Positions 1 to 64,000 of a stretch of 64,000 nt of DNA are shown here, in pieces. Under the pieces are notes generated by a model, which saw nothing but the letters and a program-made list of their open reading frames with translations, had not been told where the DNA came from and ran no database searches. The stretch's first letter is position 1; the number at the start of each line of letters is the position of its first letter. Both the position numbers and the translations under genes were made by a program. The stretch covers positions 7,446 through 71,445 of the forward strand of contig NMRA01000521.1 of assembly GCA_002633005.1 (NCBI GenBank), read 5' to 3'. This DNA comes from Phoronis australis (taxonomy: Eukaryota > Animalia > Phoronida).

Positions 1-1778
1 TGATTGTGCGCCGTTGGTTTTTCGCAAATTACATGTAGATACGTTGATGACAGTTGTCGAAAGCCAGTGTAACAATTTTACAATGACATTTGAAGTCGTA
101 TTACCATTCACATGTTGCAAACGACTGTCTTTTGACTTATTTAGGATTGAATGTTAGCGCTTTTACCCCGATCGTCGGCTGCGCTCGGGCGGACGTTTGT
201 ATAGCTTGAATAAAGTTACGGGTCTGGATGAAACCTGACGTCACGAATCACGACTTTATGCCATTTTCATGTACACCTTGGTTTAAATTGCAATATTCCG
301 ACTATTTTACTTCTGGTACTACTACAGTTCGACAATTTCACTTTTTTAATGTTGTCATCCAAGCACCACTATCCCGTTAAGGTCGGCCTATTTTCACACA
401 GACGTGTACATAAACCCACCTTCCGTCTCAGACCAGACTTACAGATACATTAGTCTCAACTTGTTCTTTGCGTAAATATGTGTAATGCAGGAAACTGGTA
501 CATTAACGGAGAAGTTGGTAATATCTTTGTAACGGGCTAGTTGCATTTTTTGCCCGGGAGCTATGTCCTAACTTCACTTGAAGAAATATGATAACACACA
601 TTTGTGAAACAAAGGTGATAGATAACGCATTGCAATATCCAAAAAGAAATTTGAGATTTCATTAGTGATTTTCGTGACCCCTATAATTACGTTACTTCGA
701 AGTTACAGTAGGTAATAAACGTTAAAAAAGTTACAGTAGGTGGCCATATTTGACCCGCCGAGTGCGTTCACGACGTGTGATTTGTGTGCATTAAATTACG
801 CTGCTGTATGTAATTCTGCCGCTATTTGCCCTAATTAGCGCCCATGCCTCAACAAGTGCCCCAACGCGTTTTCAGACTTTGCTAAAGTAAGCGCCCAGCC
901 CATGAACTACATGCGAAAAATGCCCTTACCTACAGTTCTAACGTCTCCAATTTATCAATTGAAAGATCCGACAGCCTGAATTTGTAACGGACCACGAGCC
1001 TCACCGTTATGTCCGTATACACTTCAAACTTACGCCCGCGATTCAAAAAGAACGCAGAAGTTTTGCTGCTCTTGCGAGGGATGTGCCCCACTACGCGGGT
1101 CTGGACTTTGAAAACAGACACAGCGTACTTGTCAAAGAGCGGGATTGCATTGTTTCTTTCCGGTACAGATCTTCTCCGGCCTCAACAGGAATCCAAATTT
1201 CTTTGTACATGTGAAAACTATGAATCGAAGACTAATAAAAAAGCTCGACCAGTGTTAGCACGCGACCAAGAAGCGCGCGCTGCATAATGTACCGGCTGTC
1301 ATCGAAGATTAATCGGGAACTATCTATTCATGAAACGGGTAACATACCATCGGCAAATAAATATTGGCACTAATTTGCATTATTTTTAAGAGAAATTATT
1401 TAACTAATCATAATTGGTGTTTTTAAGGTCAAAATGACCCACTTCGCACCCTTACACCCCAAATCTTCCGGTAAATAGCTGTTACACTACGGTCACGCAT
1501 CCACTCACCCGGCGACTCAATGAGTGACATATCGGTCTTACCGAAAAAATTCTCGAACGTTTTTAGCAGATGAGGCCAGCAAGTGCTAAGCCGTAAATAT
1601 TAAAACACGCTCTGCTTGACTGCTTGACTTATTTTTTTTTGGATACAATGCACACCTAGATCATTACATTACTCTGGCAAATGGACTCTGATGACAAGCA
1701 CACGCACGCTTACTCTCACACACACGCATACAAACTTCAAAACAAACGTCACGTGACAACAACATGTGTTCCCACAGA

Positions 1779-2080
1779 GATTTTTCTCGGGTTGCGTGCT
1801 ACAATCTAGCGCAGATTTGGACTTAATCTGCAGTTTATCCAGACTTCACAAAAACTTAAAAATCTTAGAGACGCTATTTGGAAAACTTGAGGAGGATTTC
1901 AGGTAATTTGTTGAGTCAAAGCTGTATTAAGATTTTTCTCGGGTTGCGTGCTACAATCTAGCGTAGATTTGGACTTAATCTGCAGTTAATCCAGACTTCA
2001 CAAGACCTTAAAAATCTTAGAGACGCTATTTGGAAAACTTGAAGAGGATTTCAGGTAATTTGTTGAGTCAAAGCTGTATT
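1779..2080. repeat. Tandem duplication, ~152-bp unit x2
   Basis: Near-identical copies starting at 1779 and 1931. Confidence 0.9.
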
Positions 2081-2517
2081 CTTATTTAAGAATTCAAGCC
2101 CTATCGACGATTGCGAGACCAGCAGCTACGCATTTGTCGGCAAGATTTCGCCCTGGAACTTCAACAAAATTTTATGAAAAATGATCGTAATTTAACAACG
2201 AATTTTGATAGCAATGTACCACAATTTTGTAGAAAGTAAATAATAATAATCTGCACGCTTTATCTCAGCGCGTAATGCATATAGTGTGCATACGTTCAGT
2301 GAGTCGACCCAGAACAGGTGATTGTGCAGAGGCATTATCCTCAAAATTGCTCATGCTTGGTTCTGGTCAAGCGAAAACAAGTTTTTTTTCACTACCAACC
2401 GCCGTGGAGTATTTGTTACTGTTTCTTTGAAGGGAGATATTGTTGGGCAGTTTCTAAGATACGTTTTCTTGCCGCCCTCAAAATGAGCGCTGCACACTTT
2501 ATGCTATGAAGTCGGCT

Positions 2518-2670
2518 TCGGAAAGAATTCACGAAGTCGGCCTTTGCTACCAGCTCTACCGATGTCTCTGACCCATGTTTAACGCAGTTCTTGAGTCGGA
2601 AAGAATTCACGAAGTCGGCCTTTGCTACCAGCTCTACCGATGTCTCTGACCCATGTTTAACGCAGTTCTT
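2518..2670. repeat. Tandem duplication, 78-bp period x2
   Basis: Identical copies starting at 2518 and 2596. Confidence 0.9.
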
Positions 2671-3704
2671 TATCCTTGGGAAACAGGTAGTAACTAAATT
2701 TTTTATTTCGCTAACTGGTATTGTAGAATGCCAGGCACACAACACATATAACCTCCCTGTGGCCGGTTCGCCCCCACGCTTGCCGACGTACTTGTTTACC
2801 GGCTTAACCACAATGCAACATTCTGACCCATTTCCAATATGGCGGCGTTGCAACTCCGCTAGCATTGCCTGGCGCCACACAACGGCTATTTACGAAACAA
2901 TTTGCTCCTCATGGACTGTGTTAGCTCCAACCCGCCGACAGTATACATGTACAGTCTAGCCCTGTTACCGTGCTATCCCATGGTCAGTACCTTCCGCCTC
3001 AGGCTTCCAGGACCTACTTGAAGGGGAAACAAATATACAAGTCTTTAAATGGTGTGGTGTCGTCTCGAGAGTTGTGCTAAAACGTGTGATGGGGATTACG
3101 AGGTCGGCAACGATTACGATAATCATCTGCAATGTTGCAGGATGATGATGTCGCCCTATGTTCACTGAAAGGTAATAAAGGGGTGGGTTAAAATTTGAAA
3201 TTGATTAAACTCTCCAACTGCTTACAAAATATCCATGCGTAAAACGTATCTCCTAGATCTATGAGCCTATTGGGAAATGTTGAGTGATTTTATTCAATGT
3301 GATCTTATTGACAAGTATTAAAGACGTCATATATATCGATCTTCAATATTTGATTGTGCATGGAGCCCGATTTATGTGCACGTCCGTTACGTTCAGGGAT
3401 CGGCCCGCCTCCTCTTTTTATATGAGTGTTAAGAAAAGGTGCACGATAGTGATAATCACAAATCAACAATCGAACACTTTTAATGGTCACCTACTTCAAC
3501 TCCTCTTATATATAAGCACACAACAGATCGATTGTCGATACCAGAAGCTATTTGTATCGGTAGAATGTTAACAGCTGAAAGTTTAGGTCACATTTTCTTG
3601 TACAGTTTAGTCTTTTGACAAACAGGATAAAAGTGACAGCCTAAATAGTTATTTTGCATTGATAACGTTGCTAAAACGTTAGATTTTTGCCGTGTCTTAA
3701 AAAA

Positions 3705-3790
3705 TTCCTGTTCCATCCGGGGCTTGAACCAGGGACCCTCTACAATACTTCTAGACGCTGTAGTTCACAGATCAGAGCCTTCGGTCTAAA
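3705..3790 (-). repeat. tRNA-derived fragment (SINE head or tRNA pseudogene)
   Basis: B-box/T-arm-like ggtccctGGTTCAAGcccc; no complete cloverleaf. Confidence 0.3.
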
Positions 3791-4884
3791 ACAGAAATCT
3801 AAACACACTATTTTTCCATTCCTTGGTCATGTCCATGGTACTCTGTGCGGTATCCGTATCCAACTACCAGAATTTAATACACAGCAATAAAGATTACCAG
3901 TCATATGAACGTTCTTTTGGATACACACTCACACACACGCCCACGCACGCACGCACGCACGCACGCACGCACATACTCCTATATACATGTAAAATTTATG
4001 TCCACCCACACGCACGCGCACACACACAAACAAAACACGTGCATTTATATACATATTTATTTATTTACACTGAATTTACAAAAACAATTCTGAAAAAAAA
4101 ATTAGTCAACGAGGACGTCTGTGTGTATCATAACACAATTTGGGCTGACGTGGGTGAGTCCCAGGAATTTTTGCTAGTTTTCTGCTATGAGGTTTCACTA
4201 ACCGAACTCAAATTCTAGCACGCGTTGTTTGCTACAACAAGATTACTGAGTGACAATAATCAAAACGGCAGGCCCCTAGGAAGGTAAAATTTATGGGGGG
4301 GGGGGGGGTTGGGGAGGCACAAACCAATTCGACTTCGCCAACCCACCTCCTTCCTGTCGCTACACCCGGCTTCCCTCGTTCTCTGGTGGGTTGGGGGGAG
4401 CGGTCATCACAAATCGTAGTCCCCGGTCTTTTCGACATTTGTGAATTCATTACAAACGGTAGTAACGACCTTAAATAGAAGTACTATTCTTGTGATACTA
4501 TTGACAAAATATAACACCATTTATAACTAACCATCGGAAGTAGCCTTTTTGTGTAATTCACAAATAGTGATCTTCACTTTCTTCAAAATTCCAACTTTTT
4601 GATGATGGTCAGACATATTACATTTTTCACATTTTTGGTTGTTTCAACCGAATGTTTTGATACTGCTCTGCTGTGCACGGTTGTTTTGTGGTTTTGATAA
4701 ATTTGGAATCTCAACTTCCTCGCGACAATTTGGCAGTGTTATAACATGCAGAGCTCAGTGACACTACAACTACATGTACACATGTATGGTGATGACCTAC
4801 TTACTTTCCCTGTATCTCTCACTCTCATTTCACCACATGGATGTGACTTGATTGGTAATCGACACTTGATGTCCTACTGTACAT

Positions 4885-4920
4885 ATCCTGATGATGTCTT
4901 ATGAATAGACGAAACGTTAA
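4885..4920 (+). ncRNA. Minimal hammerhead-ribozyme-like core (Penelope type)
   Basis: CTGATGA-T-GTCT(tatgaat)AGAC-GAAA-CGTT. Confidence 0.4.
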
Positions 4921-5713
4921 CTTAATATGCAACGATTGTCAAAAAATAATGTAAGGAAAATAGAGATAATAGATTCTAACATTGGGACCTCTCTTCATGA
5001 GCACCCCTTTAAGAATTTGCCAATCAAAACACGAAAAAGGTGGCCACTTGAATGTCATCAATGGTCCTCTTCAAGAGCTGGGCTCCTACATATGAAAAGA
5101 TCTGTATTTTAAAAAGCCAGGAAATGCACAGCAATTGATGTTATCTGCCAGGACATCAATTTTCTCAAGTGATACACAATTTAGAGATAGAAAAACACGA
5201 AAAAGTAGAGCGACAGTTGTCTTCTTTACCATTTGGTAGAGAAGGGCCTCTGGAAAACATAACTTTGCATTTCTGCATTTTCAAAACCGTCTTCAATCCA
5301 ATGAATTAATATGCTACGCAAAAGCTTCGCTTTACGAATTTTATCGATTTTTCGAAATACATGTATGAATGATAAAATGCACGTTTTCAAGTGCGTTTAG
5401 ACAATCATATACAATATGCAACAAAAACGGAGACCCTAACAACAATGTCCTGGACAGGGACCTCAAAGGGTAAACCATGCGCTGATACTGAGTTGTCAAA
5501 TGTTCTCTTGATTTTGTTTACTTATTCGTATTCGTCGTCTTTCTTTTCTCGACTTTCCTCCCAAGCCTATGTCGGTTGCGATGGTTTAACCGTGACGCCT
5601 GCACAGTTTTAGGGGGGTACATGCCCCCCGCTCCTACCCGTTGCCTAAGGCCCTGAATGGTGTCGGTACATTCACACTGAAACTTTTATATTAGGCTGTG
5701 AACCTGTGTACAT

Positions 5714-5975
5714 GCGCACATCCAGGGGGGGTGGGGGCTCGAGGGGCTCGAACGAGAACTCACATTTGGCGAAGTGGGCAAAAAGGTCCGCCCCAGAGAT
5801 ACAAAAAGACAGAAAAACGAGATAAAAGTCCACTAAATAGGTGCAAACCGCACAATTCACAGCATGTACAGCTCAGATAGTGTTACTGTTTTTTGTTAGT
5901 CGACCGACTAAATTGTTAATAAAAATCCACATCGCCAAGAATTCGAGCCCCCCGTATTGAAGGCTGAGTGCGCGC
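5714..5975 (+). repeat. Short G/C-run interspersed element; inverted relative at 38822-39048
   Basis: Shared ends gcgc.catccagggg and aggctg.gtgcgcgc, and internal aaaaggtcc. Confidence 0.55.
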
Positions 5976-6683
5976 ATGTGTGGTATTTATCATTGTTGCA
6001 TGGCTAACAAAATATAAAAGCAAGGTGACAAAAAGCGCTGTTCATAACTTGGTGAGTACAACATTTTAAATCACTGCCCAGGGATTATAATTAAAACGTA
6101 CGTATGACTATGCTGCATTGTCCAGTAGGAATGAAATCACTGTTATACGGTATATTACAAACGCAATGGTGATAAACCTGTTGTATATACTGTAAGGCCT
6201 GCTTGTGTCTACCTATCAGCCGTAACCGTAGAAGACTTCACGGCCTCGCCTGAGTGTGGGGTAATCATAGCGAGTTAACTGATGAGGTGGCTGGATGTGC
6301 TGAGCAGAGAGCTGATAGAGAGAGTCTTGATGCTACGATATATTTAATCAAACTGAGTTCTACACGATACATACATCTGTTAAGTTCCAAGAAATGATTC
6401 ATGCCCAAATACATAAACATTGTGGTTAAGAGAGGACGAGAGGATGGGTTACAAAGAAAGACTGAACACACTCAGAGTGAAAGTTGCATAATAAATAATA
6501 GTTCCTAGTATACATTCTTGAGGTATAGAAAATCACACAAAACAGGAAACCTGAATTAAGCAACGGAATGTCAAGTCTGTCATTAAAAGCAATAAAATTT
6601 AATTGATTTCATAATTGATTATAAACATCCCTGAACCATGTTTGACACTGAGACTTCAAAATATGTTTCGACTGTTTACGTTA

Positions 6684-7002
6684 AACACCTTCTCATTTGA
6701 AATGAGCTTTTCTCAAATAAATGAGCTTCGAAAAAAGGACTTAAATTGAATACTTAATAAGGTATTGCCCAGACAATGCCACACTTGCATATTCATTAAA
6801 CGGTCTACCCTATATATATATATAGGGTATACCACTAGCGTCATTCGTTTGAGTGGTCTATCCTATATATATATAGGATAGACCGATTAATGAATTTGCA
6901 AGTGTGGCATTGTCTGGGAAATACCTTATTAAGTATTCAATTTAAGTCCTTTTTTCGAAGCTCATTTATTTGAGAAAAGCTCATTTCAAATGAGAAGGTG
7001 TT
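6684..7002. mobile_element. Foldback/MITE-like near-perfect palindrome
   Basis: About 150-bp inverted arms with a short spacer; GTTA on both flanks. Confidence 0.8.
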
Positions 7003-7567
7003 GTTAACTCTGTGCACAAAAGTGCAAGAAAAACAAGGCACACAATTAGGGTAAATATAAAGAAGCTCAATATGTATTAAGTGGCATTACGTTAGAAATA
7101 AGAAAAGGAATTTCATAGCCTGACGACAGCCAATACTGGAATGTATATATAATTATCTAAAACCCCTCAGAGGCTATGATGCAGTAATGTCATTTCTGCA
7201 GAAACCATCACCCGAAACTTCGCGCTGAAGCAAAGAGACCAAAACATTTTAAGACTGAAATTTGTGAAACATTAGTGATGTGTTCATTTTAGAAAACCGT
7301 GGCTATGGGTTAAATCCCATGATCAATTCCGACGCTAATGAAATTGAAATGTGCGTTGGCGTATTTTACCAGTTATTTCCCTTTACAGACTGGATGACCA
7401 ATTGCTTCAGCGGCGGCCATTTTTGTAGCGCACAATAACGAGATCAAAAAACACGAGCGTTCACTTATTTCTTGTTTATATGCCAAAAACCAATAAAATC
7501 CCAGAATTAGTACAAGAAACAAACGATGTCGGAAAATCAAAATGTGGTGCCTTGATTTCATTGAAGT

Positions 7568-7686
7568 TCACGGTGGGAGCGGTATGTATGCAGTGACGCG
7601 GGCAACTCCGCCCCCCGGTACAACTTTCTTCCACGTGACCCAGCTTGGTTTGTCAGCTCCTTTGTAGCCTACCATTGCCAACGCAC
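7568..7686 (-). CDS. Exon 7 (terminal): end of the ILEI domain
   Basis: ttgcag|GT GCG; SALAMVGYKGADKPSWV...AYIPLPP*. Confidence 0.8.
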
Positions 7687-9503
7687 CTGCAAAAGACACA
7701 CACAAGAGATGTGCCAAACGGAAAAAAGTCTGGGGCAACCCGTGGAGCAATACAAAAAGAGCTTTTAACGCCAGTATGTAGCACCGACTACTAATAAAAG
7801 TTTTCCGGCAAAAGTTCTTCCTTGCGTGGCCATTACGCACTTAGCGATCAAGTGAATGCGCAGGACACCAGAGGACTGTTTGGGTTAAAGCAACCGCCGT
7901 AATACTGGTTTAGGGATAATACATAACTTTCTGTGCTAGTGAAAAAGGGAAAAATGTCGTGTCCTACACTTCAAGGTTTCTCTCATTTAGCAGACAATAG
8001 GAATAGTATTTTCTGAGGCAACTATATATATACATCGACGGTTTTTCAGAAGTCAAAATTCTTATGATATCAGTGACATTTAGAAACATACATGAATTTA
8101 CTTACTTCTATCTTCCATAGTTGGCTTTTGATTCGCTCCGAGGTCTTTGACAATATCCAGTACTTTGTTTGCGTTGTTTTTTGGCTCATCGAATGTGCAT
8201 ACCACAACGATAACACTGTGAAAAGAGAGAGGTCATTTGAAGATAGCGAAGGCAGTAAAGATAATCTCAATTAATTAGCTGGGTGTTTTGAAAGGATTCA
8301 GCAGGCAACCCACAAGCTTACTGGAATGTTCCAAGTGTTACTCAAATAATTTTTGGCTGTATTTGTCGGGGAGGAGCAGGTGGTTCCCATGAACACAAAG
8401 AGTACATTGTAACCTACATTTTTGAGATCATCGTGGCATGTGCTAAGGATTCTGTTGGCTGCTTTCGGCTCCATGGCCCTAGTCACCTGTGAAATTTCTT
8501 TAAACTGGCACTATGCTTGCAGGAAAGCTACAACCTACACAAACGTATGGGTTTTGAGACTCAGGTGTGTACGGGAAATAGGACAGCTGGTTGATTTTGC
8601 TTTAAACGATGAATTGCCGCACTGAAAAGACCACAAATCAGAGTAAATCTTAAACGATACAAAAACGAAGTGCTTTTACAATGTTTTAAGGAGGAACGAT
8701 AAAAACAAAAGCTGATTTAGAAGTAACAGCATGATTGAAATTTTTAGGATTCTCTATTTTAATGGCTAATGAAACCAACTTATTAAATTTTTAAAGATGG
8801 CCGACATTACAATTTCGTACACCATTCAGATGTTACAGCAAGTGACGAGAACCTTTTTTAAGGATTTCGCTACAGTTAAAAAATACGTTAGTGTTTCAAT
8901 AGATTTATTGTATTCTACCATGTGTCGCCCATGGAAGACACGTCTTTCACAATGTAGGAAGTTGAGAATGAGTGTTAAATCGGATATGGGGATTTATACA
9001 CGTTCGTGCTAACGTTCAGTATCGAGTATATGCCTACATGACCATGTAAATGGCCATGCACCCCTTAATAACACGTCATGAAGGGATGCCATGTTTTGTT
9101 GTTGAAATGCAACTTATCTTACGAAATGTCTAAGAGCCTACTAATCATGATGACACTACTTTCAACCCCTGCGGTCTGGTTTAACGCTCTGCTGGCGAGA
9201 TAAATACCATTCGATAAATGGGAGGATATTGAAACGGCAGTCACCGGCTTTGATTTCAACGAATGGGGGAAAATTGTTAATTTGTTATAGTGTTTTGTTG
9301 TTTTATAGCTCTGATCAAATCTAATAACTTCAAGAAGCATGTCCCATGCAACAATTATGCTAAAAACTTGCTTTATGCCGGTGAAACCCATAATGTCCTT
9401 TTAAATGCATCAATTAAGTGCTCGCGCGCTCAGTCGTCATCGTCGTCGTCTTCGTATTCTTCGGCATCATTCATACTACACTTATTCTACCGTCGTCATC
9501 ATC

Positions 9504-9579
<76 letters not shown>

Positions 9580-12500
9580 ACATCATCATCATCATCATCA
9601 CCATCAACATCATTGTTGTCATCATCACTGCTATCATAATAGTTCACCAACGCATAAGCGGATCCAGGGAGGATCAGGGGGACCGGACATTCCTTTTATC
9701 CCTTGATTTTAGTGATATCAGATCTAGAATTCTCAAATTGTTGACTTGGGCCCCCCTTTTAAAAAATCCTGTCATCGTTCGCCAACAACATTGCAACCCT
9801 GAGAGCCAGCGCAATAACAACTGACATGTTTTCATCACTATCGTCATTTGACTAATAACTTTCGTCATCGGTTATATCAGCTTGCAACTGTGAGATAACA
9901 TGATACTGTACAGGGCCATGGCTGTCAGCTTTTTCAGTTATCTTCAGGGTGGTTGGTAGCTCACGTGAATCTTGATAACTCACCCGTCGGGCAGACTTTG
10001 GTAAAAATTATAGGCTGCTTGATCTTTGTCTGGTGTAAGATGGACATCGTATTGCTTGAAGTACAGCTCTTCACCAGACGCGCTGTCCAGAACAATAAAC
10101 GTGTAGGAGCGTTGCTTGCAAGAGCGCTTCGTCTGACCGTTGATCTAGAAACCGTCAGTGAGGTTCTTTGTTACGACAATCAATTCTTGTGGAGGAGCGT
10201 GTTCTGACAGCACTCACATGTAGTGGTCGTTTATTGTACTGGGGACTTGTTTGTACATTTAGACAATGTACCTTGAAAATCATTATGTTTATAACGCAGA
10301 TTTGGCCTTTCATCGTCGTGTCACTCCAGCTGATTTCAATGCAATTATCTTTTGTCTATACATGTGCACTATATTTAGGCAATTTATGGTAACTTAATGT
10401 CTGACAAATTGTAAAGCATATGTGTTTCATTTATCCAGAGAAACAAAATTTGTGCAGGGGAACAAATTTTGTTGTTTCGCTGATAATGCATTTTTAGTTA
10501 AGATAACATTTCAACTATTTTACTTGCCTTGTTTAAGAATTACGTAGGATATCAAAAAAATCTTTCCAGTCAAAATGGAGACACAGTGTCAAGGCATTGA
10601 CGAGTTAGCAAAAGAAAACGTTATCGACATCGTTATCTCTAATTGGGAGAACTGCAAATCAGTTTGATTGCATTACTTTTATAGAACATATGCAACTGGT
10701 GAAGTTATTATTATCACTAAGCAAATGCTTTACCTTCATGACAGGTTCATAGTTATACGTAACCCAGTCATTCAGTCCGTAGCCTTCTGCAGTTACTTCT
10801 ATCGTAGCTGTAAGTGAAGAACAATATCTAATAGTTTTCAATATCCTACAAGTACATGAACACATGTATATCCTAATCCAATTTCCGTTGAATACTGACA
10901 TCGTGTACTACGGTAAAGCTTAGGCAATCGGTATACAACGGTATAGACCGTATTTCACGTTTGGTGTGCAGTCTCCCGGTGGAGTAAATTCGCGTGTACG
11001 ACGGCAATTTTGATTGTTCAAGTTCATTTGGCCGGGTTACTTAAAACGTTGTCCCACTGGCGTCGTTCTTGAGAAAGCAGTTTTACTGCTATAACAACTA
11101 TGAATTTTCTGGGATGAAAATTCCGACTCACGGTGAGGCATCGCTAGTTTTAATCTGGGACATCAGATATATCTCATTCCAACAAAATCCGGCAAAAATA
11201 TAATTCAAATCAAACGAAAACGTTTTGTTACGATGCATTCAGTACGTATACACTGGGAACTAAGATATTTACAGGACATTGCGACCTAATATCTAGTTTG
11301 TGTTTTTGCCGACAAGATCGTCAGCTTCGAGCGTTCTTCGACTCTCCCATATTGCGTAACGTCTGCTTTTGCGATACAGTTCGCACCTGAAGTCCGGCAA
11401 ATCAGCAATGTTTCCACCGTTATTTCCCAGTGCTGTGATCAAGACGGGAGGATATTTCTATCATTTTTTTCACTGCAGAAGCTAAAACATGAAAATTGAC
11501 CTAGAAAACTCACCGACCCTAAAACGACACACTGCTGCACATAAGTCCAGTCAGTGTTTCAATTTTGATATTCTAGGATGGATTATTTGTAAGTTTTAGA
11601 CCAACTTTTAATATTATTGAATGTTATGGTGTTATCAATTTAATATGGAATGAAACTTTACTACAATACGGATAATCTGACCCCTTTACAGGCGCGGGTA
11701 GGCTTGGCATACACAGACACAGTCACAGACACACAGAGACACAGACAGACAGACAGACAGCCAGACAGACATACAGACAGACATACATACAGACAGACAG
11801 ACAGACAGACAGGCAGGCAGGCAGGCAGACAGTCAGACAGACACACAGACACACCCACACACACATATATATGACGTCGTATAAGCGAAAGCACATGACG
11901 ACAAGACATCGACGTGATTCAATAGGCATCAGTAGGTAACATAATTTACAAAGCAATATTTCGAGACAAGTATCTCATTTTTAGGCTTGCATTTACTACT
12001 AGTTCATAGTAAAACGCCAAGTCAGAAATAACAAATGCAATTTAACACTTCTTATTTGATAATAAATATTAGCGTAAGAAGGTCCGCACTGTTGAAAATG
12101 ATTTACACAGGTTACGAACATTAAAGTCGATCCTGATAATGTTTGAAAAATCTAGGCTAAGCTTGAATGAGCATATAACTGGAACTCGACAGACTCTACG
12201 CACGCACGCACGCAACACGCACGCACGCAAACACGCACGCACCCACTCATGCACACAGGTTATCACACATACATGTACACAGGAATACTACTGCCATATC
12301 CTATCGAGAATTCAGTTCATCTGGAAATGTCCCAACGAGACAATCCATATATACGACTTTGCATCCATCGCGGCTGTACCTTGTCTTCGTGGGCTTTGGT
12401 TTGTTGTTGTTGTTTTTGAACTCATAAGTATGCCAAGAACAGTACCCAAACCCGTAAACCCACAAGATTATCTGAGAAAGTGTTGAAAAACCAGTAAAGT

Positions 12501-15500
12501 TTTATTTAAATATAATTTGATAAGGATTTTCATTTTGTGAAATATATATGCCAAAGCACTGAAGCATTGGGTAATAGCAACAGGGAATAATCGGAATATT
12601 CCCAGAACAGTTGTGCAGCAGCTCGTCGTTTTAGCTTCGATGAATTTCTTAGTTTTCTAGGTCTATTTTCAGTTGTGTCTTAGCTTCTGGACTGTAAATA
12701 GCAACAGAAACGCTTTCCCTTGTTGATCGCAGCATTGGAAAATAACAGTGAAAACTGTGGTGATTTGGAGAACTTAAGGTAAGGACCGTGTCGCAAAAAG
12801 CAGATTTTACGCTACTGCCGGCAGCGATGTAGAGTGGAGGAACGCCTCGAGCAGACGATTGTCTCTTTAAAAAACGCTTACTCGATAATAGGCTGCAATT
12901 TCCTGTAACGACTTTAACTGTCAGTGTAGATATACTGTATGCATCCACAACGAAACGTTTTCGCTGGATTTGAATTAGATTTTTAGTTGATTTTGGTGGC
13001 CGGGAAACCGATTTAGCTTGACATATAGTGTATTTGTGATAACCCAGATTGAAACTTCAGCGAGGCCCAAAAATAGCCACCTGATCGCCGTGCGTCAGAA
13101 TTTTCATCAGTAAATCTTTTCTGCTTTTGGAGCAGTAACATACTGGATACGAAGCGACATAAACAGTAGAATACACGTTTCAATAGGCTTGTGGGCTTCC
13201 TAGCTGCCGTGTGTTGCGTTCACACTCTCTGCTTGTACACCACTTTTCCCTCTGTCACGTGCATTTCACTCTTTATTGCTCTTAGTATACATGCAAATTC
13301 ATTCTACTTATTGCCTGATGATGAGACTCTCAGTCTAGAAATATAGCTAGTGTTTTTAAAACAAATTAAAATTTGTTTGTTTGTTATGTCTCTCGTGTTT
13401 TGCTACATAGCTGCACTACTGAAAAAAGGAGATTGTTTCAACACTACGAGCTTTCAAACAAAATTTTAGTAGTGTTGTCAACAACGTTTGTGTAAACCAA
13501 GGGCTGCTCACCGAACTACACTGTATACCAATCTGACAATAGAGAAACCACAAATACTGACAAAAAGTGGGCAGGCAATTTACATAAACAAAGCAGGTAT
13601 GATCAAGATCATACAAACAATACATAAAATCAGAGAAAATCATCAGCAGTCGTGTTTAAAGGTGAAGGCAACCTTTTCTATGTCATTTTTAGCAAAACTA
13701 AGGCTCCTTGATTATCCCAGACATATTTTTCACCTATTGTGACGTTTCGGGAGACAAGAATTTCGCGCCAATTTCTTTTCATATAGTCTGACTGAGAGAG
13801 CAGTCGAGACAGTCATTGTTCTACCTCGGTTGTGATAAGTTCGGTCGTCGTTTGCTTTTGCTTACGAGACAGTCAACATGGCACGCTGTTGCTGCGTACT
13901 AGGGTGTACTCATCGTCTCACGTACAGAGGAAGAACTGTCTCACTTGCCCGAGTGTCCCGCGACACACTCCCAATGGAGGGTGATCTGAGCACCCAAACT
14001 GCTTACATCCCGCCGTGTGACTCCCTCGCCACACACCTGGCACCTTCTAAATAGCTCCAATACAAGTCCACAATAAACTTATCAAACTTAGGCTCACCGA
14101 TCTGTTTATTGGATGACGAACTGTCCTCTTCACTGGGTGTCGAACTGGGCCTGTATTCACTCCCACTACTCAACATCGCTACAGGGCTGCTTACAGGCTC
14201 TGGGCTAAAGACAACAGCACAGGGCAAATCACTGCTAGTTCCCGGAATTGCACGCAATAGGGGTACGTCCGGAGGCACGGGTGACAGTAGATGAAGAGCA
14301 TCCAGTCACTGTATATAGTGGCCACAGCTCGCGAGGCTTCTCGCTTCAAAAACGCACTTCTTGGGGTTTGGCGACGGGGCACTGCCGGGAATCAACAGCA
14401 ACGGTATGGTACCCTTCTTCAGGCGTTGTTTGGCAGGGATCTTCATCAATTCAGCGTACATATCTCTGTCGTAATCTGACGGCAGAAAATGTTTGCCACA
14501 CACTCGGTAACCCTCCACTTTGTACGTTGCGTGGACGAGTAGCGCTGCGTTCTTCACATGAACGAGCTAGCCAAGTACGGCGAAGTGCGTCATCCTTCGG
14601 AAAGCGACGCAAGGTACCCAAAGCGCGTGTGAGACGATAATGAGTACATCCCAGCACGCAGCAACAACGTGCCATGCTGACTGACTTATCATAACCGAGG
14701 TAGAACGATGACTGACTCTACAGCTCTCACAGTCAGACTATAACGAAAAGAAATTGGCGCGAAACTCTTGCCTCCCAAAACGTCACTTCCGGAGTTGAGG
14801 ACGAGAAATTAATCAAATTACGAAAAGCTGTAATCAAGTGAAAAATGTGTCTGGGCTAATCAACGAACCATATTTTTGCTAAAAGTGACATGAAAAAAGG
14901 TTGCCTTCGCCTTAAAAAAACTCCTGCTGATCCATCGGTCTTGGTCGATACGCGGAATAAGTCTCGTGGGATATTACTTCCTCTGCGCCACTCTCCGTAC
15001 GTTTTGTGTATGTATACAATGGGCTGTTGACCTACTTCCTACTGGCTCCACCTTCTGACCTAGTTGACTCAAGGTACATGGAACATCACGTATAATATTA
15101 AAAACTTTTAGTGATAACTAAGTTAATTACGAACTACAGACTCAGTTGACATTGCGAGTGAATGGTGAAATAAAGAACATGTTTAAAGGGTCATCTGCCA
15201 GAGTCAGCTTAAACTTTGTGTATGTGATCATGGTGTGACTCTGATACAAAAATCACCAATTTTGCACTTATTGACCATTTAAAATTTTTACCTGTAGGCC
15301 TTCGAAGGCTTACGAAGAAAATGACAGGTTTTTGTATGCCGAAAACAGCAATTTTCCCATATAAAACAGGTAGATTGCATGCAATGAGAGAAGTCACATG
15401 GTGGGATTATTAAGTAGGGCATGAAGATTACCGAATAAAATTGTTACCAATGTTTTCGCTGCATTCATCACGTGACAGGGTAGGTAAATCCGTAAGCACT

Positions 15501-18500
15501 TTTCGGTAGTGTTGAAAGTGGGTGTCAGTCAAGTGCTTCTACAAGCCATTTTGCGGGGCTGTAGACATTAAAATTTATGTTTTTGGATAGATTTTGGATA
15601 TGGGAACAAATAAAAAATTCTCTGGAATGGGCTGTTCTAAAAATTAACCAATGTTGCGTATTCTACATTTTTTAAAGGACTGTTTTTGTATCTGCGTTAC
15701 ATTTAAAATGGTTTCAAGAAAGACAATCAAAAGGAATCAACATTTTAGGGACCATAATGCTGTCTGACATATCCATATTGTATTTTCACAGATTGGGCGT
15801 TCATAACTAGTGACCCTGTCAAGTGCGAAGCTTGAAGAAAGGAACCTCGTGTGTTTCAGGCCACTTCCATAGTATATCAAGCGGTTGGTCTACAGCAACT
15901 ACTGGTGTTTGCCCCCAAATCAATTTGCCTGTTGATTGCTTGATGATACTCAAAGCATGCTTCATCATGGACACTGTTGCTGCCTTTCTCATTGAGAAGA
16001 GGTAAAAGCGCAGACACTCCTTGCTGACTTGGTGATTCAGTCTGTTCATCGGCATGGTAAGCAGCCAAGAAGCGTTGTCACCACCACCTGTGACATCATT
16101 GCTGTCTGATAACTAGACAAGGTCAAGGGGAGATAACATGGACACTGTCTATACAAATGTTGCCTTATGGGAGAAAAATATGACCCACAGCACATTTCAA
16201 ATAGGAAGGGCTGTAAATACCTTCGGAGCGTCACGCTTTAGCCCGGTGTATAACATTTTTCTGCCAGAATTAGCTACCAGCCGTAGCAACAAAATTAAGG
16301 ATTAAAACATTAATAAATGACCCTAAAACACAGGCGAGCTATATGTGCAAGGAATAGTTGTCAATATACGTTCAAAAATACATTTTTCGCTGCCAACAGG
16401 AGCATATTAACTCGTTGCATGTGCAAGGAATAGTTGTCAATAAACGTTCAAAAATACATTTTTCGCTGCCAACAGGAGCATATTAACTCGTTGCATGTGC
16501 TTCTCACACCACCAGGGATCGCGAATACCATTGAAACTTTGCTAAAAAATCTACACTAACATTGACCACTCACACTTCGGGAAACTGAAATGATCACGAA
16601 GCGTTGTAAACGAGTCCAATTCCGAGAAATTTTATAGCTGGGCCCTTGAATTACAACATGACACTCGTGCACAGACAAAATTGAAAGCTTAACGTGATGT
16701 GTCTATGCAGGTTTTCTGGAGACGCAATCAAACGTAAACTTTAAGAATTTGTAAACTCATAAGCATCTCCCGCTGTTGCAACTATCAGGCGCGCATTCTG
16801 TAGACACGACAACCAGGCGAAAACGCAAGATAAAAAAAATCACAAAATACCGCCATCTATTAGAAACGAAGCACGCGCTCACCCTATTTTCCTCAGGCAG
16901 AGCATTTCGTCTACGGAACTCAATCTTGGGCTGCGTTTCGAATTGCATGATACTCGCACCGCAGTTGTAGATGCTCATAACATGTATGGATAACAGACCT
17001 TACTTGTCTCCCACAATCCTGTCTCATGAACCAATCAGTTCATTTGCGGTTCACAATAGTGCTGAAGGTATTTAGCATACTCGCTTAACACGTCAACTTT
17101 CATACACGAAATCGTTTTAAAGAAAAGTCAGTAGTCAGATGTATTCAAAAAAAAAACGTGCGCAAAGGGTCGAACGGGAAAATTCGATTAAGTGGAGAAG
17201 GGTAACGATTTCAATTTTTTGTTTTAGTAACGGGCCATGATCTACACAATTGACAGGGAGGCTTGTCAATGATTCGCGTTTTGGTTAGTAGTTGGTGTTT
17301 TAAATTCTGCTCCCCGATTCTAGCACTAGACTTTCCGCGCTATTTTAGTTGTTTCAACTCGCGTTTGATGGTCATTGATTCAATCGAAGGTGAGTGACTC
17401 ATTTTCTTCCCAAGCCTGAATTAATTTGAACAAAAAAGCTTACGGAACAACTGGTCGACATAAGCAACGTTCAGTCCAACCTGGCGGCTGTTAATGGAAG
17501 TAACTCGGACAATATAACTGCTCTGACCGTCCAATCCAGTTATGGTTTCGGTACTTGTGAAAGTGGTGCCCAAATCGTCGATATTCGCTTTCCAGAGGCT
17601 ACAAAACATCAATGTTGAGATACTTAATGTGGCCTCTCAGGCTAACGACTATGAACACGCTGTCGGTTGCAATAAGCACAGTCAATTTGATTTGGATCAC
17701 CCACCGGTACGAAATGGTTATCAAAGTTTTCCTTTGTCAAATAGATGTTCTTTTAGAGTTTGGAAAGAGTCTAGTTCGATACTGCTTGTGATCATGAAAG
17801 AGACTTAAGGTAACTTTGAACCTTGTTTACCAGGTTGTACTTACACTCAAGTATCTAAAATCCTGTTCGCTCCAATCCCTACATAGTGTATTTTTGAAAG
17901 GTGAATAAAAAACACAAATTTATTATTCATATCTACTTACTTTTATTAGATACGCCATTTTTAATCATTTTTTTTACTTTGAACAGAGTTTAAAAATATT
18001 GTTCCTCCAATCTTATTGGTCTTTTAGCAACCTGACGACAACGACATTGTTCGAGTGAACCGTGTCTCAGATGTCTGATATAGGCCCCAGTTTTTCGGAA
18101 CGAAGCCTTCAAAAATTAATATTACGGCCGCTTTTGCTCAAAATGCTCTGAAAAGTTGATAATTAAAAAACACCCAATTCAAAAACCTGAGTCACGTTTC
18201 CATCGAAAATGTCATATTGAACATGGTGACAAAAGACCAAAATGATTGGAGGAACAATACTATTTAAAGATAGCTTCAAATACAAATATCTGTGGGATCA
18301 TTCAATTCAATTCACAAAAGTATTTTTCTGACGTCATAGTCCTAAGCAGGAATCGCAACAGTGTTTTATAAAAAAACGTCATCATAGGTGCAGATCGTAC
18401 ACGTATTTTTATAGTTGTCTAATTTGTCTGACTAAACTAAAACCCAGGAATAACTCTGGCAAGAACATATATTTACAATTTTAGATGTAAATTGCTCTAT

Positions 18501-21500
18501 TTCAAGTAAACCTAAAATCTGTTGACTTACGTGAAATTTGAATCAGTTGTTTTCTTGAATGCTATGTTGAAGTTTTGCCTGAAGCCACCATCTTGTCCCG
18601 CCTTCCACGAAAAGACAGCTTCTGTGCCGTCCCATTGAGAAGACGATATAGTGGGGGACGAAGGGGGTCCTATACAATGGAATCATGTGTAAGTACATGT
18701 ACGATTGAAGGTGACAAGCAACTATACAGTAGTCAATAATCAAAACAATAGCGTCACAGCCCTATCTCAGTCAAAGCGTAAGATTCCGCTTCAGTCGTTA
18801 ACTACCATTGATTTGTTCAGTGGAAATGTTTTTATCCCATACGCTTTGAATCTTTAGAGGGAAATACGGCCTTGTAATAATGTTTTACGCATTCACTTCC
18901 CACATTACAACCTCTGACATGGAAAGTTCAAATTGTAGGGCAATGTCGACTCGACTTCGTTAGCTGGTTACATCATCAAATTTTCGGAAAAAAGCTTAAG
19001 TAATACAATCGTAGCAGTGTAAATAACAACATGCGGTCAGGTCTCAGTCGTAACATTTGGAACAGGACTGCTAATTATATGACAGTTCTGTCACAGTTTT
19101 CATTTGCTAAATATTCGTTTGCAACTCAGGCGCCGTTTACTCGGTAACGACAATATCAAACATTGTTTATTGTTAACTATTTTCAGGCGATGTTAAAGTT
19201 CAGTGCAAAGTTACCGTTGTTTCCATCTTTGTCATCTCTTTTCAGATAATAATTAGTTACATTTGAAACTATTTCTTTTACTAGATAAAACTTGCAACCT
19301 AACACGCAAGTACATACATATAGGATGTGGCCCGCCACGTAAACAGTCTGAGTGAATTATTTAAAAAATCTTCCGAAAAAAATTAAAGAAACTTAATAGG
19401 AATTCGAAACGTATGGGAAGTAACGTAGAAAATAAAATCCGAATTAAAAGAGGAGATCCAGATCCTCTAAAGGATACACTTTTGTGTCGAAAAGTAGAAT
19501 AAATATATGTAAATAAATCAACAAAAACGGATCACTGAAATTTTAGGATATCATAACATCCTTCGTCAACAGAAACAGAAATAAAGTAAAATCAAACACT
19601 ATATGACAATTGCCATCTGATATATGGCGTTATGAACATGATACATTGTTGCGGAAAAAGTAAAGGATATAATTTAAGAAGTCTTTATGTTCAAGCCATT
19701 AGGTTCAAGTGTGTTAAGCTTATTTATAAAAAATTGTTCTCTTTTGAGTCTGTGAGGGATACTGGAGGTATTGTAGTTTCTCTATTATTTGTACAGAAAG
19801 ATCTTGCAGATTATGTTTTTCGTAATTGAAATTATTACCTATAGTATCAGAACTATTTTTATGTATTATGTTAAATCTATGATTATGAAACCGAGTTTGT
19901 AGATTATGTTGAGTTTGTCCTACACATCGAATGGTACATTTTCTACATGTTATTAGGTAAATGATATTGTGGGTAGTGCAATCAGAATAATGTTTTATTT
20001 CGAAGTGTTCATTGGTTTGAGAAGACTGGAAGGAAGTTGATAAAGTTACACATTTTGCATCTAGATTTGTTGCACTGTTTGTTGCCAATAGGTTTGTCAC
20101 TTTGGTTTTTATAGTCCAAATTTGCTCTAACTAAATATTTTTTAAGCTTTTACATTTTCTCCAAGAAATTATATTAGGATGAGGAAATAGGTTTTTCATT
20201 TGGGGGAAAATATGCAGAGTGGAACGATGATTTCTGAAAACGTGGCTAATTCCGTTTAAACATGGATTGAACATGGTTATGAAAGGTATTTTATTAATAG
20301 TATTATCTTTCGCTCTTGTTCTTAAAGATTCATTTCTTGTGATTGAGCAGACTTTGTCAAACAGTTTGTGTATAAGATGTAAGGGGAAATGACGTCGAAG
20401 TAAGTAATGTTTGAGCTCTCTTAAATGGTTATTAAAGGCAGTTTCTTCCGAACAAATGCGACGAATTCTAAGTGCAAGACTATATGGAAGGCCTCTCTTA
20501 CAATGAAATGGGTGACATGAGTGATATGACAGATATTGGTGCTTGTCAGTTTCTTTACAGAATAAGTCCGTCTCTAGTTTATCATTACTAAGGACGACAG
20601 TGACATCTATAAATAAAATTTCGCTTTGAGAAATGATGTGGGTGAACTTTAATGTGGTATGAAATTTGGTAATATTTTCTACAAATACAGATACTTTTTG
20701 TGGTCTATGGGCCCAGATCATAAAAATGCCATCAGTGTACCTCAGCCAGAGAGGAGGTTTTTCAGAACAAGATTTGATGAAGTTATTTTCCAGATTTCCC
20801 ATAGAAAGGTTTGCAAAAGCAGGGCAACTATAGTGCCCATAGCTGTATCTATTATTTGGAGATAATGTTTATTATTGAAGGTGTTGTAATTCATGTTAAG
20901 TACACTGTTCAAAGACAGCGAATCAAAGATGTAGTTACATTGGGATTACTACAAAGTCCGCTCAATCACAAGCAATGAATCTTTAAAGCCAACCTTCAAC
21001 GGAATTTTGTTATTATATATGCATTGGGCTAACCAGATAGTCCTACACTGTAGCAAAGCCTTAGTAAAATAAGACAACGCGAGTTTAAACAAGCAAATGC
21101 AAGCCTTTCATTATAGGTGAACCTGCCTTTTCGTGCCACGTTGCGTCAATGCGAGATTCCAGCACAACCAACAAAAGGCCGATAACAGTTGTAGTGAATA
21201 GGGGTCTGAATAGAACACCACTGCGTGCTGGTGTTATTCGCAGCTGTTTGAATGAAAAGGTGATTCTCGCAGTGACGTTGAGAAAAGCAGTTCGTTACAT
21301 TTGGCAATTAATGGCACTAGTTGGTTCAGAGCGATGCTCTTAATATACTATAGGAACCAAAGTTACAGGTGTTACCGTTGAAGATAGGCTTTAAGAACAA
21401 AAACGAAAGATAATGATATTAATAGAATGCCATTCATAACCATGTTCAATCCATGTTTAAACGGAATTAGCCACGTCTTCAGAAGGCATCTTTCCACTCT

Positions 21501-24500
21501 GCATATTTCCCCTCAAATGAGAAACCTATTTCCTCATCCACCTATAATTTCTTGGAGAAAATGTAGAAGCTTAAAAAATATTTCGTTAGAGCAAATATGG
21601 ATCACAGGCGCTCGAATTTCCCGGTGACTCATAACCATATATAAGAAACATAAAGGTTGGACACTAAAACTTTGCCGAGCCGAGACCCCCAACTTCAACT
21701 GTCCCAAATCCAAATAAAATCTACTTGCATCTCCCTCACACTGGTATTGCATAAACCTTCGAAGCCTTATCTTTCCTTGATCCCATTAAATTATCCCTGT
21801 GAGTGGTGAATCGGTTACGAAAATTTCGAAACAAACTCAAAACTCTGAATGCAAGGACCTAAAATAGTTAAGATGGCGGATTTCAATTGTGCTTTAACTT
21901 GTGTGTCTGTCAAAGATAAAATTTCGAGTTTAAACACGCAACCACTATGTCAAAGTCAAGAAATTTATCCCCAATTTCAATGATTGAGTTACTAAAAATT
22001 CTTTCATTTCTGTGTAATGTATTTCTCCTTATAGCTCATTTTATCACTTGACGTAGAATTCAATTGCAAGAACGGGCGTATCTTGTGTTTGATCTTGACA
22101 TTATGTGCTCTTCTTTGTTGAAGCATAACGAAAGCTCGGATTTTGGCGGAAATTTCCGATGTTTTACCGTAATTGCCGGATTTTACAGTAGGTAAGCAGT
22201 AGCCAGAAGCCCTGGCACTTCAATTATAAACAACCCTTCTTCATAACCAGTGTTTAACTACATTGAAACTGGTGCTAAATTATGTGGAGAGCACTCAAAT
22301 AACATTCGTGGGCGTGCGAAAACAGAGTTTTGGAATTGCTTCGGGAGCGTCCGCCAAAAACCCGGATGCTCGAAAGTTGTCTGCCATCATGAATGTCTAC
22401 GTCACGAAATAAGGTCCTTGAATTTGAGATTTTGGCCTTCATTCGTCATTTTTGTCGTCAAATCAGCACTCGAAGGCAATTTGAAGTGATCAAGTGAAGG
22501 AAGGTATTCAAATATTTGTTCGGTGCGGGTACCATAGAGTTCCATGCACATTTGAGTAGAAAATTCTGAGCAAACAGATTTTGAGTGTCCAACCTTTATG
22601 TTTTCTTAGTAGTGAGTGACGTCAGTCGTGATTGAGAAACAGATACACTCAAGCGCCTGTGTCATGGACTGTAAAACCAAACTGACAAACCTATTGGCAA
22701 CACACAATGTAACAAATCTAGGTGCAACAATGTTTTATTTTATGTTCATTAAGCCATAAAGACCTAATTCACGCCGACAGAAGACACGTTTCAAAACGAG
22801 GCTCGCTACGATACCTCAGTTGGCTTTTCGGCGTCGTTGTATGCCACGTTGGTTGAACGGCTGGAAAAATACGGACATTCAATTGTGTGTTTTACGATTT
22901 CTAAGGACGCTGAAATTCGGAAGCGTTGGGTCGCATGCTATATGCAGCGACGAAAGAAAATAGGTCCTTGTAAACTTTATAAATATTTAGTTCAAAAAGT
23001 TACAGAGAGATCATATTTTGTCGCATCTTGGTTAACAACCGGAGAATATTCGGCCAGCCAGGCTGTGTTTTCATGACTACAGGTTGAAAGATGATGCAAT
23101 TTTCTTTCCAAAAAGGACAAGGACCTCAATCCCTCGATTTTGGGGCCGAATATCGGACCTATTTCACTCTCAAAAGTATTGAAAAGGCCCACGAAATTCC
23201 CTCCGCGAGGCCTAAAAATTCCCCTAAGGATTTAAAAGTTCTCTCCGAAGTTTAAATCATCTGTAACCACACAGGTGACAATTTGAAAGAGCACAAAATG
23301 CTACTTGAGGCAGAGACCATGAGAGGAGGTAGATTTTTCCTCTTACTCAGCGAAAAATTCCCTTTCAGAACTGGAAAGCACAGGCACTTCGCAGGCGGCG
23401 TAGGACTGAAAAAAGTGGGGGGTTATCGCCCCCCCCCAGCCCACTATGATGCGCTGCCCATGCAATTTTCCCTTTTCATGAACGAGGCATCTGAAGAAAC
23501 ATGATAACTATGCTTACTCTGTCCAGTTAACTGAAATTGAGCTCTAAAACAAGGTTATGCTTTGGACGAACAAAATAGGTGTTTTAATTTTAAAATTCAA
23601 CTTGGTCCAGGTTTGATATTTGGAACCTATAACACATGAAATAGAGGTAAGAATTATTAAAACCAAGAAAGCAGAATTTATGGTCAAATAATTATTTTGA
23701 ATGTGTGCAAGGGAGTGAATGAGAACCTGAATATAATGCGAAAGCGATTTCTGGGGCTGTACTCGTTTTTAATTTTCTTTCAAAATTTAATAAATGGTCA
23801 AATTAATTTTTACTTTCAAGTACGAGCCTGGTTTTTTATTTTAATAAATAATTTATTTAATAACATCGGTTATTCTTTCAGATCAATAACAAATCAACTG
23901 TTAGTCCCTACCTCACTAGGGCCTAGGCTATTCTTGATGTTAATATTCTTTATCAACAAATTAAACCAATTAAACTAATTGCACATGACTGCAAAATGCT
24001 ATGAGCCACCACTGTCGAAAATATCTTCAACTCTTCAACAGTACAAACAGATGATCTGATTCGTGTAGAAAACATTTTATCAGCAATTTACAAGAAGAAA
24101 CGCAACCATGCATTCAGCATAATACCTAATCCGTAACACTACGATCGCCGCAGTTAGGTAATATTTACTTTTCATGTTTCGAACCTAGTTTTCCGAAAAC
24201 AAAATTTATACCCTTCAGTCAGACAACTCTTTGGTGCATCGACTTGTTCTCTAAAGTATGTTTAAGATTTTAATACCCAGGTTGGACTCAAAAGACCGGC
24301 CATTTGACTCGCGCAATGTCAACTTCCGCTTTGTTTATCGCACCGAGCCTCGCTTTGGATTTTAATGTCCGCCGCGTGAGTTAGGTCTATATCAGATGCC
24401 AATTGTCATATAGTGTTTGATTATACTTTACTTCTGTTTCTGTTGACGAATAATGCTCTTATATCCGAAAATTTCAGTGTTCCATTTTGCTGTTTTATTT

Positions 24501-26605
24501 ACATATATTTAAGCGTACGGAATAAATACAAAACGTACCTCCATTGGAGTAGATGACGTAATATCCCACTCGATATTTATCCTCTTATCAACCTCGACAT
24601 TCGATAGATACGCGGAATGTTGTTTCGTGTGATATTACTTCATCTACGCCATTCTCGGTACGTAATGTGTATATATTTAATCAATCCTTGATTGGTTTGT
24701 TGCGTACTAAAATTTGAGTGTTACCGGGAACATTGTTGGTAATTTAGTTAACTGTATAGGTTAACGTCTTGTTTGCATGGATTGTTTATTGATCAGTTGT
24801 ATGTTGTACAATGTATGTCAATAAATACATGTACAAAGCTGAAGTCCAATTTTCGATAAGATTACTCAAATGAATTCACCCTAAGATTTCTAACACTGGG
24901 GGCTGTCCCACGGAAGGGATAAATGGGAGGGGGGGATGGTTGTGCCAGCTCGGGTTGCTATTTTGCTCTGTCATTTGTTGTGTCTGTTAAATATTTCGAC
25001 TTGCTGGCATCCCTTTGGTTAGCTAAACAAAAGAAATGATAACTTTATGATCTGGTATTTTCTAGAGTACCAGCATATCACACTGGTATTGTATTGGTCT
25101 GAATTTTGAATGTTCAGCCCTAACCAGTTGAAAGAAGAGAACCATGAGAAAGAAATTCATCTCTTGAGGCACGAGGTTCTATTCATTAAAGAAGTAAAAT
25201 TAATTGTCGACAGAACGGTCATCTACTTCAGTCAATTTAGTGCATCGCCTGCCTTCCAGCAGACATTGGTTATGTCTTATCGGTGGTCATGGGCTGCACA
25301 GTTTACCATTCACTCTGTTTTTACATAAACTTATGCACCAAAAACAACTTCTTTCAGGTGTGGTATTTATTTATTATTTGTAATGTTGCACGCTCCGTAC
25401 GTGTGCAATTGCGCTTAAATGTACATGTAGCCTGCATTCTCAGCACTATAACCCCTCTACAACCAAGGTTCAAACCTGTTTCGGATGGAAGACTTGCGAC
25501 GAAATATCGATTGACATTTTTGGATACTGCGACTATAGAACTATTCATGCTAGAAATGTTACGAAATTTTCTTGTACTAGTATTTTGGAACAGTTGTCTA
25601 AAATTTGCTAAAGTTGCCGTCATCACACATATAAATTTATCCTCAAAATGAAAGAGGGTAAAAGTTACAGATATCCTTTTTAAACTAAAAATATGCCAAT
25701 TATTAATCACTCCAGCTAGTTGTACAAATGAGCTTGATGTTCTGTCCCACCTTTAGCTGATGTTCTTATGCAATCACGCTTAACACCGAAGTAAATCAAA
25801 CCATTCCATGTTCATACACAACGCATATCAAAACATAAAAGTTTACAGTTTCCTGAATTTAAAATTTTTAGAATCTCTTTAATTTGGCATTATTTATCTT
25901 ATGGAAGATGAAATGAATTGTTGAATTTAATACGAGCTGTTATTAATTTTCGTTGCGTTTAAGATATTTAGAGTTGCGTCGAGAGGATATTTTTGTGCTT
26001 AGGTTTAGAATGAACTAACGCGTTCAAATCCGTTTGATGAAGTTTTCATCTAAATGAATCCGAAGAATTGTCATTCAGAAACTTGATGTTTCGTTGAATC
26101 GAATTTTTACGTAGGTTTATGAAATTCAGTTTAATCTACGTGTACATAATCAGGTCTCTCTCAAACAGCAAAGATACGTATCTGTAAACAACAACCTACA
26201 ATAGCCACAGAATACAAATTTCATCACACATTTCTCACCGAAGTTGCAGTTAATCCAGATCCAGTTTTTCGTAGTATTTTCTATTACGATGTTGTGCGTA
26301 TCGTCTACGACGTGGCGGTCATTAATATAACATCTTCTCGAGCTTTGATCGAAGTTTGCTGACGAGCATCTCTCGTGTGTATTATACTCCAGTAGACACA
26401 ACTGAGTGCAGTAGGACTGTGTAGCGGATGTGTAACTGACATTAAGCGAGTAGGGGTCCAACAATCTCTGACCCGACGTTGATTCTAAAAATATCAAAAC
26501 GTCGCCACCCAACGTTCTGTTGTGTGGGGTTAATTCGACGGCCAAACTCATTGCGACTGAGATACATATCAAAACTGGAAAAATCGGCGTCCTGCGAGAA
26601 AGCAT
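7568..26605 (-). CDS. Spliced gene (7 exons, 374 aa): secreted protein with signal peptide, PAN/Apple, fibronectin type III and ILEI (GG-type lectin) domains
   Basis: Exons 26605-26239, 18669-18531, 17598-17444, 10807-10734, 10144-9984, 8215-8106, 7686-7568. GT-AG introns with phases 1,2,1,0,2,1 are all consistent; 1125 nt. Extra phase-1 exons in the two long introns cannot be excluded. Confidence 0.8.
8106..8215 (-). CDS. Exon 6: ILEI domain
   Basis: Strong pyrimidine tract, tcacag|T GTT; VIVVVCTFDEPKNNANKVLDIVKDLGANQKPTMEDR; donor A|gtaagt. Confidence 0.82.
9497..9628. repeat. (CAT)n microsatellite
   Basis: Directly visible; intronic. Confidence 0.95.
9984..10144 (-). CDS. Exon 5: ILEI/GG-lectin domain
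   Basis: ttctag|ATC; INGQ...RSYTFIVLDSASGE...YDVH...FYQSLPD(G); donor GG|gtgagt. Confidence 0.8.
10734..10807 (-). CDS. Exon 4: start of the ILEI domain
   Basis: ttacag|CT ACG; TIEVTAEGYGLNDW...VMK|gtaaag. Confidence 0.7.
11711..11870. repeat. (CAGA)n/(CA)n compound microsatellite
   Basis: Directly visible. Confidence 0.9.
13311..13350 (+). ncRNA. Minimal hammerhead-ribozyme-like core (Penelope type)
   Basis: gc-CTGATGA-TG-AGACT(ctc)AGTCT-A-GAAA-tata-gc. Confidence 0.4.
13660..14912. mobile_element. Kolobok-like non-autonomous DNA transposon with long imperfect TIRs and a THAP remnant
   Basis: TTAA at both ends; AGGTGAAGGCAACC...GGTTGCCTTCGCCT termini; about 270-bp inverted arms. Confidence 0.75.
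14340..14675 (-). pseudogene. Frameshifted THAP zinc-finger domain (transposase N-terminus)
   Basis: MARCCCVLGC...RRFPKDDALRRTW / YRVCGKHFLPSDY...RLKKGTIP split over two frames. Confidence 0.85.
15819..16075 (-). pseudogene. DNA transposase fragment (Academ-like), frameshifted
   Basis: AAYHA...SALLPLL / KAATVSMMKHAL...GQTPVVAVDQPL..WKWPETH motif series typical of large invertebrate DNA transposases. Confidence 0.55.
16343..16500. repeat. Tandem duplication, 76-bp period x2
   Basis: atgtgcaaggaatag...ctcgttgc repeated. Confidence 0.9.
17444..17598 (-). CDS. Exon 3: FN3 domain, second half
   Basis: ttgtag|C CTC; TITGLDGQSSYIVRVTSIN; donor C|gtaagc. Confidence 0.8.
18531..18669 (-). CDS. Exon 2: FN3 domain, first half
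   Basis: gtatag|GA CCC; PPSSP...AVFSWKAGQDGGFRQNFNIAF; donor AC|gtaagt. Confidence 0.8.
19498..20930 (-). mobile_element. Penelope-like retroelement fragment (RT C-terminus + GIY-YIG endonuclease, degenerate)
   Basis: TAMG, WLRYTDGIF (decayed YxDD), KETDKHQYLSYHSCHP, ALRIRRICS; NIIYLITCRKC...VGQT...RFHNH; LEPNGLN end; frameshifts present. Confidence 0.9.
21603..22661. mobile_element. Non-autonomous TIR DNA transposon inserted in the Penelope copy
   Basis: Termini CACAGGCGCT...AGCGCCTGTG; subterminal inverted motif aaacataaaggttggacact; a related end occurs at about 30940-31005. Confidence 0.65.
22835..23210 (+). pseudogene. Highly decayed THAP-like fragment
   Basis: FTISKDAEIRKRWV resembles the THAP FPKD...R..W segment. 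Confidence 0.3.
26239..26605 (-). CDS. Exon 1: signal peptide + PAN/Apple-like domain
   Basis: MLSRRTPIFPVLICISVAMSLA hydrophobic N-terminus; CTQLC...RCSSANF...RRCYIN PAN cysteine pattern; donor G|gtgaga. Confidence 0.8.
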
Positions 26606-27179
26606 CGTAAATCCGTTACTTGGGTTAATTGAAACTCAACTGAACCCCGGTCGATTGGACTTAAGTTTGTCTGACCGCAGAGTGGATTAGAATTAATATC
26701 TAATATCTATTTGCGTATTGGATTTCGAACAGGAAGAAAAAATCTACACGCATATTCTATAAGCAATGTGTACCCAATCAATATAGAGTCAGGAATATCG
26801 ACCCAAATTACAATTATCAGAAGTGTCATTTTACACGTTATACACTTGTTAGCTGAAAATCGATCTACGGGTCCCAAAATGTGCAAGGGTACCAAAAGAT
26901 AATTAGTGTTATAATAAAATCCGCGAAAATAAGCCAAATGTCTTTGAGACATGTTAACTATATCTACTTTTTGCAACATATCATTGTTCCCTTTTATTCC
27001 ACAGTTACTAATAGTCTATATGAGGATCAGACATTTTGAAAGCCACGACTTATTGTGCCACGGTGCATCTACATGTAGTGATAGACATCAGTAACCACTT
27101 ACATGTAGCAGCATATCTACAAACTTTATATGAAAGTACAAAATAGGGTGAAAAGGGGTCGAAAAACTGCAATACAACT

Positions 27180-27335
27180 ACTTTCCTTGCATCAAGTTCA
27201 AGTTTAACACCCTTCGTGCTTGCATTTCTGCAACTCAGCCAACATTTAAGCTCTAGAACGGTGCACGCTTCAAAGTTCTTGTTTATCACAGCCCCTGCCA
27301 CGTCTGCTTCTGTCAAAACTTCTTCGTCCATCTTT
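27180..27335 (-). pseudogene. SAP-domain fragment, probably from a transposon accessory gene (ISL2EU/YqaJ-type)
   Basis: LTEADVAGA...TVLELKCWLSCRNASTKGVKLELDAR fits the SAP consensus. Confidence 0.5.
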
Positions 27336-28129
27336 GTGTATATAGGCCTACCGAATTTCCCCAAACCAAGAGCGACACTTGCCTTGCGGCTTCGAAGGGC
27401 TTCGCGAGATTGTGGTATTTAAAGGCCTATGGTCCGAAGTGTAGACAATAAGACTCTTAACGCCAATTTAACAGGTTTTTGGTATTAAATAAAGTTCAAA
27501 AAGCTATTAACTTGAACAAGTGTAAAATTGCCAAAAAACGCTTTTAATACTACGAACGAATGAAATGTTTACAACGAATAAAAATAGTCATTAAAATACA
27601 AAACATTACAACAACGCATGTGCAGCTACAGAGGTCAACACATATACACAAATGGCGGAGACTGGTAGTGTATGGCCGAAGGCGACACGTGGTCTTCCTG
27701 CTGTGTGATATTCGGAAGAAAAGACGAGTTAGGCAGTACAAAAACTGGCATTACGAACAAAACCGTGTACCTAATCTACTCCTTCAAAAGGTGGGAAACA
27801 ATGAAGACAAGACTGAATGTTCGAACTCATGAAGATTTTGCAAGGCTTACGATGGACATGTACATGTATGTGTGCTGTTTGCGAAATGTAAGTTCAGCGA
27901 CTCGTATGCATTTACTGGGTAACTGATCTCAGTCGGCATGCATCAGACCGGAATTATTGCGAGACAATTCGATCAGTTGTTCAGTTTTTGTCCTGCGATT
28001 TGTTGCTACAGGTTTACCCCCGCTTACTAATTTACGATGGCCCAGATTAGTAATTTACTCTTGCGAGAGTTAGTTAGTTTTCAATATTGCTGAGAGTAGC
28101 CGAAACTGTCAATGTACTAATGATTTTAT

Positions 28130-28280
28130 GAGCTGGGTTGCATAAAACTTCAAAATCATCCGTTGGATAAGTTTGATTGTTGCATGACGTCAGGTGCATT
28201 GTTCAACAATAACAACGTGATACGTGATAATGCGACGTCATCATTGCTATTCGGTGTATAACTTTTATGCAACTGGGCTC
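28130..28280. mobile_element. Small MITE (Harbinger-like TIRs)
   Basis: gagctgggttgcataaaactt ... aacttttatgcaactgggctc. Confidence 0.5.
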
Positions 28281-29190
28281 TGGCTGAGAAAATAAGGAAC
28301 AATCAATTTCTACTTTACCCACCTTATGATTTTTTATTTTTTTAGTGGCATTATTATAATTGTAAACCAGCATTTATACTAGTTACCTCTGAAGCTTTTG
28401 AGCTAAATTAACCAGTTGTGTGGTAGCTTTATAGTCATGCAACAGCTGCTGAGTAGCACGTGGAACATAACCATGTTGACTTGGGTTCAATTTCCAGTCT
28501 TGGAACTCTAGGATCCATGTAAACTATAAAATGTTTTGCTATGGCCATCAAAAGCTATGATGCAATGAAGATTTGTACCAAGTCAAAAGGTAATATGTAC
28601 ATTTTGAGTTCTTGCATAATCTGTCTAGCTTACAACCTCTCACACTCGTTGATACTACATTGATATGGGTACGGATCTATTGCACCCCCTAGACTACCCC
28701 CACCTAGCAAAATCATTTTTACTTGTAACCAATGATTGTTGTCTTTGCACTGTATCTTTGGTGTAATTAACAGATGCGTGAGAGAAGAAAATTGCGTACA
28801 CAAACATGACACACGACTTCCAGGTACCATCCAGTCCATTGCCTTGATGTCAATGGTTTTTAATGGTAACAAACCAGTAAACATGCAAGACCTGAACCGT
28901 CTTCTGTATGGGCCCAATGATGTAGGCCAGTACGAGCCCAATAACGTTTTGCACACCCGCTTGGTATTGGGCCGGTATAAGATTGCGATATCGGGCCAGT
29001 ACCAGGCCATTACTGGGCAAATACATCAAAAACCGGTTTCGGCCCTATAAAGGGCCAATATTGGCAGACTGTGTTGGCGCTGTACAGGGCCATAGATGGG
29101 TTCATATTAAGTCAGTATACTAATTACATAGGCGAAAGTGCAGTGGTAGGCCAGTAAAGTGCCAATATTGAACCACTAATGTTGCCTTTA

Positions 29191-29337
29191 CATGGGCGGC
29201 GCAGCACTGAAAAATGAGGGGGGGGGGCAATGCCTCCTCAGCCCCCCTGTGGTGCACCGCCTATAGACCATGTGCGGCGTAGGATTGAAAAAAGTGGGGG
29301 CTATTGCCCCCCAGCCCCCTATGGTGCGCCGCCCATG
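29191..29337 (+). repeat. Two tandem ~70-bp hairpin mini-elements; third copy at 23393-23462
   Basis: catgggcggcg...cgccgcccatg inverted ends with G-run/C-run interior. Confidence 0.55.
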
Positions 29338-32300
29338 CTTTAGAGGCCCAGCGCAGGAATGTTACTGTTAATCTCTTTTCAAATCAAAATACATAATTTG
29401 TGCAATAAGTTAGACCTAAATTGCTGCAATATACCGTTACTTTTTATTTTTATATGAAACTACAGAAAATTTACTTGTGATATTCCGGCAATTTCCGTAA
29501 AAATTCTGACATATTTCGTTTCCCATTACCAAGCATCAAACGGTTTAACTGATCAGCACCATCTTGAGGCTTGGAGACGACGCTGGGTGCCGCTTATACT
29601 GTACAATGCTGCGCGTGCATAAGGTCAGCAATGTTGTCAAAGAAGTAAACACAGCAACAAAAAAGGAATTCTATACGTTTCATAAGATCACCCGAGTGGT
29701 AATTTGCAAACAAAAATTTTGAAACGCATCAAGGTTATTTATGACGTATTTAAACTCTGGGATTGTGAAATAACCACATTTAAAACCGAAGAATCACTAA
29801 CTTAGGATTACTGCGAAAACCGGCAGTTGCTTATAGCTACATGTAATTTCCTGCAAATAAATGTTTGGTCTGACATCGGAAATCCCCACCTAAGCCAACT
29901 ACTCGTTGCGCTTCAAACAAAAATAGTTTATAAAGTCAAGTTCAAACACAAAATATGTTCTTGCATTTAAGATCTAAGTTACTAGTAAGTGATGAAATGA
30001 GCTATAAGTTGAAGCAACTTACACATAAATTGAAGTCTGAATTCATGATTTTGACACAGGGTTTGCTTGCACAAACTCAATATTTTATGTTCGACAGGCG
30101 TACAAGTTAAAGCACAAGTGAAATCCGCCATGTTAACTATTTAGCCGCCTTGAATTCAGAGTTTTGTTATTGCTTTGGAAATTTTGTTCCCAATTCAACA
30201 TTTACAACTTGGACAATTCAACGATGTGTTATAATGACTTTTCTAGACCTTCAAAACATAGGTATAGACAACTTATTTTTCATGTTTGCCTGCAAATTGA
30301 TAAAGTTACCCCGAAATTTGAAGTTTTCGGTAATGGCGGAAGCTAATTAGCATAATTGGGGAATTTAATGACTTTCATTAATGTATTCTCAAAATTAAGT
30401 GATCTAAACACACTTATACTATGTTTTTGTAGCAACAGTTTCCTAATTATTTGTCACATTCCTGGATGCACATTTGTGCTATTAATGCGTACAAAGAGGC
30501 ACAAGTACATTGCAGTAATGCCACACCCTCAGGCGCATCTTTTGAAACGAACTCTTCCAAAAATGCAAAATTCTATTACTAACAGTCAACTTACAGCCGT
30601 ACAACTTACGGGTAATGAAGAAGTTGCAGATTTCATTAAAATGAGTGAACAGGCTGTCAAAACTTTTCAATATTTGATCATAAATTATCATTCCTGTTTA
30701 CAACTTTTACATGAGCCTGATATTGTTCTAATTTTCAATGCCCTTGAAGTTTCTGTTTCATATGTTACCACTTAATTACACCAAGTCTGCCGGACACAAC
30801 TTTTTGCAAAAAGGCACACTTTTTATCACCAGGGGTACCCAAAGGGCACAGGTTCAAATGTGGTCAGGAATATCCCTGTTTATGTAATAACACAGATTTT
30901 ACTTGGAATTGGAACAGTTGAAACTGGGAACCAAGGTTTGGCAAAACTTTAGTGTCCAACCTTTTTGTTTCTTATATGGTTAACTTATGGGTCATCGGGA
31001 AATTGGTCGGTCTGTGTTGTAAATCACAGACATCCTCAACTTCTGATCATCCTCATTACATTATAATACCACAAGGCATGACACTCGGAACTAGGAATTC
31101 CATGAGTGCTTCACTTCACACAAAAATCCTCTCAAAAGCCGTTGTTAGACTTTTTAGTATTATAGTGTATTTGGGAGGATCAGACTCAGAGGCTGAGGAT
31201 GCCTGTGGTATAACTCACAGAAGTCCTCAGCTTCTGACCGTACCTAATACACTATAAATATGTACCACAAGGTATAACTCTCGTGACTAAAAAATTCATG
31301 GGTGCTTCACTAGTTGCTTCACTAATTCACAGCTGTCCATATCAAACGCGAAACTCAATTAATTTACACAAAGGAGATGTTCAGCGAACCATGAGTGATT
31401 GCTCTTTTTCTGATAGAATTTAAAGTGTTCTGCTCTGGACAGCGAGTGTGCAAAAATTCGCGGTCAAAGCACAGAATTCTGTTAATGTGTCCCACGCTAG
31501 TCGATACGGAATTATCCGATGACTTACGGATGGACGGCAATTGCCGATTTATCACGGAAGGTTTCAGAATGGTCTGGATAAGTGTGGAGTTATTAATGTC
31601 GTGATCTCCACAAAAAGTTATGAATTTCAGATTACAGCGGATAAAATCAAATGAAACATGCATATATGCACATGGAGACGATTCAGTCAAGATAGCTTGG
31701 ACAAATCGATGAAAATCTTTCGCGGTTTGCTCTAGTTTCCTTTACTGTCGCCATTTTGAGGAAATTTACATGTTGACGAATAAAAACTCAAATGGACAAA
31801 AATCTTACAAATTTCACCTGATAACTTCCCATGCCACTGTGCAAATAAACCAAATCTTGATTTTAAGCATTTATTGTCTCGGCTAATTTCTTACTCAAAG
31901 TAAAGAGGATTCCTGGAATTAGAAAGAACCGACAGTTCGTTATAGCTCCAGCCTCAGCTTACCAAGTTGGCTTGAAACAACATGTAATTTATTCTAGGTC
32001 GATTCTTTCCAAGCCAAGAAACCCATTTCTACCTGGGTAAATAAACTTAATGAGCGGTTCGATGCAAATTTAGTGTTTATGGAATGTGGGTTTGCAGCAG
32101 CTTCGATAATTCTGTAGCATTACATTTAAGTCCTCATCCGATTTTCAGAATTAAACTAGGAAAATCACACTGGGCATAAACTTTGTTTAGTACCATTAAG
32201 AAATCACATTTATCTGAGTACTGAGTATTAGGCAAAACGAATAAGGAGCGTGAGTAAATAACATCATTTGTTTGATATCAAGGAAAGTAGATAAAGCGAT

Positions 32301-33039
32301 ACAATTTGTGACGTAACCGTTGTATTGCGAAAAGTGCTGTAGTAGGCGCCTGCTGTTGTTGTATTCAGTACCTTTGTCGACGGTCAGCACATCATTACAG
32401 TAGACTCTTGTCAATTCCGCATTGATGACGAAGAAACCAAAAGTTCTGGATCAAAAATAAAAAAATCTTTATACATGTATACAAGAGAAAAAACCCTGTC
32501 ATTGCCTAGTGTACTTCAACAGCTGAATACCTTATATAACGTAACTGTCAAATGATAAATGTGTTTTATTGTGTTTTGTGCAATTTGTGTACCTGCCAAT
32601 AATCCATAGACCGTCTTTAATGTATATTCATGTCAGAGGCATGCAGTCAGGGCCGTAATATGTTTCCACTTCGCAATTGTCAAGCAAAGGTTTAGTCCTG
32701 TAATAATTAATACACAAAAGCTTGAAAATAATTAGTACAACATATGACTATATTTTCAGATAATTTATTTATTTGCTAAATTGAGTTTTAAACATTTTTC
32801 TGAAACATTTATGTGGATTGCAAGACCAAATCTCTGTCTTAAGTCGCTTTTCATGAAATAGAGCCCTGGGGCGTTGTCACAATTATCGCACTGCCCCCCG
32901 CCCCCTCCGCAGTCGCCAACACTTTTGAAAGGCACCTAAATTGACGAAACAGGGGCCCCTGTTTCAAGCAAGGTCCTAGGATAATCTTACTTAGGTTAGT
33001 GGATTCGGATTAGTCTGAGACCTCTTTGACCCCCACCCC

Positions 33040-33471
33040 TGTTAAGTATTGCCGCTGGGGGCAGTTTTTATTTTTTTCCAGAGCTCTAGTTGGTCGGCGA
33101 TTGTGAGCATACGTGTGTTACGAATTATCGTAACACTGAAGCTGGACTTCCTTATGTTTTATTTATATATTTTCGAAGTACTGAGTGTTGTTTTTGTTAA
33201 TGTGGTAAGCCTTTGCAACGATGTGGACAGCAGCATCTATTGCATGGAACTTGACTGTATTATTTTGGTGGACGTTGTGGAACGCGCGAGGACTGCTTGG
33301 TGATGAAGACTGAAGATGCCGCAAGTTTCAAATGTTGGTGTTGACGTTCGACCCAACCTTTGTCCTCAGTTTTGTGTAACTTGTTAACATGTTTATAATT
33401 ATGTAAATAAGATATGAATACTGATCAGGATAACTGGAAAAGTGGTTAATTTCTTTTATGTTACCGTAACA
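33040..33471 (+). mobile_element. Solo-LTR-like repeat, copy 1
   Basis: TG...CA termini; colinear similarity with 41979-42434. Confidence 0.55.
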
Positions 33472-33481
33472 ACACCCCACA

Positions 33482-36400
33482 TAGTCCGGGAGCCAAATGC
33501 TGTTTTTTTGCTTAACCTGGATTAATCGGATAAAGTTTTTTCCTTTGCTGTTTCATGTAGTCTAGGCACAGTTAATCATGATTTAGGGGGGTGACCGATA
33601 GCAACCCTTGAGCATTATTTAAAATTTGCAACTTAAGGTCGCTTTTATGCAAAATTTTATTTCTGCTTACAATTTCCTTACCAAGCACTGCAGCCAGATA
33701 ATTTTGACGTTTTTATCCATGTTTCATGGTCGATGAATTTAATAGTGCAAGTTTTTTGGTGAATACATTGTCAATTTGCATAATTTATGCAAATTAAGGC
33801 CGTCATTATGCAAAATTCTATCATTTTGATGCTCTCACCCATGTTTCCATGATCAACGAATTTAATAGTTAAAGTTTTGTGGGGATACATCGTCGATTCT
33901 CATAATTCATGCAAATTAAGGCCGCTATTATTAAAAAATTCAATTGTTCTAATAGCCATGGTACAAATCCCATATGAATTATCATGATATTTGCACCTAT
34001 GTTTCTACGGTCAATTAGTTTAATGAAATCATGCATTTCGTTTTATGATAAATTTACATAATGAATGCAAATTAAGGTCACCCTTATTTAAAATTATATT
34101 TTGCTTAAAACGCACTTATCAAGCAATTCAGGTAGGTTACTTTAAAGTTTTCACCTGTTCTTCCATGTTCAGTGAATTTAATGGTCCTCGTTTGATGGAG
34201 GATACGTCGTGAATTTGCATAATATATGTAAATTAAGGCCGCCATTAATTTATATAAATAAAGGAGATCAGTGTTCCAAATACCGTTTCTGCTCATAATT
34301 TCCTTTCGGGCATTAAATGTAGATTATTTCCAATTTCATCTCATGTTTTCATGAATTTGCATAATTGACAATTTACATAAATTGCAGCTGCCATATTCAA
34401 AATACTACTTGTGCCTATTACTGCTGCATCAGACACCAAAAGTTAGTTATAAATATTTGCACCTATGTTTCAGTGGTCAATGAATTTAATGAAATCTGCT
34501 TGCAGGGTGTAGCATGATAAATTTGCAGAATCTCTTTTTTGTAGATGAAACAAGAAAATATTTGGTGTTGGTTGTGTTCTGCAGTTTGAGACTTTAAATT
34601 CCAAAAAAGATATTGCCTATTTCCCTGTGCTCCCAGAGATCATAGAAAAAAACGCAGATTAGTTCAATGACTTGGATGAATGCTGGTATGGGACTCGGAG
34701 CGATCAGTTTATAGGGACCACATTCATGAGGTACGAAAACTGTAGTGAGGAAATAGTAGTTGCCATTTGTCCTACAAGATTGAAACAGATCTTGGAGAGA
34801 TGGAGAGCGGTCAGCATTAGATCTTGTACTAAAACCTATCACACAGAAGAAAGTAAGACACGTCTTGATGCACATGCCAAAGATATTGCACGAATCTGTC
34901 GAAAGTAGATAGCAGCATCGATCTATTGGATCCCAAGGTTCATCCCAAAGACGCAGTAGTGAACAATAGCAATGACAAGATTGCTACTCCAACAGTTAAT
35001 GTACATGAAACAAGCATCGGACAGGCAATGTTATCAGACTTCGAGAAAGGCTATCAGTATGTTACGAACACAAGTAGGTAATCACTGATGAAGATCCTTG
35101 TCCTTTAATACAGTACAAGGACGTTGGAAACAACCCCCGATGAAGCTAGTTCCATTGTTGTGCAACAAAACGTGAAATGTGCATATGAACTTTACGTAGT
35201 TTAGGTTGTTTCGGATGACAAAAGTGTGTTTGTCCTTCGTCTGCGTTACTAACACAAGGAACAGCTTCAAATACCACAACCATGAAATTAACTAATAAGC
35301 GTAGACCAGTCGTAGACATACATGTACATGTAAAGTTAACACTGAAAAAAATGTAGGTCTAGCGATATTGTGAAGGTCTCCTTGTCCATGCGCTGTAGGG
35401 GTGTATCGCAGTGGCATGCTACTGTGCAGTTGGAAAGGGATCCATTGTTAAAATATTGAAGGCTGGACATGACCTGACTGCCATCGGCACTATTAATGCA
35501 CACTTTTCTGATGTCATGAAACAGGCAACTTAATGTATGTGTGCCTGTTATGGACTGAAGAAAATTAGGAAAATGTCAGGAATCGGACAACTGGTATGGT
35601 GAACAGAAATGTCAAGAAATATATGCCTGCCTCCAAACTGTCACCGTATGGATGGAAGAAAGATGCTTTAAACAAATCACTATCACTATTTATAATTCAT
35701 CATGGTGTCCAATTCGCTCCTATTGCATACTGTTGATGATTAGGTGTGACTACACAGGTCAGATTCCACGAAGTAGATACAATTGCAACGTCAATTTTCT
35801 ACCCCGCACAATATATTGGGCACGCTGAATTAGCATTTGAAACGTTTTGTGACTGGTCTCAGTTAGACACGTTATGTCCTGGGTTTATGCAACTAAACAA
35901 TTTGGTCATCTACTACATATACCCTGGGTATTAGACAAAACTAGAATTTGTAATGCTGTGAAATAAAGTACAGATCATTTGTGATGTAATGACAGATTAC
36001 ATAAAATTCATCTGTAAAAATGCCTAAATAATTTACATGTACATGTAGTGCCCCCGTTAGAGAGTTACGAGCAGAAATAGAATTGTTTATAATAGCCGCC
36101 TTTATTGCCGGAAATTATGCTAGTTTATCATGAAACTTGCAAACCTAATTGACCATAGGAACACAGGTTCAAATTTCATGAGAGTTTAACTGTGATGCTT
36201 GGTACCTCAGCTACAAGCACAAGTAGAATTTCGAATAATTGCCCCCTTAATTTGCATTAGTTATACAAATTTGCATTAATTATACAAACCGATTTAATTA
36301 AACTAATTGACCAAAAGAATATAGGTGTACAAATCACGAAAGTTCATCTCTGGTGCCTGGTACAGTAGCTATAACCAGAAGAATTTTGAATAATGGCTGC

Positions 36401-36706
36401 CTTAATTTGCATAAATTATGCAAATTGACAATGTATTCACCCAAAAACTTCCACTATTGAATTTGTTGACCATGAAAACATGGGTAAAAACATTTAAAAT
36501 TATCTGGCTGCAGTGCTTGGTAAGGAAACTATATGCAAAAATAGAATTTTGCATAATGGCGACCTTAAATTGCATATCTAAAAATGCTTAAGGGTTGCGA
36601 ACAGTCATCCCCTAAATCATGGTTACTTAACCCTAGACTACATGAAACAGGAAAGAAAAAAACATAATCCGGCAAAACCAGATTCAACCCCCTGGCTTCC
36701 GGACTA
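33482..36706 (+). mobile_element. Academ-like DNA transposon, internally decayed, with long TIRs
   Basis: Termini TAGTCCGG...CCGGACTA; several hundred bp of inverted similarity with repeated tttgcataat..gcaaattaagg units; direct repeat (a)caccccac on both flanks; transposase-like remnant SDQFIGTTFMRY...ERW...HTEES at 34672-34908. Superfamily assignment is from recall. Confidence 0.7.
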
Positions 36707-39700
36707 ACACCCCACTCAAACCACAAGGCACGAGCCCCGACCATTGGCAACGCATTCCATGATCATATTACGTCGCTAAATGACATTCCCAAAAGACTTA
36801 CCTACACGCGAATCTGCTCTGGCACAAGCCTGGTGGTTAAAAACAGAAAGTTGCGTAAGAACATGATTTGATATAGGGAATTGTAAGCGTGCTATGTTAT
36901 GACAACAGGCATGCCAATTATCTACCAGGCTTATTACAGACCACGTGTGAACACTGTCAAACCAAGAGTGAATTGGTGTATTCGGAAAGAATAGATTGTC
37001 GTAACTTTGGTTGCAGTTGAGCGACTTTGGCGATTAAAAAACTAAACATGATAATCATTTGACGAAGATTTCAGAAACGCTTTTGGTTTTTGTTCAAATA
37101 TGTTATAACTTAACTTTTGTTTTTATCAGCACAGCCTAGTCGGGGTAGATACGATCTTATTGGAGATTAAAGCAATTATCGAACAAAAGAGGGTTGGCCC
37201 TACAACCATAAATGCCAGAATGGAGATAATCAGTCGTGTAAGATATTGGCTACAGGGGTAAACTTCCTAACTTGGTCTATAGAATCGAACAAGTTGGGAG
37301 CAACGGGATGTCGCCGTAATATTCTATTATAGCTTCCGGTTAGTGTGTTAAGTGCTTGTCCACGAGAGCACCAGCCATCCAGCGGCAAGGTGGGGGTCAG
37401 CTGATTTCCACCAAATTTTACATTCCGTTGGAGTCTATAAACAGTGGTAAAATATTTCCCCAAAATATTACGTTCTTCAAAAGTTACAGGCTCAAACACA
37501 TCTCACGGCTTCGCCATGTTTTACACTGTAAAAACTGTCCAATTTTAATTGTTTGTATTTTTCCTTGAATGAAAGCTATTGAACTATTATCTTCTTGGCA
37601 TTTTTAAGTGGTGCCTGTAGATTGTTACACACATGTCTTGAAAAAAGATTCCGATTTACCACCCTCGTTTAGTAGTTTTACTACACTGCACCCCGTTATG
37701 CCATTTTGAGGTTATGTTCAATACAATGCTTTACCAAATCTGTCCCCACTGCTATGAAAATGAAACTTGGCCAAAATGTTGACAAAACATGTTACTTTCA
37801 TTGCACAAATTAAAAACTTAATCAGCTAGTTCATTAGTTATACATTTTGGCACTTCAAATGTATTAAAATGAGAAATTTTCAAATATCTGATCACGTGAA
37901 ATCAGATTTTCTATAATGTTTTTCGATAATTTGCAACGAGTTTGTTCCTCCTGAATGTTTTGAATGTTTTACTACTTACCACCTAGGACTACAGGTGTAC
38001 AGGTGTATATACATGTATTGTGTTGTATTGCTCACGCTACGGGTTCAGATTCCGTTGTATTAAGATATCAATCCCCAACCCTGTAATATGTTTGAGTAAA
38101 ATATCTAGACAATGAAGTTGATGGATTTATTCTATTCTAAATGAAGAGTAAACACCAAATTCTGCAATGGTTTTTCAAAAGTAATCACTCATGTAAAAAG
38201 TAAAACCATGTTTGACAATTTTATTCCTTATCTCATTTGAAAGTTATCTGCCTCACAGACAACACATCTATGTTGAAATTATTCCTTGTGAAAAGATACA
38301 AAACACCAACCAGAGACTCGTATACTACAAAATATGTTTTCATAATACAATACAATACAATACAAAGATACATGTACAGTCAAAAGTGCAAATGTTATGA
38401 TTCTAATAAAAATTGCCTTCTACATCTTTTCAACACTCCAGTTGCTACAGGACAGTCAACCACACAAAAACCATAAAGTCAGGGAATTACATTTTAGATG
38501 AAGTAGTCTCACTGTGACAAAGGGATTTCTCAATGTCGCTGGTAACACTGTAAATTTCTTCTTCTTCACAAAGTCGAGGTTGCTTAAGGTAAATCTACCA
38601 CATGATTGTTCTTATCAAAAATAACCACAACAAAATGAAAAATTGGCTCGTCGGCTCTTATTACACAACATTTTTGCAATGAAAAAATACTTTTGCTACA
38701 TTGTATGCATTACAATTGCCCTGCGATTACATTTGTACATACATACTAGACCAGCTGAAAAATTACTCGTTTGAACCATAAAATGGTCAATTCACCAAAA
38801 ACCAAGGACTCACCAGAGCTTGCGCGCACCCAGCCTATAATATGGGGTGGGGGGTCGAATTTGTGCCGATGTGGACCTTTTGCTGACAAGAAAGCTGGGG
38901 GACTAAAAAAATAAAAAACAGGGTACCACCTGCGTCTGTGCCTTTTCAATGGAATTTTTCTCTTTTTCACGGACTTTTTGTTTATCTGGGGCGGAACTTG
39001 GGGGTGGGGCTCCTTCGAGGCCCCCGAACCCCTCCCCTGGATGAGCGCATGGAGAGCTAATGCGCCAACACTTTTCAGTACTGCAACAAAAATCATTTGA
39101 AGTGGACATAAACCCGCCTACTATCATATAATTCAACTTTTGATTCAGACAACTTACCATCAAGAAATAGGTACTATTTCCTGGTAACTTTTGAGCAATT
39201 ACAGAATTTCGAAAGAACTGGCAATATGCATTTGCTAGATGCCAGGCTCCGTAATATGGCTTGTCTTAGTAACAGTGTGCGATTTTATGCACACAGGAAC
39301 AGCAAACTGTCAATTCGCTGCAATTCCAGAAATCACTTCCCATCTGCATAAGAAACAAATTGAGAAAAGTTTATAGAGGTTAATGGTCTGAATCACAACT
39401 TTACTTCCTGGACGGAATTTGGGTTTGTAACCCAGGCTGAAAGATAAAAGAACAAAACCAGCCTAAAAGCTGCCCAAATGTCTGTAATAAATACTCACTT
39501 ACAAAAAAATCTTTAATGGTAAATAAAATGCGGAAACATAAATTCAGATCAATTTCCCAATTTGAAGGAAAAGAAATTGTACATTGGTCAGAAGTCACGA
39601 AACAAAGATTTAAATGTGGTGGCCACACTGAAAAATCCTATCAGATCAAAAATTCAGTGGCTAAACAAAAAGAAGGCCCATTGCCATGTGGCTGTACCAA

Positions 39701-41978
39701 CATAATCCACTGGTCAAGGATGATGATCGGTGTCTGGACAAAAATTCAATACAGGTAAATTTAAATTTGTCCTGCTCACACAGTTCTGGTGCAAACAAAA
39801 CTTGCAACAATACACAAGCCTTATTCCCTAGACAGCTGTGCTGACATAGTTATGCCACCACTGGATTTAGCAGATCCGTCAGAGTATTTATAGGTCCAGC
39901 CACAGTACTGTTTCCTCCCTTTGAATTTTTACAATGCTACATCCTTAACAGTTTTAAAGTGCATATTATTTCTGTCCAATGCATTCTCCACTTCGTCTGT
40001 CATATCTCCTACATCGAACTGTCCCAGTTTCCCCACCGTTGCTATGGCTAGTGGCCTATCTCAAGAAATTACTTTGGACCAGATGTGGTATAAGCCAATA
40101 ATCTTTGGCAAATACTTTTTCCCCGACTCGTTCCTCACATCTTCTGAGAGTAGACTTTTCGGTCTAGCCCCCACACTTAGTTGTCCAGAAAGGTACTAAC
40201 TTCTTGCTAGTTTTGAACTTTTCTATACCCAACCTTTATTAATAATTGGCAGGTTTTTAAGTTCAGCAGAAGCTACTTCTTCAGCATAAGCCTTTCCTGA
40301 TTTCTAAAATTGTATTACTGAAAAAATAAACATATTAAATTTAATATGGTCAGTTTGGCTCAGAAAATATAAATACCAAGCTAAAGTGAAGGCATCACAA
40401 ATAAGTCATTCAGATTTGATTATGAATTTTACCAAATGAATTTCTATGAACCTGACAGTAGGAAAAAGGTATAAAACAGCAGTATGGCACATTACATGTA
40501 GAAAGTATGGAGAACAATTTAAATTATTATCTACCTATGTGTCAGCGTTCATTGTGGAATGTATGAGTTGTGCATTACATTTCTCTGCATAACATAAAAC
40601 AATTGACCGATTTTAGGCAATTACGAAATTTGTTATTTAGAAGTACTTGCTGTTACTGTAGTATCGACGGGCTCCAACATCTAGCTCACTTTCTTTTGAC
40701 CCACTCTGAAATTTCATTAAGCCAGCCTGTTTTATTTGGCAGCTTCTGCATATTCCTGAAAATGTGTAGTTATATTCAGTCAGCTGTATTGGAAATATCT
40801 TTTGTTGCATGTTCAGTCATAGGCTATAGGGATCAACCAAATAAAAAGAACAGAGCCTTAATAGGGATGGTTACTCTAATGTGCCAGAGTAGCAGCTAGT
40901 GTATAATATCTATTTGCTATGCAATTTCTAGCAAAACCATCTACAATCCGCACTGCAACCGTACAAGAACTCCCCACACTAGTTCACTACCATACTGTTT
41001 TTTTATAACACAGAACATCAGATGGCAGCTGATATAATCCCAAAAGTTGAGCAATACCATTCTGCCCTTCACAGGAGCCCGCCCACCTTCACGATGAGCA
41101 CAAAAATTTAACCATTTCAATATAACAGATTCTGACTTTGTAATCGTGTTTGTGTAATCCATTGCCTACATAGCATACACTATCTTTCATGCACAAGTAA
41201 GATATGGAAACCATAGGTCCAAGATCCTCGAAAAATGTTGTGGAACCCGCACATCAGTCACTGATTATTTTTCTTAGTGTACCCTACAATTAAAAAATAC
41301 ACCGCTTTTGACAATCATATGAGGTAAACCGAACAAGAATATTGAACTGCAAATTCAGCATGCATGAAACAACACCAGAATCCTTTACGTGGTTAACGAA
41401 TCAATTGTACCTTCAGGGCCTCAAGTCAACGGGATAATTTGGGGAACGTATGGGTCACGTTAAAATCCCTGTCTTTTTTCTTCCAATTTTGGGATGGTGC
41501 ATTTTGATGTGCGAATTTGCCTTCTCCTTCAGCGAGGAGTGATTGAGCAAAACTGTGGACTGCACAATAGGCAAATATCAGTTGCACTTTTTGAGTTCCG
41601 TCCCATTTATAGCCTAATCAATTTGTAAGCTTCACTAGTTGCAAAATCACAATGTATTTTTTTGATAAATGAACAATATTTTTGACGGATTTGACATGTT
41701 TAATTAGCTTCATATTCGATCACAGAAATTTAATGACGGACATACCATATACTCTAGTCTCTATAAGTAGGTCATGGGCAGAAGTCATGTAAATTGTTTT
41801 AACATGTTTGGTGGTTATTATGAAAACGTATGATATTTACCTATTTTCTGTGTCAATGTATACATACACTGCATGTTTAAGCAATAAGGCCCAAGTTATA
41901 AGCAATCACGGTGCGTCAATAAAAGTATTTTGCATGAATGACGTGCTCCCAAAAATATTCCTCAGGGTTTGTTAGGTA

Positions 41979-42434
41979 TGTTAGATATTCCCGCTAAGGG
42001 GCAGTTTTGATATTTATCGAGGAGTTCTCGGTGGTCGCTGATGGTGAGAATGGTGTGTCATGAATTATCTGAACACTGAGGCTGAACTTTCTTATGCTTT
42101 GTTCATATACTTTCAGAAATACTGAGCTTTGTTTGTTTATTTGGTGAGCCTTTGTTACTCTGCAGACAGCAGCGTCTTGTGTATGGAACTCGACTGTATT
42201 ATTTTGGTGGACTGGTGGAGTCAACGGAACGCGTGAGGACGCCTTGGTGATGAAGATTGAACTTGCCGCAAGTTCAAGTTTTGCACTGCTGGTGCTGAAG
42301 TTCGACCCTGTCTTCGTCCCAAGTTTCTCGTAACTTGTTATCATGTTTGTAAATATGTAAATACATTGTTTTTAGATTTAAATTTTGATCAGGATAACTG
42401 AAAAGTGGTTATTTTCGTTTATACTGCCGTAACA
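41979..42434 (+). mobile_element. Solo-LTR-like repeat, copy 2
   Basis: TGTTA...TAACA termini; near-TSD ggta/ggtt; diverged match to 33040-33471. Confidence 0.55.
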
Positions 42435-43670
42435 GGTTCTAACCCTGGAGTTTGGTGATTCCTACCTGAGCTCGCACGAAGCAGGATGTTGAACCTTGAC
42501 TTAACGTCTTTGGTCGTTTTTCAGACCTCTGTCGAATTTCCTCTCTTGCGTGCAGGGGATGAACTCAGTGTCTTTAGCGACGCCAATATATGTCGAGGGC
42601 TGCAACGATGATTCGGGTAATTGAATCTAATACGATAGATAATCAAGCTACTGCTGCACACCTGCCTCCGAGACACACTACTTCTCAGCCTCGGCTTAGG
42701 GCACGTTCCACCTCCTTCACATCCCCTCACTTTTAAGGTTCACAAATGACTTGCTATATTCCTTGTGCACTTCCCAAGAGTTTTCAAAGTTAGTTTCTCT
42801 TAGCAACTCTTAAAAATACCAAATTTGATGCGACTGGCACGGCCAAATAAAGAGATAAATTCACAAACCTGCACTCCTCATCAGCTATAATTCAACTAAG
42901 GCATATTCTATGCTTTAGTTTGGTATGCAGTGAGTTGGATGAACAAAGATAGTATATTTTTATATTTTAGAGGGAACTGCTTGTGTCCTTAGAATTAATT
43001 TAAAAACATTTAAGCAAACCAATTCTTTTAATTATAGTATTATACCACGGCATTTCAACGCGTAGAAAAGACGCACAACTAGTGACTGATTCAACACGAC
43101 AAACACACATACGTGCGGTCTGAAAATAGTGAAATTCGGATACCTATTACCAAGCTTGCCTAAGAGCTGATTGTTTTTTGTATTAATTTCAAGGGGATGG
43201 AGTCTTGTGCATGCCCATGTAATTATCAGTTTTCTCTTGGGGCAGCTTCGCTATAAGGGTATAACTTACTGCTGGTTTTTAACAAGCATGAAAAGTACCT
43301 CCACCGAAACAGTTCCAGTGTTACCATGGTAACCGATATTTTAGTGTCCATACCGTTTTGCTTACATTGGTCATAAACCTATCAAATGGTATCAAAATTA
43401 TTCAGAGAAAAAATTCTGTTTGAAGCAGAAACTGCAGTAGAAAATGTAGTAAAAAATGACTCATTCCGCATCAAGAAATTGCCTCATTTTGCACCCCAGA
43501 GGACTTCACTTGTATGTACTAAACCACCAAACTCTGTGGTGTCATACTTCTTCCAATTTCTCTCATCGCTAAAGTGATTTATTAGACTGAATATGGTTCT
43601 GAATGGCTGACCGCCACCTTGCCCCTTGATGGCTGTACTGTGGTCGGTGGATCCGTGGACTGATACATAA

Positions 43671-45349
43671 AGGAGATTGCCACCCGATTTTATTAGTCTT
43701 TTTTACCGTCTTAATCGGTCTATATCCACATCGCCTCTTATGCGGTCGACATCACCTTGCCGAGAGGTGTCGCGTTATCCTGTGAGGAAGGTGAGAAACG
43801 ACGCAGCGACGTCAGTGCTGCGTCTGCAGAGTGAATGCCGCTATATTGCGGTGCCCTCGTTCCCGCTTGGCCGAACTATGAAGCTGCGACAAAAGCTGGT
43901 AAATCGTTTTTAGACTTCCTCGAGAGCCCGGAATACTGAGGAAGTGGTTCGAGGTAGTCAGAAGATTGAAGGGTACGCTGTTAATAGCTAGTAAGTATGA
44001 GGGAGTGAAATATCTCCGTGTCTGTGGCCGGCATTTCGTCGACGAATTCCGGCGTACCAAAGAAATGTCCGTGCAGTGTTCACGGCCTCTCTCTAGTATT
44101 TCTTGATCAGTTTATTCCGGTTCGAACTGATGGCCTGTGATCCGACCCGTGAAATCTTCGTCGGATGAGCTCTTGACTAATGACGGGATTGGCGCCGGGC
44201 GAGTTGCCATTTTGACGTTTATTATTCAGCGTTCTGTTTCAAAATGAATTATCCTCATCCTAACCAATGCTTATATGAAACTGAACAAAGTCTGTCTCAT
44301 TAAATACAATTTGTAATGCCTTGAAGTGCTCATGAGTGCAAATGTTTTGAAAAGCCAGCAATGAATAAACCATTCCTTTACCGGCGTTTGATGCCGGCAT
44401 TAAAGGTAATTGAACGTGCACCGAGGCCGTGTGAGCGCATGCTAATTCAGTGTTTGCGGACAGAAAGCTGTTGTGAAACAGTTACTCGATTTTACATGCT
44501 ATGGTCACATATTAGGGAAATCTTTATTTAGAAATACAAATACATTATTCAAATCATTGTTAGTGTACAACCTTTTCCCTGACGGTCTGTGGAAGGGGAA
44601 CCCGACTTCGTGGCCATCGAGAAGAAGGCCAAAGTAGATTTCCAGTTTCGTGGCTAATTCACACAAATAATTACGTACACATTATTTCATGGGCTCACTG
44701 TTATAGTCTTTTCGTGACTGGGGGTTTAGTTTCCAACTTAAGCTGGTTTATGTCCGTGCCAGTTCCGGTGGCCGCGACGGGCCTGATCGAATTCCGAGCC
44801 ACTGGCCGGGATAACGAGTCAGTCGGCCGCGACGCCGGGCCTAGCCACTGGCCGGGATAACAAGCGTTTTGAGTGTTTAAAACTCAAAAAATCACAAGTA
44901 TAAAAACACAGATCTAGGGACTCCTGTCTGTATTTCACGGAAGAATACTTCTAATCTCCGAACAGACCCCGAACTCCTGCTACGGACCTTGGCAAATTGG
45001 CTTGCCGAACATGAAGTTTGTAGGCTACGGTGTGTCCAAATACCAGTAAATCCGTAAACAGCGAAATAAAACAACACGTTTTTATAAGAACTCTGTGTAT
45101 TTTTAAGGGTTTTACATTGAAGTTTGATGATTTATTGGTGTTAAACGATGAATTCAAGCGATGACACCTCTAAGTCGCGTTGTGAACTGCCGAACAGACT
45201 GCGTGTGAAACCAATGACGTCGTTGGATAATTTTAACACCTCCGTCTGCCGTCAGGTGTCTGGTAACGCAACCGAGCGTGGCGTTCTCGAGTAGAACTAC
45301 TCTATCTAAATTGATAAAAAATAGGTTGTTTTTTGGGTGGCATTGTCCT
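43671..45349 (+). mobile_element. Kolobok-like element remnant with a degenerate THAP domain at 43835-44075
   Basis: Short TIRs aggagattgccaccc / gggtggcattgtcct with ATAA/TTAA flanks; MPLYC...SF-RLPREPGILRKW...LRVCGRHF with one frameshift. Confidence 0.6.
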
Positions 45350-46393
45350 TTAAGGAATTAGTAGTCTACTTCGTTACAATGAAGGCAACCATTTGGGAAT
45401 TGACGGTCTGTAGTTAGTCTTCTTTTAATAGAATTCTTGACAGGGTAATTTTGGCAATAATTCAAGTGGAATCACAACGACTGGGGTATCATGACACAAA
45501 TTAACGTACCTGCTGGAAGTAAAACGGGCCGACGTTGCGGTTTAAGCACATCTCATACACCTATGCCATGCACTGCGAAAACTGTACACATTTGGTGATC
45601 ATGTAGGTACGCTTTTGCTTAGCACTTACAGTTACAGAAAAACATTTGGCATCTTTATTTTTTCGTTGGATTCGTCTTTTTCAGAGGGGGTTATTCACTC
45701 GTATATGTAATTCGTGAAAATTCCAAAATGGCGATGGAACAGTTTCGTAGTGCAATAACTACGTACTTTGAAAGCGCTACTGATTTAGAATGGAGATAAC
45801 AAAATAGAAGTACTAGATTCATATCTCATAGAATCCTCGCTATATTTATGAAACAGCAAATCAATACAACATTTTGGAAAATTGGTAACAGCCACTCCAT
45901 GAAGCCATTAGAATTTGTCTCGTAGACCAAATGTTGTGATGTCTGTAGACATTTGTATTCATTTCACAGTTAAGATTTCCAGTTGTTCAGAGAAACATTA
46001 ACGCCCGTAAACCTGAAAGTGCATTGAAACCACAACATGTACATGTACACCAAGTCCGCCATGTGCATTTACGCAGTACTTATATTTGTGAATAACGCAG
46101 ACTTTGTTCCTTTTCTTCTTTCTTATTGAGTCTTTACATCTACTGTTCCACACGCACCCATTACTAGACTACATGTAGGTGAGTTAGGCGGTTTACTAAA
46201 AACATAAACCAACAGTTGTTTAAAGAACTTATAATGAACTATTTGAATACGGTTTCATTCTAAACAAAAGTAAGTTATCTAATTTTATAAAAATACTTCG
46301 ACGTTTAATAACTGCATACTACACCAAAGATCGATACAAAACAACAGACAAACAATAGACAATAGGTATCGTGATTCAAAAGGCAACTTCGAT

Positions 46394-46399
46394 TTTATT
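46394..46399 (-). promoter_or_regulatory. Candidate polyadenylation signal of the DyP-GRE gene
   Basis: AATAAA on the minus strand about 640 nt after the stop, followed by a GT-rich tract (reverse complement of 46336-46360). Confidence 0.5.
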
Positions 46400-47041
46400 G
46401 TTCCAGTCAAACCAAAAAATCTGTGTTATGATAACAACACAACATAACTGTCATCAGTAAAATGCTGGGAAAATCGTGATTGTTAAATTGGTTGCTTGTA
46501 AGATCTAAATGCCTATTCTTACACGTACTTGATGCTGTTTGAACTATGTAGTTCACAAACGAAGTCGATGGCCCTCTAATTTTTTCTAGAAAACACTATG
46601 AGCATCAAAATTAACGTAACAGTATACGTCTAATGGTGTCGACGTAAGGCCAGCAGCAAACCAGGAAATTAAATCTTGACAAATCTTACAACAAAATCTT
46701 TCTGTTTTCAAACTGATTTAGGGTTGAATTTTCAGGAACACACCTACAGTAACACAATATTGCCAGATACAGCTGCGATAAGCTGGCTGTAATTCGGCGA
46801 GTCTTAGATTTTGCAGATTTGCAAGAAAACTAGGAACTGTGAAAACTTCACCAATATTGCAAATGCTAACTGTGTCGAACGAAATTAGCTCAATTGGGAA
46901 TTGTCAATTTCCGTTAATCAAACAGACCATAAACGTGTTAAAACACAAAAACGAACAAGCAATGCAGAAGAAATACACATCTACTTTTAAAGATCGGAGT
47001 TAGGCCGTGTTAATGTAGTACATGGCTTCTCGTAAACAAGT

Positions 47042-47295
47042 TTACAAAAGTGCGTCCACCATATCGTTTTCCAAGTCGTCATCATCTCCATACTGCAATT
47101 TCGTGTGCAGATGTCTGCTTTCGCCCACATCTCGTTTGATGCCGTCGAAGTAGATTCTTCTCTGATGGTGCTTTTGATGCTCAGGGAACATAATTGAGAA
47201 GTATTCTGTCCAACCACCTTGCCTGCAGCGAACGAGTTCGTAGCGTTCAGGGTCGTCGTGTGCGGCAGTCAGAGTATCTGGATCGTGACAGGATA
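47042..47295 (-). CDS. DyP-GRE terminal exon carrying the glycyl radical loop
   Basis: ttgcag|TA TCC; ISCHDPDTLTAAHDDPERYELVRCRQGGWTEYF...QKHHQRR...DALL*; candidate radical Gly codon 47215-47213. Confidence 0.9.
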
Positions 47296-50200
47296 CTGCA
47301 AAAAGTTCAAGAGAGCGCAGTTGTTTAAGTGCAAATAAGACGGTGGTGAATAAGAAATCTGACTTTATTGTGAACAGACAGGGGTAGCGAGATACCAATG
47401 GAATTCGCAATCTATGAAATCTCTGTGACCCTGTCAGGTGTTATGTTAATGAAAAACAAAGCAGTCCTTTATTCGTCCCTCTCCTCCATCACTGGTTTAA
47501 AATCACACGATATGCTTTACCTTTGACCTTTCTTCGAACATCACTTCAAAAAATTCCAGACGTCCACTAACGCCAAAAACCAAACCCATGTTCCTTGACA
47601 GCACTCTACTTACTAGTGAGCAGGTTTGAACCAATTCCATTTCTCTCGTTTGCAAAGTCCTTTATGAAGTTCTCCAGCATACTGGCAGAGGTACCTTCTG
47701 TTATGTTCAGATCCACTGGAGCGCCGTTACTGAATCCTTTGTTGATCACTTCATTGTTCCAGCTCTTTAAACCACTGCAAAGACACGGAGACGTATTTTA
47801 ACACTTTCCGCAGTTGATGTTAACCGAAGTGGCTTCGTTTCTTGTGAAGGTTAGTGTAAGTTAAAGTGCTCGAACAACAAACACGAGGCATTAAAATACT
47901 AAAAGCTGCAACTGGAATTTTGTATCAAGAAAAACTGTACACTAATAATATTGAAACACACGCTATTCCGTGGTATGGAGGCAAACTCCTTCGCACTACG
48001 AAGTCTTGCGTCTTGTACACATCTTTCTTTGCACGCGGATGGACCAACCGTTCACCCGTGTCATTTCTTTATCTGTGGGTCACACTGTTTTCAGTACTGC
48101 AGATGTGCGTGTATGCAATTATTTCAATAACAACGCTGTTAATGCCCAACATGATGAACTGGTACACGTGTACGTCGAAACTTTGATAAGAGCACCCTAT
48201 TTGCTTTGCAATATTAGCTTTGGTCTGATAGATGGGAGGAATTTTGTGTTTTACCCGTAAGTGAGTTTTATTTTTATGCTGTGGCTTTCACTTGCAATAC
48301 AGAGTCATAGTTTAGTTTGTTATGGCAGTATTTATCCGGCGTCACTTTTGACTGTGACGTGGCGGTTCGGACTTACATTTATCTTTTATCTCTAGCCCTG
48401 GAATGATCTCACGCTGTTGAGATTGCACCGTGCATCCGCCGCGTTTGGTTTTTGTTCGTTTGTTCCGGTGTTGGTTCTTCCTATGGAACTACATTGTGTT
48501 GTGGCTAAAAACTGTTCGAGACTCCGCAGTTTTTCAACCAAATTCCAAAATAATCATCTCATTAGAGCATGGTTGCTGATGATGTATGATTATACAAGAG
48601 GTAAAAGGCACGTGATTTAATTAATATCATTTCAGTGGTTTAAAAATATTTTTCGTTCTAAAAGCCAAGAGTGTCACTAAAATGCGCAAACAAATAGGAC
48701 GAAACAGTGACAATAACAAGAGCAACGCGGGGCGTTGAAATGCACTGTAAACTCTGTGCTAGGTGTAATTATACGTATTTATAGCATACACATGACCCTT
48801 AGATGGCACTGAGTCCAAGAATGGGAAGGTGACGTTGTCTCTTAAAATAATTTGTCAAATTTCAAGAAAATCTGTCGAAGAACTTCAAAAATATACAACG
48901 TAAACCCAAACGAAATCATGAGCAACGCCCGGGTTTGCTTCTATTAACGTTGTTAATACCCTGCGTCAACTATTATATATGCAGAATTTCAGTGCACAAA
49001 TCAATCGATAAAAGTTTTTGCTTGTAAACAAATGTTAATTTGCGTTCAACAATACAGGTCGGTTGGCCTAGGACGCCGTGATTCCCATCACAAGAGTGTG
49101 CCTGAATTTTGTGTCACCTTTGCTTGAAATTGATAAACTGGGTTCAACTTTGCTCCTGCTGTACACTGCAATGTAACACTTTACACCTGCTGAAAAGATA
49201 TTCGGCTATTAGTTCATCGCAGAACAAAAATATTTGGTGAATTATCTCAGAAAATATATGGAGGAGTTACTCGTGAGTTCTCGAAAGTAACTTTACTTTT
49301 TGCTAAAGTGAGGTGTTCACTAAATATTTTTAAAAGTAGATGTGTAAAGCGTCACATTAAATTTAACACTGAAACCTTAAATATTTTTCCCCTGTATAAA
49401 ATTTAAGATTTGCGGTGACAGAAAGGAAAATTTCGTTTGCTATTACGGTTTTCAAACCATGTGTGGTCAATTTGCCTGCAACGAAATGTGTCCCCCAAAC
49501 GTAAACAATCACCTGGGAGATGGAACACGCGTCCGCGAGATGGAAATGAAGTGCAGGAGAGGATTTTGTGCACAGGTACATGTACTGTAGGACCGATGGG
49601 GAACCCAGTGCGAACGGGGAAGTCAGTGGGCCTTGCCAGTGTCAAGTTTTATGACAATGAACTTTGCGAACCTCCAGATATTCAGCGGACAAAAACAGAT
49701 AAAGAAAACTGTATGGCACAGACCTATGGATAAAATTAAAAGACAGAAATTATAGTTAGAAAGTTTTGCATACTTATAAATGTATCTCGAGATGGGAGCT
49801 GCCGGAAGGTCTTGCGGATTAGGGCTGGGGCTGAAATCTGAACAAATCGGTTGACCACTTCGACGTCCATCAGCTGATGCGCCGTTGTCCAGGCCTGCAC
49901 CTACGTAACCTTCGAACGTACCAACGCCAGGAGTGAAGATGAATCCAGAGAGGTTGAACTTTTGCTTCAGTTCTTCCATGCGAGTCTGTGATAAAAGAGG
50001 GTGCAGATCATACCAAGAGGTTCGACAAGTGCAAGCGCACCACCTCAGCTACCGATGAGATCCGCTCAAGGGACAGGTTTCTGTCAGTTTGAACAGTGTC
50101 AGGTGGGTGCAAAATGAAGCAAAAATTGGCAAACAACTATTTCGCACCCACTGTAGGCCTATATGTTGCATTCGTTAGCTGGGGTCACGCAGTTAGTACC

Positions 50201-53200
50201 TTAGTAATCAGCGTAGACTGGGTGCATTAGACTAATTAGGAAAACAAATTGGCTAATAGGTTTTGTACGGAACAGGCAACGGTTTGCGAGTGCGTTTTAT
50301 GACGAAGCGCTAAAAAGTAAAACATTATTTAAACGCCGCTGCTTAGTGAGATGTCACGGGTAATTTATGCTTACACATTTGTAGCGCTCCTCATTTGCCC
50401 TCGCTATTTCCGTTATGTTTCTTTCACACCACATTGCCCCCCCAAACCTTTCAACATTCAAATAAACATGTGCCAACCGAACGAAATTCAAGTGTCCTAT
50501 ACGATTGTCGTTAAACAATTGTAACTTCTTACATAGCTAGTAGGTCAAAATGCACAACTTAAAAAAAAAAAAACGTTTTAACAACATGCAAAGATTTTAG
50601 AATAAGTTCTAAAGGTAAACTCTTAATTTCATTACAAAACACTCATCTTTCAATACAACTTATTTCAATATACACTTAAAAATGTATGTTTTAAACGTTT
50701 TCCTGAGGAAGTAAAATCCCGGTTGCAGGATTTATATAAATGTGTTTAACGGTATCAACAAGACTGTACACTGTGTGAGGTTACCTTGACTGGCGCGGAG
50801 CTTACAACGTTTCGCACTTCGTCATGGACCATCTTCATCACTTCATGTCCCAGTTGATCGATGTCGTCAACTCCCTCCCCGAACCTAGGGAAAGACATGG
50901 CCACTTGTCGATATCTTTTGTATTTCTCTCCATGGGCCATTGACCTTGTTGATCCAGCTCTAATGTCTTGCATAGGCTCCTTCATGTCGTATCCCCAGTC
51001 ACACTTAAAAAGTAGGGGAGGATACAACGTCACGTCTCGAAAGAAAACGCCACTGGTTATCTGACTACATTCATTTGAGGCTTTGTAGCTCATCAATGTT
51101 TTCAGTAAACATATTTTGAAATCTGTTCCTTGTTTCGTAATCCGATACAGACATTGCGAAGCAACTCTGTGTAAACTACATACAATAGTTCTCCAAGATA
51201 GCAAAACAACGACGCACAAATGGCGAATTGCACTGTTTTTGGTCTAGAGTCTGGTTACAGGTACTTTGTCGAAGTAGCGTCAAAGTAGACCGCCAAGGCA
51301 ATTAAAAAGAAACAGAGGTTTGGAGTAATAACCTCGACTCAAGCATCGACAACGTTTAGCGTGACATAAGTTTTACCTACCTGACATAGTCTGCCGGAGT
51401 CTGGTATAATTATCAAAACTACTGTACCAGCGAGTAACTTTTTAACTTGTATTATCACTGAATATCATTTGAAAGGATGATCAACAACCATACGGGTAGA
51501 ATTTTTCAAAGTAAACGTCACAAACGCCAGTGCATTGATAGACATCTAAATTTTTAGGAATGACTTCTCCGCATAAAAGTATACGGATGAATCGAGTCAG
51601 TATCCTAATTAACTTCATACTCAGTTTATGGAAATAGAATATTAAACTGTCATTGTTCCATGCCTGAGGTAATGGACCACTTCTGTTTGAGTGAACTTGT
51701 ATTTCCAACTAAATAAGCAAGTCAGGCGTTGACGTTTTACTGGCGTTTCAAATTAAAAAAATAAGCCTAGCCGTGAAAGTGACGCTGCAAATCTTACATT
51801 TGATCAACGTTTAATGGAAATCAACGATCACACACCATATGAAACAATGCATACCTTTAAACAAGTTACCAAATCTTCAAGATCAGTAATAGCGGTGGTA
51901 GGATTAAACACCATTTGTTTAATGCGATACAGGGAATCAATAGCGTTCGAGGCACCCACGAACATTATGGCCAGGATATGATGAAGGGCACCTCCGTTAG
52001 ACAAGTCTCTCCCACTTTCCTTGCATCCTCTGATGATGGTGGACAAAAGCGAAGATGGGCACCACTTTAAAGGAGAAAACTATAGCTGTAGATATATATT
52101 CAGAGCAATAGATAAATTGTACTCATTGGTCATATTTTGTCAGTTCCTTGCTTTGGAAGTTATAAACCGAAAACTCTTCAGTGATTATCATGCGTAACGC
52201 TAACCATGATCTTAACTGTAACTGAATAACATCTCTTGAAACAAAAAGAACGAACGAATTTTTGTAAAAAAGCATTCACCTTCCACAGGTTACCATAATT
52301 CTGAAGCATCAACAAACAAGAGTTGACAATTTGGAGATGGAGATGTCGTCCAAAGATGGCCATTAGTTCTTTGAAATCCTTTATCTCCTCAGGAGGCTTA
52401 GTTTTGTAAGATGATTTCGCTCCGCGTAAAAACACAGGTCCCGCCTTCTTGTACAGAGTGCCTTCGTTAATGGCCATTTCCACTATGTTGAGTAACGGAA
52501 CAGTAATGAAGGCAAATTCCGAGGCTCCTGTAACCATGGGCTCATAACATCCGTCACACGCGTAATCCCTGGCAGCAGACAGTGGAACCTAAGCGAGTAC
52601 ATGGATGAGAACACTAGTTTGAAGTTCATTAAGCCAAAGCTAACACAGGATCTAATTGGCGCCATTATTACAGGAACACGAAAAAAAAAAATAAATTGCA
52701 TTATTTATAGTCTGTGGCTCTATGCCACCGAACCTTGTTCATCAAGTATTTTCATAGTATCACAATGCCCTTTGGCCTATGATCGCACAAAACAATGGCG
52801 ATTTCAAGCAGGAGCCTTTCAGTAAGATCAATTGATGTAAGTCCTATAAATCGTGAACTTTGTGGTCTTTTTTCTAGAAATTGCCTCATATGGCCAAGTA
52901 AATAACTCTTTAGTAAGCGTTGCAAGATGATGGTTTCGCCAGGAAGTGATTAAAAATATTCTGACAAGCGTTTTGCTTTCCATTCCTCTGAAAGATTTAT
53001 GATGCCATGTAACTTGCAAACCGCAGTACCTGTATCATTGATGGTACATGTAGTCAACACATCCACTCAGCCTTGATTATATTACAGCATTTTTTCTTGT
53101 CAAAAACAGTTACGTAGACCATCGGTTCAGTTCGGAAGCCGCATTTTCTCACCTGATAGGGGTCTACTCCACTCGATTGCAAACCAGGCACCATACGGTC

Positions 53201-56200
53201 ATCATTGAATATGATTGGATGGGCACCTCCACTGAGTAGAGCCTTTGCAGTTTCCTCAATTATATCCTGGCCCAGTTTTGTACTCTCGATACCTTTATAT
53301 AGGCGCAGAGAGAAACATGGAGCATTCAATGGAAGGCGGCGAGTGGCTTTGAGAAACTTTAAAGTTAGTTCGTTTATTCCTGGAGATGGCGCTGTTTCGT
53401 CAGTTGCCTTGTATCCGCCAAGAGTTACCTGTTGTACCCATTGATTTATTCCTACAAAGTAAAAGAATGTAACCTTGTCAACGACTGCAGATATAGCTGG
53501 CTTGCACACTGATACTACTTTAACAGAACACATACATTTGACACCCTTGCAACTTTTGTTGAATAAATAAGTGTTTCACGGTATTACCTGTTATATAACA
53601 AGAGCAACGCGGAGCGTTGAAATGCGCCCACAATTGCACCGCATAGGGTATCCTTCTAGGGTTGTTTATTGGCCAGTAGAGGGCATACTTTGCAAAATGG
53701 AAAGGCATGGTCATTGTCGCCTCAATAGGCTAGGGGCAAAATGTGAGTAATCTTCATAATACAAGCACATCCTATACACCAGTTGCTTAAAGCACCACAG
53801 AAACATAGAATTAAAAACAAATTTACCAACATACGAGATTAGCACAGCATTAGAATGCCAGAAANNNNNNNNNNNNNNNNNNNNNNNNNNNNNNNNNNNN
53901 NNNNNNNNNNNNNNNNNNNNNNNNNNNNNNNNNNNNNNNNNNNNNNNNNNNNNNNNNNNNNNNNNNNNNNNNNNNNNNNNNNNNNNNNNNNNNNNNNNNN
54001 NNNNNNNNNNNNNNNNNNNNNNNNNNNNNNNNNNNNNNNNNNNNNNNNNNNNNNNNNNNNNNNNNNNNNNNNNNNNNNNNNNNNNNNNNNNNNNNNNNNN
54101 NNNNNNNNNNNNNNNNNNNNNNNNNNNNNNNNNNNNNNNNNNNNNNNNNNNNNNNNNNNNNNNNNNNNNNNNNNNNNNNNNNNNNNNNNNNNNNNNNNNN
54201 NNNNNNNNNNNNNNNNNNNNNNNNNNNNNNNNNNNNNNNNNNNNNNNNNNNNNNNNNNNNNNNNNNNNNNNNNNNNNNNNNNNNNNNNNNNNNNNNNNNN
54301 NNNNNNNNNNNNNNNNNNNNNNNNNNNNNNNNNNNNNNNNNNNNNNNNNNNNNNNNNNNNNNNNNNNNNNNNNNNNNNNNNNNNNNNNNNNNNNNNNNNN
54401 NNNNNNNNNNNNNNNNNNNNNNNNNNNNNNNNNNNNNNNNNNNNNNNNNNNNNNNNNNNNNNNNNNNNNNNNNNNNNNNNNNNNNNNNNNNNNNNNNNNN
54501 NNNNNNNNNNNNNNNNNNNNNNNNNNNNNNNNNNNNNNNNNNNNNNNNNNNNNNNNNNNNNNNNNNNNNNNNNNNNNNNNNNNNNNNNNNNNNNNNNNNN
54601 NNNNNNNNNNNNNNNNNNNNNNNNNNNNNNNNNNNNNNNNNNNNNNNNNNNNNNNNNNNNNNNNNNNNNNNNNNNNNNNNNNNNNNNNNNNNNNNNNNNN
54701 NNNNNNNNNNNNNNNNNNNNNNNNNNNNNNNNNNNNNNNNNNNNNNNNNNNNAAACAGACTCGAAAACAGTAAAAATGGCCACTAGGTGGCGCAAACTAT
54801 GTCGAATCCATCCGAAAACGGCAGGATAGCGTCATCTCACTACTAGGTGCCTACATACCAAATTTCATGAAAATCCGTTCAGGACTTTTGAAGATACAAA
54901 GGTAAGCGTAAAAAACTAAAATTGCCACTAGGGGGCACACCGGTAGTCGGATCCGTCCGAAAGTTCGCACATGCCGTCCCATTCATGAATGGAACATATG
55001 TGCCAAATTTCATGAACGTATGTCAAAGGGTTTTGGAGATAGAGCAGCGGACTCCGCCCGGACGGACGGACGGACGGACGGACGGACGGACGGACGGACG
55101 GACGGACAGAGATGACGGCATAATGCGTCCACATATAAATATGTGGGCGCATAAAAATCTGCTCCTTTTTTGGACGTTAACAAACTACAAATCGCTCGTG
55201 GCACAAGGATAACTGAACTGCACATCTGCAAAATCTTGATTTAGGAACGTGGAGGGTATCAAATTAATGCAGTGATATATGAATTACACGGTCGGTTAAA
55301 AAACCTGGGTTCAGTACATTATACAAAATGATTGATAAAATGGAAATCAAGGTACTTCTTTTCAGGGGATAAAAGACTCATCCAGCGACATACTTTTGGG
55401 GACATCGAACTGCGGGGCGTGTTCTGTGAGCCAAGTGAAATGCTTTTTTGGTTAGAAATATTTTAATCTCTAAGTGACACCATTCCAACACTGAAGAGAA
55501 TTTCATTACATTTAACGGTTAGCTGAATTTCTTTGGAAATACAAAAGGCGAAGAAAAGACGTCAATCACTGTTACGCTTGCTGTATATATGTAAGTCATT
55601 TTCACGGTAATTATAACACTTGTAACGAAAAAAACTCACCTCCACCTTGGGGGAAGTTGCCAGTGGTCTGATAGAAAACAGCAGTTACCCCAGGGTAAAC
55701 CAGGTCTTTGATAAAATGCCTGTTCATTTCCACGCGCTCACTGAGTTTCAGACAAAATGCATCGATGACATCCTGCGGAGGTGCATCCTGCAAAGGAAGT
55801 AATTCTGTTCGGTAAAGTCTCGGTAAGTTTATGTGTACATATACACTGTACTTGCAGTGCTTGAGTGAGGTTTTCATCTACGCTGCATGACTTTTGCTTA
55901 AACCAACTGATACAAAGGATCATATGTGGTATCAACAGCAACCACAATTCTATAATGGCAGTTATTTTCTTACCTCTGGGTTAGTCTTATCGAGGAATGG
56001 TAGGAGGATCTGATCAAGCCTTCCAAGAGCAACAGGCTCGCCGATGTTATGAAGACAACAGTGGAACGAGAACAGAAGTTGAACTGCGTCAGTAAATGTA
56101 ACAGGTGGCTGCACCGACAACCTGTTTAGACGCTCGTGAATTTGTCGCAAGCTGTCAACCTACAAAATAAAGAATAATTTGGGATTGTTGTATTGGAATT

Positions 56201-59200
56201 CTGGTGAAATTGCCAAAACATACACAAGTCAAGTCTTCCACGAACAGTTGGTAACATGTATATACCATACATTTAATGAGGTAGACGATGTTTGGAGAAT
56301 TAAATGCGGTGTAGTGTACATGCATATTTCTGAAGAAGATTGCCGATATATCAATATACCAGCATAATTTGAATTTATTACAGTATACCTTAGCCGTGAT
56401 TAAGGATTCAGGATGAAGCGACTGAATGACAGGCTTACGGTTTGCTGTGTACACTACTATTTATCGGTACGTTATTGGGCAAATATGTGCTGGAAATTAT
56501 GCTTCTGGAAATACTTCATAACTTGATGTAGTTCACAAAAATTAACAGTTTGGGCAATGAGGATTCATTGACGGATTGTTCTAGAAAACCCCACGGCCAC
56601 TGGACTCACGACCAACAACCCATCGACCCAAGACCTGTAGCAATAATTTTTGGGCTTCTTACACATTTCAGAATCATATTAGGTGGCTAAATGACTTCCC
56701 CGTAACACTTACCAAGGCGCAAATCTCCTCTGGCTCAAGTCTGGCGGTTAAAAACAGAAAGTGCATAAGAACATAATCAGAAATAGCGGACTGCGAGCGT
56801 GCTATTCTTACTACGGAAGTAGTTCCAGGAGCGGCTACCAATGGCCCTGTTTTACTAAACTTAGGGGGAGTGTACGTGAATGCACATATTTCACCGTTTT
56901 ATAAGTTCCTTTCTGTTGTATACTACTCTAAGATATACTCCATGTAACATTGAAATACTGTTTGAGTTAACAAATTGTTTTTTCAAACTGCACTTACTGA
57001 AGAAATTACATAATCGTCGGTTCTTCTCATTCTCCCAAAAAGCTGCCATTCACTGAAGAGCCGAGAACGACATTTGTAACGTTGATAGGTCTTTGATTTG
57101 ATTTGATTGTCAATTAGTTGTTTTTTTTTCTATTTTTGGTTTTCAGTCTTGGCTAATTGAATATTCTAATTGCAAAAATGAAGAAACGCCAGTTGACTGC
57201 ATAACCAACGAGTCTGACCTCACGCTTGGACTCGTTCGTCCTGCAAGTCAGCGCTCTTGTTCTACATTTACATGTATGTTCAGATCAAGTCGAGCTTGTG
57301 TAGACTAGGTCCAGGGGGTTGTAGGCCCTGGGTCGAGGGGGGGGGGGCTGTCGTGGGTCGAGGGGGTCCAAGAACAATCGATAGGTGACTACCTGGTATT
57401 GAATTGCAGTAAGTTGGTTACATCGGTAAGCTGATGTGAGCGACTTGCGTAACAAATGACAACGTAATAGGGATAAAACTGCCATGATACTGTTGACAAG
57501 ATTGCTCCACCAAGGTAATACACGTGCGACTTCATTGCGGATGCATACTATACGCAAGAAATAGGGAAAAATAGCACGTTTGATTTTGGTTTGTCATTCT
57601 GTTGAAAATCGGATATGTGGTGTGGTATTTTTAGTCAGTTCCTCCTTGAAAAAATAGCCGAAATGATTAAAATGATTCGGCATTAACTTTTTTTTCCGGT
57701 CGGCAAATCATGGCATTTTTAACTGTGTTTATCCTCGCGTATGTGGCTTTACGAAATTTTTCAGAACAATCGCTTTGCCGGACGTTTGCGCGTTTGGGCG
57801 TCCTTTTCGCTTTAGTCAGTAAGCTAGATTATCAAACTAAGTCAAATACAGACCAGAACCAACTATTAAATTTTTGATCAAACAACAACCGCTACCTGAT
57901 TCTTGGGAAGGTTATCCTCATAAGAGATTTTCATTGCCAAGTCTGCGAAATTGGTCATATACATCTGAACACCTTCTAGGGAAGACAATGCGGAGTTGTA
58001 AAACTCTTTCTGATCCTGGTCCAGGGTTGCGACTTGAGCATTCATCTTAATCTCCTGTATCAGTTGCCCAATGCCTTTGGTAACAAGTTCGCCGTGATCT
58101 GGTACAACGTGCCCCATCATTCCTGCTTCACTTAGATAAACGCTGAAGGCCTCCTCCGTCTCGATCTCGCTCAGATAAGGCATGACAACCTGAAAATGGA
58201 AACGATTACTGTAAATTTTCGGGTTATTTATAGGAATGACTATGACTCTCCGTTACTTATAACCTTACTATTGATTCAGCAATGTTCAATTGAACATTCC
58301 AGAAAGAGAATAATGTTGATAACAATATCAAGAAAAATACAATTTATGTTGCCGCTATACTCCAAGGACATAAATGTTTCATTGCTCAGCGGCAAGAGAC
58401 CAAGTTCAAAACTGACTTATGATTTCAAAATGTTTAAAATGCATGCGTACCTTTCCAAGACCCAGACTAAAATGAGGCATTACACCCACAATTATTTCGT
58501 CCGGGAAAATCCTAAACAAGTCAGCCTTTTTCCCATAGTCTTCTTCCGTGATAGCAACTCCCAAAGTCATCTTATTCGCGTACCCCTTGCGGCTGGGTAT
58601 GCTTAGCTGATAGAAGTCGTCAGGATCATCGAGAAAGCGGTGCGCGTAGTTCTGTAAATGCTGGTACTCTGGTACAACGGGCTTCACGTACCATCTGTAG
58701 TATGAAAAGCGAAATAAGTACACGAACAAACTTGCTTACAACTCATCCAAGACCTATTCTCCGAGCTCAGACTAGACTCAAACTCACATTAGAAAATTAA
58801 TCATTCGTGTCGCAATGTTCTAGTTCTCGTTCGGACAGCAACGTGCAACTTGTACATGTATTCTTTGTAGATTGTCGAGTCTAGTGTCGATAGCAAGAGT
58901 TAGACTTCAGGCCCTGGAGTCAACACACTAATATCTCAAGAGTTGACTACATTGAACTGCTATTCTGTGTACTGCATACCCAAATGAGTACATGAACAAA
59001 GCAGGGCGTTGCTATGCCCCTGGTACCGTGTGGACAACACCTAAGGCACCTGTAAAGGGTGATTACTATTTCAAGCATTGTAACTCCAGCAATCACTGGT
59101 ACTTAACTTAAAATAACTTATAAACTTACATAGTACATGTACGTCAGCAAGGTTTTCCTCAAAATGATCACATATCAAGTTCGTAAAAATATTAATGGCA

Positions 59201-62200
59201 CTAAGAAGCACATCGGTTTTCAGATACCTGTAGGGCTTCCTTTTCCATGTTCACAGAAGCACACCTGTCAAATTGCAATAACACCCTACAGGGCCTAAGA
59301 AGAAACAGCTGTTGGAGTCAAAAAGTACAACAGCTACTAGGGTGCGTCACAGTAGTCAATATTATCCATAATTCATAGCCAGCCATGCTCTTTCCAGTAG
59401 GAATACAAACTACATACATGTACACCAACTTTCATAACCATTTGTTGAGTGGTTTGGCCACTTGAAAGATGGACGCCACAAAGCAGTAACGAAAAATAAT
59501 AATGCTATCAACAGAAGGATTAAAAATACCTGGAAACACGAGAAAGTGTCCTCGTCTCGTCTAATATTAATCAGTTTGCCACATTCCACAAAAACATGTC
59601 AATAAATTCCAAAGATACTGAGGAAAACTGAAAAAACCAAGTAGCCCCTAGATTGTCACATCGGTTGATCCATCGGAAATTAATCATCGTCCGGAGCCTC
59701 GTAACCCTTCAAGAAGTACAGTTGACAAATATAACGAAAATACCGCAAAGGAAGCGTTACAACAGTCTTAAGAGTCCGAGTATCATCGCCAGTCGTTACT
59801 TTTGCATTTGAAACATATAAACCACCAGACGTTTGTTGCCAACGTCACGTAAACAAATACTTATATTTATATTCACATACACATTTGCTAAATTCGAAGA
59901 ACATCCTGCAGAGAGTTCGTATGATACAGCGATGGACGCAAAACACTGCCAGTTGTAGACACCGCAGTAGGAGCTGTGCGAAAATCGGCGTCAGCTGTTT
60001 TCTTTACAGGGGACATGTTTGCCCAATATCGTAATCAAATTTCTTCTCACAAACAGACGTGCACAGGCGGTTAAAATACATTTCCGCGTCTTCTGTGATC
60101 TGGTAATAATTACTTTAGAATAAAGTTGAAAATTGCATGGAGTTAGAAGGTGAAAAACGACTAACTTGTAAAATACTAAATCAACGGAGTCGGATTATCC
60201 CTTAACGTATTATCGCGCTTTTGGGAACATGGGCTAATATATGAAATGGTGAATCCTTTTTCGCGGCGATTTTTACGCAAGTGGTTCGCATATTGGCGCG
60301 TGCGCCTAATTTTAGCGTACACAATCATGCATAGGCCCATGCATCTATTTGCATATAGGCTCACCGGTTTGACTAACGCTGTTCCTCTGGATAGTAATAT
60401 TTACGTTTGCCTCAGTATCTTTGGCGTCTAACCGAAGTAATGCTTTTTCGAGCCATTTTTAGCCAAGTTGGTCTCATATTGGCTCCTGCACCCAGGATTC
60501 GGATGTAAGCGCAGTTCCGCACAGACGACCATGGACCTAATGATGCGGCAATGATACAGGCTTCACTGTAAACTAGCTTCGGTACCGCTTCGTACATGTA
60601 GTTAGCGCATAAAATACAGCTTGAATAAACCGCGAAATAAGTTACTCATCACCCGGACAATTCAAAAGTTGTGGCCACCCGGCCAAGCAATCCATTAAGC
60701 TAAGAGGTACCAGTTGAGGGCCTCTGGCACGAAATAAGGTGTGTGTGGGACGTCTTGTCGCCACTTGATCCTCAAAAACTAGTAGCCACTGAGGTGAGCA
60801 ACTGAAAAATTGTGGTAACGGGGGAAGTGAAATTTGGTGTACGTCTCGTCGCCAAAGGGTTCCCTACGAAAGTTGTGGCAACTTGAGGAAGGGTAAAGTG
60901 ACGGAACGGGACTTGGGGCCCAAAGACCTGCGATGTGTTCAATTGTGATTCACTGAAAATGATTGCTATTTCATATTATATCAAGTTACAAGAAACACCA
61001 ATGGCAATCTGTGTAGTGGCACCAGATTTTCATTTCCCAAGATTGGGACCCATTTTAAGGAGACTGAGACATTGAAAAAGTTGTGGATTCTGAAAGGACG
61101 ATTTCAGGAATGCATGGGAATTTGTAGGGAAAACATCAGCTAGGATTAATCCCCAAAGGAGATCGCTTCGAAGAGACAAGCAACAGAATATCAGTAAAAA
61201 CAGCCTTGACGTGCTTCTAAGGTAGGGATTGAAATACTCAACTTATTTTAATATGAAATTCGCCAAGTGTGTTGTACGAGAACATACCTGTTTCTCCACT
61301 GCGCGAACGTATTATCTAAGAGTTTGAGAACTCGGGAAGAAGGAATATCTTCCTTATCAACATACGCTCCCGTACTCATACGGTGCATGTACTCCGCCGA
61401 GTTGTAGAACATGTACCGGTTGGTTCTTGGTTTCACGTTCCAGTGCTCTAAAAGGTCAAGGTCGGGAGCCCCAGGGCTCTGAAACTGATTTGAAAGCGAC
61501 ATCAGTTAAGTATTGGTTGGTGATTCGCATGGTAAATCAAGATAAGGTTGAATAAGTATTGTTGTCCTGTTGAAAAATACAACTATTTGGATAGCTATTT
61601 CATTTCTTACTAACATTTTACAATTACATGTTGATGATATGAATAACATACGATGCAACCAGCGAAACATTCTAAATTTGTCATTTGTGGGGGAATTGTT
61701 ACAGAGATGTTGTGATAAGACAAATATGTACATGCATTATTTATGGTAATCTAAAAGCATGACGTCATCCGTTGAGGCAAGTATTTGCTAGGTAGAGTAG
61801 TAAATAAGTCAGGGAAAAGAGAACCCACGCTTTATGACGTCAAATTTCGATTACAGAACCTGAATCGTAATCAGTTGAATTCGAGTCGATCAATCCCCGC
61901 CGATGTCCATTTCACAGGCCATTTCATGTACAGCAATTCGTCAGGTAAGCGATCGGTCGATTTACTGTTCCTGCTCAGGTGATTCTACCGGTGTTATCTT
62001 AAGAAGTTTAGGAATCAGTGGGCAAGAGAGAGTACCTAAATCGCCGATCTGTGCGCAGTGACAGAGTAGCTCGCTGAAATGCTTGTGCGGCAGTAAAATA
62101 GTTCTGGTATTTAAACGGAGGGATCTACAACTCCTGTCTTCCACGAGAACCGGTGAAGAAGACCAAAATTGCTGCAAAACTCCTTAATCTTCTTTTTCCG

Positions 62201-63461
62201 TAATTATTCATTATCATTATTAACAAAGTACTTATGAGAAAAAAAACGTAGTCATTTGCAACACATTAGGTACCTATGACCCGAGTCACTCACAGATACC
62301 TAAAGTTGAAAATCAGTTGTCACTACAGCTAAATGGCAACGTTATTGCATTTGTAAAACGGAAATGGTCTATACCTCTAATCCTGGAAACTGATCAGACT
62401 ACCCTAACCGAAACGAAAGCATGGAGTTTTCTATTATGTCTTGAGTTGTGATTTTGGAGTCTGAAGATGGTCTCCTTACATCCAGAAAGTCATTATCACC
62501 ATCGATATGCCGAATCACTGAAAACAGAGGACTTTAAATTTTGTGCCTTTAAAATAATAATCTGACATGTGAGCTCTTGGGTGAAAAAGCTATTCGATGT
62601 TACTCACGTTTGGGTCAAGCTCTTCTGCACTCGGCATATACCAGAAGCTTCCTTCCAGTCCATCAACATTAGATATAAGTTTGTCGTCGGTGAAATTAGG
62701 GTCACTCCCAGCAAGATTTCGTAAAACATCTTGAATAGCTGTGAGCGTATTGCAAAATGCAACAAAGTACACCCCCTCCTCTCTGGAAAGCCCAGTTTCA
62801 GATATCCCGTAGGGCAGTGACTGACGATACAGCTTAAAATGTACAAAAGAATCGAACACGCATGATTATTCTCAGATACAAATTCAGCATTCGCTGAACG
62901 TTACGACATATAATTTAGAAATAAGCAACTGTTACATAAGACTAACAAATTTAGTTGATTGCAGAAATACATGCTCCTGAGTTTTAAAGCGACATTCATG
63001 CACCATTTAATATAAACTTAGGGACAATTTATGTACATCAGATACTCGGTTATTATAAGACAGTTTGTGAAGCCACTTCATTCTTGTTGGTATTATGGGG
63101 GTTTTCATTATTTTATAGCTTGATTGAACCCGACGGGAAGATGTTTCTCAAATGATAGAATGCCTGGCAAAGTATTTACAGGTAGAGTAATCATATTGGT
63201 TGCGATGCCATCGAATGACAAAAATGAAAGATATCCTTTCTGTAACTTTTACACGAGATATATAGAAATGGTGTACCTTGTGGGCAACTTGTCCTTTCTC
63301 GTTTAAAACACGTGCTCTTTTAATGTGACTTCTTTCATCGTTCATCGGAATAATGCAGCCATTGACTTTTCGTCCAATCATGTCTTCCTTTTCATTCATT
63401 TGCATGTCATTGAGCAGACTCCATGAGAACTTAAACTTCTGGGTGAAGCAATAGGTACCTC
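47042..63461 (-). CDS. Spliced gene (>=14 exons, 5'-partial): DyP-type heme peroxidase fused to a glycyl radical enzyme (PFL-like) domain
   Basis: Exons 63461-63277, 62832-62608, 61478-61288, 58694-58451, 58189-57896, 56159-55974, 55787-55640, 53451-53153, 52588-52280, 52064-51855, 51003-50785, 49985-49774, 47774-47614, 47295-47042. All 13 introns are GT-AG and phase-compatible, giving 3137 nt without an internal stop. DyP motifs: GGTYCFTQKF, MIGRK, SHIKR, LYRQSLPYG, GVYFVAF, GSFWYMPS. GRE motifs: GHVVPD, ALGRLDQ, QVTLGG, GCYEP, GCKESGRDLSNGGA, GASADGR, RQGGW. Confidence 0.9.
47614..47774 (-). CDS. DyP-GRE exon (not represented in the ORF track)
   Basis: ttgcag|T GGT...A|gtaagt; GLKSWNNEVINKGFSNGAPVDLNI...GIGSNLLT. 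Confidence 0.85.
49774..49985 (-). CDS. DyP-GRE exon
   Basis: tcacag|ACT...AA|gtatgc; GASADGRRSGQPICSDFSP. Confidence 0.9.
50785..51003 (-). CDS. DyP-GRE exon
   Basis: ttttaag|TGT...AAG|gtaacc; CDWG...PRFGEGVDDIDQLG. Confidence 0.88.
51855..52064 (-). CDS. DyP-GRE exon
   Basis: ttaaag|TGG...AAG|gtatgc; PSSLLSTIIRGCKESGRDLSNGGA...NAIDSLYRIKQMVF. Confidence 0.9.
52280..52588 (-). CDS. DyP-GRE exon carrying the catalytic Cys loop
   Basis: gcttag|GTT...AAG|gtgaat; VPLSAARDYACDGCYEPMVTG; Cys codon 52549-52547. Confidence 0.9.
53153..53451 (-). CDS. DyP-GRE exon
   Basis: ttgtag|GA ATA...CAG|gtgaga; QQVTLGG...NELTLKFLKA...GGAHPIIFNDD. Confidence 0.9.
53597..55157 (+). mobile_element. HINE/Helentron-associated non-autonomous element spanning the assembly gap
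   Basis: 5' AACAAGAG; subterminal atgcgcccaca complementary to 3' tgtgggcgcat; (GACG)n at 55060-55107; 3' hairpin at 55123-55152 followed by an A run; the same 5' end occurs at about 48716. Confidence 0.6.
53865..54752. other. Assembly gap (888 N), intronic
   Basis: Run of N; the flanking exons join in frame (NFPQGG-G-INQW), so no exon appears to be lost. Confidence 0.98.
55640..55787 (-). CDS. DyP-GRE exon
   Basis: ttgcag|GAT...G|gtgagt; QDVIDAFCLKLSE...GNFPQGG. Confidence 0.85.
55974..56159 (-). CDS. DyP-GRE exon
   Basis: ttgtag|GTT...GAG|gtaaga; PPVTFTDAVQ...ALGRLDQILLPF. Confidence 0.88.
57896..58189 (-). CDS. DyP-GRE exon
   Basis: ttttcag|GTT...CAG|gtagcg; GHVVPDHGELVTKGIG...EFYNSALSSLEGV (GRE GH..PD motif). 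Confidence 0.88.
58451..58694 (-). CDS. DyP-GRE exon: start of the GRE barrel domain
   Basis: ctacag|A TGG...AAG|gtacgc; ...FRIFPDEIIVG matches the GRE N-terminal I.PDE.IVG motif. Confidence 0.85.
61288..61478 (-). CDS. DyP-GRE exon: aromatic-rich inter-domain linker
   Basis: tttcag|AGC (alternative in-frame acceptor giving a start at 61484); donor AG|gtatgt; SPGAPDLDLLEHWNVKPRTNRYMFYNSAEYMHRM...FAQWRN. Confidence 0.8.
62608..62832 (-). CDS. DyP-GRE exon: C-terminal part of the DyP domain (distal Arg)
   Basis: ttttaag|CTG...AAC|gtgagt; LYRQSLPYG...EGVYFVAFCNTL...DDKLISNVDGLEGSFWYMPSAEELDPN resembles the C-terminus of class B/P DyPs such as YfeX. Confidence 0.88.
63277..63461 (-). CDS. DyP-GRE exon: DyP domain with proximal His
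   Basis: ttttag|GA GGT...CAC AAG|gtacac; GTYCFTQKFKFSWSLLNDMQMNEKEDMIGRKVNGCIIPMNDERSHIKRARVLNEKGQVAHK; His codon 63327-63325. Confidence 0.85.
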
Positions 63462-63956
63462 CTAAAATAAAATATAGAAGAACAAGAGGTACAGTGCATG
63501 AGATAATGAAGCGGAAAGAAATTTAGGTTTGATGTATATGCAGCGTGAGGTTTATTGACAAAAACGTGGGCCAATGCTCTTGCTCGATTCCTCTGCACGA
63601 AGCCAAACTCATACGGATAACACATGTTAGTTAACCACCTGTGTGGTGAGCGGTGGCGTTTTGATGATTCTGTTCGTTACAAACAACCAAATTTTCAGTT
63701 ATCCTTTCAAATACTAATATTTTAAGGAAATGAAGAAATAGCTTGGTGAGTAGACACGTAACTTAACGTACTGCTCGCGGAGATAGTAGGACCTACTAGG
63801 GCATTAGCAGTACGGCGGTTGCTGTTTTGTCGCAAACCATTGTGAAAGCCAATGTCTCGTGGGTACAGCGTGACAGAAGAGACTGTTGTTGCACTTAATT
63901 AAAGAGATTGGGAACTTGCAACAAATACACGTGTGTGGAGGGAGTACGACGATTAC

Positions 63957-64000
63957 CTACGTGCAGATAAGTTGCCAAGATTTCCAAGCACAAAGCGGCC
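63957..64000 (-). CDS. Possible 3' end of the next upstream DyP exon (runs off the window)
   Basis: Phase-1 donor GTA G|gtaatc would give ...LHVG|GTYCF. The frame is open to the window edge but there is no diagnostic motif. Confidence 0.25.
   Translation of the reverse strand, partial: PLCAWKSWQLICT

Follow-up and report, generated by a model that had tools for sequence, protein, structure and literature searches.

The 64,000-nucleotide stretch of Phoronis australis DNA analysed here (the window) carries a real, expressed and spliced gene that encodes a DyP-type heme peroxidase and a complete glycyl radical enzyme (GRE) barrel in one protein. Judging from comparative sequence evidence, the heme domain probably (at a rough probability of 0.6) uses peroxide to make the Gly/Cys radical and so replaces the radical-SAM activase. 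To our knowledge, all characterised GREs require such an activase as well as anoxia. Against this reading, oxygen destroys the glycyl radical, and access to a buried Gly loop is difficult. As the first-pass annotation stated, DyP-PFL fusions are in print for bacteria and fungi, as DyP subclass P2 and, in the sections of the two papers drawn on here, without functional work (Zamocky et al. 2016, PMC5041501; Yoshida and Sugano 2022, PMC9719856). The same sections name bacteria and ascomycetes as hosts and assume an activase (PMC5041501, PMC9719856), PFL being described as requiring a radical-SAM activase and anoxia (PMC9719856). The fusion as such is thus already published, and what is new, as far as our literature search shows, is its animal clade.

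The gene lies on the minus strand (63461-47042), where 14 GT-AG exons join into a single frame of 1,046 residues with one terminal stop (Table 1). All 13 exon junctions were seen in RNA reads from three raw-read runs labelled with the same species (29-50 reads per junction in X1, 22-56 in X2 and 0-7 in X3, where the level is ten-fold lower), short reads showing the junctions singly. Three junctions had been proposed beforehand: 61288/58694 (29/23/3 reads in X1/X2/X3) and 58451/58189 (40/33/1) were recovered unchanged, whereas in 62608/61478 the acceptor was replaced by 61484 according to the reads (41/23/6). A 28-base candidate exon at 56740-56713 was rejected, as it breaks the frame and RNA reads skip the segment. 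From 63462, 27 and 24 reads extend into an exon beyond the window; the 5' end of the gene lies outside, with upstream exons past 64000, and the DyP domain is partial in the window, ~170-210 N-terminal residues including the distal Asp falling beyond it. At the other end, reads run 3' past 47042 at the end of exon 14. A retroelement frame flanks the gene.

The missing 5' exons and an 888-base N gap within intron 7 leave room for an artefact, such as a pseudogene, contamination from bacteria or the joining of two distinct genes. The junction that spans the gap (55640/53451) is nevertheless covered by 48/43/1 reads, and the 13/13 canonical junctions, the open frame of full length, the synonymous nature of 10 of the 13 exonic variants listed, the colinear single-ORF homologs and the grouping with animal proteins all speak against this explanation, which is refuted as far as short reads permit. 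Alignments of the window model with bacterial proteins that lack introns (45.8% identity to P0002 over 1,050 columns) and with animal proteins continue unbroken from the DyP into the GRE part; the fusion is therefore neither a chance product nor two genes, and the claim of one spliced frame joining both parts is upheld.

Table 1. Exons and motifs of the fusion gene (window coordinates)
Feature	Position	Strand	Content	Support
Exon 1 in window (internal)	63277..63461	-	DyP C-terminal domain, conserved Arg (IGR), proximal His in SHIKR	Dyp_perox_C E 2.6e-5; RNA junction 63277/62832
SHIKR	63330	-	Proximal His codon 63327-63325	His invariant in 63/63 homologs having the column
Exon 2	62608..62832	-	Distal Arg (RQSLP), GVYFVAF strand, Asp of DDKL	Dyp_perox_C E 5e-7; RNA
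RQSLP	62826	-	Distal Arg codon 62826-62824	Arg in 59/63 homologs
Exon 3, DyP-barrel linker	61288..61484	-	MFYN Tyr, QWRN Trp	RNA joints; colinear with single-ORF bacterial fusions
Exon 4	58451..58694	-	GRE domain, N-terminal part	RNA; tblastn to homologs
Exon 5	57896..58189	-	GRE; MGHVV, predicted active-site His codon 58111-58109	PFL-like E 1.2e-10; RNA; 1R8W alignment via homolog P0005 (GHV of glycerol dehydratase)
Exon 6	55974..56159	-	GRE, GEPVALGRLDQ	PFL-like E 1.2e-8; RNA
Exon 7	55640..55787	-	GRE, GNFPQGG	tblastn; RNA joint over N gap
Exon 8	53153..53451	-	GRE, INQWVQQ ... GGAHP	PFL-like E 2.9e-12; RNA
Exon 9	52280..52588	-	Cys loop DGCYEP	PFL-like E 8.5e-10; RNA
GCYEP	52552	-	Cys codon 52549-52547, Glu codon 52543-52541	Cys, Glu invariant in 65/65 rows
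Exon 10	51855..52064	-	GRE	PFL-like E 1.4e-13; RNA
Exon 11	50785..51003	-	GRE	PFL-like E 2.4e-3; RNA
Exon 12	49774..49985	-	GTFEG ... ASADGRR, pocket residues	tblastn; T, F, E invariant in 65/65 rows; RNA
Exon 13	47614..47774	-	Glycyl-radical domain, first part	tblastn; RNA
Exon 14, coding part	47042..47295	-	Gly loop RQGGW, acidic tail, stop	RNA depth and joint; no PF01228 match
RQGGW	47224	-	Predicted radical Gly codon 47215-47213, Trp 47212-47210	Arg, Gly, Gly, Trp invariant in 65/65 rows

The motifs SHIKR, RQSLP, GCYEP and RQGGW were located as claimed in the first-pass annotation. Of the Pfam models it proposed to run, Dyp_perox_C matched exons 1 and 2, and PFL-like matched the frames of six exons with E between 1.4e-13 and 2.4e-3. 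Gly_radical (PF01228) gave no match to the last exon, and its best scores in the family were 16-21 bits against a cut-off of 22.2. The accompanying idea that the failure of a domain model would tell against the fusion does not hold for PF01228, which misses the fusions of 49/50 carrier genomes although the loop is invariant (Table 1). In the DyP part, SHIKR, DDKL and RQSLP provide the proximal His, its Asp partner and the distal Arg at columns H216, D288 and R234, and the distal Asp of GXXDG is conserved in 62/63 homologs and found as FRDG, FADG and YVDG in animal ones. In four fusions (L022, L040, L049 and L067) the distal Arg is replaced by Gly, so that peroxidase chemistry is not universal in the family. 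In the GRE part, the Cys, Glu, Arg and Gly as well as the pocket residues H488, T1033 and E1035 are invariant across 36-66% identity.

An AlphaFold model of the bacterial homolog P0005 (1,199 residues, pLDDT 89.9, pTM 0.92), whose scores imply a probably fixed arrangement of the two domains, superimposes on glycerol dehydratase (Z 33.7, rmsd 2.8, 707 residues) and on KpDyP (Z 33.4, rmsd 2.2, 288 residues). The modelled GRE barrel is complete to the C-terminus and equivalent to residues 3-787 of 1R8W; the window protein aligns throughout, its RQGGW loop corresponding to RVAGY of 1R8W. The model thus supports the earlier claim of a full GRE barrel.

The PF01228 failure would also suit an enzyme that consumes peroxide or acts as a peroxidase and whose barrel performs no GRE radical chemistry but serves as a thiol sink, a scaffold or a site for binding substrate. 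The tandem expansion in Patiria, with at least five full-length copies, resembles that of defence or detoxification genes, and the sections of PMC5041501 drawn on here report that H2O2 induces the fungal fusion gene 3-fold and peroxyacetic acid 18.5-fold. We regard this explanation as quite improbable, as the invariant residues listed above are those expected of a working radical site and the barrel is kept whole.

That the DyP domain replaces the activase, as first proposed from the window sequence, finds comparative support in gene neighbourhoods, in carrier genomes and in the pairing with three DyP classes. The conservation of both catalytic residue sets, the domain arrangement of the model, the peroxide induction of the fungal gene and the presumably aerobic life of many carriers also count in its favour. 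The activase motif GCxxxCxxCx[NS]P was found at 71/80 loci of unfused sister GREs, which share the RxGGW loop of the fusions, whereas it was found at 0/70 DyP-partnered loci (69 fusions and one split pair, wider flanks scanned); the sister loci are redundant, 69 falling into one cluster at 70% identity, and the contrast is ultimately one of few independent lineages. At the level of these clusters, the motif is present in 8/9. Two motif-bearing neighbours of sister GREs are activase-type by Pfam. No conserved radical-SAM neighbour was detected across 69 loci and no radical-SAM activase within the 64-kb window.

At the genome level, a strong PflA/PflC-type match (E <= 1e-36) was obtained in 4/50 carrier genomes and none in 46/50, and a strong NrdG-type match in three further ones, which leaves 43/50 with neither type; in control genomes the activase searches were positive in 10/14 and 7/14. 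Each of the four strong PflA/PflC-type matches has a canonical GRE, distinct from the fusion, within ~3 kb. In ten unfused relatives, PF01228, which we take to reflect the surface bound by the activase, scores between E 3e-9 and 4e-17, whereas the DyP-partnered clade yields E >= 6e-4 or nothing. The Gly loop itself has not decayed in this clade, because activase-paired sisters carry comparable loops (RMGGW in 70 and RVGGW in 5 of the 80). Because most bacterial carriers have no activating protein of the usual kind, it is likely that the GRE is switched on by its peroxidase half.

Alternatively, a separate protein that escaped recognition, radical-SAM or other, might activate the GRE in trans, with the DyP domain shielding the GRE from H2O2. 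Activation in trans with shielding is the published proposal (PMC9719856, in the sections drawn on here), a putative PFL activase is named for Chaetomium and the peroxide induction of the fungal gene is consistent with protection (both in the part of PMC5041501 drawn on here). Weak partial TIGR02494 matches also occur in 15/50 carrier genomes (completeness unstated). We consider this fairly unlikely in view of the motif contrast, the lack of a conserved radical-SAM neighbour in 69 loci, the strong activases that each adjoin another GRE and the activase-binding domain score lost in the DyP-partnered clade. The first-pass annotation had offered protection of the radical as a second option; it is the weaker one, since protection cannot substitute for a missing activase.

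Three DyP classes pair with this GRE group. A class P DyP, with DypB/DtpB as nearest solved structures, is fused in the branch that includes the window copy; a class V DyP (nearest AnaPX/DyP2) is fused on a separate GRE branch (P0061, P0077); and in Hymenobacter a class I-like DyP gene lies 11 bases behind an unfused sister GRE. Since a profile made from the class P fusions did not pick up the Hymenobacter DyP, its blank result on the 80 sister loci speaks for class P-like DyPs only. No member of the class V branch was found in plasmids, in 401 Myxococcota-group genomes or in 401 genomes from the phylum to which G004 belongs.

If the heme domain does make the Gly/Cys radical, H2O2 would oxidise the heme to compound I, and the oxidising equivalent would hop via Trp/Tyr residues to the Gly loop, with its invariant adjacent Trp, and on to the Cys. 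One candidate relay, W373, is not found in the class V branch, which weighs against this route. The resulting thiyl radical, with the Glu as acid/base, may then dehydrate a small polar substrate or cleave its C-N/C-O bond, an elimination similar to those of CutC and glycerol dehydratase. As the radical would be made on demand, the enzyme could work, or be reloaded, in the presence of oxygen. Weak hints from the bacterial gene neighbours suggest that the product may be a phospho-ester or a lipid head group.

The heme might instead make a short-lived Trp/Cys radical at each turnover, as in class I ribonucleotide reductase, the Gly being structural or a transient step. This would avoid cleavage by O2, draws equally on the co-occurrence evidence and could explain the invariant Trp right after the Gly (65/65 rows) and the clade-specific Tyr/Trp at 338, 373 and 934. 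We hold it to be unlikely: the loop Gly and Arg are invariant, and the Gly-adjacent Trp also occurs in activase-paired sisters, so that it is no special adaptation.

In the tree, the window copy forms an animal clade with proteins of Patiria, Branchiostoma, Mytilus and Hydractinia (support 97/90), with 47.9% identity to the Patiria protein P0017 and 48.2% to the Branchiostoma protein P0182. The fungal copy P0195 is placed among betaproteobacterial copies, apart from this clade. The animal copies likely go back to one old acquisition that was inherited and later lost in most lineages. Carriers include, by name, many myxobacteria, Burkholderiales, Pseudomonas and Flavobacteriia, which are presumably aerobes. 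The earlier statement that no animal copy had been described agrees with our literature search, which found no published description (the supplement of PMC9719856 may list animal P2 members), but databases do contain annotated animal proteins, labelled for instance 'uncharacterized' or 'putative dehydratase YbiW'.

The activation of the GRE by its heme domain with peroxide would, if true, be a new way to start GRE chemistry. It would open aerobic cells to radical reactions at C-N, C-O and C-C bonds and provide biocatalysis with a one-chain GRE free of an Fe-S partner. An expressed animal copy with relatives in amphioxus, sea star, mussel and hydroid points to a hitherto undescribed reaction in the metabolism or defence of animals. 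At somewhat less than even odds, animals from cnidarians to chordates possess an old, vertically inherited GRE that activates itself via heme and hydrogen peroxide, in which case no earlier GRE would have dispensed with a radical-SAM activase and GRE chemistry would be new to animal metabolism.

Functional parallels exist in other systems, where Tyr/Trp residues pass a radical generated by an oxidant to the catalytic site: in class Ia ribonucleotide reductase this site lies in a barrel of the GRE kind, and prostaglandin H synthase (with its peroxidase heme) and linoleate diol synthase work in a comparable way. The reductase differs in its di-iron subunit and lack of a Gly radical and prostaglandin H synthase in its fold, none of the three being related to the fusion by sequence membership. 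Compared with GRE eliminases (1R8W, 1,2-propanediol dehydratase, CutC and HypD), the modelled fusion appears to share the full-length ten-stranded barrel (Z 33-34, rmsd 2.6-2.9, ~700 residues), and it has a single Cys with Glu two residues on, the GHV-equivalent His and the R-x-x-G loop. Identity is 20-24%, however, pocket residues differ, no activase partner was found, and a peroxidase is fused; the NCBIfam equivalogs for CutC, HypD, sulfopropanediol dehydratase and aryl-acetate decarboxylases score 90-180 against cut-offs of 1000-1150 in P0017, P0182 and P0005. With PflB the fusion shares the PFL-like Pfam domain, the origin of its published name, but its loop reads ACDGCYEP without the adjacent Cys-Cys pair, and TIGR01255 (PFL) scores 21.4 against a cut-off of 994 in P0017. 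By its sequence, with the Cys-x-Glu loop of GRE eliminases, the fusion GRE is not a pyruvate formate-lyase.

The peroxidase half has the fold of class P DyPs (DypB, DtpB, KpDyP and YfeX), with the distal Asp and Arg and the proximal His and Asp kept in the family and TIGR01413 above its cut-off in P0017, P0182 and P0005, and differs from them by its fusion to an 870-residue barrel. It appears distinct from the stand-alone metazoan subclass P1 (PMC9719856, as far as the sections drawn on describe that subclass). The closest known system is subclass P2, a class P (B) DyP followed by a PFL-like barrel in ~1,200 residues (PMC5041501, PMC9719856, in the sections drawn on here). This arrangement of an N-terminal class P DyP and a C-terminal PFL-like domain in one chain was found in the window gene by Pfam, RNA reads and alignment, its identity being 36-47% with members from bacteria and 43.7% with the fungal one; in contrast to the published members, the window gene is intron-rich and falls in an animal clade.

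The gene is real and expressed, and belongs to a described but uncharacterised family of fusions between a DyP heme peroxidase and a glycyl radical enzyme (GRE). Six-frame translation and tblastn with homologs delimited 14 minus-strand exons whose splice sites are AG at every acceptor and GT at every donor; together they encode 1,046 residues with a single terminal stop. Exons 1 and 2 matched Dyp_perox_C and 6 of the 14 exon frames scanned matched PFL-like (Pfam), whereas no exon frame of the gene matched Gly_radical.

Transcription was assessed in three raw read runs labelled with the same species (X1, X2 and X3; approximately 18-19 in 100 of each run used). All 13 junctions were seen (per junction, 29-50 reads in X1, 22-56 in X2, 0-7 in X3), confirming the earlier proposal that the DyP and GRE parts form one spliced frame. 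The first mate was on the plus strand in all junction reads, which fits a minus-strand transcript sequenced by a common stranded protocol. The DyP-to-linker junction, previously placed at 62608/61478, was present in the RNA with a corrected acceptor: 61478 and 61484 are in-frame AG acceptors six bases apart, and 61484 alone is listed in the reads. Coverage is uniform over the exons and the listed transcript ends include none within the gene, short reads reporting on junctions rather than on a full-length molecule. Among the best-supported exonic variants, 10 of 13 were synonymous. Reads continue from 63462 into an exon beyond the window, and the protein read here accordingly lacks its N-terminal 170-210 residues. 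With a similar number of reads, X3 reached about one tenth of the exon depth of X1 and X2, so the gene may be expressed in a tissue- or condition-dependent way. A second loose-end consensus, several letters of which differ from exon 7, may stem from a divergent allele or a paralog, and the repeat in intron 7 belongs to an abundantly transcribed repeat family.

Features located in the window
Feature	Position	Strand	Remarks
DyP-GRE fusion gene	63461-47042	-	14 exons
Loose-end consensus	55976		10 reads in X1, 4 in X2
High-copy repeat	53597-55158		around an 888-base N gap; each run gives >1,000 reads, nearly all from one strand
Exon, likely secreted protein with PAN domain	26150-26635	-	Pfam E 4.7e-6
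Broken retroelement frames, presumably Penelope-like	19720-20868	-	best match carries GIY-YIG domain
THAP-domain remnant, frameshifted	14306-14717	-	weak Pfam match

With the Cys-loop exon as query, fused DyP+PFL proteins of 1,186-1,207 residues made up 5 of 7 matches. A search with their alignment located 69 bacterial loci (Myxococcota, Beta- and Gammaproteobacteria, Bacteroidota, Chloroflexota and others), most with the fusion as a single intronless frame; alignment of the window protein to these runs unbroken over the domain border at 36-47% identity. The GRE residues Cys, Glu, Arg, Gly, Gly and Trp are unchanged in 65 aligned rows; among rows with the respective DyP columns, Asp is kept in 62/63, His in 63/63 and the distal Arg in 59/63. 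Gly replaces this Arg in L022, L040, L049 and L067 (Gemmatimonadota, Desulfobacca, Acidobacteria and Scalindua records), where the alignment indicates a rebuilt heme pocket. In an AlphaFold model of the bacterial homolog P0005 (pLDDT 89.9, pTM 0.92), residues 9-312 superimpose on KpDyP (Z 33.4, rmsd 2.2, 288 aligned) and residues 352-1195 on glycerol dehydratase (Z 33.7, rmsd 2.8, 707 aligned; Foldseek was also run). The barrel is of the eliminase type rather than a PFL, and no NCBIfam GRE model reached its cut-off. Extra domains occur in P0035, P0039 and P0027, namely an N-terminal C2 (Diaphanoeca), a C-terminal DUF2278 and a C-type lectin (Mytilus), the last probably a gene-model join because the Gly loop is cut at that point.

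As the first-pass annotation had noted, the fusion has been mentioned before without functional work. PMC5041501 describes DyP-PFL from Chaetomium and from bacteria and regards its significance as elusive; it also reports induction by peroxide and a putative activase in Chaetomium. PMC9719856 defines subclass P2, proposes protection as its role, and lists ascomycetes under P2 and animals under the unfused subclass P1. The open-access literature yielded neither a functional study of the fusion nor, in line with the earlier statement, a report in an animal. The animal clade was likewise not found in print there.

Named animal homologs come from Patiria miniata, four Branchiostoma labels, Mytilus coruscus and Hydractinia symbiolongicarpus, and others from the amoebozoan Phalansterium and the choanoflagellate Diaphanoeca. 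A 45-row tree (IQ-TREE, LG+G4), computed without the long branches P0034, P0038 and P0039 and without four redundant bacterial rows, unites the window protein, eight named animal rows and P0023 (support 97/90), with Phalansterium as sister (99/96). Diaphanoeca is placed elsewhere, the fungal P0195 falls among betaproteobacterial copies, and branching order within the animal clade is not settled. The best identities of the window protein, 48% to Patiria and Branchiostoma, mark it as a further lineage. Together with this tree, the introns of the gene and the THAP, PAN and retroelement-type frames in its vicinity point to an animal host. One old acquisition followed by many losses is the simplest reading of the animal copies; alternatively, they may derive from repeated transfer out of an unsampled bacterial group. 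The five full-length homologs and two pieces on a single Patiria scaffold (P0017 cluster; at least five near-identical full-length genes) are a recent tandem expansion.

Neighbourhoods of the 69 bacterial fusions were scanned for a radical-SAM activase up to 8 kb per side. Three plausible radical-SAM frames contained CxxxCxxC but lacked the activase motif, and radical-SAM clusters did not recur near the fusions. Three family searches covered 50 of the 69 carrier genomes (short-contig and near-duplicate genomes left out). TIGR02494 matches at E ≤ 1e-5 were present in 19 of 50: 4 genomes had a strong match (E ≤ 1e-36) and 15 had weak partial ones; each strong match lies within ~3 kb of a canonical PF01228-positive GRE. 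Strong NrdG-type matches occurred in 3 further genomes, leaving 43 of 50 with neither (completeness is not given; several records are titled complete). Genome G017, which holds two activases, carries one of the four fusions without the distal Arg.

As a control, the best 80 of 365 metagenome loci with unfused sister GREs were examined; the activase motif adjoins the GRE in 71 of these 80. Six of the other nine loci stop ~800 bases from the gene or nearer, the remaining three being L117, L118 and L123. An RMGGW/RVGGW loop, of the same kind as in the fusions, is present in 75 of 80 sisters, so the odd loop is no sign of a dead site. The sister set is redundant: clustering at 90% and 70% identity gives 64 and 9 groups for the 80 sisters, compared with 49 and 18 for 58 fusions. 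The sisters (L071-L150) represent a large uncharacterised group of activase-paired GREs that carry DGCWE and RMGGW loops and are sister to the peroxidase-partnered GREs.

The GRE-domain tree (147 rows) contains two separate fused branches, the main one with a class P DyP and the second (P0061, P0077) with a class V DyP nearest AnaPX and DyP2. On a Hymenobacter plasmid (L070:11590-14929), an unfused GRE, sister of the main fused branch, is followed 11 bases behind by a class I-like DyP and then a PLD-like gene, and the 26 kb covered there contain no activase motif; as deposited, both genes are frameshifted, the GRE split in two frames and the DyP shortened. Three DyP classes beside one activase-less GRE group are as activase replacement predicts, the second and third cases comprising few loci. 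Comparative support for a putative activase-free, peroxide-driven radical formation is strong.

Under this reading, peroxide would generate compound I at the heme, the hole would pass via Trp/Tyr to the Gly loop and then to Cys, and the thiyl radical with Glu would carry out an elimination. Y338, W373 and W934 (P0005 numbering) are candidate relay residues; they are kept in the main fused branch, including the window, but not in the activase-paired group, and W373 is absent from the class V branch. Recurrent neighbours at the 69 loci are a phosphoesterase (12), DUF2608 (9), an unnamed 430-residue family (8), a GMC oxidoreductase (4), a PLD-like protein (3, plus Hymenobacter) and a multicopper oxidase (3), which weakly suggests that the substrate derives from a phospho-ester and that H2O2 is supplied locally. 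The O2 sensitivity of glycyl radicals is a real objection to a peroxide-driven route. Judged from sequence comparison, we assign activase-free, peroxide-driven formation via the glycyl route a probability of roughly 0.6; taken jointly with a variant using a transient Trp/Cys radical, it would be appreciably likelier. Radical relays have precedents in class Ia ribonucleotide reductase and prostaglandin H synthase.
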